From Lingula anatina (Eukaryota; Animalia; Brachiopoda): a stretch of DNA of 64,000 nt. Position numbers and translations under genes: made by a program. The DNA lies in assembly GCA_051362555.1 (NCBI GenBank), contig CM120647.1:806001-870000 (forward strand), read 5' to 3'. The notes beneath the pieces are model-generated. The model searched no databases and was not told the origin of the DNA. It saw nothing but the letters and a program-made list of their open reading frames with translations. Positions within the stretch are counted from its first letter, which is position 1, and each line of letters starts with the position of its first letter. Shown here piece after piece: positions 1 through 64,000 of this stretch.

Positions 1-837
1 CTGACCAGTGTCACGCGGTGCAGTATTCTGAACATGCATTTCTTCAGGTCACACAAACAACAAAGTTATCTCTCAAAAAATTCGATCTCATCACGCTTCC
101 ATCACGCCAAGTGCTGAGCCAATAAATTACAAATGAATACCACTCTCTGTTCTTCCGTGGCGGGACCAATCCGTCAGACAAAATCTGAGATTAACATGTC
201 AAATTTATAGCCGGATAGAGGGTGCAGAAGAAAAGTACTGAACAAAAAGTTTACTGCAGTTTAAAAAAAGGAAACAAAAAAAAAAAAAAAAAGAAACAGA
301 AAGATAAATATTTGAATAAACAACAACTAAAAAAAAGAAGAGGAATTTTTCTTACGAACCAGTATGTACTGGAATAATTTTACCTATGGATATAAATATA
401 TAATAAGGAATATTAAACATTAAACAAACAAACAAATAAATAAATGAAAGGGAGAGGTGCAGAATGTGTCTATAACCCTTTAAAGGGTGGGCAGAGTAAG
501 ACCTACCCTCACACCTAGGGCCCAGATCCTGGGTCGTATTGCATGAGGTCTGATCTTCACGACGATATACTAACAATTTCAACACCTGAAAACACTGTAC
601 TTCTTCATCAGGGCTGATATTGATCTCGCGTTTCGGTGAATGGACTTTGTTCTCCAAGAGCACCAGTGCGCCGTTAAACTTGAAACTCTTCGAATATGAA
701 AAATGAAACAGTGACGATAGCAAATCGTGGATTTTTGAATTTGTTACGATGTGAAGGACTAGCCTTAGTTTAATTTGACAATTTTGCATATCGCCCTCGG
801 ACTTGTTTCATATTCAAGTCAGCCATCAACAGTTCGT

Positions 838-925
838 CAGTGGCGGAGTTAGAGGGGGAGGGGGGTCGGGGGTCCGGCTTCGTATCCACGGACCCCCACT
901 TCAAATAAACCTGGATCCGCCCCTG
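838..925. mobile_element. Short MITE with CAGTGGCGGA...TCCGCCCCTG termini
   Basis: Terminal inverted repeats flanked by the 5-bp direct repeat TTCGT (833-837, 926-930); same family at 56405-56677. Confidence 0.7.
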
Positions 926-1155
926 TTCGTGACACCTTCTGAGGCAAATGATCCTGAAGATATGCGTTGGTTTTGCTCTTTAAGTAGTCCAAGCTTTGTC
1001 CACAGACTTTATGACATTGTCGAATGTGTAGGTTGATAAAAAATAATATTTTCTACAGAGACTAAACGAGTTTTCCACCTATAACACATGCCATTTCGAC
1101 ATAACTGACTGTGTGTTATGTAACAATATCAGTTCCAATATTTATCATTTTTCAG

Positions 1156-1564
1156 GGAAATATGTGCGTGGTGAGTTGCGGCTCGGGAACATGTGTGAGT
1201 ATGGCGGTCAGTGGGACACGATACCAAGGTCAAGGACGAACTATCTCATGTCACGGGGCATTTGTTCCTTAGCCGACAGACTGCAGCTGCCATCTGGTGG
1301 CCAGTTTAAATCTAAAATCGAAACAAAATTGGATTCACACAAGAAAGTACCAAATTCAGCAAACAAGATGAAACCTAAAAATGAAATAAAATTGGACTCA
1401 TCCAAGAAATCCCCTAGTTTAGCAAGCGAGTTGAAATCTAAAAATGAAAGAAAATTGGAACCACCCAAGAAAGCTCCAAGTTTACTGAGCGAGTTTAAAT
1501 CTAAAAACGAAACAAAACTGGTATCATCCGAGATTGTTCCAAAGAAGACGTTGGGATATATCAG
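1156..1564 (+). CDS. Exon A1: C-terminal part of an upstream NTR/TIMP domain plus 4 linker repeats
   Basis: ttttcag|GGAAATATG ... ATCAG|gtacgt; 409 nt; reads GKYVRGELRLGNMCEYGGQWDTIPRSRTNYLMSRGIC... Confidence 0.85.
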
Positions 1565-4500
1565 GTACGTACAGCCTTCGATCCGATCTTTTGTGAAAGA
1601 CAACTTATTTAGTTTTTGCTAGGACCGGTTTAGTCGATTTGTTAAGTTGATCACAACCTCCTGGTCTTAATATCTAATGACACAGAAAGCCGCTTAAAGA
1701 GCACTTCTGTCTGCCCGTCTGTCTGTCTGTTTGTCCGTCTGTTTGTCTGTCTGTCTGTCTGACTATCTCTTACCTTAGGATCACTTGTTTCTAGGTTCGA
1801 GAAGCTGAAACATGGATGTGTTTGTAGACGACCAGACACAAGAGAATCTTTCGACTGCCTTGGAAACAACCACTTTGGTGAGCATACAGTTAATATAAGT
1901 GAGGACAAGAATGGGAAATTGTTTGCCGTAGTATTTTCCCTGTGAGATACTTTTGTATTCGGAAAAATGAAATTAATTTGATATGCACTATTAATTTTCG
2001 AGTAAACGGTGGACTGAATGTTGAAGATGAAGGCAGATTTTCTCTGCAAGACTGCAGCCGTCAAAAATCTGCCATACGGTGTATTATTGGGCAATTCGGG
2101 TGTGATTCTTAAAAGATATGGAGATGATGTTGCCCCATCTCATGATGTTTACTTCTCTGTGCTATTTCAGTAATCAAGGCAAAGGTGATGAAATCCCCTG
2201 AGAGCCGTGACGTCATCCAGCCCTCGGTTTTGTACCGACCTGCCGCTAAATACCTTGTACATATACAACATATATTCAAAGTAAGACTTTTGTCATCAAA
2301 CGCAGTGTAAATTGAGCATATACTTAAAGTAAATCTTCGTTTTAAAAGTGACCGTAATACCTCGAAAATGAATCTCTTCATTATTATTTATTTATTTATT
2401 TATTTGCAGTTTTGGATGGGTCATTCATGTTAGTTAGTAATAAAATGGGAACATTGAATAATTTTAGGATGTGTCTGGAAGTCTTGAGACTGGTGACAAT
2501 TACGTGACGGCAAACAGATCCTCTTTCGTATGTGATACTTATTTAATTACTGGAGAAGAATATTTACTTAAAGGTAATAAAGTGTGGACCTATAAGACCA
2601 GTCATGTGTTGGCTTAAAAGGGCTGTCAATACTTGATTATATAAATTTAAACTATGGAGCGTCACTGAGCATATTTTGCTGAATGTCATGCATTTTGTCT
2701 GTTTGATTGTCCTTGCCTTTGGCACGAATTGGCCAATAAATTCTATCTTTAGTGGTGAAAAAGTTTATTTATTTATTATTATTATTATTGTTTTTTTATT
2801 TGTTATTATTATTATTATTATTATTTTTTTTTTTTTTTTTGCATTGCCTGAAGTGTAGAAATGATAAGAAATTATTCTTTCTATGGAGATTACAGCGCAT
2901 GACGTTTTGACATAACTGATTCTGTTTTCGGTTACAATATAAAGTTTTATACTAATCATTTTCAGGGAAATATGTACGTGGTGAGTTGCGGCTCGGGAAC
3001 ATGTGTGAGTATGGCGGTCAGTGGGACAGGATACCAAGGTCAAGGACGAACTATCTCATGGCACGGGGCATTTGTTCCTTAGCCGACAGACTGCATCTGC
3101 CATCTGGTGGTCATTTTAAATCTAAAAACGAAACAAAATCGGAATCACCCAAGATAGCTCCAAGTTTAGCAAAGAAATTGAAATCTAAAAACGAAATAAA
3201 ATTGGACTCACCCAAGAAAGCTTCAAATTTACTAAGCGAGTTGAAAGCTCAAAACGAAACAAAACTGGTATCATCCAAGAAAGCTCCAAGTTCACTTAGC
3301 GACTTGAAATCTAAAAACGAAACAAAATTGGAACCACCCAAGAAAGCTCCAAGTTTAGTTGGCGGCCTTGCATCTAAAAACGAAACAAAAATGGTATCAT
3401 CCAAGCTGGCTCCTGAAAAGACGTTGCAAGATATCAGGTACGTACATTATTTGAGCTCTTGTGAAAGGCACATAATTCAGTTTTCGCTATGGCCAGTTTG
3501 CAATTTTAGTCGATTTGTGAAGTCGGTCACAACCTCGAAACTTATCCAACTGACATAGCGCAGCTTTCTATCCATCTTTGGCCAATTTAACATAGAAATG
3601 TTCAGTTTTCATCGTTTGACTGGTGTTCTTGTTTATGAGATGTCAAGCCGGAGATACACAGAAAACTGCTATGCTTGTTATGAGGAGAGTCCATCTGTCT
3701 TTCTGTCTGTCTATCTGACTGTCTCTTACCTTAGGATCACTTGTTTCTAGGTTCGAGAAGCTGAAACATGGATGTGTTTATAGACGACCAGACACAAGAG
3801 AATCTTTCGACTGCCTTGGACACAATCACTTTGGTGAGCTTACAGTTAACAAAGCATACATAAGAACGAACAAGCATAGAACATTCTTTGTGGTAGTTTT
3901 TGATTATTTTCTCCTTGTTGGATGTTTTTGTATCGGAAAATAGAATTATGTTGATTTGCACTATTAAGTTTCGAGTGAACCGTGGCTGAAAGTTGAAGAT
4001 GAAAGCAGATTTTCTCTGCAAGACTGCAGCCACCTAACATCTATCCTTACGACGCATGATTAGGCAACACGGGAGTTATTCTTTTAAAAAAATGATGATG
4101 CCCCCTATCGTAATGTTTACTTCTCTGTGCTGTTTCAGTGATCAAGGCAAAGGTGATGAAATCCGCTGAGAGCCGTGACGTCATCCAGCCCTCGGTTTCG
4201 TACCGACCTGCCGCTAAATACGCTGTACATATACAACATATATTTAAGGTAAGTCTATATGAACATGTACTTAAAGTTAGGCTTGGTTTGAAGGTGGGAG
4301 TTTGTAAATTAAACTTGTAAACCGTAAAATAAAGAAGTGACCGTAATAGCTCGAAAATGGGTCTCTTCATCGTCATTTTTGGCGGTTTTGGATTGGATAT
4401 TCATGTTAGTTAGTGATAAAATGGGAATGTTGCATAATTTCAGGATGTGTCTGGAAGTCTTAAGACAGGTGACAATCACGTGACGGCAAACAGATCCTCT

Positions 4501-7500
4501 TTCGTCTGTGATACTTATTTGATTACTGGAGAAGAATTCTTACTTAAAGGTAAGAAAGTGTGAGCCTTTAAATTCAATCATATACGGATTTTAACATCTA
4601 TATCTTGACTTACAATGGCTGTCAACACTTAATAATATAAGGAAAACAACATGCGTCCTTCTCAGCTTCACTTCTAATTAATGTTGACTCGTTTTATCAT
4701 TTTAGATATAGATAAAGTCTTTGTGTTTATTATAATATGAATGAAAGTTTATTTATCTCAATCCTTAATTTTGCTTTAGTTTTTTGATAATTTATTTACA
4801 AACACTTTCTAATTTGCGCATGATTTTTCGACATAAGTGAGGCTGAGTTATATAACAATATCGGTTGCACTATTTATTATTTTTCAGGGAAATATGTGCG
4901 TGGTGAGTTGCGGCTCGGGAACATGTGTGAGTATGGCGGTCAGTGGGACAAGATACCAAGGTCAAGGACGAACTATCTCATGTCACGTGGCAGTTGTTCC
5001 TTAGCCGACAGACTGCAGCTGCCATCTGGTGGCCAGTTTAAATCTAAAAACGAAAGAAAATTGGAATCACCCAAGATCGCTCCAAGTTCAGCAAAGGAGT
5101 TGAAACTTAAAAACGAAGTGAAATTGGACTCACCCAAGAAAGCCCCAAGTCCAGCAAGCGAGTTGAAATCTAAAAATGAAAGAAAATTGGAACCACCCAA
5201 GAAAGCTCCAAGTTTAGCAAGCGAGTTGAAATCTAAAAACGAAACAAAACTGGTATCATCCAAAAAGGCTCATAAGGAGACGTTGGGAGAGAAAGGGTAT
5301 GTATATCCTTAGAGCTTTTGTGAAAGGCAACTTATTCAGTTTTTAAATTTGCTATGGCCAGTTTGCAAATTGAGTCGATTTGTGAAGTCTGGCACAACCT
5401 TGAATCTCATCCAACTGTAGCACAGCTTTCTATCCATCTTTGGCCAATTTAACATACAAGAGTTAAGTTTTTCATCGTTCAAGTTTGACTGGTATTCATA
5501 TCTATTACATGTAAAGCCATGACACAGAAAACCGCTATGCTGCTTATGAAGAGAGTTCATCTGTCTGTCTGTTTGTCTGTCTGTCTATCTGTCTATCTGA
5601 CTGTCTCTTAATTTAGGATCACTTGTTTCTAGGTTCCAGAAGCTGAAACATGGATGTGTTTGTAGACGACCAGATACAAGAGAATCCTTCGACTGCCTCG
5701 GAAACAACCACTTTGGTGAGTTTTGATATAGCATACATAAGAACGAACAAGCATGGAAAATTCTTTGCGATAGTTTTCGGTTATTCTCCCCTTGTTGCAT
5801 GTTTTTGTATCGGAAAATAGAATTATGTTGATTTGCACTATTAAGTTTCGATTGAACCGTGGCTGAAAGTTGAAGATGAAAGCAGATTTTCTCTGCAAGA
5901 CTGCAGCCACCTAAAATCTATCCTTACGACGCATGATTAGGCAACTCGGGAGTTATTCTTCAAAAAAAAATGATGATGCCCCCTGTCGAAATGTTTACTT
6001 CTCTGTGCTGTTTCAGTGATCAAGGCAAAGGTGATGAAATCCGCTGAGAGCCGTGACGTCATCAAACCCTCGGTTTCGTACCGACCTCCCGCTACATATG
6101 CTGTACATATACAGCATTTATTTAAAGTAAGTTTTTGTCATTAAATGCAGTACGTATGAAACATGTTTTTAAAGTCAATCTTTGTTGTGAGCTGGGGCTG
6201 GTAACTTTAACTCGTAAACTGTGAAGTATAGAAATTACCGTAATAGCTCCAAAATTGGTCTCCAGCTCGTTTTTTTACGGTTTTGGGTGGGGAATTGATG
6301 TAACTTAGTGATCAATTAGGAATGTTGTATATCCAGTGAAATACTTCTATTTTTCTTCACTGTTTTTCCTTTTCCAACCTAATAACTCGTTCCAAAAATC
6401 ACCATTTATTGATATTACTTTTAGGATTTGTCTGGAAATCTTGAAACTGGTGACAATTACGTGATGACAAACAGATCCTCTTTCGTCTGTGATACTTATT
6501 TGATTACGGGAGAAGAATATTTACTAAAAGGTAAGAAAGTGTGAGCCTTTAAATTCAATCATATACGGATTTTAACATCAATATTTGGCTTACAATGGCT
6601 GTCAACACTTAATAATATAAGGAAAACAACCTGCGTCCTTCTCAGTTTCACTTCCACTTAATGTTGACACATTTTATCATTTTAGATATAGATAAAGTCT
6701 TTGTGTTTATTATAATACGAATGAAAGTTTATTTATCTCAATTCTTAATTTTTCTTTAGTTTTTTGATAATTCATTTACAAACACTTTCTAATTAACGCA
6801 TGATTTTTCGACATAAGTGAGGCTGAGTTCTATAACAATATCGGTTGCAATATTTACTATTTTTCAGGGGAATATGTGCATGGTGAGTTGCGGCTCGGGA
6901 ACATGTGTGAGTATGGCGGTCAGTGGGACAAGATACCAAGGTCAAGGACGAACTATCTCATGTCACGTGGCAGTTGTTCCTTAGCCGACAGACTGCAGCT
7001 GCCATCTGGTGGCCAGTTTAAATCTAAAAACGAAAGGAAATCGGAATCACCCAAGATCGCTCCAAGTTCAGCAAAGGAGTTGAAACTTAAAAAAGAAGTG
7101 AAATTGGACTCACCCAAGAAAGCCCCAAGTTCAGCAAGCGAGTTGAAATCTAAAAATGAAACAAAATTGGAACCACCCAAGAAAGCTCCAAGTTTAGCAA
7201 GCGAGTTGAAATCTAAAAACGAAACAAAACTGGTATCATCCAAAAAGGCTCATAAGGAGACGTTGGGAGAGAAAGGGTATGTATATCCTTAGAGCTTTTG
7301 TGAAAGGCAACTTATTCAGTTTTTAAATTTGCTATGGCCAGTTTGCAAATTGAGTCGATTTGTGAAGTCTGGCACAACCTTGAATCTCATCCAACTGTAG
7401 CACAGCTTTCTATCCATCTTTGGCCAATTTAACATACAAGAGTTAAGTTTTTCATCGTTCAAGTTTGACTGGTATTCATATCTATTACATGTAAAGCCAT

Positions 7501-10500
7501 GACACAGAAAACCGCTATGCTGCTTATGAAGAGAGTCCATCTGTCTGTCTGTTTGTCTGTCTGTCTATCTGTCTATCTGACTGTCTCTTGATTTAGGATC
7601 ACTTGTTTCTAGGTTCGAGAAGCTAAAACATGGATGTGTTTGTAGACGACCAGACACAAGAGAATCATTCGACTGCCTTGGAAACAACCACTTTGGTGAG
7701 TTTTAATATAGCATACATAAGAACGAAGAAGCATGGAAAATTCTTTGCGATAGTTTTTGGTTATTTTCCCCTTGTTGGATGTTTTTGTATCGGAAAATAG
7801 AATTATGTTGATTTGCACTATTAAGTTTCGAGTGAACCGTGGCTGAAAGTTGAAGATGAAAGCAGATTTTCTCTGCAAGACTGCAGCCACCTAAAATCTA
7901 TCCTTACGACGCATGATTAGGCAACTCGGGAGTTATTCTTTTAAAAAAATGATGATGCCCCCTGTCGAAATGTTTACTTCTCTGTGCTGTTTCAGTGATC
8001 AAGGCAAAGGTGATGAAATCCGCTGAGAGCCGTGACGTCATCCAGCCCTCGGTTTCGTACCGACCTGCCGCTAAATACGCTGTACATATACAACATATAT
8101 TTAAGGTAAGTCTATAAACATGTACTTAAAGTAAGTCTTGGTTTTAAGTTGGGAGTTTGTAAATTAAACTTGTAAACCGTAAAATAAAGAAGTGACCGTA
8201 ATAGCTCGAAAATGGGTCTCTTCATCGTCATTTTTGGCGGTTTTGGATTGGATATTCACGTTAGTTAGTGATAAAATGGGAATGTTGCATAATTTTAGGA
8301 TGTGTCTGGAAGTCTTGAGGCAGGTGACAATAACGTGACGGCAAACAGATCCTCTTTCGTCTGTGATACTTATTTAATTACTGGAGAAGAATATTTACTA
8401 AAAGGTAAGAAAGTGTGAGCCTTTTAAATCTATCAAATACACATTTAAACCTATATTTGGAAAATATAAGGAAAATAACGCTGCGGCCTTCTCTCTCAGC
8501 TTCACTTCTACTTAATGTTGACACATTTTATCATTTTAGACATAGATAAAGTCTTTGTTTTTATTATAAGATGAATGGAGGTTTAAATATCTCACTTCTT
8601 AATTTTTCTTTAGTTTTTTGATAATTTATTTACAATTTCTTACTAATTTACGCATGATTTTTCGACATAATTAGGCCGAGTTATATAACAACATCGATTT
8701 TAGTATTTATTATTTTTCAGGGAAATATGTACGTGATGAGTTGCGGCTCGGGAACATGTGTGAGTATGGCGGTCAGTGGGACAGGATACCAAGGTCAAGG
8801 ACGAACTATCTCATGTCACGGGGAACCTGTTCTTTAGCCGACAGACTGCAGCTTCCATTTGGTGGCGAGCTTAAATCTAATAACGAAAGAAAATTGGAAT
8901 CACCCAAGATCGCTCCAAGTTCAGCAAGCGAGTTGAAATCTAAAAACGAAACAAAATTGGAAGTACCCAAGAAAGCACCAAGTTTAGCAAGCAAGTTGAA
9001 AGCTACACACGAAACAAAACTGGTATCATCCAAGAAAGCTCCAAGTTCACTTAGCAAGTTAAAATCTAAAAACGTAACAAAATTGGAAGTACCCAAGAAA
9101 GCACCAAGTTTAGCAAGCAAGTTGAAAGCTACACACGAAACAAAACTGGTGTCATCCAAGAAAGCTCCAAGTTCACTTAACAAGTTGAAATCTAAAAACG
9201 AAACAAAATTGGAACCACGGGAGAAATATCCCAGTTTAGTAAGGGAGTTTAAATCTAAAATCGAAACAAAACTGGTATCATCTGAGATGGTTCCAAGTTT
9301 AGCAAAGGAGTTGAAACTTAAAAATGGAATAAAATTGGATTCACCCAAGATCGCTCCAAGTTTAGCAAGCGAGTTGAAATCTAAAAATGAAACAAAACTG
9401 TTATCATCCAAGAAGGCTCATAAGGAGACGTTGGGAGAGAAAGGGTACGTATGTCCTTCGAGCTTTTGTGAAAGGCAACTTATTCAACTTATGGCCAGAT
9501 TGCAAATTTAGTCAATTTGTGAAGTCTGTTACAACCTTGAATCTCATCCAACTGTAGCACAGCTTTCTATCCATCCTTTGCCATCTTTGGCAAATTTAGC
9601 ATAGAAAAGTTTAGTTTTTCATCGTTCAAGTTTGACTGGTTTTCATATCTATAACATGTAAAGCCGGCGTGACACAGAAAACTGCTATGCTGGTTATGAA
9701 GAGAGTCCATCTGTCTGTCTGTCTATCTAACTGTCTCTTACCTTAGGATCACTTGTTTCTAGGTTCGAAAAGCTAAAACATGGATGTGTTTGTAAACGAC
9801 CAGACACAAGAGAATCTTTCGACTGCCTTGGACACAATCACTTTGGTGAGCTAACAGTTAACATAGCATAAATAAGAACGAACAAGCATGGAACATTCTT
9901 TGCGGTAGTTTTTGATTACTTTCCCCTCGTTGGATGCTTTTGTATCTGAGAATAAATCTATGTTTAATTGCACTATTAATTTTTGAGTGAATGGTGGCCG
10001 AAAGTTGAAGATGAAGGCAGATTTTTTTTTCTGCAAGACTGCAGCCACCTGAAACATGCTATACAACGCATGATTGGGTAACACAGGAGTTATTCTTTAA
10101 AAAAAATTATGATGCCCCTATCGTAATGTTTACTTCTTTGTACTATTTCAGTGATCAAGGCAAAGGTGATGAAATCCGCTGAGAGCCGTGACGTCATCCA
10201 GCCCTCGGTTTCGTACCGACCTGCCGCTAAATACGCTGTACATATAGAGCATATATTTAAAGTAAGTCTTTGAACATGTACTTAAAGTGAGTCTTGGATT
10301 TAAGGTGGGAGTTTGTAAATTAAACTTGTAAACCGTAAATTATAGAACTGAACGTAATAGCTCGAAAACAGGTCTTTTGATCGTTATTTTTGACGGTTTT
10401 GGATTGGATATTCATGTTAGTTAGTGATAAAATGGGAATATTGAATAATTTTAGGATGTGTCTGGAAGTCTTGAGACAGGTGACAATTACGTGACGGCAA

Positions 10501-13500
10501 ACAGATCCTCTTTCGTCTGTGATACTTATTTAATTACTGGAGAAGAATATTTACTAAAAGGTAAGAAAGTGTGAGCCTTTAAATTCAATCTTATACGGAT
10601 TTTATACCTATATTTGGGCTTACAATTACTGTCAACAATAATATACAACGCTGCATCCTTCTCAGCTTCGATCACTTCTACTTTATGGTATCTTTTTGTA
10701 TCATTTTAGATATAGACAAAGTCTTTGTTTTTATTATAAGATGAATTAAAGTTTATTTATCACCCTTCATAATTTTTCTTTAGTTTTTTTATAATATATT
10801 TACAAACAATTTACTAATTTAAGAATGATTTTTCGACATAAGTGAGGCTGAGTTATATAACAACATCGATATCAGTATTTATTACTTTTCAGGGAAATAT
10901 GTGCGTGGTGAGTTGCGGCTCGGGAACATGTGTGAGTATGGCGGTCAGTGGGACAGGATACCAAGGTCAAGGACGAACTACCTCATGTCACGGGGCAGTT
11001 GTTCCTTATCCGACAGACTGCAGCTGCCATTTGGTAGCCAGTTTAATTCTAAAAATGAAACAGAATTGGAATCACCCAAAATAGCTCCAAGTTTAGCAAG
11101 CAAGTTGAAAGCTACACACGAAACAAAACTGGTATCACCCATTAAAGCTCCAAGTTCACTTAGCAAGTTGAAATCTAAAAACGAAAGAAAATTGGAACCA
11201 AGCGATAAATATCCCAGTTTAGTAAGGGAGTTTAAATCTAAAAACGCAACAAAACTGGTATCGTCCGAGATGGCTCCAAGTTTAGCAAAGGAGTTGAAAC
11301 TTAAAAACGGAACAAAATTGGAATCACCCAAGATGACCCCTAAGAAGACGTTGGGAGATATCAGGTACGTACATCCTTCGAGCTTTTGTGAAAGGCAACT
11401 TATTCAGTTTTTGCTATGGCCAGTTTGCAAATTTAGTCGATTTGTGAAGTCTGTCACAACCTTGAATCTCATCCAACTGTAGCACAGCTTTCTCTCCATC
11501 TTTGGCCAAATTAACCTAGAAGAGTTCAGTTTTTCATCGTTCAAGTTTGACTACTGTTCGTGTCTATAAGATGTAAAGCCGGCTTGACACAGAAAACTGC
11601 TATGCCTTTTATGAACAGAGTATATCCGTCTGTCTGTTTGTCTGTCTGTATGTCTATCTGATTGTCTCTTACCTTAGGATCACTTGTTTCTAGGTTCGAG
11701 AAGCTAAAACATGGATGTGTTTGTAGACGACCAGACACAAGAGAGTCTTTCGACTGCCTTGGACACAATCACTTTGGTGAGCTTACAGTTAACATAGCAT
11801 ACATAAGAACGAACATACATGGAAAATTCTTTGCGGTAGTTTTTGGTTACTTTTCCCTGGTTGGATGTTTTTGTATCGGAAAATAGAATATGTTGAATTG
11901 AACTATTAAGTTTCGTGTGAACCGTGGCTGAAAGTTGAAGACGAAAGCATATTTTCTCCGCAAGACTGCAGCCACCTAAAATATATCCTTTCGACGCATG
12001 ATAAGGCAACACGGGAGCTGTTCTTTTAAAAAATGATGATGCCCCCTATCGAAATGTTTACTTCTCTTTGCTATTTCAGTGATCAAGGCAAAGGTGATGA
12101 AATCCGCTGAGAGCCGTGACGTCATCCAGCCCTCGGTTTCGTACAGACCTGCCGCTGAATACGCTGTACATATAGAGCATATATTTAAAGTAAGTCTATG
12201 AACATGTACTTAAAGTGAGTCTTGGATTTAAGGTGGGAGCTTGTAAATTAAACTTGTAAACCTTAAGATATAGAAGTGACCGTAATAGCTCGAAAACGGG
12301 TCTCTTGATCGTTATTTTTGACGGTTTTGGATTGGATATTCATGTTAGTTAGAGATAAAATGGGAATATTGAATAATTTTAGGATGTGTCTGGAAGTCTT
12401 GAGACAGGTGACAATTACGTGACGGCAAACAGATCCTCTTTCGTCTGTGATACTTATTTAATTACTGGAGAAGAATATTTACTAAAAGGTAAGAAAATGT
12501 GAGCCTTTAAATTCAATCATATACGGATTTTAACATCTATATTTGGCTTACAGTGGCTGTCAACACTTAATAATATAAGGAAAATAACGCTGCGTCCTTC
12601 TCAGCTTCACTTCTACTTAATGTTGACACATTTCATCAGTTTAGATATAGATTAAGCCTTTGTGCTTCTTGTAACGTGAATGAAAGTTTATTTATACTGG
12701 AGAAGAATATTTACTTAAAGGTAAGAAAGTGAGAGCCTTTAAATTCAATCATATACGGATTTTAACATCAATATTTTGGCTTACAACACTTAATAATATA
12801 AGGAAAATAACGCTGCGTCCTTCTCAGCTTCACTTGTACTTAATGTTGACACATTTCATCAATTTAGATATAGATAATGTCTTTGTGTTTATTATAACGT
12901 GAATGAAAGTTTATTTATCTCACTTTTTAACTTTTCTTTTAGTTTTTGGGTAATTAATTGACAAGCATTTACTAATTTAGGCATGGTTTTTCGACATAAG
13001 TGAGGCTGAGTTATATAACAACATTGATTTCATTATTTATTATTTTTTAGGGAAATATTTGCATGGTGAGTTGCAGCTCGGGAACATGTGTGAGTATGGC
13101 GGTCAGTGGGATAGGATACCAAGGTCAAGGACGAACTATCTCATGTCACGGGGCACTTGTTCTTTAGCCGACAGACTGCATCTGCCATCTGGTGGCGAGT
13201 TTAAATCTAAAAACGAAAGAAAATTAGAATCACCCAAGATCGCTCCAAGTTCAGCAAAGAAGTTGAAGTCTAAAAGCAAAACAAAATTGGAACCACCCAA
13301 GAAAGCTCCAAGTTTACTGGGCGAATTTAAATCTAAAAACGACACAAAACTGGTATCATCCAAGAAAGCTCATAAGGAGACGTTGGGAGAGAAAGGGTAC
13401 GTACATCCTTCGAGCTTCTGTGAAATGCAACTTATTCAGTTTTTGCTATGGCCAGTTTTCAAATTTAATTGATTTGTGAAGTCTGGCACAACCTTGAATC

Positions 13501-16500
13501 TCATCCAACTGTAGCACAGCTTTCTATCCATCTTTTGCCAATTTAACATAGAAAAGTTGTTTTTCATCGTTCAAGTTTGACTGGTATTCATATCTATAAC
13601 ATGTAAAGCTGGCGTGACACAGAAAATTGCTATACTGGTTATGAAGAGAGTCCATCTGTCTGTCTGTTTGTCTGTCTGTCTGTTTGTCTGACTGTCTATT
13701 ACCTTAGGATCACTTGTTTCTAGGTTCGAGAAGCTAAAACATGGATGTGTTTGTAGACGACCAGACACAAGAGAGTCTTTCGACTGCCTTGGAAACAACC
13801 ACTTTGGTGAGCTTACAGTTAACATAGCATACATAAGAACGAACAAGCATGGAAAATTCTTTGCGGTAGTTTTTGGTTACTTTCCCCTTGTTGGATGTTT
13901 TTGTATCGGAAAATAAATCTATGTTGATTTGCAATATTAATTTTCGAGTGAACGGTGGCTGAAAGTTGAAGATGAAAGCAGATTTTCTCTGCAAGACTGC
14001 AGCCACCTAAAATCTATCCTTACGACGCATGATTAGGCAACACGGGAGTTATTCTTTAAAAAAATGATGATGTCCCCTATCGAAATGTTTACTTCTCTGT
14101 GCTTTTTCAGTGATCAAGGCAAAGGTGATGAAATCCGCTGAGAGCCGTGACGTCATCCAGCCCTCAGTTTCGTACCGACCTCCCGCTACATATGCTGTAC
14201 ATATACAGCATTTATTTAAAGTAAGTTTTTGTCATAAAACACAGTACGTATGAAACATGTTTTTAAAGTCAATCTATGTTGTCAGCTAGGGCTGGTAACT
14301 TTAACTCGTAAACTGTGAAGTATAGAAATTACCGTAATAGCTCAAAAATTGGTCTCCATCTCGTTTTTTTACGGTTTTGGGTGGGGAATTGATGTAACTT
14401 AGTGATCAATTAGGAATGTTGTATATCCAGTGAAATGCTTCTATTTTTCTTTACTGTTTATCCTTTTCCAACCTAATAACTTGTTCCAAAAATCAGCATT
14501 TATTGATATTGCTTTAAGGATGTGTCTGGCAGTCTTAAGACAGGTGACAATTACGTGACGGCAAATAGATCTTCTTTCGTCTGTGATACTTATTTAATAA
14601 CGGGAAAAGAATATTTACTGAAAGGTAAGAACATGTGAACCTTTAAAACCAGTCATATAAGTATTTTAAACATCTATATGTTGGCTCAAATTGGCTGTCA
14701 ATATTTTATTATATTAAGTTAAACAATGCAGCGTTACTGAGCACATTTTGCTAAATGTCATGTATTTTATCTGTTGTATTGTCCATGCCTTTGGCATGAA
14801 TTGGACAATAATTTTTATCTTTAGTGTTGAAAAAGTTTACTTTTTTCCATTGTCGGAAGTGTAAAGACGTTAAGAAATAATCCTTCCTATGGAGGCTACT
14901 CGTCCTTTTTCAGTAACTGACATTTTGACACAACTGACTGTGTGTTAGATAACAATATCAGATCCAATATTTATTATTTTTAGGGAAATATGTGCGTGGT
15001 GAGCTGCGGCTCGGGAACATGTGTGAGTATGGTGGTCAGTGGGACAGGATACCAAGGTCAAGGACGAACTATCTTATGTCACGGGGCACTTGTTCCTTAG
15101 CCGACAGACTGCAGCTGCCATCTGGTGGGGAGTTTAACTCTAAAAAAGAAATAAAATTGGAATCTCTAAAGAAAGCTCCAAGTTTAACAAGCGAGTTGAA
15201 ACCTAAAAACGAAAGAAAATTGGAACCAGCTAAGAAAGCTCCAAGTTTAGTTAGCGGATTTGTATCTAAAAATGAAACAAAAGTGACATCATCCAAGATG
15301 GCTCCTAATAAGACGTTAGGAGAGAAAGGGTACGTATATCCTTTGAGCTTTTGTGAAACGCAACTTATTCAGCTATAAGTGTTTGCTAAGACCGGTTTCC
15401 AATTTTTGTCGATTTGTGAAGTTGATCACAACCTTGACTCTCAACTAATTGTGGCACAACTATCTATCAATCAGTGGCCCATTTCACATAGAGTAGTTTA
15501 CTTTTTTATCGTAAAAGTTGGTCTTAATATCTACGGGGCCATTCAAAATAGGCCTGAGTTTTAACTGGTCCAAGGCTCAAATATGGTGGACCCTACATGA
15601 AAAGAAGGCCGCTTAATCTTGTGATGGGCTCTCTGCCTGTCACACGCCTCCCCAAGCGTCGTCCCTACTGGGGCAAGTAATTAAATCTCGGCTCCATTCG
15701 GCCAGACGCCTGGGGAGCCGTGTGAGAGGTGGAGCGACCATTACAGGACTAAGCGGTCTTCCTTTCTTGTAGCTTCCGCCATATTTTAGGCCTTGGACCA
15801 GTTGATACTCGGATCTTCTATTCGGAATGGCCCCCAAGTTGTCAAGCCGGCGTGACACAGATAAGTGCTATGCTGCTTATGGAGAGAGTCCATCTGTCTG
15901 TCTGTGTGTCTGACTAACTGTCTCTTACCTTAGGATCACTTGTTTCTAGGTTCGAAAAGCTGAAACATGGATGTGTTTGTAGACTACCAGACACAAAAGA
16001 GTCATTCGACTGCCTTGGAGACAACCATTTTGGTGAGTATATTGTAAGATCAAAAATGGAAAATTCAGTTGACAATTGAACTGTTTATTTCATTCGATCG
16101 GTATTAGAATCTTTGACTGGGCCGTCTATGCATAAGACACAAGGAATTTCTTGTTTTCACGAATACTTATGTATTTCTTGCTAGTCTAGTATGTTTAACA
16201 ACGCTTTAGGAAAAAAAATTAATGAACGGAGCTGAAAAGGGCTTTATTTGTTAAAAAACAATATCTGGAAGTTTTATCCCCTGGATACTCTTACAAATAT
16301 TGAAAAGATGATGCCCCCTATCGTAATGTTTACTTCTCTGTGCTATTTCAGTGATCAAGGCAAAGGTGATGAGCTGTACTGCCCCCTATCGTAATGTTTA
16401 CTTCTCTGTGCTATTTCAGTGATCAAGGCAACCGTGATGAGCTGTACTGTCCCTATCGTAATGTTTACGTCTTTGTGTTATTTCAGTAATCAAGGCAAAG

Positions 16501-19500
16501 GTGATGAAATCCGCTGAGAGCCGTGACGTCATCCAGCCCTCGGTTTCGTACCGACCTGCCGCTATATACGCTGTACATATAGAGCATATATTTAAAGTAA
16601 GTCTTTTGTCATCAAACGCGGTGTAAATTGAACATGTACTAAAAGTACTTCCAGTATGTCTTGGTTATAAGGTGGAAGCTGGTAACTTTTAACTTGCAAA
16701 CCGTGAAATATAGAAGTGACCGGGTCTCTTGATCGTTATTTTTGACGGTTTGGAATAGGGTATTTATGTTAATTTATGATAAATTGAGAATGTTGAATAT
16801 TGTTGAATATTAATTTTTCTCTGCTCTTTGTCATTTCCACATTAACCATAACAACTGGTGCGAAAAGTAAACAATTATTGACATTAATTTTAGGATGTGT
16901 CTGGAAGTATTGAGAAAGGTGACAATGTCGTGACGGCAAACAGATCCTCTTTCGTCTGTGATATTTATTTGATTACTGGAGAAGAATATTTACTAAAAGG
17001 TAAGAAAGTGTGAACGTATTAAACCAGTCACATACGTATTTTAAACATCTATAAATTTACTGAGCACATTTTGTCATGCATTATGTCTGTCTGATTGTCC
17101 TTGCCTTTGGCAAGAATTGGCTAAGAAATTTTATCTTGAGTGGTGACAAAGTTTACTTTTTTCCATTGTCCAAAGTGTAAAGACGATAAGAAATAATCCT
17201 TTCTATGGAGGCTACTCGTCCTTTTCCAGTAATTGACATTTCGGCATAACTGACTGTGTGTTATATAACAATATCAGTTCCAATATTTATTATTTTTCAG
17301 GGAAATATGTGCGTGGTGAGTTGCGGCTCGGGAACATGTGTGAGTATGGCGGTCAGTGGGACAGGATACCAAGGTCAAGGACGAATTATCTCATGTCACG
17401 GGGCACTTGTTCCTTAGCCGGCAGACTGCAGCTGCCATCTGGTGGGGAGTTTAACTCTAAAAACGAAACAAAATTGGAATTACCCAAGAAAGCACCAAGT
17501 TCAGTAAGCAAGTTGAAAGCTAAAAACGAAAGAAAATTGGAACCAGCTAAGAAAGCTCCAAGTTTAGTTAGCGGATTTGTATCTAAAAATGAAACAAAAG
17601 TGACATCATCCAAGATGGCTCCTAGCAAGACGTTAGGAGAGAAAGGGTACGTATATCCTTTGAGCTTTTGTGAAACGCAACTTATTCAGCTATTAGTGTT
17701 TGCTAAGACCGGTTTCCAATTTTAGTCGATTTGTGAAGTTGATCACAACCTTGATTCTCAACTAATTGTGGCACAACTATCTATCAATCAATCACTGGCC
17801 CATTTCACATAGAGTAGTTCATTTTTTATCGTTAAAGTTGGTCTTAATATCTGCGGGGCCATTCAAAATAGGCCCGAGTATTAACTGGTCCAAGGCTAAA
17901 TAATATGGTGGACCCTACATGAAAAAAAGACCGTTTAACCTTGTAATGGCCTCTCTGCCTGTCACATGCCTCCCCACGCGCCGTAAATCTCGGCTCCATT
18001 CGACCGGTCGAGGGACAACACGTGGGGAGGCGTGTGAGAGGTGGATAGACCATTACAGGACTAAGCGGTCTTCCTTTCATGTAGCTTCCGCCATATTTGA
18101 GCCTTGGACCAGTTGATACTCGGATCTTCTATTCTGAATGGCCCCCAAGATGTCAGCAGGCGTGACACAGAAAAGTGCTATGCTGGTTATGAAGAGAGTC
18201 CATCTGTCTGTCTCCCTGTCTGTTTGTCTGTCTGTCTGTCTGTCTCTTACCTTAGGATCACTTGTTTCTAGGTTCGAAAAGCTGAAACATGGATGTGTTT
18301 GTAGACTACCAGACACAAAAGAGTCATTTGACTGCCTTGGAGACAACCATTTTGGTGAGTATATTGTAAGATCAAAAACAGAAAATTCAGTTGACAATTG
18401 AACTGTTTATTTTATTCGATCGGTATTAGAATCTTTGACTTGGCCGTCCATGCATAAGACACAAGGAATTTCTTGTTTTCACGAATACGTATGTATTTCT
18501 TGCTAGTCTAGTATGTTTAACAACGCTTTAGGAAAAAAATTAATCAACGGAGCTGAAAAGGGCTTTATTTGTAAAAAAAACAATATCTGGAAGTTTTATC
18601 CCCTGGATACTCACTCTTACAAATATTGAAAAGATTATGCTCCCTATCGTAATGTTTACTTCTCTGTGCTATTTCAGTAGTGATCAAGGCAAAGGTGATG
18701 AGCTGTACTGCCCCCTATCGTAATTTTTTTTAAACAACGTTTATTCAAAAGAATGAAGTGGAGGCAAGGCGCTGGAAGCATTATATGCTCTTCACAAAAT
18801 TAAATTAAATAAGTAAATAAATAAAACAAATGGATAGGTATATACATATATACAACAGAGTAAATGTAAAACTTCATATATATCAGGAGCACAAGTTAAG
18901 TACAGAAAGAAAGAAGAGGAATATTATCTCTTTTCCTCCCCTATCGTAATGTTTACTTCTCTGTGCTATTTCAGTGATCAAGGCAAAGGTGATGAAATCC
19001 GCTGAGAGCCGTGACGTCATCAAGCCCTCGGTTTCGTACCGACCTGCCGCTAAATACGCTGTACATATAGACCATATATTTAAAGTAAGTCTTTTGTCAT
19101 CAAACGCGGTGTAAATTGAACATGTACTAAAAGTACTTCCAGTATGTCTTGGTTATAAGGTGGAAGCTGGTAACTTTTAACTTGCAAACCGTGAAATATA
19201 GAAGTGACCGGGTCTCTTGATCGTTATTTTTGGCGGTTTTGGATAGGGTATTCATGTTAATTAGTGATAAATTGAGGATGTTGAATATCCAGTGAAATAT
19301 TTTAATTTTTCTCTGCTCTTTGTCATTTCCATATTAACCATAACAACTGGTGCGAAAAGTAAATAATTATTGACATTAATTTTAGGATGTGTCTGGAAGT
19401 ATTGAGAAAGGTGACAATTACGTGACGGCAAACAGATCCTCTTTCGTCTGTGATACTTATTTGATTACTGGAGAAGAATATTTACTAAAAGGTAAGAAAG

Positions 19501-22088
19501 TGTGAACGTATAAAACCAGTCACATACCGTACGTATTTTAAACATCTATAAATTTACTGAGCACATTTTGTCATGCATTATGTCTGTTTGATTGTCCTTG
19601 CCTTTGGCATGAATTGGCTAAGAAATTTTGTCTTTAATGGTGAAAAAGTTTACTTTTTTCCATTGTCCGAAGTGTAAAGACGATAAGAAATAATCCTTTC
19701 TATGGAGGGTACTCGTCCTTTTCCAGTAATTGACGTTTCGATATAACTGACTGTGTGTTATATAACAATATCAGTTCCAATATTTATTATTTTTCAGGGA
19801 AATATGTGCGTGGTGAGTTGCGGCTCGGGAACATGTGTGAGTATGGCGGTCAGTGGGACAGGATACCAAGGTCAAGGACGAACTATCTCATGTCACGGGG
19901 AACCTGTTCTTTAGCCGACAGACTGCAGCTGCCATCTGGTGGCGAGTTTAAATCTAAAAAAGAAACAAAATTGGACTCACCCAAGAAAGTTTCAAGTTCA
20001 GCAAGCAAGTTGAAATCTAAAAACGAAAGAAATTTGGAACCACCCAAGAAAGTTCCAAGTTTACTTGGCGAGTTTAAATCTAAAAACAAAACAAAACTGG
20101 TATCATCCAACATGGCTCCTAAGAAAACGTCGGGAGATATCAGGTACGTACATCCTTCGAAAGGCAACTTATTCTGTTTTCGCCATCACCCGTTTGCAAT
20201 TTTAGTCCATTTGTGAAGTCGGTCACAACCTTGAATCTCATCCAATTGTAGCACAGCTATCTATCTATCTTTGGCCCATTTCACATAGAGTATTTCACTT
20301 TGTATCGTACAAGTTGGTCTTAATATCTAAATTGTCAAACCTGCGCCACAAAACTGATAAGTAAGATGTGAGGACTGCCCGTGTGTCTGTCTGTTTGTCT
20401 GTCTGTCTGTCTCTTACCTTTGGATCACATGTTTCCAGGTTCCAAAAGCTGAAACATGGATGTGTTTGTAGACGGCCAGACACAAGAAAGTCATTCGACT
20501 GCCTTGGACACAATCATTTTGGTGAGTATACAATTAATATAAAAAAGATCAAGAATTGAAAATTCAGCTCGCAGTTATACGGTTAACGTGACTCGGTATT
20601 GGAAACTTTGTCTTGGCCGTCTTAACCTAGCCCCTGGTCCGTAATGCATCGACAGCGATAAATATGTATTTGATATAATAGTATTTGATTTCTTTCTTTG
20701 ATTTCTTTTCCGTTGTCAAATTGTGTTGTCTTCAGAAAATACATTTTATTTTTACTTCTCTTTTGGGGGAACGGTGTCTGAAAGTTGAAGATGAAGGCAG
20801 ATTTTCTCTGCAAGACTGCAGTCGTCTGAAATATGCTATACAACGTTTGATTGGTCAGTTCTTAAGAGTTACTTTTAAAAGGTAAAGAGCTGATGATGCC
20901 CCCTATCGTAATGTTTACGTCTCTGTGCTATTTCAGTGATCAAAGCAAAGGTGATGAAATCCGCTGAGAGCCGTGACGTCATCCAGCCCTCGGTTTCGTA
21001 CCGACCTGCCGCTAAATACCCTGTGCATATACAACATATATTTAAAGTAAGTCTTTGACATAAAACTTTTTACATATGGAACATGGAATTTAAGTAAGTT
21101 TTTGTTGTCGCGTGGAGGCTGATGACTTTTATTCGTAAACTATAAGATATAGAAATAACTTCAATAGCTCGAAAAATGGGTCTGTAGAAAATTATTTTTT
21201 CGGTTTTGTATAAGGTATTCGTGTTAATTAGTGATAAACTGGGAATGGTAAATATCCAATGAAATATTTTACTTTTTCTTTACCCTCTCTCCTCTTCCAT
21301 ATAAACTACAATAACTCGTTCGAAAAATTAACGTTTATTGATATTAATTTTAGGATGTGTCTGGAAGTCTTAAGAAAGGTGACAATTACGTGACGGCAAA
21401 CAGATCCTCTTTCGTCTGTGATACTTATTTTATTACGGGAAAAGAGTATTTACTAAAAGGTAAGAAAATGTGGAACTTTAAAATCAGCCATATATGCATT
21501 TTTAACATCTATGTGTTGGCAATACTTGATTAGCTAAATGGCATGCATTATGTCTGTTTGATTGTCCTTGCTTTGGCATGAATTGGCTAAGAATTTTTAT
21601 TTTTAGTGGTGAAAAAGTTAGCTTTTTATCCACTGTCCTTTTCCAGTAATCGATGTTTCGACATAACTAACTTAGTGTTATGTAACAATATAATTTTCCA
21701 TACTAATTTTATTTCAGGGAAATATGTGCGTGGTGAGTTGCGGCTCGGGAACATGTGTGAGTATGGCGGTCAGTGGGACAAGATACCAAGGTCAAGGACG
21801 AACCATCTCATGTCACGGGGCACTTGTTCTTTAGCCGACAGACTGCAACTGCCATCTAGTGGCGAGTTTATATCTAAAAACGAAACACAACTGACAATAC
21901 CCAAGTTAGCTCCAAGCTTAGTTAGCCAGTTTAAAACTAAAAACAAAACAAAATTAGTATCACCCATAATAGCTCAAAGTTTAGTTACCAAGTTTAAATT
22001 AAAAAACAAAACAAAATGGGAACCTTCCAAGAACATGCCAAGTTTTGCGACTAAGCGCAAAGTCCAGCCATTAATCTGGGGTCGGTAA
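1156..22088 (+). CDS. Multi-exon gene (5' end outside window) encoding a tandem N-TIMP/NTR-domain polyprotein: 10 complete domains plus the tail of an 11th, joined by Lys/Ser/Pro-rich 21-aa repeat linkers
   Basis: Repeating exon order A-B-C-D with GT-AG boundaries and constant phases (A|B 2, B|C 1, C|D 0, D|A 1). B is 83 nt, C 110 nt and D 106 nt in every module; A is 346+63n nt. The spliced frame is open over 7640 nt to TAA at 22086-22088. Domain consensus HG-CVCRRPDTRESFDCLGNNHFVIKAKV..KYAVHIQHIFKD..VTANRSSFVCDTYLITGEEYLLKGKYVRGELRLGNMCEYGGQWDRIPRSRTNYLMSRGTC has the six Cys and VIRAK-like motif of the TIMP N-terminal (NTR) domain. Confidence 0.88.
1795..3437 (+). CDS. NTR/TIMP module 1 (exons 1795-1877, 2171-2280, 2468-2573, 2966-3437; 5 linker repeats)
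   Basis: GT-AG sites, frame continuous, six Cys present. Confidence 0.85.
3751..5296 (+). CDS. NTR/TIMP module 2 (3751-3833, 4139-4248, 4444-4549, 4888-5296; 4 linker repeats); Cys3 replaced by Tyr
   Basis: GT-AG sites, frame continuous; TGT GTT TAT at 3773-3781. Confidence 0.85.
5633..7276 (+). CDS. NTR/TIMP module 3 (5633-5715, 6017-6126, 6425-6530, 6868-7276; 4 linker repeats)
   Basis: GT-AG sites, frame continuous. Confidence 0.85.
7613..9444 (+). CDS. NTR/TIMP module 4 (7613-7695, 7996-8105, 8299-8404, 8721-9444; 9 linker repeats)
   Basis: GT-AG sites; A exon is 724 nt = 346 + 6x63. Confidence 0.85.
9763..11364 (+). CDS. NTR/TIMP module 5 (9763-9845, 10152-10261, 10455-10560, 10893-11364; 5 linker repeats)
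   Basis: GT-AG sites, frame continuous. Confidence 0.85.
11694..13396 (+). CDS. NTR/TIMP module 6 (11694-11776, 12080-12189, 12383-12488, 13051-13396; 3 linker repeats)
   Basis: GT-AG sites, frame continuous. Confidence 0.85.
13724..15329 (+). CDS. NTR/TIMP module 7 (13724-13806, 14111-14220, 14519-14624, 14984-15329; 3 linker repeats)
   Basis: GT-AG sites (exon D acceptor is the weaker AAG), frame continuous. Confidence 0.83.
15535..15834. mobile_element. Fold-back MITE (GGGGCCATTC...GAATGGCCCC) in the intron before module 8
   Basis: Long imperfect inverted arms; absent from the homologous intron of the other modules except the one before module 9. Confidence 0.75.
15950..17646 (+). CDS. 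NTR/TIMP module 8 (15950-16032, 16487-16596, 16894-16999, 17301-17646; 3 linker repeats)
   Basis: GT-AG sites; the exon C acceptor region is triplicated upstream. Confidence 0.82.
17855..18145. mobile_element. Second copy of the GGGGCC fold-back MITE at the homologous intron position before module 9
   Basis: Same termini and same insertion point as 15535-15834. Confidence 0.75.
18272..20143 (+). CDS. NTR/TIMP module 9 (18272-18354, 18975-19084, 19386-19491, 19798-20143; 3 linker repeats)
   Basis: GT-AG sites, frame continuous. Confidence 0.82.
18725..18937 (-). mobile_element. Truncated non-LTR retroelement or retroposed 3' end
   Basis: On the minus strand it ends AATAAA-cgttgttt-poly(A); flanked by the 13-bp duplication CCCCTATCGTAAT (18712-18724, 18938-18950). 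Confidence 0.65.
20439..22088 (+). CDS. NTR/TIMP module 10, terminal (20439-20521, 20937-21046, 21354-21459, 21718-22088 including stop)
   Basis: The last A exon has diverged linker repeats, lacks the usual donor and ends KRKVQPLIWGR-TAA. Confidence 0.85.
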
Positions 22089-22395
22089 TGATAATACCGG
22101 AGTTCCGTATGCGGTGACAGAAATTATCCACTGACATTTGCTCTTTAGAGCTGTCAAAGTATACGTACAGTCCATTGCTTCCTATATTCCTTTTGTTTCA
22201 TAATTTATTTATTGCCCTTCATAATTTATTGCAGAACATTTTTTCATGTTTTCTTTTTGTTTTGTGTAAGCATTTGTGTTTTTGGAGTTATCTATTAACT
22301 TGTGTGCTGTATATTGTTTTCGTTACTTTTTTAACTTGTCATATATTTTGTACAACAGAAATTTATATTTCAAGTTGATGGTTGTGTATAAATGG

Positions 22396-22401
22396 AATAA
22401 A
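22396..22401 (+). terminator. Probable polyadenylation signal of the poly-TIMP gene
   Basis: AATAAA about 310 nt after the stop codon, following a T-rich 3'UTR. Confidence 0.6.
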
Positions 22402-22852
22402 AGTATGTAAAAACCATTATATCATGTCTATTCATATGAATTTCATTTAGTCTACTATTGAATAATGTTCATGAAAATGAATCCCATTCTACTTTTGTGG
22501 AGTCTTATATAGAAAGTTTTCCCTAAATCTTCATCCATCCGGCCCTGATCAGACGTTGTGCGTATACAGCTGTCGTCTTCTGTGGCGGCCAGTTCGCACT
22601 CCCTCTGTGGTCTTGTATAAGTGCTCATTGCCAATGAAATTATCATTCTACGTAGATCGATCCAACTTCTCGGGGACTCTTGCTAAATGCAATCAGATTA
22701 AAAGATTAACGCGTCTCTTCCTGGCATTACATGGACAGAATACAGAATAGCTGGTGATAAAACGAGTATGGAGGAAACAGGAAGCGTTAGTCTGTTAATC
22801 CGATCTAACTGAGATAGGCACTGTGCTATTTTAATTGGCATTTCGTTTGTCC

Positions 22853-23559
22853 CACGCTCGGCTGTCACCTTGATTGGATAGTAAACAATACTGCCGGGCA
22901 TCGGAGCGGCCTAAAACTTGGCACGCTTACCGCAAATACTGCAGGCTACATCATCCCGTCGCTCGTTTGTAAATTCCGTGCATGGCATACGCACAATCAA
23001 ACCGTACATCCAAATTCCACCTCTGATGTTTGAATTGGTCCTCTACACTATCCAAATCAGGAAGTGACGTAACCGCAGAGGTCGCATTGTCCAATGGCAT
23101 GGCTTCTTTTTCGTAATGGTAGGTTAGACAGGACCGACTCAAACATCAGAGGTGGAATTTGGATGTACGGTTTGATTGTGCGTATGCCATGCACGGAATT
23201 TACAAACGATTAACGGGATGATGTAGCCTGCAGTATTTGCGGTAAGCGTGCCACGTTTAAGGCCGTTCCGATGCCCGGCAGTATTTTATTTCGATTATTC
23301 TGTTTAAAATTGTGGATTCTTGTTTCACAAGCTTACTCTATTTTATTGTCTCTATGGAGGTACAGGTATATGGGGACTTTACGACATTCGGTTTGAAGGC
23401 TTTAACCACTTGTTATAGTTTATTTTTGCATTGTATTGGATTAATGTGGCAGTCCAAGGTTGTCCTAGGTGGTTTTCAAGTTTATGCACCCGGTTTTAAT
23501 ACCATTTAGCGATTTTACGACAATCGTTTACTATCCAATCAAGGTGACAGCCGAGCGTG
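22853..23559. mobile_element. Non-autonomous DNA transposon with 34-bp TIRs and 8-bp TSD (hAT-like TSD length)
   Basis: TIR CACGCTCGGCTGTCACCTTGATTGGATAGTAAAC at both ends; TSD GTTTGTCC at 22845-22852 and 23560-23567. Confidence 0.8.
22891..23281. mobile_element. Nested fold-back MITE (~140-bp arms, TA-flanked)
   Basis: ta|CTGCCGGGCATCGG...TGATGTTTGA is mirrored by TCAAACATCA...CCGATGCCCGGCAG|ta. Confidence 0.75.
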
Positions 23560-24253
23560 GTTTGTCCTAAAGAAACATCGACATAATACCCCAGATTTTA
23601 GATTCGCGACATCTGCTTTTTGCATTAGTATTAAATACGTTAAGTGCAATGAACATGTTGTAATCAGTCTGACGGCACTACATCATGTAAACGTAATTAT
23701 ATACAAAACACAATGTTTAGTATTCAGCCATTAAACATAGCATGTGACCCATATTACGCAGTTCCCCCATTATGCAGACGGTAGATCCATAGTCATCCCT
23801 CCAAAGAAAAAAGAGTCGCCAGACGAGACGATCTCAAGGCTATAGTTTTATTTCCCTCAGCGTAAATATTGCTTTTGGATTACGAAAGCTTCCAGAAAGT
23901 AAGGAGGTAGACTCTCCGAACGTAATTTTTGTGTGCGGACGCAAATAGTGATGCTTTCGAGCAAGCAAGCAAATGCTTTTCCTATTGATTACGTTTAATT
24001 CGTCACGTGATACAGCGCCATATAGGCCTACCTGTCCTCCTTCAGGTATACACAGTGGTCTCACCTGGCTGATCAGTTCATGACTAACTTTTTCTGGTCC
24101 TTTCATATTAGACTGACAAGGGCCGTTGTGGAAATCCATCACCAGGTTTCGCCGTCTGTTTGGTGAGTGACAGTAATATTGAAAACATCTATTTGTGTTA
24201 AGTCGCTGTATGTATTAAGCATGTATGTAGGCGCACTGATTGACACCAACGTA

Positions 24254-24264
24254 CACACACACAT

Positions 24265-24324
<60 letters not shown>
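24254..24324. repeat. (CA)n(GA)n microsatellite
   Basis: Directly visible; shorter versions occur in the other TIL copies. Confidence 0.9.
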
Positions 24325-24325
<1 letters not shown>

Positions 24326-25009
24326 TCATGTTATCAACTATTTCGGATAATCCACTTGGCTTTGAGTAAAAACATTTGGACATCATCCAAAACTAAAACA
24401 TTTAATACCAGCAGCACTGGTACTTTAAACACGTGGATGTCCTTGGCACGTTGTCTTTTCTGTCGTTATGATACAAGATTCATTCCACTAGCTACCAGCC
24501 AGCATATACTCACAGCTATATGTGTGAAGCGTGACAAATATGACCTAAATAAGTCTACATTTCAATGCTCAGACAGAATGCTGCAGTATGAACACAGTCA
24601 GCACAGCGGACGAACAGATCCGCGGATCAAATATGGCGACCCACTAAAAAGCTTGCCGAAATTCCCGATAAAGACAGTGAATAGATTCTCCGAGGGGATT
24701 ACGCAACAAGCATTCAAGTGGATCGACTATATTTTGATCCGCGAATCTGTTGGTCTGCAGTTCAGAATGCGCTCTATGCTGCCTCATATTAACTGTGCAC
24801 ACTTGTAGTCACGTCTTTTCAACTTCAGGTGTTTCCTTTATCGAATTTATTACCAATGATTTACAATGTTATGGCTCTGTGATAAAATAACCAACATTTG
24901 CATAAAAAAGCAACTATGCACAGAGACAATTACTTCACTCCTGAATATAACAAGAAATATTTTAGCAAAGGTACATCATTATCTTTATTTTCAGCTCAGA
25001 GCTTACAGG

Positions 25010-25836
25010 ATGAAGAACTTGGCTGTCGTCCTTGTTTTACTTGCAGTCACCATACGCTGCGGGGGTAAGTGACCTTGGATTGACCTTCGAGTCTAGCGTT
25101 AACATGGATTAAGATCAAAATTATTTTTAAGATAATGTTTGTTCATCGACAGCTGTTTAAGGCTCGTTTGTCTTCCAATGTTTAGTTAGATTTCTGATTA
25201 TCTTTTAGAAAGTGAGTCTCTATTATATTCAGTAATACCCGTGGTCAGGCCTACCCAACTACCAGACTCGGCACCGAATGATCCCGAATTCACCGGTAGA
25301 TCAGACCACACTACCCGTTTTCAAGGTGTGCGTCAGTACGCATTTCAAAGTATCATACCCCGGAAAAAAATTTGAGATGAGATGCAATACTTTCCAACCC
25401 CGCTGAGAATCACCACTATCACATCGCATACTAGCCAAGAGGTGTGTTGCGTCTGATACTTCGAAGCGCGTACAGACGCACACCTTGAAAACGGGTGGTG
25501 TGGTTCGATCTACCGGTGAAATCATGACCATTTGGTGCCGAGTCTGAAGGCAGTTGGTTAGGCCTGATACCAGTACCAATCAATACACAGATAAGTCCTT
25601 GTTAGTGCTGTACAATTTCCTTTATAATTCATTTATAACCAGTAGGACAATCGGAGCAGTGTCCGGGAGATTTGCAGTGGACTTCCTGTGGGACACCGTG
25701 TCCACTGGTTTGTGGACAAGAAGAAGCAGACTTCTGTATGGAGGAGTGTGTCCGCGGCTGCGCATGCCCACGGGGCAAGGTCAGGGTCACGAGGACCAGC
25801 AGTCAGTGCGTGGACAGCAGGGAGGACTGCCCGTAG
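25010..25836 (+). CDS. Secreted TIL-domain (Ascaris-type, 10-Cys) protease inhibitor-like peptide, copy 1, 82 aa (coding exons 25010-25064, 25643-25836)
   Basis: MKNLAVVLVLLAVTIRCG|VGQSEQCPGDLQWTSCGTPCPLVCGQEEADFCMEECVRGCACPRGKVRVTRTSSQCVDSREDCP*: signal peptide, phase-1 GT-AG intron, TIL Cys spacing; AATAAA at 25901; probable non-coding exon 1 ending at 24162. Confidence 0.88.
25245..25567. mobile_element. Fold-back MITE in the TIL coding intron (also about 32054-32372, 39769-40087, 48541-48860)
   Basis: TCAGGCCTACCCAACTACCAGACTCGGCACC... is mirrored by ...GGTGCCGAGTCTGAAGGCAGTTGGTTAGGCCTGA; arms about 110 bp. Confidence 0.7.
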
Positions 25837-26579
25837 TGAAACGGCGGCCACTTTTGTCTGAACATTCTGGCAACTACTTTTCAAGTATGGTGTATACCTA
25901 AATAAAATATGACAAACAACGTAAAGGTTTTCACCAGTTATTTATTTGTTATTTCGGCTTTGTGATAATAGACGTACCGGTAGATCGACTTCCATTTTCT
26001 TTTTAATATTTTAATATTTTGCTGGACACTGATAACTTAAAACCAGAATCCAACGTCAGTTATGTTGGATTTTAGCTTCAAACAAAACCAATAATGCTAA
26101 TGGCTTAAAACCTTGGTTCTCGTCTACATTTTACAATCAGACAACTTACATTCTATATATACATTGTACATGGCCAGAACGTATATAATTCCAGAAAAGG
26201 CATTTTATATCATTGTTACAGTTTAAGAATAACTTACATATATGTCAACTAATTTTAGGACAGGAAAAAAGTAGAATTGGGGTGTCAACTGTTGTACCCC
26301 GCCCCCCCCCCCCCCCCCTGGAATTAGTCAACTGTCACTGTGAGTTAGATGTACTGCCTGGATGTTGTTATCACGTGACAGCAGGTTGCCATGTGCCGGG
26401 GAGGGGGAGGGGGGAGGAGAAAGGGAGGGGGGCTCTGTTTATACCTCGGTTTACGGTGCTGGTATTCTTTCAGATGTGGATAGCCTCTAACACCCTCCTG
26501 GAACCAGTCAAAACCGTAGAAGATTTTAAGTAGCCCTGGCATATTTATGCTCCTGTAGCCAAGTTGCAGTGTTTTATAT

Positions 26580-26618
<39 letters not shown>

Positions 26619-28579
26619 TAACTATGAAGAGAACAAGCTAACTAGAAGTACATCTCCTGAATAGAGGCTATTCACTTGGGTAGCCTCAGGTGTATTAGCT
26701 GTTGACTGAAGAAAATTACTTCATTCTTAAGCCGACTAGAGAAATTAAAGGGAATCGTACAGAAATACAGTATGAGCATGTGACCAGTTGTGATCAATAA
26801 TCTTCATGCTGGAGATTTATGATATTTTCAAGATCAAATACCTTCTTACTTCACGAAGTACATTTTGAAAATGCACGTGATACAACTTATTGAAAATTGC
26901 TTAATCTTTGTTTGTTTCCAAATACACCATACTTACACACCCAACGTCCACACCAGCAATGTCGCATTAACAAAACACCTGTGTGTTTTAGCGTCAAAAG
27001 TATTCATGATAATTCACCGCATAGACCTTAATGAAGATAGAAGTATATATATGTATGTGCATCTTTGAAGATCTACATTAAAGTTGTATTGTATTTTACA
27101 ACTTAAATGTAGATCTTCAAAGATGCACAAATATATATACTTCTATAGCGTCAAAAGTATCAAACGCAAAACTGGACATATATGACTGTAGGATATATGT
27201 GGCATGTGCTCGAACAAACAAACAAACAATATGAACGAAAGAACGGGGCGGCTTTATTGCAGGTACTTGGACAGTTACTTGGACGGCGGTCAATTGTGGT
27301 AGATGTGCCACAACATTCGTCACACCTGAAACAGATCAGTTATCTCACCTATCGCAATTGATGGATCCTTTGTCTTGGCTAGGACCCTCATATAAAAAAA
27401 AAGAGGGGGAGGGGATCACTGCAAATACTTTGCAGCCCGCTCAAAAGGCAGCCATTTTGTGTTACACAAGAACTTGGTAAGGTGGCAGTATAATCTCTCA
27501 AACATCTTCATCGTGGTCAGGAGACGAGGTGAAATTTGGTCTTTTTCTGAATTAAATTGGGAACTTGGACGTTTTGCTTGGATTAGTACGAGTAAAGCAC
27601 ATTGGAGAATCAAAATACCCAATATCTCGTTGCAGTGAACTCATATTTTTTGTCAAACACTTACAAGCGTTAAACATCTTCACAATGAATTTCTCGAATG
27701 CGTACTAACTCCTCGGGGACTCTCGCTGAATACAACCAGATTAACACACTAAGACCCCATTCCCGTTGATACCATCTACTTCGCTCGATTCAACTATGCA
27801 GGGACTCTCGCTGAGTGCAGTCAGCTTAACTGAATGAACTCCTCCTCTTGTTCCAACGTTCTCGTATAATCAGCTTTTGTGTGTTCTATTTAACGCTAAC
27901 AGGCGGCATGTTAATCTGTTAGTCTGATTACATTTAATATTTATCAAGAAATTTACTTTTTAATGTGACAGCATCTCAAACACACAGTAACTTTCACCAT
28001 ATCTTTAAAAAATAGCTTCCTCCATATACCGGGGTATCTTTCACATCAGCTGTCTCTTCAGCGTCTTTAGTGCATTTTCTTTACACATTCGTGCTTTAAA
28101 GGTACACACGAACCACAGTGACTGCTTGACAAATTGGCTTTATGTGCCTCTCGCATGATATGATCGAAAAAAATAAGACCAAGAGAATGTTTGTTGGAAT
28201 GCTTGCATTAATTACAGGGCCCGACAGACGTTGACTCAAGTGTGGTTTGGAAGAAAAAAATGGACAGGTTGAAATAAAAAACATCAACCCAGATAAATAT
28301 CGTGTCGGGTAAAAAGCGGTCGCAAAAGCGCACGAGATATATGGATGGCTTTACCACAACATGGTGTGTATTCAGACTTTTTTCTATTTCTTTGTTATCG
28401 ATACATCCATCGATAGATCCAGACTTGATAAGAGGAGGGGAGGGGTGTCGGCACGGATAGACGCATTTCTTTATACTGAATGATGAACAGCCAGAATATG
28501 AAAATTGTAGAAGCTATCAAGGACACTCGCCCTTCTTATATTCCCGCGTGTCAGTCTCCCCTGGCAACGGTTTCTATAG

Positions 28580-28770
28580 CAGGCCCGCACATGTAGCTAG
28601 CTATGGCAAAATAAATAAAGGGGGGGGTCTTTTTATGAAAATGTGGACTTGTTGTCAGGAATCCTTAGTTTACGTAGATCAGATTTACCCAGAGTAGTTC
28701 TTTACCCAGTAAAAAAAAAGGGGGGGGGTCTTTAGAACCCCCCCCCCCCCCCCCCCAGGCTACGGGCCTG
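28580..28770. mobile_element. MITE CAGGCCCG...CGGGCCTG with G/C runs (also 35312-35510, 43007-43210, 51762-51942; related partial at 43239-43346)
   Basis: Short TIRs; flanking direct repeat CTATAG is perfect in copy 4 and CTATAG/CTGTAG in the others. Confidence 0.6.
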
Positions 28771-30693
28771 CTGTAGACAATTTTACAAGGGCCTTTTATA
28801 GCTCTTACACAGTGCACCGGAGTCATTCAAATTAAAGGTACTGCACTTATTGTTCTCCCCCATACGAGCAGTCAGTGAATATAAATTTAGTGTATTTTTC
28901 GCGAAATATGAAAGAAAATCTTCTGCTTATAAAAGTCACCTGTATGTACAAATCCTCTGTATCAATTGTATAGGCACAATTGTTCTGACCCCCCCCCTCC
29001 CCGTCTTGCAAACTGAGGTTCACAATGCCTGTAACCTTAACAAGTCCTATCTTAATCGTCCATCTAACTGGAACTTCCTTTACTTCTTAATTGGAGGGTT
29101 TAGTGGCCCTCAACTCTTCTGTACAATCTTTCTTGAGAATATCAAGCGCATTCTCACTGGCGATATTTATCTCAGGTAAAAATCTGCCTGAGTGTTATTT
29201 TCAAAGAGCAGCTCGATCCCGCAACCCTGGGGGCACTAGATAAAATCTGGACACCAGGTTTAAGTAGGAGCTAGAGAAACAAAGGAATAATTTTCCCTGC
29301 AAAACTTCAAAGAATTCTGACACGGACTTGACCCAGCTTACCCCTCCAAACTAACAAGGTGACATGGGCAATTTTTACAAACAAATAATTAAACTTAGAT
29401 GTATCAGAGTTCTGTTGTGTCGTACAACTGGTTGGTTTTGGGAGCCATGCATCCACATGTAAGGTGAATGGAACCGTATGTTAGTTCAACTCAGAGGTGG
29501 ACCCAGGATTTTTCGAAGGGGGTTCCACATATGCGAAGCTAACCTCCTTTTAAATAAATATACCGTTCTGGGTAATAAGAATATTGAAACTTTTTTAATT
29601 GCGAGAATATTTCTGACTAAATGATGATTTTATTATTAATGGAAATAAAGCTGCGATGTGTGGTACATATGCAGGGCCGTAGCCTCGGGGGGGGGGGGGG
29701 GGGGGGGGGGAGCTGCCCCCCTGGGATTTGAGGTGCAAAAAAGAAAATAATAATAATAATAATCACAGAGGTAATAAATAATTGCAAAGTTGGTTTCGAT
29801 TCTGTGAGAAAATGCACTCATGGCCACTAGACAATCATTCAACAATCTGTTTACAAAGGTGTACTGTTTTTAGCCAACTCAGTTCATGCCAAAATGCTCA
29901 CCCTCCGTTAGGAAATGAAGTCCAATTGGCGTGTCGTGTTGAAAAAATGACTGTACTTATGACAAAATGAACCCACAACTTTTGACTTCTGATTGAGCAA
30001 TAAATAACAGTTAAAATGCACTGTATATTATGATTGTGCGGATTGTTTTGCCCATTTATAAATAATATAATATACCGGTACATTTAATGATGTTATACAA
30101 TGATGTGAATTGTTTTGCCCATAAATATTATATGTGGAAACAAATAAAATTAATTACATGCATGAACACGTATGTTGGCATTGTGCCAGCTCAGGAAGAT
30201 GACCCCCCCCCCCCCCCCTCACACACACATACACACTTCCTCAGTTGCCAAAGTCAACACCCCGAAACATTCATTTAAAAAAAAATCACGTGAAAATCCG
30301 TATAATTAAATGGTAACGTTAATTTATACAGTGCAAAAATCTGCTCCTTGTAACGCTGTTTCAACTCATTTGAGTTATTCGGTTCTCATATTACATGTGC
30401 GATTCCTTAAAACGACACACACACAAGAAAACGCCTAAACAAAAAGTTTACCCCTACTTCTTGTGGGTCATACGTCTACGTCATCATATTGTGAGTGGGA
30501 ATACAGCGCACCAAGTATTATGAAAAATAACTAGTTCTCACACGAAGACCTCTATTGGCAAAATCCCCTAGCCCATCTTAGAATATTACTTCCAGGGGAA
30601 CGTCGTAGCACGTGGGTAGTTACGCAAGACCTGTGACGTGTAACGCGCGCAAGGTTATTCGTCACGTGATACAGCGCCATATACCTGTCCTCC

Positions 30694-30965
30694 TGTGACG
30701 ATGTTGTGTTAGTTGAGATTGTTTTATAGTGCTACCGGTAGATGTCTCTATAAGTAAAGTGTTACCCGGTGTGCAAGTTTGAATCTCTCCCGTGATTGGT
30801 AAATTAAAGGTAAAACTGTTCACTGTATAGTTGGTTCTGATTGGTAAACGTGTACTATCTGAACTTGTATATAAGGTGTGACGTGACTAACTGTTTCTGG
30901 TCATTTTATATTAGACTGACAAGGGCCGTTGTGGAAATCCATCACCAGGTTTCGCCGTCTGTTTG
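30694..30965 (+). promoter_or_regulatory. Putative promoter and non-coding exon 1 of TIL copy 2 (equivalents at 37433-37704 and 47267-47538)
   Basis: Two ATTGG (reverse CCAAT) boxes, TATATAAG at 30868, Inr-like TCATTTT at 30901 about 30 nt downstream, and donor TTTG|GTGAGT at 30965. Confidence 0.55.
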
Positions 30966-31100
30966 GTGAGTGACAGTAATATTGAAATCATCTATTTGTG
31001 TTAAGTCGCTGTATGTATTAAGAATGTGCGTAGGCGCACTGATTGACACCAACGTACTGTACATGTATCGGGACAAAATTGATTACACACACACATGCAC

Positions 31101-31131
<31 letters not shown>

Positions 31132-31821
31132 GAGGAGAGAGAGAGGGATCATGTTATCAACTATTTCGGATAATCCACTAAGCTTTGAGTAGAAACATTT
31201 GGATATCATCCAAAACTAAAACATTTAATACCTGCAGCACCGATACTCTTATCACATTGATGTCCTTGGCGCGTCTTTTCTGTCGTTATTATACAATTAA
31301 GATTCATTCCACTAGCTACCAGCCAGCATATGTGTATGAAGCGTGACCAATGACCTAAATAAATCTACATTTTGAACAGTGCTCAGACAGCATGCTGCAG
31401 TATGAACACTTTCAGAACAGCGGACGAACAGATCCGCGGATCAAATATGGCGACCCACTAAAAAGCTTGCCGCTTAATTCCCGATAAGACAGTGAAAAGA
31501 TTCTCCGAGGGGATTACGCAACAAGCATCCAATTGGGTTGACTATATTTTGATCCGCGAATGTGTTAGTTCGCTGTTCTGAATGCTGCCTTATATTGTAG
31601 TCGCATCCTTTCAACTTCAAGTGTTTCCTTTATCGAATTTATTAGCCAATGATTTACATTGTTATAGCTTTGTGATAAAATAACCAACAGTTGTAAAAAA
31701 AAAAAAAAGAAAAGAAAAAAAGTAACTATGCACAGAGACAATTACTTCACTCCTTAATATAACAAGAAATACCTTAGCAAATGTAAATTATGATCTTTAT
31801 TTTCAGCTCAGAACTTACAGG

Positions 31822-32650
31822 ATGAAGAACGTGGCTGTCGTCCTTGTTTTACTTGCAGTCACCATACGCTGCGGGGGTAAGTGACCTTGGATTGACCTTC
31901 GAGTCTAGCGTTAACATGGATTAAGATCAAGATTTTTAAGATAATGTTTGTTCATCGACAGCTGTTTAAGGCTCGTTTGTCTTCCAATGTTTTGTTAGAT
32001 TTCTGTTTATCTTTTAGAAAGTGAGTCTCTCTTATATTCAGTAATACCCGTGGTCAGGCCTACCCAACTACCAGACTCGGCACCGAATGATCCCGAATTC
32101 ACCGGTAGATCGGACCACACTACCCATTTTCAAGGTGTGGGTCAGTACGCATTTTAAAGCATCATACCCCGGAAAAAAATTGAGATAAGATGCAATACTT
32201 TCCAACCCCGCTGAGAATCACCACTATCACATCGCGTACTAGCCAAGAGGTGTGTTGCGTCTGATACTTCGAAGCGCGTACTGACGCACACCTTGAAAAC
32301 GGATAGTGTGGTCCGATCTACCGGTGAATTCGGGATCATTCGGTGCCCAGTCAGGTAGCTGGTTAGACTTGATACCAGTACCAATCAATAATTGCAGATA
32401 ATTCCTGGTTAGACTAGTACTGTACATTTCCATTTACAATTTTTTATAAGCAGTGGGACAATCGGAGCTGTGTCCGGGAGATTTGCAGTGGACGTCCTGT
32501 GGGACACCGTGTCCGCTGATTTGTGGACAAGAGGAAGCAGACTTCTGTATGGAGGTGTGTGTCCCCGGCTGCGCATGCCCACAGGACAAGGTCAGGGTCA
32601 CGAGGACCAGCAGCCAGTGCGTGGAAAGCAGGGAGGACTGTCCGCAGTGA
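31822..32650 (+). CDS. TIL-domain peptide copy 2, 83 aa (31822-31876, 32454-32650)
   Basis: MKNVAVVLVLLAVTIRCG|VGQSELCPGDLQWTSCGTPCPLICGQEEADFCMEVCVPGCACPQDKVRVTRTSSQCVESREDCPQ*; TAG to CAG adds one Gln before a TGA stop. Confidence 0.88.
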
Positions 32651-33388
32651 AACGGGGACCACTTTTGTCTGAGCATTCTGGCAACTACTTTTCATATATG
32701 GTGTATACCTAAATAAAATATGACAAACAACGTAAAGGTTGTCACCAGTTATTTATTTGTTATTTCGGCTTTGTGATAATAGATTTAGATCGGCTGCCAT
32801 ATTTCTTTTTTAATATTTCGATGGAGACTGATAACTTCAAACTGAGATCTAACATTAGATAAGTTGGATCTTAGCTAAAAGCACAACCAATACAGTTAAT
32901 GACTTAAAACCTTGGTACTCGCCCACATTTCCCGACCAAACAATTTACATTCTACATTGTAAAATTCCAGGAATGACATTTTATATTATTGTCCCGGTGT
33001 AAGAATAACTTACTTATATGTCAACTCATTTTAGGACAGGAAATAAAATAGTATTGGGGTGTCAACTGTTATCCACCCACCCCCACCCCCACCCCACCCT
33101 CACCCCCACCCTTCCGGAACCAGTCAACTGTCACTGTGAGTTAGAACTACTGCCTGGATGTTGTCATCACGTGACAGCAGGTTGCCATGTGCCGGGGGTT
33201 GTCTGTGTGTGTGTGGGGGGGGTAGGGGGGGAGGGGGGGCTCTGTTTATACCTCGGTTTACGGTGCTGGTATTCTTTCAGATGTGGATCGCCTCTCTGGC
33301 ACCCTCCTGGAACCAGTCAAAACCGTAGACGGTTTTAAGTAGCCCTGGCACATTTATGATCCTTTAGCCAAGTTGCAGTGTTTTATAT

Positions 33389-33423
<35 letters not shown>

Positions 33424-36400
33424 GATGACAAGCCGACTAGAAGTACACCTCCTGAGTAGAGGCTATTCACCTGAATAGCCTAATTTCCTGATGAAGAAGT
33501 TCTGTTAGACATCGAAATATTGGAAGTAAAAAACTATCTCAAGATTAGCTGTTGACTGAAGAAAAATTACTTCATTCCTAAGCCGAGTAGAGAAATTAAA
33601 GAGAAGCAACAAATCGTACGGAAATATGAGCATGTGACCAGTTGTGATCAATAATCTTCATGCTGGAGATCAATGATATTTTCAAGATCAAACACTCTCT
33701 TACTTCACGAAGTACATTTTGAAAATGCACATGATGCAACTTATTGAAAGTTGCTTAATCTTCGTTTGTTTCCAAACACCGTTCTTACACACATAACGTC
33801 CACACACTAGCGGAGCTCTAACCAGCTATGTCGCATTAACAAAACATCTGTGTATTTAAGCGTATCAAAAGTATCAAAAGCAAAACTGGACATATATGAC
33901 GGCAGAATGTATGTGGTATGTGCTAGAACTAACAAGCAAACAAACAATATAAAAGGAAGAATGGAGCGGCTTTATTGCAGGTACTTGGATATCGTAGTGA
34001 TATCGGTGACAGTTACTTGGTCGGCGGTTAATTGCGGTAGATGTGCTACAACATTCGTCACACCTGAAACAGATCAGATATCTCACCTATCGCAATTGAT
34101 GGAATCTTCGTCTGTTGGTAAGGACCTTCATATTAAAAAAAGAGGGGGGAGGGGTCACTGCAAATACTTTGCAACCTGTTCAAAAAGAAGTCATTTTGTG
34201 TTACACGAGAGCTTGGTAAGGTGGCAGTATAAGCACTCAAACATCTTCATCGTGGTCACGAGACGAGGTGGAATTTGGTCTTTTCTGAATCAAAATGGGC
34301 ACTAGGAGTTTTGCTTGGACTAGCACTAATAAAGTACATTGGAGAATCAAAATACCAAATATCTCGTTGCACTGTACTCATATTTTTGTCAAACACTTAC
34401 AAGCGTTAAACATCTTCACAATGAATTTCACGAATGCATAATAACTCCTCGGGGACTCGCGCTGAATACAATCAGATTTACACACTAAGACCCCATTCCC
34501 GTTGATACCATCGATCTACTTCGCTCGATCCAACTATGCAGGGACTCTCGCTGAGTGCAGTCAGCTTAACTGAATGAACTCCTCCTCTTGTTCCAACGTT
34601 CTCGTATAATCAGCTTTTGTGTGTTCTATTAAACATGAACAGGCGGCGTGTTAATCTGTTAGTCTGATTGCATTATAATATTTATCAAAATTTTAACTTT
34701 TTAATGTGACAGCGTCTACTATACACTTTAACTTTCAGTAGATCTTTAAAAGCAAACGTTTTCCATATATCTTTCACATCAGCTGTCTTTTCAGCGTCTT
34801 TAGTGCATTTTCTTTACACATTCGTGCTTTAAAGGTACACACGAACCACAGTGACGGCTTGACAAATTGGCTTTATGTGCCTCTCGCATGATATGATCGA
34901 AAAAAATAAGACCAAGAGAATGTTGGTTGGAATGCTTGCATTAATTACAGACCCCGACATACGTTGACTCAAGTGTGGTTTGGAAGAAAAAATGGACAGG
35001 TTGAAATAAAAAACATCAACCCAGATAAATATCGTGTCGGGTAAAAAGCGGTCGCAAAAGCGCACGAGATATATGGATGGCTTTACCACAACATGGTGTG
35101 TATTCTGACTTTTTTCTACTTCTTTGTTATCGATACATCCATCGATAGATCCAGACTTGATAAGAGGAGGGGAGGGGTGTCGGCACGGATAGACGCATTT
35201 CCTTATACTGATTGATGAACAGCCAGAATATGAAAATTGTACAAGCTATCAAGGATACTTGCCCGTCTTATATTCCCGCGCGTCTGTCTCCCCTGGCAAC
35301 GGTTTCTATAGCAGGCCCGCACATGTAGCTAGCTATGGCAAAATAAATAAAGGGGGGGGTCTTTTTATGAAAATGTGGACTTGTTGTCAGGAATCCTTAG
35401 TTTACGTAGATCAGATTTACCCAGAGTAGTGCTTTACCCAGTAAAAAAAAAGGGGGGGGGGGGGTCTTTAGAACCCCCCCCCCCCCCCCCCCCCCCCGGC
35501 TAAGGGCCTGCTGTAGACAATTTTACAAGGACCTTTGTTCTATAGCTCTTACACAGTGCACCGGAGTCATTCAAATTAAAGGTACTGCACTTATTGTTCT
35601 CCCCCATACGAACAGTCAGTGAATATAAATTTAGAGTATTTTTCGCGAAATATGAAAGAAAATCTTCTGCCTATAAAAGTCACCTGTATGTACAAATCCT
35701 CTGTATCAATTGTATAGGCACAATTGTTCTGACCCCTACTCCCCGTCTTGCAAACTGAGGTTAACAATGCCTGTAACCTTAACAAGTCCTATCTTAATCG
35801 TCCATCTAACGGGAACTTCCTTTACTTCTTAATTGGAGGGTTTAGTGGCCCTCAACTCTTTTGTACAATCTTTCTTGAGAATATCAAGCGCATTCTCACT
35901 GGCGATATTTATCTCAGGTAAAAATCTGCCTGAGTGTTATTTTCAAAGAGCAGCTCGATCCCGCAACCCTGGGGGCACTAGATAAAATCTGGACACCAGG
36001 TTTAAGTAGGAGCTAGAGAAACAAAGGAATAATTTTTCCTGCAAAACTTCAAAGAATTCTGACACGGACTTGACCCAGGTTACCCCTCCAAACTAACAAG
36101 GTGACATGGGCAATTTTTACAAACAAATAATTAAACTTAGATGTATCAGAGTTCTGTTGTGTCGTACAACTGGTTGGTTTTGGGAACCATGCATCTACAT
36201 GTAAGGTGAATGGAACCGTATGTTAGTTCAACTCAGAGGTGGACCCAGGATTTTTCGAAGGGCGTTCCACATATGCGAAGCTAACCTCCTTTTAAATAAA
36301 TATACCGTTCTGGGTAATAAGAATATTGAAACTTTTTTAATTGCGAGAATATTTCTGACTAAATGATGATTTTATTATTAATGGAAATAAAGCTGCGATG

Positions 36401-37815
36401 TGTGGTACATATGCAGGGCCGTAGCCTCGGGGGGGGGGGGGGGGGGCAGCTGCCCCCCTGGGATTTGAGGTGCAAAAAAAAAGTAATAATAATCGCAGAG
36501 GTAAAAAATAATTGCAAAGTTGGTTTCGATTCTGTGAGAAAATGCACTCATGGCCACTAGACAATCATTCAACAATCTGTTTACAAAGGTGTACTGTTTT
36601 TAGCCAACTCAGTTCATGCCAAAATGCTCACCCTCCGTTAGGAAATGAAGTCCAATTGGCGTGTCGTGTTGAAAAAATGACTGTACTTATGGCAAAATGA
36701 ACCCACAACTTCTGACTTCTGATTGAGCAATAAATAACAGTTAAAATGCACTGTATATTATGATTGTGCGGATTGTTTTGCCCATTTATAAATAATATAA
36801 TATACATTTGATGATGTTATACAATGATGTAAATCGTTTTGCCCATAAATATTATATGTGGAAACGAATAAGATTAATTACATGCATGAACACGTATGTA
36901 GGCATTGTGCCAGCTCAGGAAGATGACCCCCCACCCCCACCCCCCCCCCACCCCCACCCCCCACATACACACACACTTCCTCAGTTGCCAAAGTCAACAC
37001 CCCGAAACATTCATTTTAAAAAAATCACGTGAAAATCCTTATAAATAAATGGTAACGTTAATTTATACAGTGCACAAATCTGCTCCTTGTAACGCTGTTT
37101 CAACTTATTTGAGTTATTCGGTTCTCATTTTACATGTGCGATTCCTTAAAACGACACACACACTAGAAAACGCCTAAACAAAAAGTTTACCCCTACTTCT
37201 TGTGGGTCATACGTCTACGTCATCATATTGTGAGTGGGAATACAGCGCACCAAGTATTATGAAAAATAACTAGTTCTCACACGAAGACCTCTATTGGCAA
37301 AATCCCCTAGCCCATCTTAGAATATTACTTCCAGGGAAACATCATAGCACGTGGGTAGTTACGCAAGACCTGTGACGTATAACGCGAGCAAGGTTATTCG
37401 TCACGTGATACAGCGCCATATACCTGTCCTCCTGTGACGATGTTGTGTTAGTTGAGATTGTTTTATAGTGCTACCGGTAGATGTCTCTATAAGTAAAGTG
37501 TTACCCGGTGTGCAAGTTTGAATCTCTCCCGTGATTGGTAAATTAAAGGTAAAACTGTTCACTGTATAATTGGTTCTGATTGGTAAACGTGTAGTATCTG
37601 AACTTGTATATAAGGTGTGACGTGACTAACTGTTTCTGGTCATTTTATATTAGACTGACAAGGGCCGTTGTGGAAATCCATCACCAGGTTTCGCCGTCTG
37701 TTTGGTGAGTGACAGTAATATTGAAATCATCTATTTGTGTTAAGTCGCTGTATGTATTAAGAATGTGCGTAGGCGCACTGATTGACACCAACGTACTGTA
37801 CATGTATCGGGACAA

Positions 37816-38875
37816 GTAATAGATAGACCCCGAGTCAGCGAGGGTTATGTGGCATACACGAGTGCGTAGCACGAGTGGATGTCACATAACCCTCGCTGAC
37901 GAGGGGTCTATCTTACTTAGACCACGGTCCATAACTTCAACAACAGTTCACGACATTACACCCACGCAACTACCCCGCTATCTTCATTACCACACTATTC
38001 ATCATGTTTGGAGCAAAGGAGGACGTCACCCTCTGTCAGCTAGATTTATTACCAACCCAATCGTTATATAAGGTGGATATCGATGCAGAATCAAAGCGGT
38101 TCGAAGTGCCAGTTCATTCCGCTGAATTTGAAAAAAAAATGGTTGCAGACATAATTCCAGCAAACACACAGAAAAATACGACCTGGGCATGTAATATATT
38201 TAAGGACTGGCGCACGTGGCGTAATTTTAGAACTGTCACTATGGCCGACCCTCACTGGCCTATTCCAACCCTTGAGGTGGGGAATCTAGAGATTTTGGAT
38301 TATTGGTTGGCAAGATTCATAACGGAAATTAAGCGCCAAGATGGCAGTTCCTATCCGCCAGGTGTGTTTAATTTTTCTTATCATTCGTTATTATCTTTTA
38401 AGTCGCAGCAGCACCCTGCTTCAATATTGTTAAAACATTTCAAATAAATATACAATATTCGTGAAACAACTATATTTTGAATTTCAAAAGCATCGTGCGC
38501 TTCAGTAACTTCATCTTCAACCCAGCCTGCAAGCTCTTTATCGGCACCTCCAATGAAGCAAAATACGGAAAAGGACGACAAAATTTTAACAATTGAAATA
38601 CTTTCTGTTATTGAGAAAGTTGTAATAATAAAAAACGGCCAAAAGATCACTTTTGAAATATAATACAGCTTGTTTTTTTTTTTCTTTCTTTTTTCATATG
38701 CGGTGATAAACGCTCAGTCCCTAATTAACTTGCTTTCAGGTGTGTTTACGGTTCTGTGCTTCGATGAGTAGTATGTGTGTGTTTTAGCGGGTTATAACGC
38801 ATTCATGCGAGACGTGCGGTTATGCGAGTTACACCACGTCTGAGTCTTTTGTTTTTCACTTCCACCGTGGTCTAA
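37816..38875 (+). mobile_element. Crypton-like (tyrosine-recombinase transposon) deletion derivative inserted in TIL copy 3 intron 1
   Basis: Absent from copies 2 and 4 (empty site GGACAA|AATTG), no clear TSD. It has a 5' hairpin and TTAGACCACGGT/ACCGTGGTCTAA inverted ends. It encodes IPANTQKNTTWACNIFKDW...LDYWLARFITEIKRQDGSSYPP, typical of the region N-terminal to DUF3504 in CryptonA/ZMYM/QRICH1-type proteins. Confidence 0.75.
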
Positions 38876-38899
38876 AATTGATTACACACACACATGCAC

Positions 38900-38935
<36 letters not shown>

Positions 38936-39536
38936 GAGAGACAGAGAGATCATGTTATCAACTATTTCGGATAATCCACTAAGCTTTGAGTAGAAACATT
39001 TGGATATCATCCAAAACTAAAACATTTAATACCTGCAGCACCGATACTCTTATCACATTGATGTCCTTGGCACGTCTTTTCTGTCGTTATTATACAATTA
39101 AGATTCATTTTACTAGCTACCAGCCAGCATGAAACGTGACCAATGACCTAAATAAATCTACATTTTGAACAGTGCTCAGACAGCATGCTGCAGTATGAAC
39201 GCAGTCAGCACAGCGGACGAACAGATCAGCAAGGGGATTACGCAACAAGCATTCAATTGGGTCGACTATATTTTGATCCGCGAATCTGTTAGTCCGATGT
39301 TCTGAATGCTGCCTCATATTGTAGTCACATCCTTTCAACTTCAAGTGTTTCCTTTATCGAATTTATTACCAATGATTTACATTGTTATAGCTCTGTGATA
39401 AAATAACCAACAGTTTGTAAAAAAAAAAAGAAAAAAGTAACTATGCACAGAGACAATTACTTCACTCCTGAATATAACAAGAAATACCTTAGCAAATGTA
39501 AATTATGATCTTTATTTTCAGCTCAGAACTTACAGG

Positions 39537-40363
39537 ATGAAGAACGTGGCTGTCGTTCTTGTTTTACTTGCAGTCACCATTCGCTGCGGGGGTAAGTGAC
39601 CTTGGATTGACCTTCGAGTCTAGCGTTAACATGGATTAAGATCAAGATTTTTAAGATAATGTTTGTTCATCGACAGCTGTTTAAGACTCGTTTCTCTTCC
39701 CATGTTTTGTTAGATTTCTGTTTATCTTTTAGAAAGTGAGTCTCTCTTATATTCAGTAATACCCGTGGTCAGGCCTACCCAACTACCAGACTCGGCACCG
39801 AATGATCCCGAATTCACCGGTAGATCAGACCACACTACCCGTTTTCAAGGTGTGGGTCAGTACGCATTTTAAAGCATCATACCCCGGAAAAAAATTGAGA
39901 TAAGATGCAATACTTTCCAACCCCGCTGAGAATCACCACTATCACATCGTGTACTAGCCAAGAGGTGTGTTGCGTCTGATACTTCGAAGCGCGTACTGAC
40001 GCACACCCTGAAAACGGATATTGTGGTCCGATCTACCAGTGAATTCGGGCTCATTCGGTGCCCAGTCAGGTAGCTGGTTAGACTTGATACCAGTGCCTAT
40101 CAATAATTGCAGATAATTCCTGGTTAGACTAGTACTGTACATTTTCCATTTACAATTTTTTATAACCAGTAGGACAATCTGAGCTGTGTCCAGGAGATTT
40201 GCAGTGGACGTCCTGTGGGACACCGTGTCCTCTGATTTGTGGACAAGAGGAACCAGACTTCTGTGTGGAGGTGTGTGTCCGCGGCTGCGCATGCCCACAG
40301 GACAAGGTCAGGGTCACGAGGACCAGCAGCCAGTGCGTGGAAAGCAGGGAGGACTGTCCGTAG
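39537..40363 (+). CDS. TIL-domain peptide copy 3, 82 aa (39537-39591, 40170-40363)
   Basis: ...VGQSELCPGDLQWTSCGTPCPLICGQEEPDFCVEVCVRGCACPQDKVRVTRTSSQCVESREDCP*; intact splice sites. Confidence 0.88.
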
Positions 40364-41095
40364 TGAAACGGGGACCACTTTTGTCTGAGCATTCTGGCAA
40401 CTACTTTTCAGATATGGTGTATACCTAAATAAAATATGACAAACAACGTAAAGATTGTCACCAGTTATTTATTTGTTATTTCGGCTTTGTGATAATAGAT
40501 TTAGATCGGCTGCCATATTTCTTTTAATTATTTCGATTGAGACTGATAACTTCAAACTGAGATCTAACATAAGATATGTTGGATCTTAGCTAAAAGCACA
40601 ACCAATACAGTTAATGACATAAAACCTTGGTACTCGCTTTCATTTCACGACCAAATAATTTACATTCTACATTGTAAAATTCCAGGAATGACATTTTATA
40701 TTATTGTCCCGGTTTAAGAATAACTTACTTTTAGGCTATGTCAACTCATTTTAGGACAGGATATAAAACAATATTGGGGTGTCAACTGTTGTTCACCCAC
40801 CCCCACCCCCACCCTCACCCCTACCCCCACCCCTCCGGAACCAGTCAACTGTCACTGTGAGTTAGAACTACTGCCTGGATGTTGAAATCACGTGACAGCA
40901 GGTTGCCATGTGTTGGAGATGGGGGGGGGGGGGGGGGGGGGCTCTGTTCATACCTCGGTTTACGGTTACGGCATTCTTTTAGATGTGGATCGCCTCTCTG
41001 ACACCCTGCTGGGACCAGTCACAACCGTACTGTAGAAGGTTTTAAGTAGCCCTGGCGTATTTATGCTCTTGCAGCCAAGTTGCAGTTTTTTATAT

Positions 41096-41126
<31 letters not shown>

Positions 41127-43162
41127 TAACTATGAAGAGAACAAGCCGATTAGAAGTGCACCTCCTGAGTAGAGGCTATTCACCTGGATAGCTTCATTCC
41201 CTAATGAAGATGTTCTGCTAGACATCGAAATATTGGAGGTAAATCTCAATATTAGCTGTTGACTGAAGAAAAATTACTTCATTCTTAAGCCAAGTAGAGA
41301 AATTAAAGGGAAGCAACAAATCGTACAGAAATATGAGCATGTGACCAGTTGTGATCAATAATCTTCATGCTGGAGATTTATGATATTTTCAAGATCAAAT
41401 AACCTCTTACTTCAAGAAGTACATTTTGAAAATGCACATGCTACAACTTATTGAAAGTTGCTTAATCTTCGTTTGTTTCCAAACACCATACTTACACACT
41501 CAACGTCCACACTAGCGGAGATCTAACCAGCTATGTCGCATTAACAAAACATCTGTGTATTTAAGCGTATCAAAAGTATCAAAAGCAAAACTGGACATAT
41601 ATGACGGCAGAATGTATGTGGTATGTGCTAGAACTAACAAGCAAACAAACAATTTAAAAGGAAGAATGGAGCGGCTTTATTGCAGGTACTTGGATATCGT
41701 AATGATATCGGTGACAGTTACTTGGTCGGCGGTTAATTGCGGTAGATGTGCTACAACATTCGTCACACCTGAAACAGATCAGATATCTCACCTATCGCAA
41801 TTGATGGAATCTTCGTCTGTTGGTTAAGACCTTCATATTAAAAAAAGAGGGGGGGGGGTCACTGCAAATACTTTGCAACCTGTTCAAAAGGAAGTCATTT
41901 TGTGTTACACGAGAGCTTGGTAAGGTGGCAGTCTAAGCACTCAAACATCTTCATCGTGGTCACGAGACGAGGTGGAATTTGGTCTTTTTCTGAATCAAAA
42001 TGGGAACTTGAAGTTTTGCTTGGACTAGTACGAATAAAGTACATTGGAGAATCAAAATACCCAATATCTCGTTGCACTGAACTCATATATTGTCAAACAC
42101 TTACAAGCGTTAAACATCTCCACAATGAATTTCTCGAATGTGTACTGTACTAACTCCTCGGGGACTCACGCTGAATACAATCAGATTCACACACTAAGAC
42201 CACATTTCCATTGATACCATTTATCTACTTCGCTCGGGGGACTCTTGCTGAGTGCAGTCAGTTTTGATACGTGACACGCCTCCTCTTGTTTCAACGTACT
42301 CGTATAATCAGCTTTTGTGTGTTCTATTAAACACTAACAGGCGGCGTGTTAATTTGTTAGTCTGATTGCATTATAACATTTATCAGAAATTTAACTTTTT
42401 AATGTGACAGCGTCTCAAATGGACAGTAACTTTCACCAGATCTTTAAAAAATAGCTTCTTTCCATATATCTTTCACATCAGCTGTCTCTTCAGCGTCTTT
42501 AGTGCCTTTTTTTACACATTCGTGCTTTAAAGGTACGAACCACGGTGACGGCTTAACAAATTGGCTTTATGTGCCTCTCGCATGATATGATCGAAAAAAA
42601 TAAGACCAAGAGAATGTTTGTTGGAATGCTTGCATTAATTACAGGGCCCGACATACGTTGACTCAAGTGTGGTTTGGAAGAAAAAAATGGACAGGTTGAA
42701 ACAAAAACGTCAACTCCAGATAAATATCGTGTCGGGTAAAAAGCGGTCGCAAAAGCGCACGAGATATATGGATGGCTTTACCACAACATGGTGTGTATTC
42801 TGACTTTTTTCTACTTCTTTGTTATCGATACATCCATCGATAGATCCAGACTTGATAAGAGGAGGGGAGGGGTGTCGGCACGGATAGACGCATTTCCTTA
42901 TACTGAATGATGAACAGCCAGAATATGAAAATTGTAGAAGCTATCAAGGACACTCGCCCTTCTTATATTCCCGCGCGTCAGTCTCCCCTGGCAACGGTTT
43001 CTATAGCAGGTCCGCACATGTAGCTAGCTATGGCAAAATAAATAAAGGGGGGGGGGCTTTTTATGAAAATGTGGACTTGTTGTCAGGAATCCTTAGTTTA
43101 CGTAGATCAGATTTACCCAGAGTAGTTCTTTACCCAGTAAAAAAAAGGAGGGGGGTCTTTAG

Positions 43163-43199
<37 letters not shown>

Positions 43200-43595
43200 C
43201 TACGGGCCTGCTGTAGACAATTTTACAAGGACCTTTGGCAGGCCCACTCTGGGTAAAATTTCATCTAGGTACATGAAGTTTTTATGGGAAAAGGTCCACT
43301 TTTTCAGAAAAAAAAACCCCTTTTGAAATTGCTGGCTACGGGCCTGTTTGTTCTATAGCTCTTATACAGTGCACCGGAGTCATTCAAATTAAAGGTACTG
43401 CACTTATTGTTCTCCCCCATACGAGCAGTCAGTGAATATAAATTAAGTGTATTTTTCGCGAAATATGAAAGAAAATCTTCTGCTTATTAAAGTCACCTGT
43501 ATGTACAAATCCTCTGTATCAATTGTATAGGCACAATTGTTCTGACCCCCCCTCCCCGTCTTGCAAACTGAGGTTAACAATGCCTGTAACCTTAA

Positions 43596-46051
43596 AGGAC
43601 AATGTTCATGTAAAAATCCATTTCTCGAATTTTGAAGATACAGCACTCAATCTATACACTAGAGGTATGTTTTAATCGATCCCCGCCATTTAAAAATTAT
43701 AAAAACAATCTATTAGTAGAAAAAAAGCGTTTTAGTAAACCTCACCTCAATATGCAAAAATGAAACAACAGATCTGGGTCACGTGGTACTGTGACAACAA
43801 TCACGATAAAGGTCTTTGAGACTCAACTGAGCTGCGTGGTGCATACAGACGGAGAAGTTAAGGAAAGTTGTGTTGAACGGAGTTGAGGAATTTTCGTTAT
43901 GCCTCGGTGTGTTGCCGTGGGATTCACCAAAATTGCAGCTCTCGTTGACAATCTTTCTTTGTCTGTGACGGTCTTCCGTGACTTACTTACTAACTTCGGT
44001 GACAATAGTTGCGATGCTCTAGATCATGGTCACCTCAGGTGGTTTAGATCATATCAAGAGCTGGTAGTCTTTCAGATTAACTGTCATCAGTTGGCAAACT
44101 TACTGATTGCTGATGCATTTTAAATGCATTGTAGTTGACCAAAAGCTCGTTTACAACAAACCTGTTAATTATGCACCGCTGCAATTCCCAAGCCAGGTAA
44201 TAACAGGTATGAAACTCGTCTTGGTGGGCTTTCATATTTTTCAATATATCTCATTTATTTCATGGGGTTATTTTATTGGTATTTGTAAATGACGTTAAAT
44301 ATCAATACTTAAACAATTAAGTTCAAACACGGTCGCGAACATTAATAAAAGAAATTGCTCTCAGGGTATCTTGAAGCTTTCGTGGAAGAAAACGTGTTGA
44401 GGAAAAACAGGAAAAAGAGCGTTATATTAAAGAAAAAATGGGAACTTCTATAATAAAATGGTTCCTTATCCTAATTCGTTTATGCTTTGAGGATTTGTTT
44501 GTGAAGATTATTTCATCTGAAATATTAAATAATTTAAAAGATTGATTATTTTATAACTTGAAACGCAAATTCTGCGTCAGACGCAATTTTTTTTTTTTGC
44601 AAATTTGTAAGCTTATAACACCGTGCTATAAAGATCTACTCAAGAAAAAAAATTTGCTTGGGTAAAATTGAGTACGGAATGAACTGGAGACACTTGGCTT
44701 GTCATTAAGTTTACACGAAAATATGTCAGGTAACTTTATACTGTCTTTGAAAGAGTAAAGATTGAAAGATAATTTTAGACAAACTTTGACGGGGGAAATA
44801 CCTACAAAGAGTAATGGGCTATTTCGCCAACATCTTGTTGAAAATTTTACACTGCAATTCTATTCAAATAAGCTAAGGAACTAATTGCCAAATTAATACT
44901 CTCATCACATAACAGGGGGGTAACCAGACCTGCAAAAATTGTACGCACATATTTAAAAAGATTACAAGCACATACAGCAAAATGTAGACTTACGCAAAAC
45001 ATGAAGGACAGCGTAATCACAGCAAATGTACCTCATATAGTAGCTTAAATTCCATTAATAATAAAATCATCATTTAAGTCAAAAATATTCTTGCGATTTA
45101 ATAACTATTTTAATTTACCCAGAACGGTATATTTATTTTAAAGGCGGTTAACTGAAATAAGTTTTATGATTTGTTTGTGAAAATTGCCCATGTCACCCTT
45201 TTAGTTTGGAGGTCTAAGCTGGATCAAGTCCGTGTTAAAATTCCTATGAAGCAGGAAAAATTCTTCCTTTCTTTCTCTAGCTCCTCAATAAACCTGGTGT
45301 TCAGATTTTATCTAGTACCCCCAGGTCTACGGGAGCTGCGCTTTGTAACTAACGCACAGGTAGATTTTTACCTGAGATAACTGGAGTAAAGCTTAGATAG
45401 AGAGTGCGTTCGATACAAGCAAGACAAATTGAATGCCATTTAACCCTCTAATTAAGAGGTAAGGGAAGTTCCAGTTAGATGGATGATTAAGATAGGACTT
45501 GTAAAGGTAACGGGCATTGTTTACCTCAGTTTAATAAAAGTATGCAAGACGGAGTGTCAGCGGTTTAATAAAATAAATTGAATTTCACAAATAGCATGGA
45601 CCTCATATGCAATAATCAACATTTCCCTTAACTCATTCAAATACAGTGTTTTATACAACTTGGGATAACCATAATGAAATGCTTGTTAAAGAAATGACTA
45701 GACGGGAAATGGTTTTACACAGCTTCACGAGGATTTAGACCCCTCGGGTAAGAGATTTGAATGAGTATAAACTTTTATCAGAAGCCAGAGAAGTCATCTT
45801 ACAGGTAGACAATGCAGCTCAGTTTGACAGCTAAGCACGCTCTGTTCTCCAGTGGCTCGATTGTCGTCATTGGACCACGTGACCACGTAGCTCATTAACT
45901 CCCAGACCGAGCAAATAGGACGTTTTTTAAAGCCAAAAATTTACAAAATGAGCTTTTAATTTGTGTATTTGGATAAAGATATCGTTAGTTGGGCATGTTT
46001 TCTGAAGAATATGTTCCGTTCAGGCCATTCTGACGGCATGAAGCAAACCCT
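43596..46051. mobile_element. Kolobok-like non-autonomous DNA transposon (TTAA TSD, AGG...CCT ends)
   Basis: TTAA|AGGACAATGTTCATG ... CATGAAGCAAACCCT|TTAA; empty site GTAACCTTAACAAGTCC in copies 1 and 2; no long ORF. Confidence 0.75.
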
Positions 46052-48303
46052 TTAACAAGTCCTATCTTAATCGTCCATCTAACTGGAACTTCCTTTACTT
46101 CTTAATAAAGGGTACCGGAGAAGATTAGCATAGGTCAGAATTGTGCCGGAAGTGTGACGTCAAATGGTGTTAGAAGCGAAGCTGAGTGGTCATTTTAACC
46201 TGGAGGTGAACGGGAGAGAAGAGGTGAAGTCGGAGGAAAAAGAAGTTTTCTAAACAACATGGTAAGATAAGTCTCTTTTTTTACGAATTTTGGGCAGAGA
46301 ATACCTGTAAGATTAATAGATGCATGATATGAAAACGTGACACGGAACTTGAAGGTGCAAAATCGTGCTTAATTTGCGGTCAACTTGTTTTGAAATAAAT
46401 GCTGCATCGACCGCCAGCGCGACAAAGAGCGTAAAGGGAAAATAATTCCGGGGAGCCTATGAATCGTTGTAATGTGGAAATTTGGCATTAATATAATCTG
46501 ATATGTCCATATCTAAGAATTTTTGGGTGTTTTATGGTTTGGGCTGCAATTATAACGATGTTATAGAGGTCTTGAATAAATAACAGTTAAAATGCACTGT
46601 ATGTTATGATTGTGCGGATTGTTTTGCCCATTTATAAATAATATAATATACATTTAATGATGTTATACAATGATGTGAATCGTTTTGCCCATAAATATTA
46701 TATGTGGAAATGAATAAAATTAATTACATGCATGTACACGTATGTAGGCATTGTGCCAGCTCAGGAAGATGACCCCCCCCCCCCCCACACACACACACAC
46801 ACACACACTTCCTCAGTTGCCAAAGTCAACACCCCGAAACATTCATTTTAAAAAAATCACGTGAAAATCCTTATAAATAAATGGTAACGTTAATTTATAC
46901 AGTGCAAAATTCTGCTCCTTGTAACGCTGTTTCAACTCATTTGAGTTATTCGTTTCTCATATTACATGTGCGATTCCTTAAAACGACACACACACACAAG
47001 AAAACGCCTAAACAAAAAGTTTACCCCTACTTCTTGTGGGTCATACGTCTACGTCATCATATTGTGAGTGGGAATACAGCGCACCAAGTATTATGAAAAA
47101 TAACTAGTTCTCACACGAAGACCTCTATTGGCAAAATCCCCTAGCCCATCTTAGAATATTACTTCCAGGGAAACATCGTAGCACGTGGGTAGTTACGCAA
47201 GACCTGTGACGTATATCGCGCGCAAGGTTATTCGTCACGTGATACAGCGCCATATACCTGTCCTCCTGTGACGATATTGTGTTAGTTGAGATTGTTTTAT
47301 AGTGCTACCGGTAGATGTCTCTATAAGTAAAGTGTTACCCGGTGTGCAAGTTTGAATCTCTCCCGTGATTGGTAAATTAAAGGTAAAACTGTTCACTGTA
47401 TAATTGGTTCTGATTGGTAAACGTGTACTATCTGAACTTGTATATAAGGTGTGACGTGACTAACTGTTTCTGGTCATTTTATATTAGACTGACAAGGGCC
47501 GTTGTGGAAATCCATCAACAGGTTTCGCCGTCTGTTTGGTGAGTGTCAGTAATATTGAAATCATCTATTTGTGTTAAGTCGCTGTATGTATTAAGAATGT
47601 GCGTAGGCGCACTGATTGACACCAACGTACTGTACATGTATCGGGACAAAAATGATTACACACACACATGCACACACGCACACACACACACACAGAGGAG
47701 AGAGAGAGAGATCATGTTATCAACTATTTCGGATAATCCACTAAGCTTTGAGTAGAAACATTTGGATATCATCCAAAACTAAAACATTTAATACCTGCAG
47801 CACCGATACTCTTATCACATTGATGTCCTTGGCACGTCTTTTCTGTCGTTGTTATACAATTAAGATTCATTTTACTAGCTACCAGCCAGCATGAAGCGTG
47901 ACCAATGACCTAAATAAATCTACATTTTGAACAGTGCTCAGACAGCATGCTGCAGTATGAACGCAGTCAGCACAGCGGACGAACAGATCAGCGAGGGGAT
48001 TACGCAACAAGCATTCAATTGGGTAGACTATATTTTGATCCGCGAATCTGTTAGTCCGATGTTCTGAATGCTGCCTCATATTGTAGTCACATCCTTTCAA
48101 CTTCAAGTGTTTCCTTTATCTAAATTATTACCAATGATTTACATTGTTATAGCTCTGTGATAAAATAACCAACAGTTTGTAAAAAAAAAAAAAAAGAAAA
48201 AAAGTAACTATGCACAGAGACAATTACTTCACTCCTGAATATAACAAGAAATATCTTAGCAAAGGTAAATTATTATCTTTATTTTCAGCTCAGAACTTAC
48301 AGG

Positions 48304-49136
48304 ATGAAGAACGTGGCTGTCGTCCTTGTTTTACTTGCAGTCACCATACGCTGCGGGGGTAAGTGACCTTGGATTGACCTTCGAGTCTAGCGTTAACATG
48401 GATTAAGATCAAGATTTTTAAGATAATGTTTGTTCATCGACAGCTGTTTAAGGCTCGTTTGTCTCGTCTCCCAATGTTTTGTTAGATTTCTGTTTATCTT
48501 TTAGAAAGTGAGTCTCTCTTATATTCAGTAATACCCGTGGTCAGGCCTACCCAACTACCAGACTCGGCACCGAATGATCCCGAACTCACCGGTAGATCGG
48601 ACCACACTACCCGATTTCAAGGTGTGTTTCAGTACGAATTTCACAGTATCATACCCCGGAACAGATTTTGAGATGAGATGCACTACTTTCCAACCCCGCT
48701 GAGAATCATCACTATCACACTGCGTACCAGGCAAGAGCGGTGTCTCGTCTGATACTTCGAAGCGCGTACTGACCCACACCTTGAAAACGGGTGGTGTGCT
48801 CCGATCTACCAGTGAATTCGGGCTCATTCGGTGCCCAGTCAGGTAGCTGGTTAGACTTGATACCAGTACCAATCAATAATTGCAGATAATTCCTGGTTAG
48901 ACTAGTACTGTACATTTTCCATTTACAATTTTTTATAAGCAGTGGGACAATCGGAGCTGTGTCCTGGAGATTTGCAGTGGACGTCCTGTGGGACACCGTG
49001 TCCGCTGGTTTGTGGACAAGAGGAAGCAGACGTCTGTATGGAGGTGTGTGTCCCCGGCTGCGCATGCCCACAGGACAAGGTCAGGGTCACGAGGACCAGC
49101 AGCCAGTGCGTGGACAGCAGGGAGGACTGTCCGTAG
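48304..49136 (+). CDS. TIL-domain peptide copy 4, 82 aa (48304-48358, 48943-49136)
   Basis: ...VGQSELCPGDLQWTSCGTPCPLVCGQEEADVCMEVCVPGCACPQDKVRVTRTSSQCVDSREDCP*; intact splice sites. Confidence 0.88.
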
Positions 49137-49827
49137 TGAAACGGGGACCACTTTGTCTGAGCATTTTGGCAACTACTTTTCATATAGGCCTATGGTGTAT
49201 ACCTAAATAAAATATGACAAACAACGTAAAGGTTGTCACCAGTTATTTATTTGTTATTTTGGCTTTGTGATAATAGATTTAGATCGGCTGCCATATTTCT
49301 TTTAATTATTTCGATTGAGACTGATAACTTCAAACTGAGATCTAACATAAGATATGTTGGATCTTAGCTAAAATTACAACCAATACAGTTAATGACATAA
49401 AACCTTGGTACTCGCTTTCATTTCACGACCAAACAATTTACATTCTACATTGTAAAATTCCAGGAATGACATTTTATATTATTGTCCCGGTTTAAGAATA
49501 ACTTACATTGTACTTATATGTCAACTCATTTTAGGACAGGAAATAAAATAGCATTGGGGTGTCAACTGTTGTCCACCCACCCCCAGCCCCACCCCCACCC
49601 CCACCCCCACCCTTCCGGAACCAGTCAACTGTCACTGTGAGTTAAAACTACTGCCTGGATGTTGTCATCACGTGACAGCAGGTTGCCATGTGTACGGTGC
49701 TGGCATTCTTTTAGATGTGGATCGCCTCTCTGACACCCTGCTGGGACCAGTCACAACCGTACTGTAGAAGGTTTTAGGTAGCCCTGGCGTATTTATGCTC
49801 TTGCAGCCAAGTTGCAGTGTTTTATAT

Positions 49828-49862
<35 letters not shown>

Positions 49863-52800
49863 TAACTATGAAGAGAACAAGCCGATTAGAAGTGCACCTC
49901 CTGAGTACAGGCTATTCACCTGGATAGCTTCATTCCCTAATGAAGATGTTCTGCTAGACATCGAAATATTGGAGGTAAATCTCAATATTAGCTATTGACT
50001 GAAGAAAAATTACTTCATTCTTAAGCCAAGTAGAGAAATTAAAGGGAAGCAACAAATCGTACAGAAATGTGAGCATGTGACCAGTTGTGATCAATAATCT
50101 TCATGCTGGAGATTTATGATATTTTCAAGATCAAATACCCTCTTACTTCAAGAAGTACATTTTGAAAATGCACATGCTACAACTTATTGAAAGTTGCTTA
50201 ATCTTCGTTTGTTTCCAAACACCATACTTACACACTCAACGTCCACACTAGCGGAGATCTAACCAGCTATGTCGCATTAACAAAACATCTGTGTATTTAA
50301 GCGTATCAAAAGTATCAAAAGCAAAACTGGACATATATGACGGCAGAATGCATGTGGTATGTGCTAGAACTAACAAGCAAACAAACGATATAAAAGGAAG
50401 AATGGAGCGGCTTTGTTGCAGGTACTTGGATATCGTAATGATGTCGGTGACAGTTACTTGGTCGGCAGTTAATTGCGGTAGATGTGCTACAACATTCGTC
50501 ACACCTGAAACAGATCAGATATCTCACCTATCGCAATTGATGGAATCTTCGTCTGTTGGTTAGGACCTTCATATTAAAAAAAGAGGGGGGAGGGGTCACT
50601 GCAAATACTTTGCAACCTGTTCAAAAGGAAGTCATTGTGTGTTACACGAGAGCTTGGTAAAGTGGCAGTCTAATCTCTCAAACATCTTCATCGTGGTCAC
50701 GAGACGAGGTGAAATTTGGTCTTTTTCTGAATCAAAATGGGAACTTGGAAGTTTTGCTTGGATAAGTACGAGTAAAGTACATTGGAGAATCAAAATGCCC
50801 AATCGCTCGTTCCACTGAACTCATATTTTTTGTCAAACACTTGCAAGCGTTAAACATCTTCACAATGAATTTCTCGAATGCGTACTAACTCCTCGGTGAC
50901 TCGCGCTGAATATAACCAGATTAACACACTAAGACCCCATTTCCGTTGATACCATCGATCTACATGTACTTCGCTCGATGGGGACTCTTGCTGAGTGCAG
51001 TCAGCTTTAATACGTGACACACCTCCTCTTGTTCCAACGTACTCGTATAATCATCTCTGTGTGTTCTATTAAACGCTAAGAGGAGGCGTGTTAATCTGTT
51101 AGTCTGATTACATTATAATATTTATAAAAATTTTAACTTTTTAATGTGACAGCGTCTACTATACACTTTAACTTTCAATAGATCTTTAAAAGCAAACGTT
51201 TTCCATATATCTTTCACATCAGCTGTCTCTTCAGCGTCTTTAGTGCATTTTCTTTACACATTCGTGCTTTAAAGGTACACACGAACCACAGTGACGGCTT
51301 GACAAATTGGCCTTATGTGCCTCTCGCATGATATGCTCGAAAAAAATAAGACCAAGATAATGTTTGTTGGAATGCTTGCATTAATTACAGGGCCCGACAT
51401 ACGTTGACCCAAGTGTGGTTTGGAAGAAAAAATAGACAGGTTGAAATAAAAAACATCAACCCAGATAAATATCGTGTCGGGTAAAAAGCGGTCGCAAAAG
51501 CGCACGAGATATATGGATGGCTTTACCACAACATGGTGTGTATTCTGACTTTTTTCTTCTTCTTTGTTATCGATACATCCATCAATATGTCCAGACTTGA
51601 TAAGAGGAGGGGAGGGGTTGTTGGTACGGATAGACCTCGCCTGTTTTTGAGAGAAAAAGACGCATTTCCTTATACTGAATGATGAACAGTCAGGATATGA
51701 AAATTGTAGAAGCTATCAAGGATACTCGCGCGTCAGTCTCCCCTGGCAACGGTTTCTATAGCAGGCCCGTACATGTAGCTAGCTATTGCAAAGGGGGCGG
51801 GGTCTTTTTCTGAAATATGGACTTGTTTTCATGATATCTTAGTTTACCTCGATCAAATTTACCCAAAGTGGTTCTTTACCCAGTAAAAAAAGGGGGGGGG
51901 GGTTCTTTCGAACCCCCCGAACCCCCCCTGGCTACGGGCCTGCTATAGACATCCCTTACAAGGGCCTTTGTTCCATAGCTCTTATACAGTGTACCAGAGT
52001 CAATCATATTAAAGGTACCACTCTTATTGTTCTCCCCCATATGAGCAGTCAGTGAATACCTGTGTTAAATGAACTCGTGGGATTATTGTACATGAATCAA
52101 TTAATGTTCCACACGCTTACAACTACAAGCAGGCCCTCTGCGACTGTTCAAACTGGGCGTGCCGTGCGCACAAACTAATTTAATATCTCTCTGCTACCGA
52201 TATCTGCGCACCCACTTACAACATAATAGTGCACCTTAATGATATCATATATCTAATGTCGCCATCACTCCCACACAATATGGTTTAATAACAACGGCGG
52301 TGGTCCACCCCCACGACAAACGATAGAAACGGTGAAAAATAAAGTCGAGTTTGTAGGCAGCCTTAAATGGACAGTTATGTGACCGCTGAGAGTTGTCGGT
52401 CACCTACTTAAGCCTATAGATCTAGCGAGTCCCTCGATATCATTTCAAACCTTTTCCATAATCGCTAGTGTAATTAATGTTTACAGATTTTGTTTAAAAA
52501 GTTTAAGTGAATAAATATTGAAGAACATTCAATGAAAGTATCTGTCTACGTAAATCCATCCTATCCTGCGGGGACTCTTGCTGAATGCAGTCACATTAAC
52601 AAATTAACACGCGTCCTGTATAATGTACTCGTATGATCATCAGCTTCTCTGTGTTCTGCTAAGTGCCAAGAGGAGGTGTGTTAATATCTTCGTCTAATTG
52701 TATTCCCTCGGAGTTGAGACGATAGAACGATAGTGTAATAGTAAATGAGCTCTAAAACTGGCCCTCGCTTGAAATAATGCTGCGGAGATGGTTTTATTTT

Positions 52801-52973
52801 TACTTTTATTACAATTTCACTTCCAACAGTGCCCCTACGGGAATTATTCCGCGTAAATGACAGGCGTGAAAGGAATGGTAGTCCTAGGAATGGAAACCCA
52901 TATGATTACTACAGGAAAGGGTTAGTCGGAGTATTGGAGCTACATGTACATGTAGTACTGTATATGGGACAAA

Positions 52974-54103
52974 TGTCACCTGTACAAAGTAATGGAGAAC
53001 GGACTACAGTTCCTAGCAGACTACCATTCCTGTCACACCTGTACAAAGTAATGGAGAACGGACTACAGTTCCTAGCAGACTACCATTCCTGTCACACCTG
53101 TACAAAGTAATGGAGAACGGACTACGGTTCCTAGCAGACTACCATTCCTGTCACACCTGTACAAAGTAATGGAGAACGGACTACAGTTCCTAGCGGACTA
53201 CCATTCCTGTCACACCTGTATAAAGTAATGGAGAACGGACTACAGTTCCTAGCTGACTACCATTCCTGTCACACCTGTACAAAGTAATGGAGAACGGACT
53301 ACGGTTCCTAGCGGACTAACATTCCTGTCACACCTGTACAAAGTAATGGAGAACGGACTACGGTTCCTAGCGGACTAACATTCCTGTCACACCTGTACAA
53401 AGTAATGGAGAACGGACTACAGTTCCTAGCGGACTACCATTCCTGTCACACCTGTACAAAGTAATGGAGAACGGACTACAGTTCCTAGCTGACTACCATT
53501 CCTGTCACACCTGTACAAAGTAATGGAGAACGGACTACGGTTCCTAGCGGACTAACATTCCTGTCACACCTGTACAAAGTAATGGAGAACGGACTACGGT
53601 TCCTAGCGGACTAACATTCCTGTCACACCTGTACAAAGTAATGGAGAACGGACTACAGTTCCTAGCGGACTACCATTCCTGTCACACCTGTACAAAGTAA
53701 TGGAGAACGGACTACAGTTCCTAGCGGACTAACATTCCTGTCACACCTGTACAAAGTAATGGAGAACGGACTACAGTTCCTAGCGGACTACCATTCCTGT
53801 CACACCTGTACAAAGTAATGGAGAACGGACTACAGTTCCTAGCAGACTACCATTCCTGTCACACCTGTACAAAGTAATGGAGAACGGACTACAGTTCCTA
53901 GCTGACTACCATTCCTGTCACACCTGTACAAAGTAATGGAGAACGGACTACGGTTCCTAGCGGACTAACATTCCTGTCACATCTGTACAAAGTAATGGAG
54001 AACGGACTACAGTTCCTAGCTGACTACCATTCCTGTCACACCTGTACAAAGTAATGGAGAACGGACTACAGTTCCTAGCTGACTACCATTCCTGTCACAC
54101 CTG
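52974..54103. repeat. 59-bp tandem satellite, about 19 copies
   Basis: Unit CACCTGTACAAAGTAATGGAGAACGGACTACAGTTCCTAGCAGACTACCATTCCTGTCA with only a few variable positions. Confidence 0.95.
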
Positions 54104-55679
54104 GCTCCGCACTGTATTAAGTAATAGCCGGGATATTTGACTTAACTTGTCTCTGAACACAAAACGTTTCGATACAGATAAATGTAAGGCCTTGGGCAAT
54201 AAAATTGCATCTCAACAACAAAAGGCACCTTCGACAATATACCCGGTAAGATTAACTTGGAATAATTTATGATTCCCATTTTATCTGATAGCGATCTTAC
54301 TCGTACACTGAATTACAGGTGACTAACAATTCCAAGTGTGATGAGAATATGGAAATGATATCTGGTATATCTCGTTGTAATATACGTAATGCAGGACTAC
54401 TTACCTGGTAATTAAAATAGGTAAGAACTCCAGCTTCTGAAGAATTATATGGAGAGAGATACTCGGGAGAGTTGATAATCAGCAGCTGAAGGATAGAGCA
54501 CTAGTGGGGCATTGAACAGTGAGAAAACAAACCAAGTAGTGATAAAACAGATTTTAAATAATATGGTGCAAAGTTTCTATTATAAGGGCTTCCAAATTGT
54601 ATAATTTATGTCTATGATAAACGTGCGGAGTTGCCGAAAAGTATTATGTTACCGTTAGTTAAAATATTCCTGTTAGTAACTTAACTAGTAAATCTTTCCA
54701 TTTTAAATTTTGCTAGCCATTCAATGCGCAAATTTATTTTGTAAAGATAAACTTGTCCATTTATGTTTTTGTTTCTTCATTCCATTTTTCTTCTTTGCCT
54801 TATCCCTTGCCTTGGTGCAAATTATTGATCCCATCTTTATCATTGTTTTAACAACGTACAGGAATAATTTAGATTGTATAGAATTGAACTGATGTTACAG
54901 TCCGTGGCTGTCTGAATGATTCCAGCGTTATAAGAACTTCCAAAGATTCCATTGCAGCTAGATGTTGCCGTAGACAGCTGTTTACAGTAGCTCTCAGCTG
55001 TATGGATGTACGGTGTATGACTGTGGTTCTTTATAAAAAAGTAAATAAATAATGGAGAGATGGCAGATGACGTTTAAAATTATTATTAAAATATTATACG
55101 GCTGTCAGTTTTAAAACATCTGGAGATGTGACACGGATGCGAATAAACACACACGCGTGCGCGTGCACATACACGTGTAATGTCAAGCGTTGTTTAACTA
55201 CACCGTTGTGTGTTTTATGTTGTCTTAAATCTCGTTTTTTTTTTCTCAAATGACAGGTGCAGACGACATATGAAGCAGCAGCATGCAACAACGTTTTCAA
55301 GTCACGTGATAAAAGTCCTCTTCAAAAACAGGATTTTTTCTATAAAATTTCGTTTTGATACCAACACGTAAAACACTCATATTCTCAACGCCAACCCTAG
55401 GGATAAACCACACTCGGTCCGTGTGGAAATAAGTAAGTGTCCTTTCGCCCCCCCTACCACGACGACGACCCTGCATACCAGATCTTATCAAGACAGTCAG
55501 TGTGCAAAAGTCGACAATTACTACACTCGGTTTGCGTGTGGCTCTGCATATGTAGCTTCCTTCCCAGTCTAACCAAGTCCGCCATATAAAGAAGACCCTG
55601 CCGACGTGAGGAGGGATTTAGTATAAACAAACAGTTCAACGTTACGCCGTGACGTCCAGTTCTGGCCAGTTACGTTAAC

Positions 55680-57559
55680 ATGACGCTGACGTCGCGTGTG
55701 ATACTAACGCTTTGTATATTTCTGTTGATCTCGTTAACTGAACGGCGGTCTTTAGCCTCAGGTAAGTCAATTATACAACCCTTTAAAGGGAACTTATTCA
55801 TACTGCTATTAATTAAGGGGATTTCAGTCGACCATTAGGGAGGAGGGGTCCTTATGCTTCTTGCTACATTACTTTTAAGTCTAAATCCTTCGTTTTTTGC
55901 TTCTCATTCCACACATGTCATCACGTCTTCCCTGTGTGATACAGAGGCGATATAAGGGGAAATACATCAGTGTCTGCTGTGGAGTGAGAGTTCTACGTCT
56001 ACTTCAGTAGTGGACATTGTCAAGGACCGCAGAATATTACTGGTCACGAAATTCAGAGACCCTGATTCCTGATACACCGTAGCCTTACCTTTGGATAGGT
56101 CCAGTGATTAAGATAGGCATACGAACCATAGTCTTTAAATTGTGTAGAAATGCTTCTTACGTCCTTTTTGAAATGGCAAAGTTCTACTGTCTCTGGCGAG
56201 GCCCGGCGTTGACTTTAACTTGAATTCATTTCTGTGATTTTGATCAAGGGAAGTTTTCTTCTCTTAAGTTCTCGGGTTAGGTTCTCTTTAAACCTTCACA
56301 CTGAAGGTTAATCTAAACTTTTCAACTTAAAAGTTGGTCTTTTTCAGTTCGGGATAAATTAGGATCAGTGGTAGTGCACCATATCAGAATAAATATTGGT
56401 CTACCAGTGGCGGATTTAGGGGGGGGGGGGTCAGAGGGTCCGGCCCCCCCCCCCACCCCCCCCCCTCGGTTTCTGGAAAAACAATCACCCCAATATTTCC
56501 CTCTTGATATTAGAATTCTGAAGAGCTGAAACATAGCTCTTAACTGCACCAGATGGCACCCTTTGCCCTCCAAAACACCGAACCCCACACCAAGTGGGCA
56601 AGGGTCGGCTTTGCATCCGAGGCCTGTCATTCTTTAAAAAAATGGACCCCCTTCAAATAATCCTGGATCCGCCCCTGTCTACAAGACAAGTTCCTTCTTT
56701 CCCGTCATAAAACTGGTCTAATATTGCCTTGAAATGGATTTCTACTGACTTATCCTTGCTCACAATAGACAGTGATAATAAGAATGATGATGATGATATT
56801 TTATGCGCAAGACATCATAATAAAACAATTGGTACATTTTTGGTTCTCTATACTACGTTTGATATATAACAATAATAATGATAATACAGAAATAAAACTT
56901 CATAGGTACATTAACAGTGTGTAAAACCAAACAGACAGGAAAATAATTTATAATTGAAGAACAAGGCGTATTAATTATAGACAACTACAAATTGAAAAAA
57001 TTCATAGCGGAAGAACAAGGCACATTAAAGACGTGGTTTTAAGGTTTGCCCGGTGTTTATAATGCCAGCAAAAAAGAATTGTTTGTAAATCTTCAGCTGG
57101 ACAACTACAATAGTCAAATTTCATTTATAGGAGTGTGGGCAGATGTGATGTGGATTGTCCTTTGTTGATTTCTTAGTCATGATTAATTCTTCTTAACTTT
57201 TAACTACGTTTTAATGTTAGTATCATGAATGTTTATCATGATGTATTTTTTTACATTTTTATTGCAATCTTGCTAGTTGCTTGTACGTCCGAAAATCGCA
57301 TTGTGAGTTGTTAATTTGATCCTAAAAACCTTACTGCATTGTGAGTTGTTTATTTAATCCCTAAAGTATAACCTCTTATGTTTTTTATCTATAGCTGATC
57401 CGTGAACTGCGGTTTTCGACACAAAGTTTTTTTTGGTGAAATAGAAAAAGATCTGTCATCCCGTGACCTTATAATGATATTTACCTTTTTCACAAATAAC
57501 AATGATCGCCAGTGCATGAAATTGTGACACTATGGTCAATAATGACTGGTTGGAGTGTC

Positions 57560-57611
<52 letters not shown>

Positions 57612-59232
57612 GGGGGGGGGGGGATAGAGGGGTGGGGTTTATCTATCGATCGCTAAGAAATACCCAACCACCATGACAATACTAGTGAGTGAGATGCACA
57701 TGGAAGGCTCCACTGCAACTATCGGACATATCAAAGGCTGATTCCTTGTGATGACGTCACAGAACGCCAAGGGCAGAGTAATAGTCAGGGAAATATCTGT
57801 AAACATCCAAAGAAAAATTTCTCTCTGTGACCCCAGTAGAGGGTAATGGTCCTATGTAATAATGTTGAATGTTATTTCTATAATGTTGGTGTTATTTCTA
57901 TAATACGTGGGGGTCACGTTCCACGATTTGTACATATCTACACACTTAATTTATACTGGTATGTAAAAGATAAAATCAGACTACCTTTTCCTTTTTTATC
58001 AGGATGCCATGACAGTCACATGTTAAAGGTTTTCAGCGAATTTCAACTTAAAAAGCATGTTATTAAAACTCTCCTTCATTCCTGTTAGATTACATATACG
58101 ACTGTTATTATTTTCAGCGTATATTTTTTATACGGAATGGAAATGAAAGAAATCTATGTACTAGTTACTGTTCGTGCAGGACCGTGGGCAGGGCTGAGGA
58201 AGTGGGCGGGGTGGGGGGGGGGAGGATGAAAGAACGGTCCTTTTGGCTGAAAAAGTTCCACTCTCAGTAAACATTGATCTAGATTCTCTGCCAATCCTCA
58301 AGTAGGGTCAACCGAGGACATAAGGACTCTCACTTTTTCAGACTAAGCACCCACCCTCCCTTCCTGTGACATCACTATGTACCCCACCCTCCCTTCCTGT
58401 GACATCACTATGTACCCCACCCTCCCTTCCCGTGACATCACTATGTACCCCACCCTCCCTTCCCGTGACATCACTATGTACCCCACCCTCCCTTCCCGTG
58501 ACATCACTATGTACCCCACCCTCCCTTCCTGTGACATCACTATGTACCCCACCCTCCCTTCCCGTGACATCACTATGTACCCCACCCTCCCTTCCTGTGA
58601 CATCACTATGTACCCCACCCTCCCTTCCTGTGACATCACTATGTACCCCACCCTCCCTTCCTGTGACATCACTATGTACCCCACCCTCCCTTCCCGTGAC
58701 ATCACTATGTACCCCACCCTCCCTTCCTGTGACATCACTATGTACCCCACCCTCCCTTCCTGTGACATCACTATGTACCCCACCCTCCCTTCCTGTGACA
58801 TCACTATGTACCCCACCCTCCCTTCCTGTGACATCACTATGTACCCCACCCTCCCTTCCTGTGACATCACTATGTACCCCACCCTCCCTTCCCGTGACAT
58901 CACTATGTACCCCACCCTCCCTTCCTGTGACATCACTATGTACCCCACCCTCCCTTCCTGTGACATCACTATGTACCCCACCCTCCCTTCCTGTGACATC
59001 ACTATGTACCCCGCCCTCCCTTCCCGTGACATCACTATGTACAGGTGAAGGCATTAGTCCCATACCTGAATGTTGTCGTTGCACACAATATACCGGAAGT
59101 AGACAGGTGGAAGTAACTAGGGGGACGAATATTTGTGTCTATGTCAACCAAGTGTTTTAATTGATAGTATAGAAAGTCTCTTTTCTCTTTTACAAGACGG
59201 GACACACATCCACACACACGTGCGCACGCACG

Positions 59233-59282
<50 letters not shown>

Positions 59283-62122
59283 CAGACTCAACAAAAGTAT
59301 CAGTAGCCTATATACCGGTATTAACGTGCAGCAAAATGCCCATGTTCGTAGAGTGCCCCATGGGGTGGGAAGGGGGCGCTTATTAAATATTCCTTTGTAA
59401 ATGTAGATTGAACGGAAATACTTTAAAAGGACAAAGATCTACCTGTTTTGTCTCTATCGAATCAATGCGTTTAAAATTTTGACTGATTTCCATAAATTTG
59501 AAAATGGAGATTGGATCCCTGTATTCAAAGATACAATCTGTTGTCCCATAGCTCGCCTACCTCCTACACATCAAACTGCGTACTGTTGACAGACAAAGAA
59601 TCTGGTCAATTTAGTGCAAAATTTTTGCGTAAATTAAGGGCAAAAGTATTTAAATATACGACCTTTCCGACGAAAAGTGAAGATTCGTAGGTGTCTTTTG
59701 TAGTCATTATAACCTCTTATCATGTTAATACTAATGTTGATGCTAAATACGTGCGATAAGATCAATCTTATCACCACTCCAGACTTTCAAATGTTTTTAT
59801 GCACACGAAATTTCCATTTAAAATGGCCTTTGACCCTTATCACACGCTTTTCTGACCACCGACGGCCTATTTTTCATTTATCAAAGTTTTCACTAAAAAT
59901 TCATGATTCTTAACAATTTGGCCCGGTTTACAGGAAAGGTGCTCGCGTTGATTTCGTTTGTGACATGCGTCTTGTGCGGCAACAGACACTCCCAACTGCC
60001 ATATCTAGATCACACCTCGATCTCCTTGAAATAAAAATAAACAGAAGTTCACAACTCATGATACTCCAATAAGTGAGGGGGATGTTTTTGGAATCATGCG
60101 CAATGTAACGAAATGGCATCCGCTGGTAGGTTTTTTAAGGTCAGTCTTCACAGCAACGAGAGTTATCAGAAATAATAATAATAATAATCTTTATCAGGTC
60201 TGGCACATTTTTTAGAGGGAAACACCAAACAAAAAAGCAGCGTAAATGATATAAGTAAATATTCAGTGTACATGCCTTTAAAATATAAATTATGCTATAC
60301 AGCTAGTTATGGATGTCTGATCTCACGTCCCCGGATGTATAACAATGTATTTAACACGTCTATCTTCTCCATGGGGTCTTCCTGTGTGGTATATAGATGT
60401 GTGTCCCTTACAATTATCATTTGTCGCACTTAATTGGACATAAACATAATCACTGACAAAAAGGCAATATTTGTTCTTTCGTCGGTTGTTTTTGGTGACA
60501 AAATTCTCATTGGTCACGGGATCTTCCCCACCAGCACTCCCAGCAGGGGGTCACAGTGTGGTAGAGCTAATGTGATGGACGTAGATGATAACAAGACTGA
60601 GGGCGTTCCTACACAGGTGCCCATCCTCTGCCAGGGCCACAGAGGGACATCTCTTCACCAGATATTTTTTTATTAAATTTTCGTAGCTCTTCGCAGTTCT
60701 AGTCTTACACTGTGTTGAAATTTATTTCAAATTCAAACCCTTAAAAGTGTCTATTACTACAGAGTTGGTCATGATTAGATACACTGTACCGTAATTACCC
60801 AGGCACTGTCTCTTACATTTCCTCTCAGAGACGGCCTCAGGAATAAAGTAACAGGGCCCACTCCTGGATTCTACAACCTCTAAAATATAAGACATATTGT
60901 AGACTGTAGTGCCTTTAATTGCTGAGAATAAAATTCAAGGTAAGCCGTTATGGCGGTCATTTTGAAAATCGTCAATTCACGAACCTAAATAATTTTCGTG
61001 CATATAAATAGTTGTCAGATATGTGTTCAGCCTCAAATCTTGCATCAGAACACAGCCGTTAATGAGAATAACTGAGATTTGTCCAAACCTATTCATCATG
61101 CAGACGTATACATTACAGTTTCACGTTTTGTCTGTCTTGCAAATTCAAATCAAATACCTCATCACAAATGGCATTTTTGACCTATTTAAAAAATATATAT
61201 ATATTAAAATTAAAAAAAGAAGACATTTTTCACCCTACCCCAATCTTACGACGTTAATGTTTTTTATCTTGTTTTCAAGTGATATGCTCTGTCACTTCCG
61301 CCACGGGGTGGAGCGTTGGCCTTTGTTTGTTTGTTTGTTTACAGCCAAACTCATAAACAGATGTGGATTAGGTTTAAGGATAGGCCTTACATCGGTTAAC
61401 TTAGAATCGATTATAGATTTTAATGGTGATCTATTTATTAATCAAAAAATTAATTAATCAATAATATTGAGAGTTGTACTACCTTGGCGAAGATATCCAA
61501 TTTAAAATGATAGCTTCTGACTGTTGTCTTTTAAGGGTTTGTATTTTAACAATTTAAATATGCTATCTCTGTCTCTCTTTTATACCCTATCACGCTCTTT
61601 CATTTTCTCAGCCAGTATCTTATTTATTCTCTCTCTTTTTTCTTCTCTCCCGTTCTCTCTTTGTCTCTCTAGATCATTTTATTCTAGAAAATTTTATTAT
61701 ACAAAGTCAAACGTCTTTAAATTTATTACATTATTATCACTTAACAAGGTCTCACATTAAACAACTTAGGAAAATACCTGAAATGTGCATCGGAGCTAAG
61801 ATTAATGCCAGTCCGATGAGTTGTTTTTATCATTATCATTATTATTATTATTTGTATCAGTAGTACTTAGTAGTTGTTGTAGTCATGGTAGTTGATTAGA
61901 TATAACTTTATATTGTCACTGTTTTATATTCTGATGAGCCGTAGGGCTTAAAGGTTTAATAAATTGAGATCTGATAAAAAGTGTTAACTTCCCCAGTTAC
62001 GTGTTTTTAATACTTTCCCAGATCTCACCCAGTTAGAAAACGACAGCGAGGAGGCTCTCCTGAGGAGGTTAATAGCTGAACTGGAGGAGGTACAGGCAGG
62101 AGAAGAGTTACAAGGTACACTT

Positions 62123-62173
<51 letters not shown>

Positions 62174-63909
62174 TGGATGGGAAGAGGTGAAGACGGGAGA
62201 AGAGCTATATAGAGTAGGTTTGCTTTTTTATATTAAGGCAATAGATAGACAAACTGTAAATTATGATTCATATGGAAACCATGCATCACAAACCAATCAC
62301 TCGAAAGTTTTCCATATTTAAATGGTTTTGGTTAATTTTGCATTTTTTAAAAATTAAATGCTAATCTGATTTGAATCGCACACAAACATTAGGCCCTACT
62401 ATGCCTACGGTATCTTTTTTCAACACACTTTTATATCCGTATGCACACTCCCGCCCTCTATAGGCCATTGTGAAAACTATCTCAACATCTGATTTCAGCA
62501 CTTTCAAGGGGGGTTGGCAATACTGATGCTAAAACCGAAAATAAAGAGACCGACGAAGATATGTTACATAAACTTAAGGCACAAACAGACCGTGACAAGG
62601 ACAAATACCGTCACCAAAAAGCGGCCACAACAACCACTGATTCAACTTCAGCCACGACGGAAACTCCCATGTCGACCACTTCAACAACTACATCACCGCC
62701 TGTTACAACAATTACAACGACAACATCAACGGCGACATCATCAGCAACAACAGCAACAACAAAGCCAAAGACCTCGTCAACAATATCATCAGCAGCTCCA
62801 TCAGCATCAACAACCACCTTGTATCCCACCGCCGCCACCAGAGTAACACCTCCATTCACATCCACTGCTCGCTCTCCCGATGACTTTGACATGGTCATCT
62901 CCATAATGGAGCTGGTCAGAAAATGGCGGAAGGCTGGTCTGCTCGCACCACTGGCACCGAACGCTAAAAGCATAGATAAACCGACAGAAGTTTCGCCGCA
63001 CGCCAACAAATATGCCGAAAGTAGCAAGAGCAGCGAAGCTGATGTGACTGAAGCAGCAACGGATGTCCCTTCGACATCTTCAACAAATCTTCCTCCAACT
63101 TCTACCAAGTTACCTTCCACAGCCATGGCCGCCACAACCACTGAGCAGACGACAGTAACTATGGAAACTGCCTCAACGATAGATGTAACTACTCCAGCTG
63201 AAACAACAGATGGCGCTTCGGCTAACCTGAGCAAAAAGTCAGAGTCAGATGTCTTGTTAGAACTGGCAGAAACATCTGGCAAAGAGCACAATTCTAAGAG
63301 TGAATCGCCTGAAGACGACAGTGAAAAGACCAATAAGGACAAAGAAAAAAGACTGCTTCTTCGTCTTCTTATTAAAAAGCTGAATAATGCTGGCAAGACA
63401 CGGGAAGAATGTAAGTTTTTAGTTGTTTTTCCTTTTATTAATTCACATTAAAATGATAGGAAGTACAATATATTGACGTCTCATCTGAAGTAAAAATATG
63501 ATTGACATCTAGCACAACTGTAGAATGAGATAAAATGCCTGACAATGAAAAAAAAAATTAGCCCACCTTACTGTCGGACTCAGTTTGAGGGAGCAAACAC
63601 AGGCAGAGGGGGCAAGAACTGCAGCGCATAGGCGGAAAGATTTTGTTAAACACATTGTATTTCTATTTATTAGAACTTCCAGATGTATACTAATACTAGT
63701 AACATCGATTGTCTGCTACACTATAATCTTTATTAATGGAATATATATACTGTATTGTCAGTGGAAGACAAATTAAACATAATTGAACATGAAGCATAAT
63801 TCAATTTTGATAATATTTCAGTGGTGTGGCCTCACGGAAACTGGGGACTGCCTCGTCTTGGCAACCAGCGCTGCCCTGGCGAGTCCCCCGTCTGGAGTAT
63901 GGGCACAAG
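55680..63909 (+). CDS. Secreted ApeC (apextrin C-terminal) domain-containing protein with Thr/Ser mucin-like stalk; 3' end outside window (exons 55680-55761, 62022-62114, 62499-63410, 63822-63909)
   Basis: Exon 1 MTLTSRVILTLCIFLLISLTERRSLAS is signal-peptide-like, lies downstream of TATA-like boxes and ends in GTAAGT. Phase-1 joins lead to DLTQLENDSEEALLRRLIAELEEVQ and a 912-nt Thr/Ser-rich exon. The next exon, LVWPHGNWGLPRLGNQRCPGESPVWSMGTR, resembles the ApeC start WPxGxYxLP..xCP..W..G.R. Confidence 0.72.
56405..56677. mobile_element. MITE of the CAGTGGCGGA...TCCGCCCCTG family
   Basis: TIRs plus 5-bp TSD TCTAC (56400-56404, 56678-56682). Confidence 0.75.
57563..57608. repeat. (CT)n microsatellite
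   Basis: Directly visible. Confidence 0.9.
58349..59042. repeat. 33-bp intronic minisatellite, about 21 copies
   Basis: Unit CCCACCCTCCCTTCC(T/C)GTGACATCACTATGTAC. Confidence 0.95.
59237..59280. repeat. (AG)n microsatellite
   Basis: Directly visible. Confidence 0.9.
62125..62172. repeat. (TAA)n microsatellite
   Basis: Directly visible; source of the spurious poly-Ile ORF. Confidence 0.9.
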
Positions 63910-64000
63910 GTAAGTCTGTCTGTCTGTCTGCTCGTCTGTCTGTTTGTCTGTCTGTCCGTCCATATGTCTGTCTGATTGTCTGTCCGTTTGTCTGTCTGAC

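Follow-up and report, generated by a model that had tools for sequence, protein, structure and literature searches.

The TIMP family is described as having one common architecture and as apparently never having taken part in domain shuffling (PMC3927612), and the forms presented in reviews are single-domain and two-domain (N plus C) proteins only (PMC9409782). The single-domain TIMPs of nematodes and cnidarians are described as doing without the C-terminal TIMP domain (PMC9409782), as does the Lingula anatina protein considered here. The scallop byssal TIMP Sbp8-1 is reported to be non-inhibitory (PMC5975577), and a TIMP-like OB-fold protein with a pI of 9.96 is reported to make up 6–10% of the shell proteome of Magellania (PMC4453069). 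Sbp8-1, holothurian tensilin and Magellania R20097001 all place a TIMP fold in matrix or adhesive material, as is proposed below for Lingula, but are described with one TIMP domain each against eleven. R20097001, compared by its description, likewise comes from a brachiopod and is basic, combining an N-TIMP-like domain with a long tail in 376 aa. The NTR modules of agrin (NtA), complement (C345C), PCOLCE1 and meteorin share the fold family (Z 7.3–7.9) and are binding modules in larger proteins. Such non-inhibitory modules are single and fused to other domains, whereas the Lingula protein has retained a C1-x-C3 start of TIMP type, and its domain scores higher against Pfam TIMP than against NTR.

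The window, i.e., the whole stretch of DNA analysed, covers 64,000 nucleotides of L. anatina contig CM120647.1 (positions 806,001 to 870,000). One gene here may well encode a highly basic secreted chain of ~2,683 residues, with eleven N-TIMP domains, that binds or cross-links extracellular matrix through its many arms and does not serve as a ready-made metalloprotease inhibitor. It is likely a giant secreted TIMP protein with its inhibitory tips blocked, an architecture absent from the TIMP papers searched. Six Cys in register, a VIKAK strand and an OB barrel are common to its domains and N-TIMP-1, -2 and -3 (PF00965); it differs in having eleven copies per chain, a Cys1 that is never the mature N-terminus, no HPQ and long basic repeat linkers. 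An eleven-domain, N-terminally blocked TIMP would break both the fixed-architecture and the one- or two-domain rule.

Exon array and reading frame

An anchor search for exons followed by scripted joining gave 41 exons that form one stop-free frame of 2,546 aa, with GT-AG at 40 of the 40 introns. The order on the forward strand is A0, ten B-C-D-A modules and then TAA at 22086-22088. The single frame, with ten full four-exon modules and the final exon of an eleventh, is thus as the preliminary description had it. Exons B, C and D measure 83, 110 and 106 nt in 10/10 modules and the exon phases of every module are 2-1-0-1-2.

Exon A0 (1156..1564) holds the end of domain 1 and the first Lys-rich linker. 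Module 1 (domain 2; 1795..3437) consists of B 1795-1877, C 2171-2280, D 2468-2573 and A 2966-3437, with its Cys1 codon at 1817. It is followed by module 2 (3751..5296; B 3751-3833, C 4139-4248, D 4444-4549, A 4888-5296), module 3 (5633..7276; B 5633-5715, C 6017-6126, D 6425-6530, A 6868-7276) and module 4 (7613..9444; B 7613-7695, C 7996-8105, D 8299-8404, A 8721-9444). Next are module 5 (9763..11364; B 9763-9845, C 10152-10261, D 10455-10560, A 10893-11364), module 6 (11694..13396; B 11694-11776, C 12080-12189, D 12383-12488, A 13051-13396) and module 7 (13724..15329; B 13724-13806, C 14111-14220, D 14519-14624, A 14984-15329). Module 8 (15950..17646; B 15950-16032, C 16487-16596, D 16894-16999, A 17301-17646) and module 9 (18272..20143; B 18272-18354, C 18975-19084, D 19386-19491, A 19798-20143) precede module 10 (domain 11; 20439..22088; B 20439-20521, C 20937-21046, D 21354-21459), whose terminal A exon (21718-22088) carries the TAA. 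A predicted 3' UTR extends over 22089..22401 with AATAAA at 22396; reads from four RNA runs placed none on it.

The gene corresponds to L. anatina RefSeq LOC106164868 (XP_013398355 and isoforms) / LOC106171063 (XP_023932294), with which it shares the first and last linkers, the junctions and 94% identity over exon A0; the tail of module 10 is 95% identical to the RefSeq C-terminus. The RefSeq models, named "uncharacterized", have 6–7 modules against 11 here, with seven domain starts in two of them (P0001, P0006) and six in the others. The preliminary description had set the number of domains at eleven or more. The first linker of the models (P0001, P0002 and P0006) matches that of A0 at 94% identity, which makes exactly 11 the most likely number. 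The start of the window would then fall within domain 1, with the signal-peptide exon and the B, C and D exons of that domain predicted to lie 5' of it.

In the single-chain reading each A exon would be spliced onto the following B exon. This joining is suggested by sequence logic and by the RefSeq models. An in-frame stop stands immediately 5' of B in 8/10 introns, unspliced A exons would run into stops at scattered sites 5–40 codons beyond the donor, and AATAAA/ATTAAA is absent between an A exon and the next B in 9/10 cases. No copy of a signal-peptide exon was found by tblastn over the window, as had been claimed, and a separate gene for each module was rejected as an explanation of the array. 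Hydrophobic stretches led by ATG and derived from a TCTG microsatellite are present in 5/10 A-B introns; the one in intron 9, in frame into B9, is probably due to chance.

RNA evidence consists of 29 reads from four of nine raw-read runs labelled by species (13, 0, 6 and 10). The B-C, C-D and D-A joints are present in these reads and were seen for module 10, while the A-to-B joint is absent from the 29 reads of the four runs. This absence is what would be expected if shorter messages dominate, the phase 2 signal exon joining any B, or modules being skipped, to give products of one to a few domains. The B acceptors are alike in phase and near-identical in sequence, the seven RefSeq isoforms vary by whole modules, and variants in the B/C reads exactly match none of the ten window modules. 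There are also decoy splice sites, namely a second D donor in module 6 (12720) and C acceptors in module 8 (16352, 16420) and module 9 (18681), the use of which would cause stops or frameshifts. Shorter messages as the main product are nevertheless unlikely. A stop and poly(A) signal occur only after the last A exon, so that a message with an internal module has to splice its A exon to some B further on, splice sites are intact in all ten modules, each of which feeds the signal of purifying selection described below, and the RefSeq isoforms could be artefacts of cross-mapping.

Between modules, exons are 94% and introns 71–81% identical. The modules are under purifying selection, with a pN/pS of 0.30 (49 nonsynonymous of 94 changes, p=2e-7). 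It is conceivable that the array is an assembly artefact or a segmental duplication in decay and yields no working multi-domain protein, as the module count differs from that of the RefSeq models and another tandem array adjoins the TIMP region. This is very improbable, as modules diverge by 3–9% in exons and on average by 19–29% in introns, with module-specific insertions, a matching architecture is found in an independent assembly, and 41 exons under such selection are free of stops and frameshifts. Unequal crossing-over would have expanded the array, and the symmetric phase 2-2 unit on which it acted may have let a normally non-mobile TIMP domain multiply within one gene.

Domain identity and fold

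One domain of the RefSeq counterpart passes the Pfam cut-offs for both TIMP (36.8 bits, cut-off 23.1) and NTR (24.4, cut-off 21.9), so the array is not a chance resemblance, and six TIMP stretches were found in each of P0001 and P0002. Lone window exons gave no Pfam match above cut-off. Together with the fold matches below, this upholds the N-TIMP/NTR identity proposed from sequence inspection. The C-terminal TIMP domain is indeed absent, as the Pfam match stops at profile position 121 of 183 and the linkers have no Cys. VIKAK and E(Y/F)LLKG are each present in 10/10 modules, and Cys occupies domain positions 1, 3, 14, 79, 106 and 129. The C1-x-C3 start and six-Cys pattern, which had been ascribed to each domain, is found in nine of the ten window domains; module 2 is the exception, with C-V-Y (Tyr at position 3) in place of C-V-C (codons from 3773). 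The HPQ motif after C3 is absent in all ten modules, as it is in some echinoderm TIMP-like proteins.

The predicted domain model is a five-stranded OB barrel (pLDDT 72, pTM 0.69), but its alignment included 69 motif-chosen bacterial TIMP-like proteins and it thus leans towards a TIMP fold; a single-sequence model had a pLDDT of 32. The top five Foldseek matches of the domain model were all TIMP-1 or -2, and by VIA it matched 3cki_B (Z 8.8, rmsd 3.2, 109 aligned) and 1uea_B, TIMP-1 and -3 being best. The C-D loop SSFVC aligns to SSAVC of TIMP-2. With phmmer against the PDB, TIMP-2 and -3 were matched only at E 0.4–0.7, and an HMM from 113 bacterial TIMP-like proteins gave each window domain just -0.4 to 3.7 bits. 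Atlas matches to TIMP/NTR clusters at 0.84–0.87 serve as leads only.

The extension before Cys1

F(E/Q)KLKHG stands directly before Cys1 in every domain, which leaves none of these Cys free in the chain as synthesised. The burial of Cys1 previously noted for the window domains also applies to domain 1. In the RefSeq models, whose hydrophobic N-terminus supplies a signal peptide, 20 residues separate the predicted signal cleavage (placed by eye after AEA) from its Cys1, and no domain has Cys1 as mature N-terminus directly after the signal peptide. A blocked Cys1 is reported to reduce MMP inhibition severely, and an 8-Ala extension to abolish inhibition of all tested enzymes (PMC3003256); in the Lingula protein the extension has 20 residues or more.

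A less probable but possible reading is a latent polyprotein, secreted blocked and cut to free Cys1, which would yield up to ten or eleven inhibitors with basic matrix-binding tails. Cathepsin-C-type enzymes trim dipeptides. After a trypsin-like cut behind Lys(-3), a dipeptidyl aminopeptidase could take off His-Gly, and the linkers are rich in Lys. Alternatively, the chain might cleave itself at His-Gly|Cys. The canonical motif of GPS autoproteolysis is given as H-X|S/T (PMC13062082), and Cys is described as a possible nucleophile (PMC3321182), but the Pfam scan showed no autoproteolytic domain and Cys1 is expected to be disulfide-bonded, which argues against self-cleavage. There are also no furin-type R-x-K/R-R sites in the 2,546 aa. 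His-Gly precedes Cys1 in 24/24 listed junctions (a motif-picked list that includes all ten window modules), even before domain 1, where a signal peptide could end at Cys1, as it does with Ala at -1 in 104 of the 113 bacterial TIMP-like proteins. The entire B exon is however near-invariant, so this conservation may reflect recent duplication. Retention of C-V-C in 9/10 window modules, a reactive-ridge loop like that of TIMP-2 and best fold matches to TIMP-1 and TIMP-3 fit an inhibitor; yet Cys1 and Cys3 are required for the disulfides of the fold regardless, HPQ is missing and module 2 has lost Cys3. Also in favour of the polyprotein, N-TIMP-3 extended by one or two Ala is reported still to inhibit ADAM17/ADAMTS (PMC3003256). 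Were this reading true, the chain, stored and anchored in the matrix, would be the first polyprotein of pro-TIMP type; its cleavage would give a burst of metzincin inhibitors, and TIMP activity would be switched on by proteolysis like the proteases under its control.

Relatives, linkers and a possible matrix role

The preliminary description knew of no protein with a multi-TIMP architecture. None was found in the literature searched (subscription papers were outside its scope), but RefSeq and UniRef hold unnamed proteins of 6–7 modules; the three rows for Lingula TIMPs in the available part of a metazoan survey (PMC10755359) do not include their RefSeq accessions. A single-domain query against 1.84 billion representatives gave four matches, one from Lingula; ordinary TIMPs also failed the threshold of this search, and diverged multi-TIMP proteins may thus exist elsewhere. 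The other three (P0009-P0011) were set aside as unrelated, being rich in repeats and having weak summed scores. Word-based searches gave no single-domain relative of 74–237 aa among 16 candidates and no longer version (921–2,933 aa) besides three Lingula clusters. None of 147 candidate metagenome contigs carried a relative, and none was found in the phages searched.

A scaffold and a latent polyprotein, the two mechanisms offered before, remain the right alternatives, and the scaffold is weighed somewhat above. The gene offers a clean test of whether a TIMP can be regulated in the manner of a zymogen or whether brachiopods have turned the fold into a multivalent component of matrix or adhesive. 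A role in the shell is not supported, as the RefSeq accessions are missing from the Lingula shell-proteome table as available in PMC13425148 and TIMP/NTR terms from the accessible part of the supplement of PMC4595640. Against the scaffold, read numbers are low for a bulk structural protein (the tissues of the runs are unstated), and the conserved His-Gly and TIMP-2-like SSFVC loop fit a cleavable inhibitor equally well. In its favour, Cys3-to-Tyr is tolerated in one module. In a scaffold the OB barrels would provide repeated putative binding surfaces, and the 21-aa repeats extended, positively charged and probably glycosylated spacers that may bind acidic matrix polymers. The linkers are built of these basic, Lys/Ser/Pro-rich repeats, with 21% Lys, a net charge of +134 and a pI of 10.1, and contain 24 of the 35 N-glycosylation sequons. 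Their lengths differ by whole 21-aa units, which fits retained spacers, the longest being that of module 4 with ~9 repeats of 63 nt.

Exon array and probable joining of modules

Motif and anchor searches placed exons B, C and D ten times each and exon A 11 times on the + strand between 1156 and 22088. Scripted joining of these 41 exons gives an uninterrupted frame of 2,546 aa, and all 40 introns are GT-AG. Exons B, C and D have the same lengths in all modules (83, 110 and 106 nt, respectively) and internal A exons measure 346 + 63n nt, so that the frame is always kept. The stop codon is found only in the last A exon (22086-22088), with AATAAA downstream at 22396. The preliminary description of a giant 'poly-TIMP' stands, and needs correction only in module 2, which has C-V-Y, and in modules 6, 8, and 9, which contain partial splice-site duplicates, use of any of which would break the frame.

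That this is one gene rather than many is supported by several features. No copy of the signal exon was found in the window, an in-frame stop lies immediately 5' of B in 8 of the 10 introns, and the GT donor has the same position and phase in all ten internal A exons. Read-through past these exons would run into stops at varying distances, nine of the ten cases lack a poly(A) signal, and the Lingula anatina RefSeq models join their modules in the same way. RNA reads from four of nine runs (6-25% of each; 13, 0, 6, and 10 reads aligned to the last module) contained the joints B-C (5 reads), C-D (3 + 3) and D-A (3 + 2), all GT-AG. No A-to-B joint was among those listed for these reads, and the joining of each A exon to the next B in one message is inferred from the features above. 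The reads were 90-99% alike and carried variants without an exact fit to any of the ten window modules; they may therefore stem from domain 1 or another allele. The window gene itself is real.

Probable full length and growth of the array

Exon A0, the end of domain 1, retrieved three clusters, all Lingula anatina 'uncharacterized protein' from LOC106171063 or LOC106164868, at 94% identity. These models have six or seven domain starts. At their N-terminus lies a hydrophobic leader (hydropathy over 13 residues 2.9, a value that does not exceed 1.2 in the window protein), with a cleavage site placed by eye after residue 25; next come 20 residues ending in FQKLKHG and then the first C-V-C. Their first linker agrees with A0 at 94%, and the last A exon, A10, matches the final linker of models P0002 and P0006 at 95%. 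The window therefore likely starts in the intron ahead of domain 1's last exon, which would bring the full protein to 11 domains and about 2,683 aa. The lower RefSeq count may reflect true copy-number variation or collapse in the RefSeq assembly. At the C-terminus of P0001 (LOC106171063) a B exon runs on into the following intron, as if the model had been cut short. The N-termini of the models from the two loci are identical, and the loci may be haplotypes of one gene.

Between modules the domain exons are 91-97% identical and the introns 71-81% on average, and a pN/pS of 0.30 points to a maintained array. Trees of the four intron classes conflict, module 3 grouping with 4 (A-B and B-C introns) or with 7 (C-D), a pattern that fits unequal crossing-over or conversion. 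Phase 2 introns on both sides of the repeated unit make in-frame multiplication possible. An insertion of about 300 nt with inverted-repeat-like ends (15500-15840 and 17850-18150) is common only to the introns ahead of modules 8 and 9, which marks these as a recent duplicate pair.

Domain family and novelty

One domain exceeds the Pfam TIMP and NTR cut-offs, and as the TIMP match ends at profile position 121 of 183 there is no C-terminal TIMP domain. Single-sequence structure prediction failed; with an alignment of 69 bacterial TIMP-like proteins (a subset of 113 usable among the 120 loci listed, with a Pfam TIMP match in 26 of the 69) the domain model reached pLDDT 72. Its best Foldseek matches were TIMP-1 and TIMP-2, and VIA-align gave Z 8.8 for TIMP-3 and TIMP-1 and 7.9 for complement C345C and agrin NtA, where rows less than 1 Z apart are tied. 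The modelled domain is compatible with the TIMP fold; because the alignment was picked by motif, this support is not fully independent. One short motif recovered at least 120 bacterial TIMP-like genes (L001-L120), from many phyla; Ala immediately precedes C-S-C in 104 of 113 of the proteins, and their profile matched human TIMP-1/-2/-3 structures with E down to 1.7e-12.

No multi-TIMP protein was found in the literature searched. In the portions consulted, 'double-domain' TIMP means N plus C domain (PMC9409782), the TIMP family took no part in domain shuffling (PMC3927612), echinoderm TIMPs have one NTR domain each (PMC8467561), and PMC4807446 and PMC3679795 hold no multi-TIMP case. PMC4860685 does not mention tandem, repeat or Lingula, and a metazoan TIMP survey (PMC10755359) has, outside two of its supplementary files, only other Lingula loci. 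Sequence searches, whose sensitivity also missed ordinary TIMPs, returned no relatives outside Lingula, and multi-TIMP proteins may thus exist elsewhere. The architecture is already in RefSeq, unnamed; the window gene is a new form within a known domain family, and its function is a proposal from sequence.

Function and remainder of the window

TIMP inhibition requires the free Cys1 amino group; one or two Ala added before Cys1 spare ADAM17/ADAMTS inhibition while eight abolish all inhibition (PMC3003256). Every Cys1 of the window and RefSeq proteins has at least 20 residues ahead, so inhibition of the usual kind is not expected from the intact chain. In the linkers, whose consensus unit ELKSKNETKLESPKKAPSLAS was matched in 36 copies, Lys makes up 21% of the residues; they have a net charge of +134 and 24 N-glycosylation sequons. 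We give an even chance to a secreted, basic, beads-on-a-string protein that would bind acidic matrix polymers. Precedents for such a protein are Sbp8-1 (PMC5975577), the TIMP-like tensilin (PMC8467561) and, from the shell of the brachiopod Magellania, a basic protein resembling TIMP (PMC4453069). Tensilin has collagen-aggregating activity. Counting against a shell role, the RefSeq accessions are missing from one Lingula shell-proteome table (PMC13425148) and TIMP/NTR from the supplement of a second study (PMC4595640).

It is possible, though less likely, that the chain is instead a latent polyprotein whose blocked domains are later freed at Cys1: His-Gly precedes Cys1 in every domain, domain 1 included, a TIMP-2-like SSxVC loop is retained, and Cys1 could be freed by a cut after Lys(-3) with dipeptide trimming or by H-X|C self-cleavage, but the 2,546-aa protein has no furin site. 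Self-cleavage alone is a very improbable route, as Cys1 should be disulfide-bonded.

Elsewhere in the window, a second tandem array (24081-52058) repeats a 7-9 kb unit four times, with 84-96% identity in blocks. It has one signal-peptide-like exon per copy (25010, 31822, 39537, and 48304, + strand) and probably represents four paralogous genes for a small secreted protein. The 170-codon open frame found at 37935-38444 may be a transposon remnant, and a stretch of about 200 nt occurs as two inverted copies around 22900-23290 (within 22818-23290). Two near-perfect minisatellites (59 nt x 19 copies, 52977-54103; 33 nt x 21 copies, 58350-59042) precede a Thr/Ser-rich, mucin-like stalk frame of 325 codons (62474-63448, + strand), for which an earlier exon may lie at 61988-62209.
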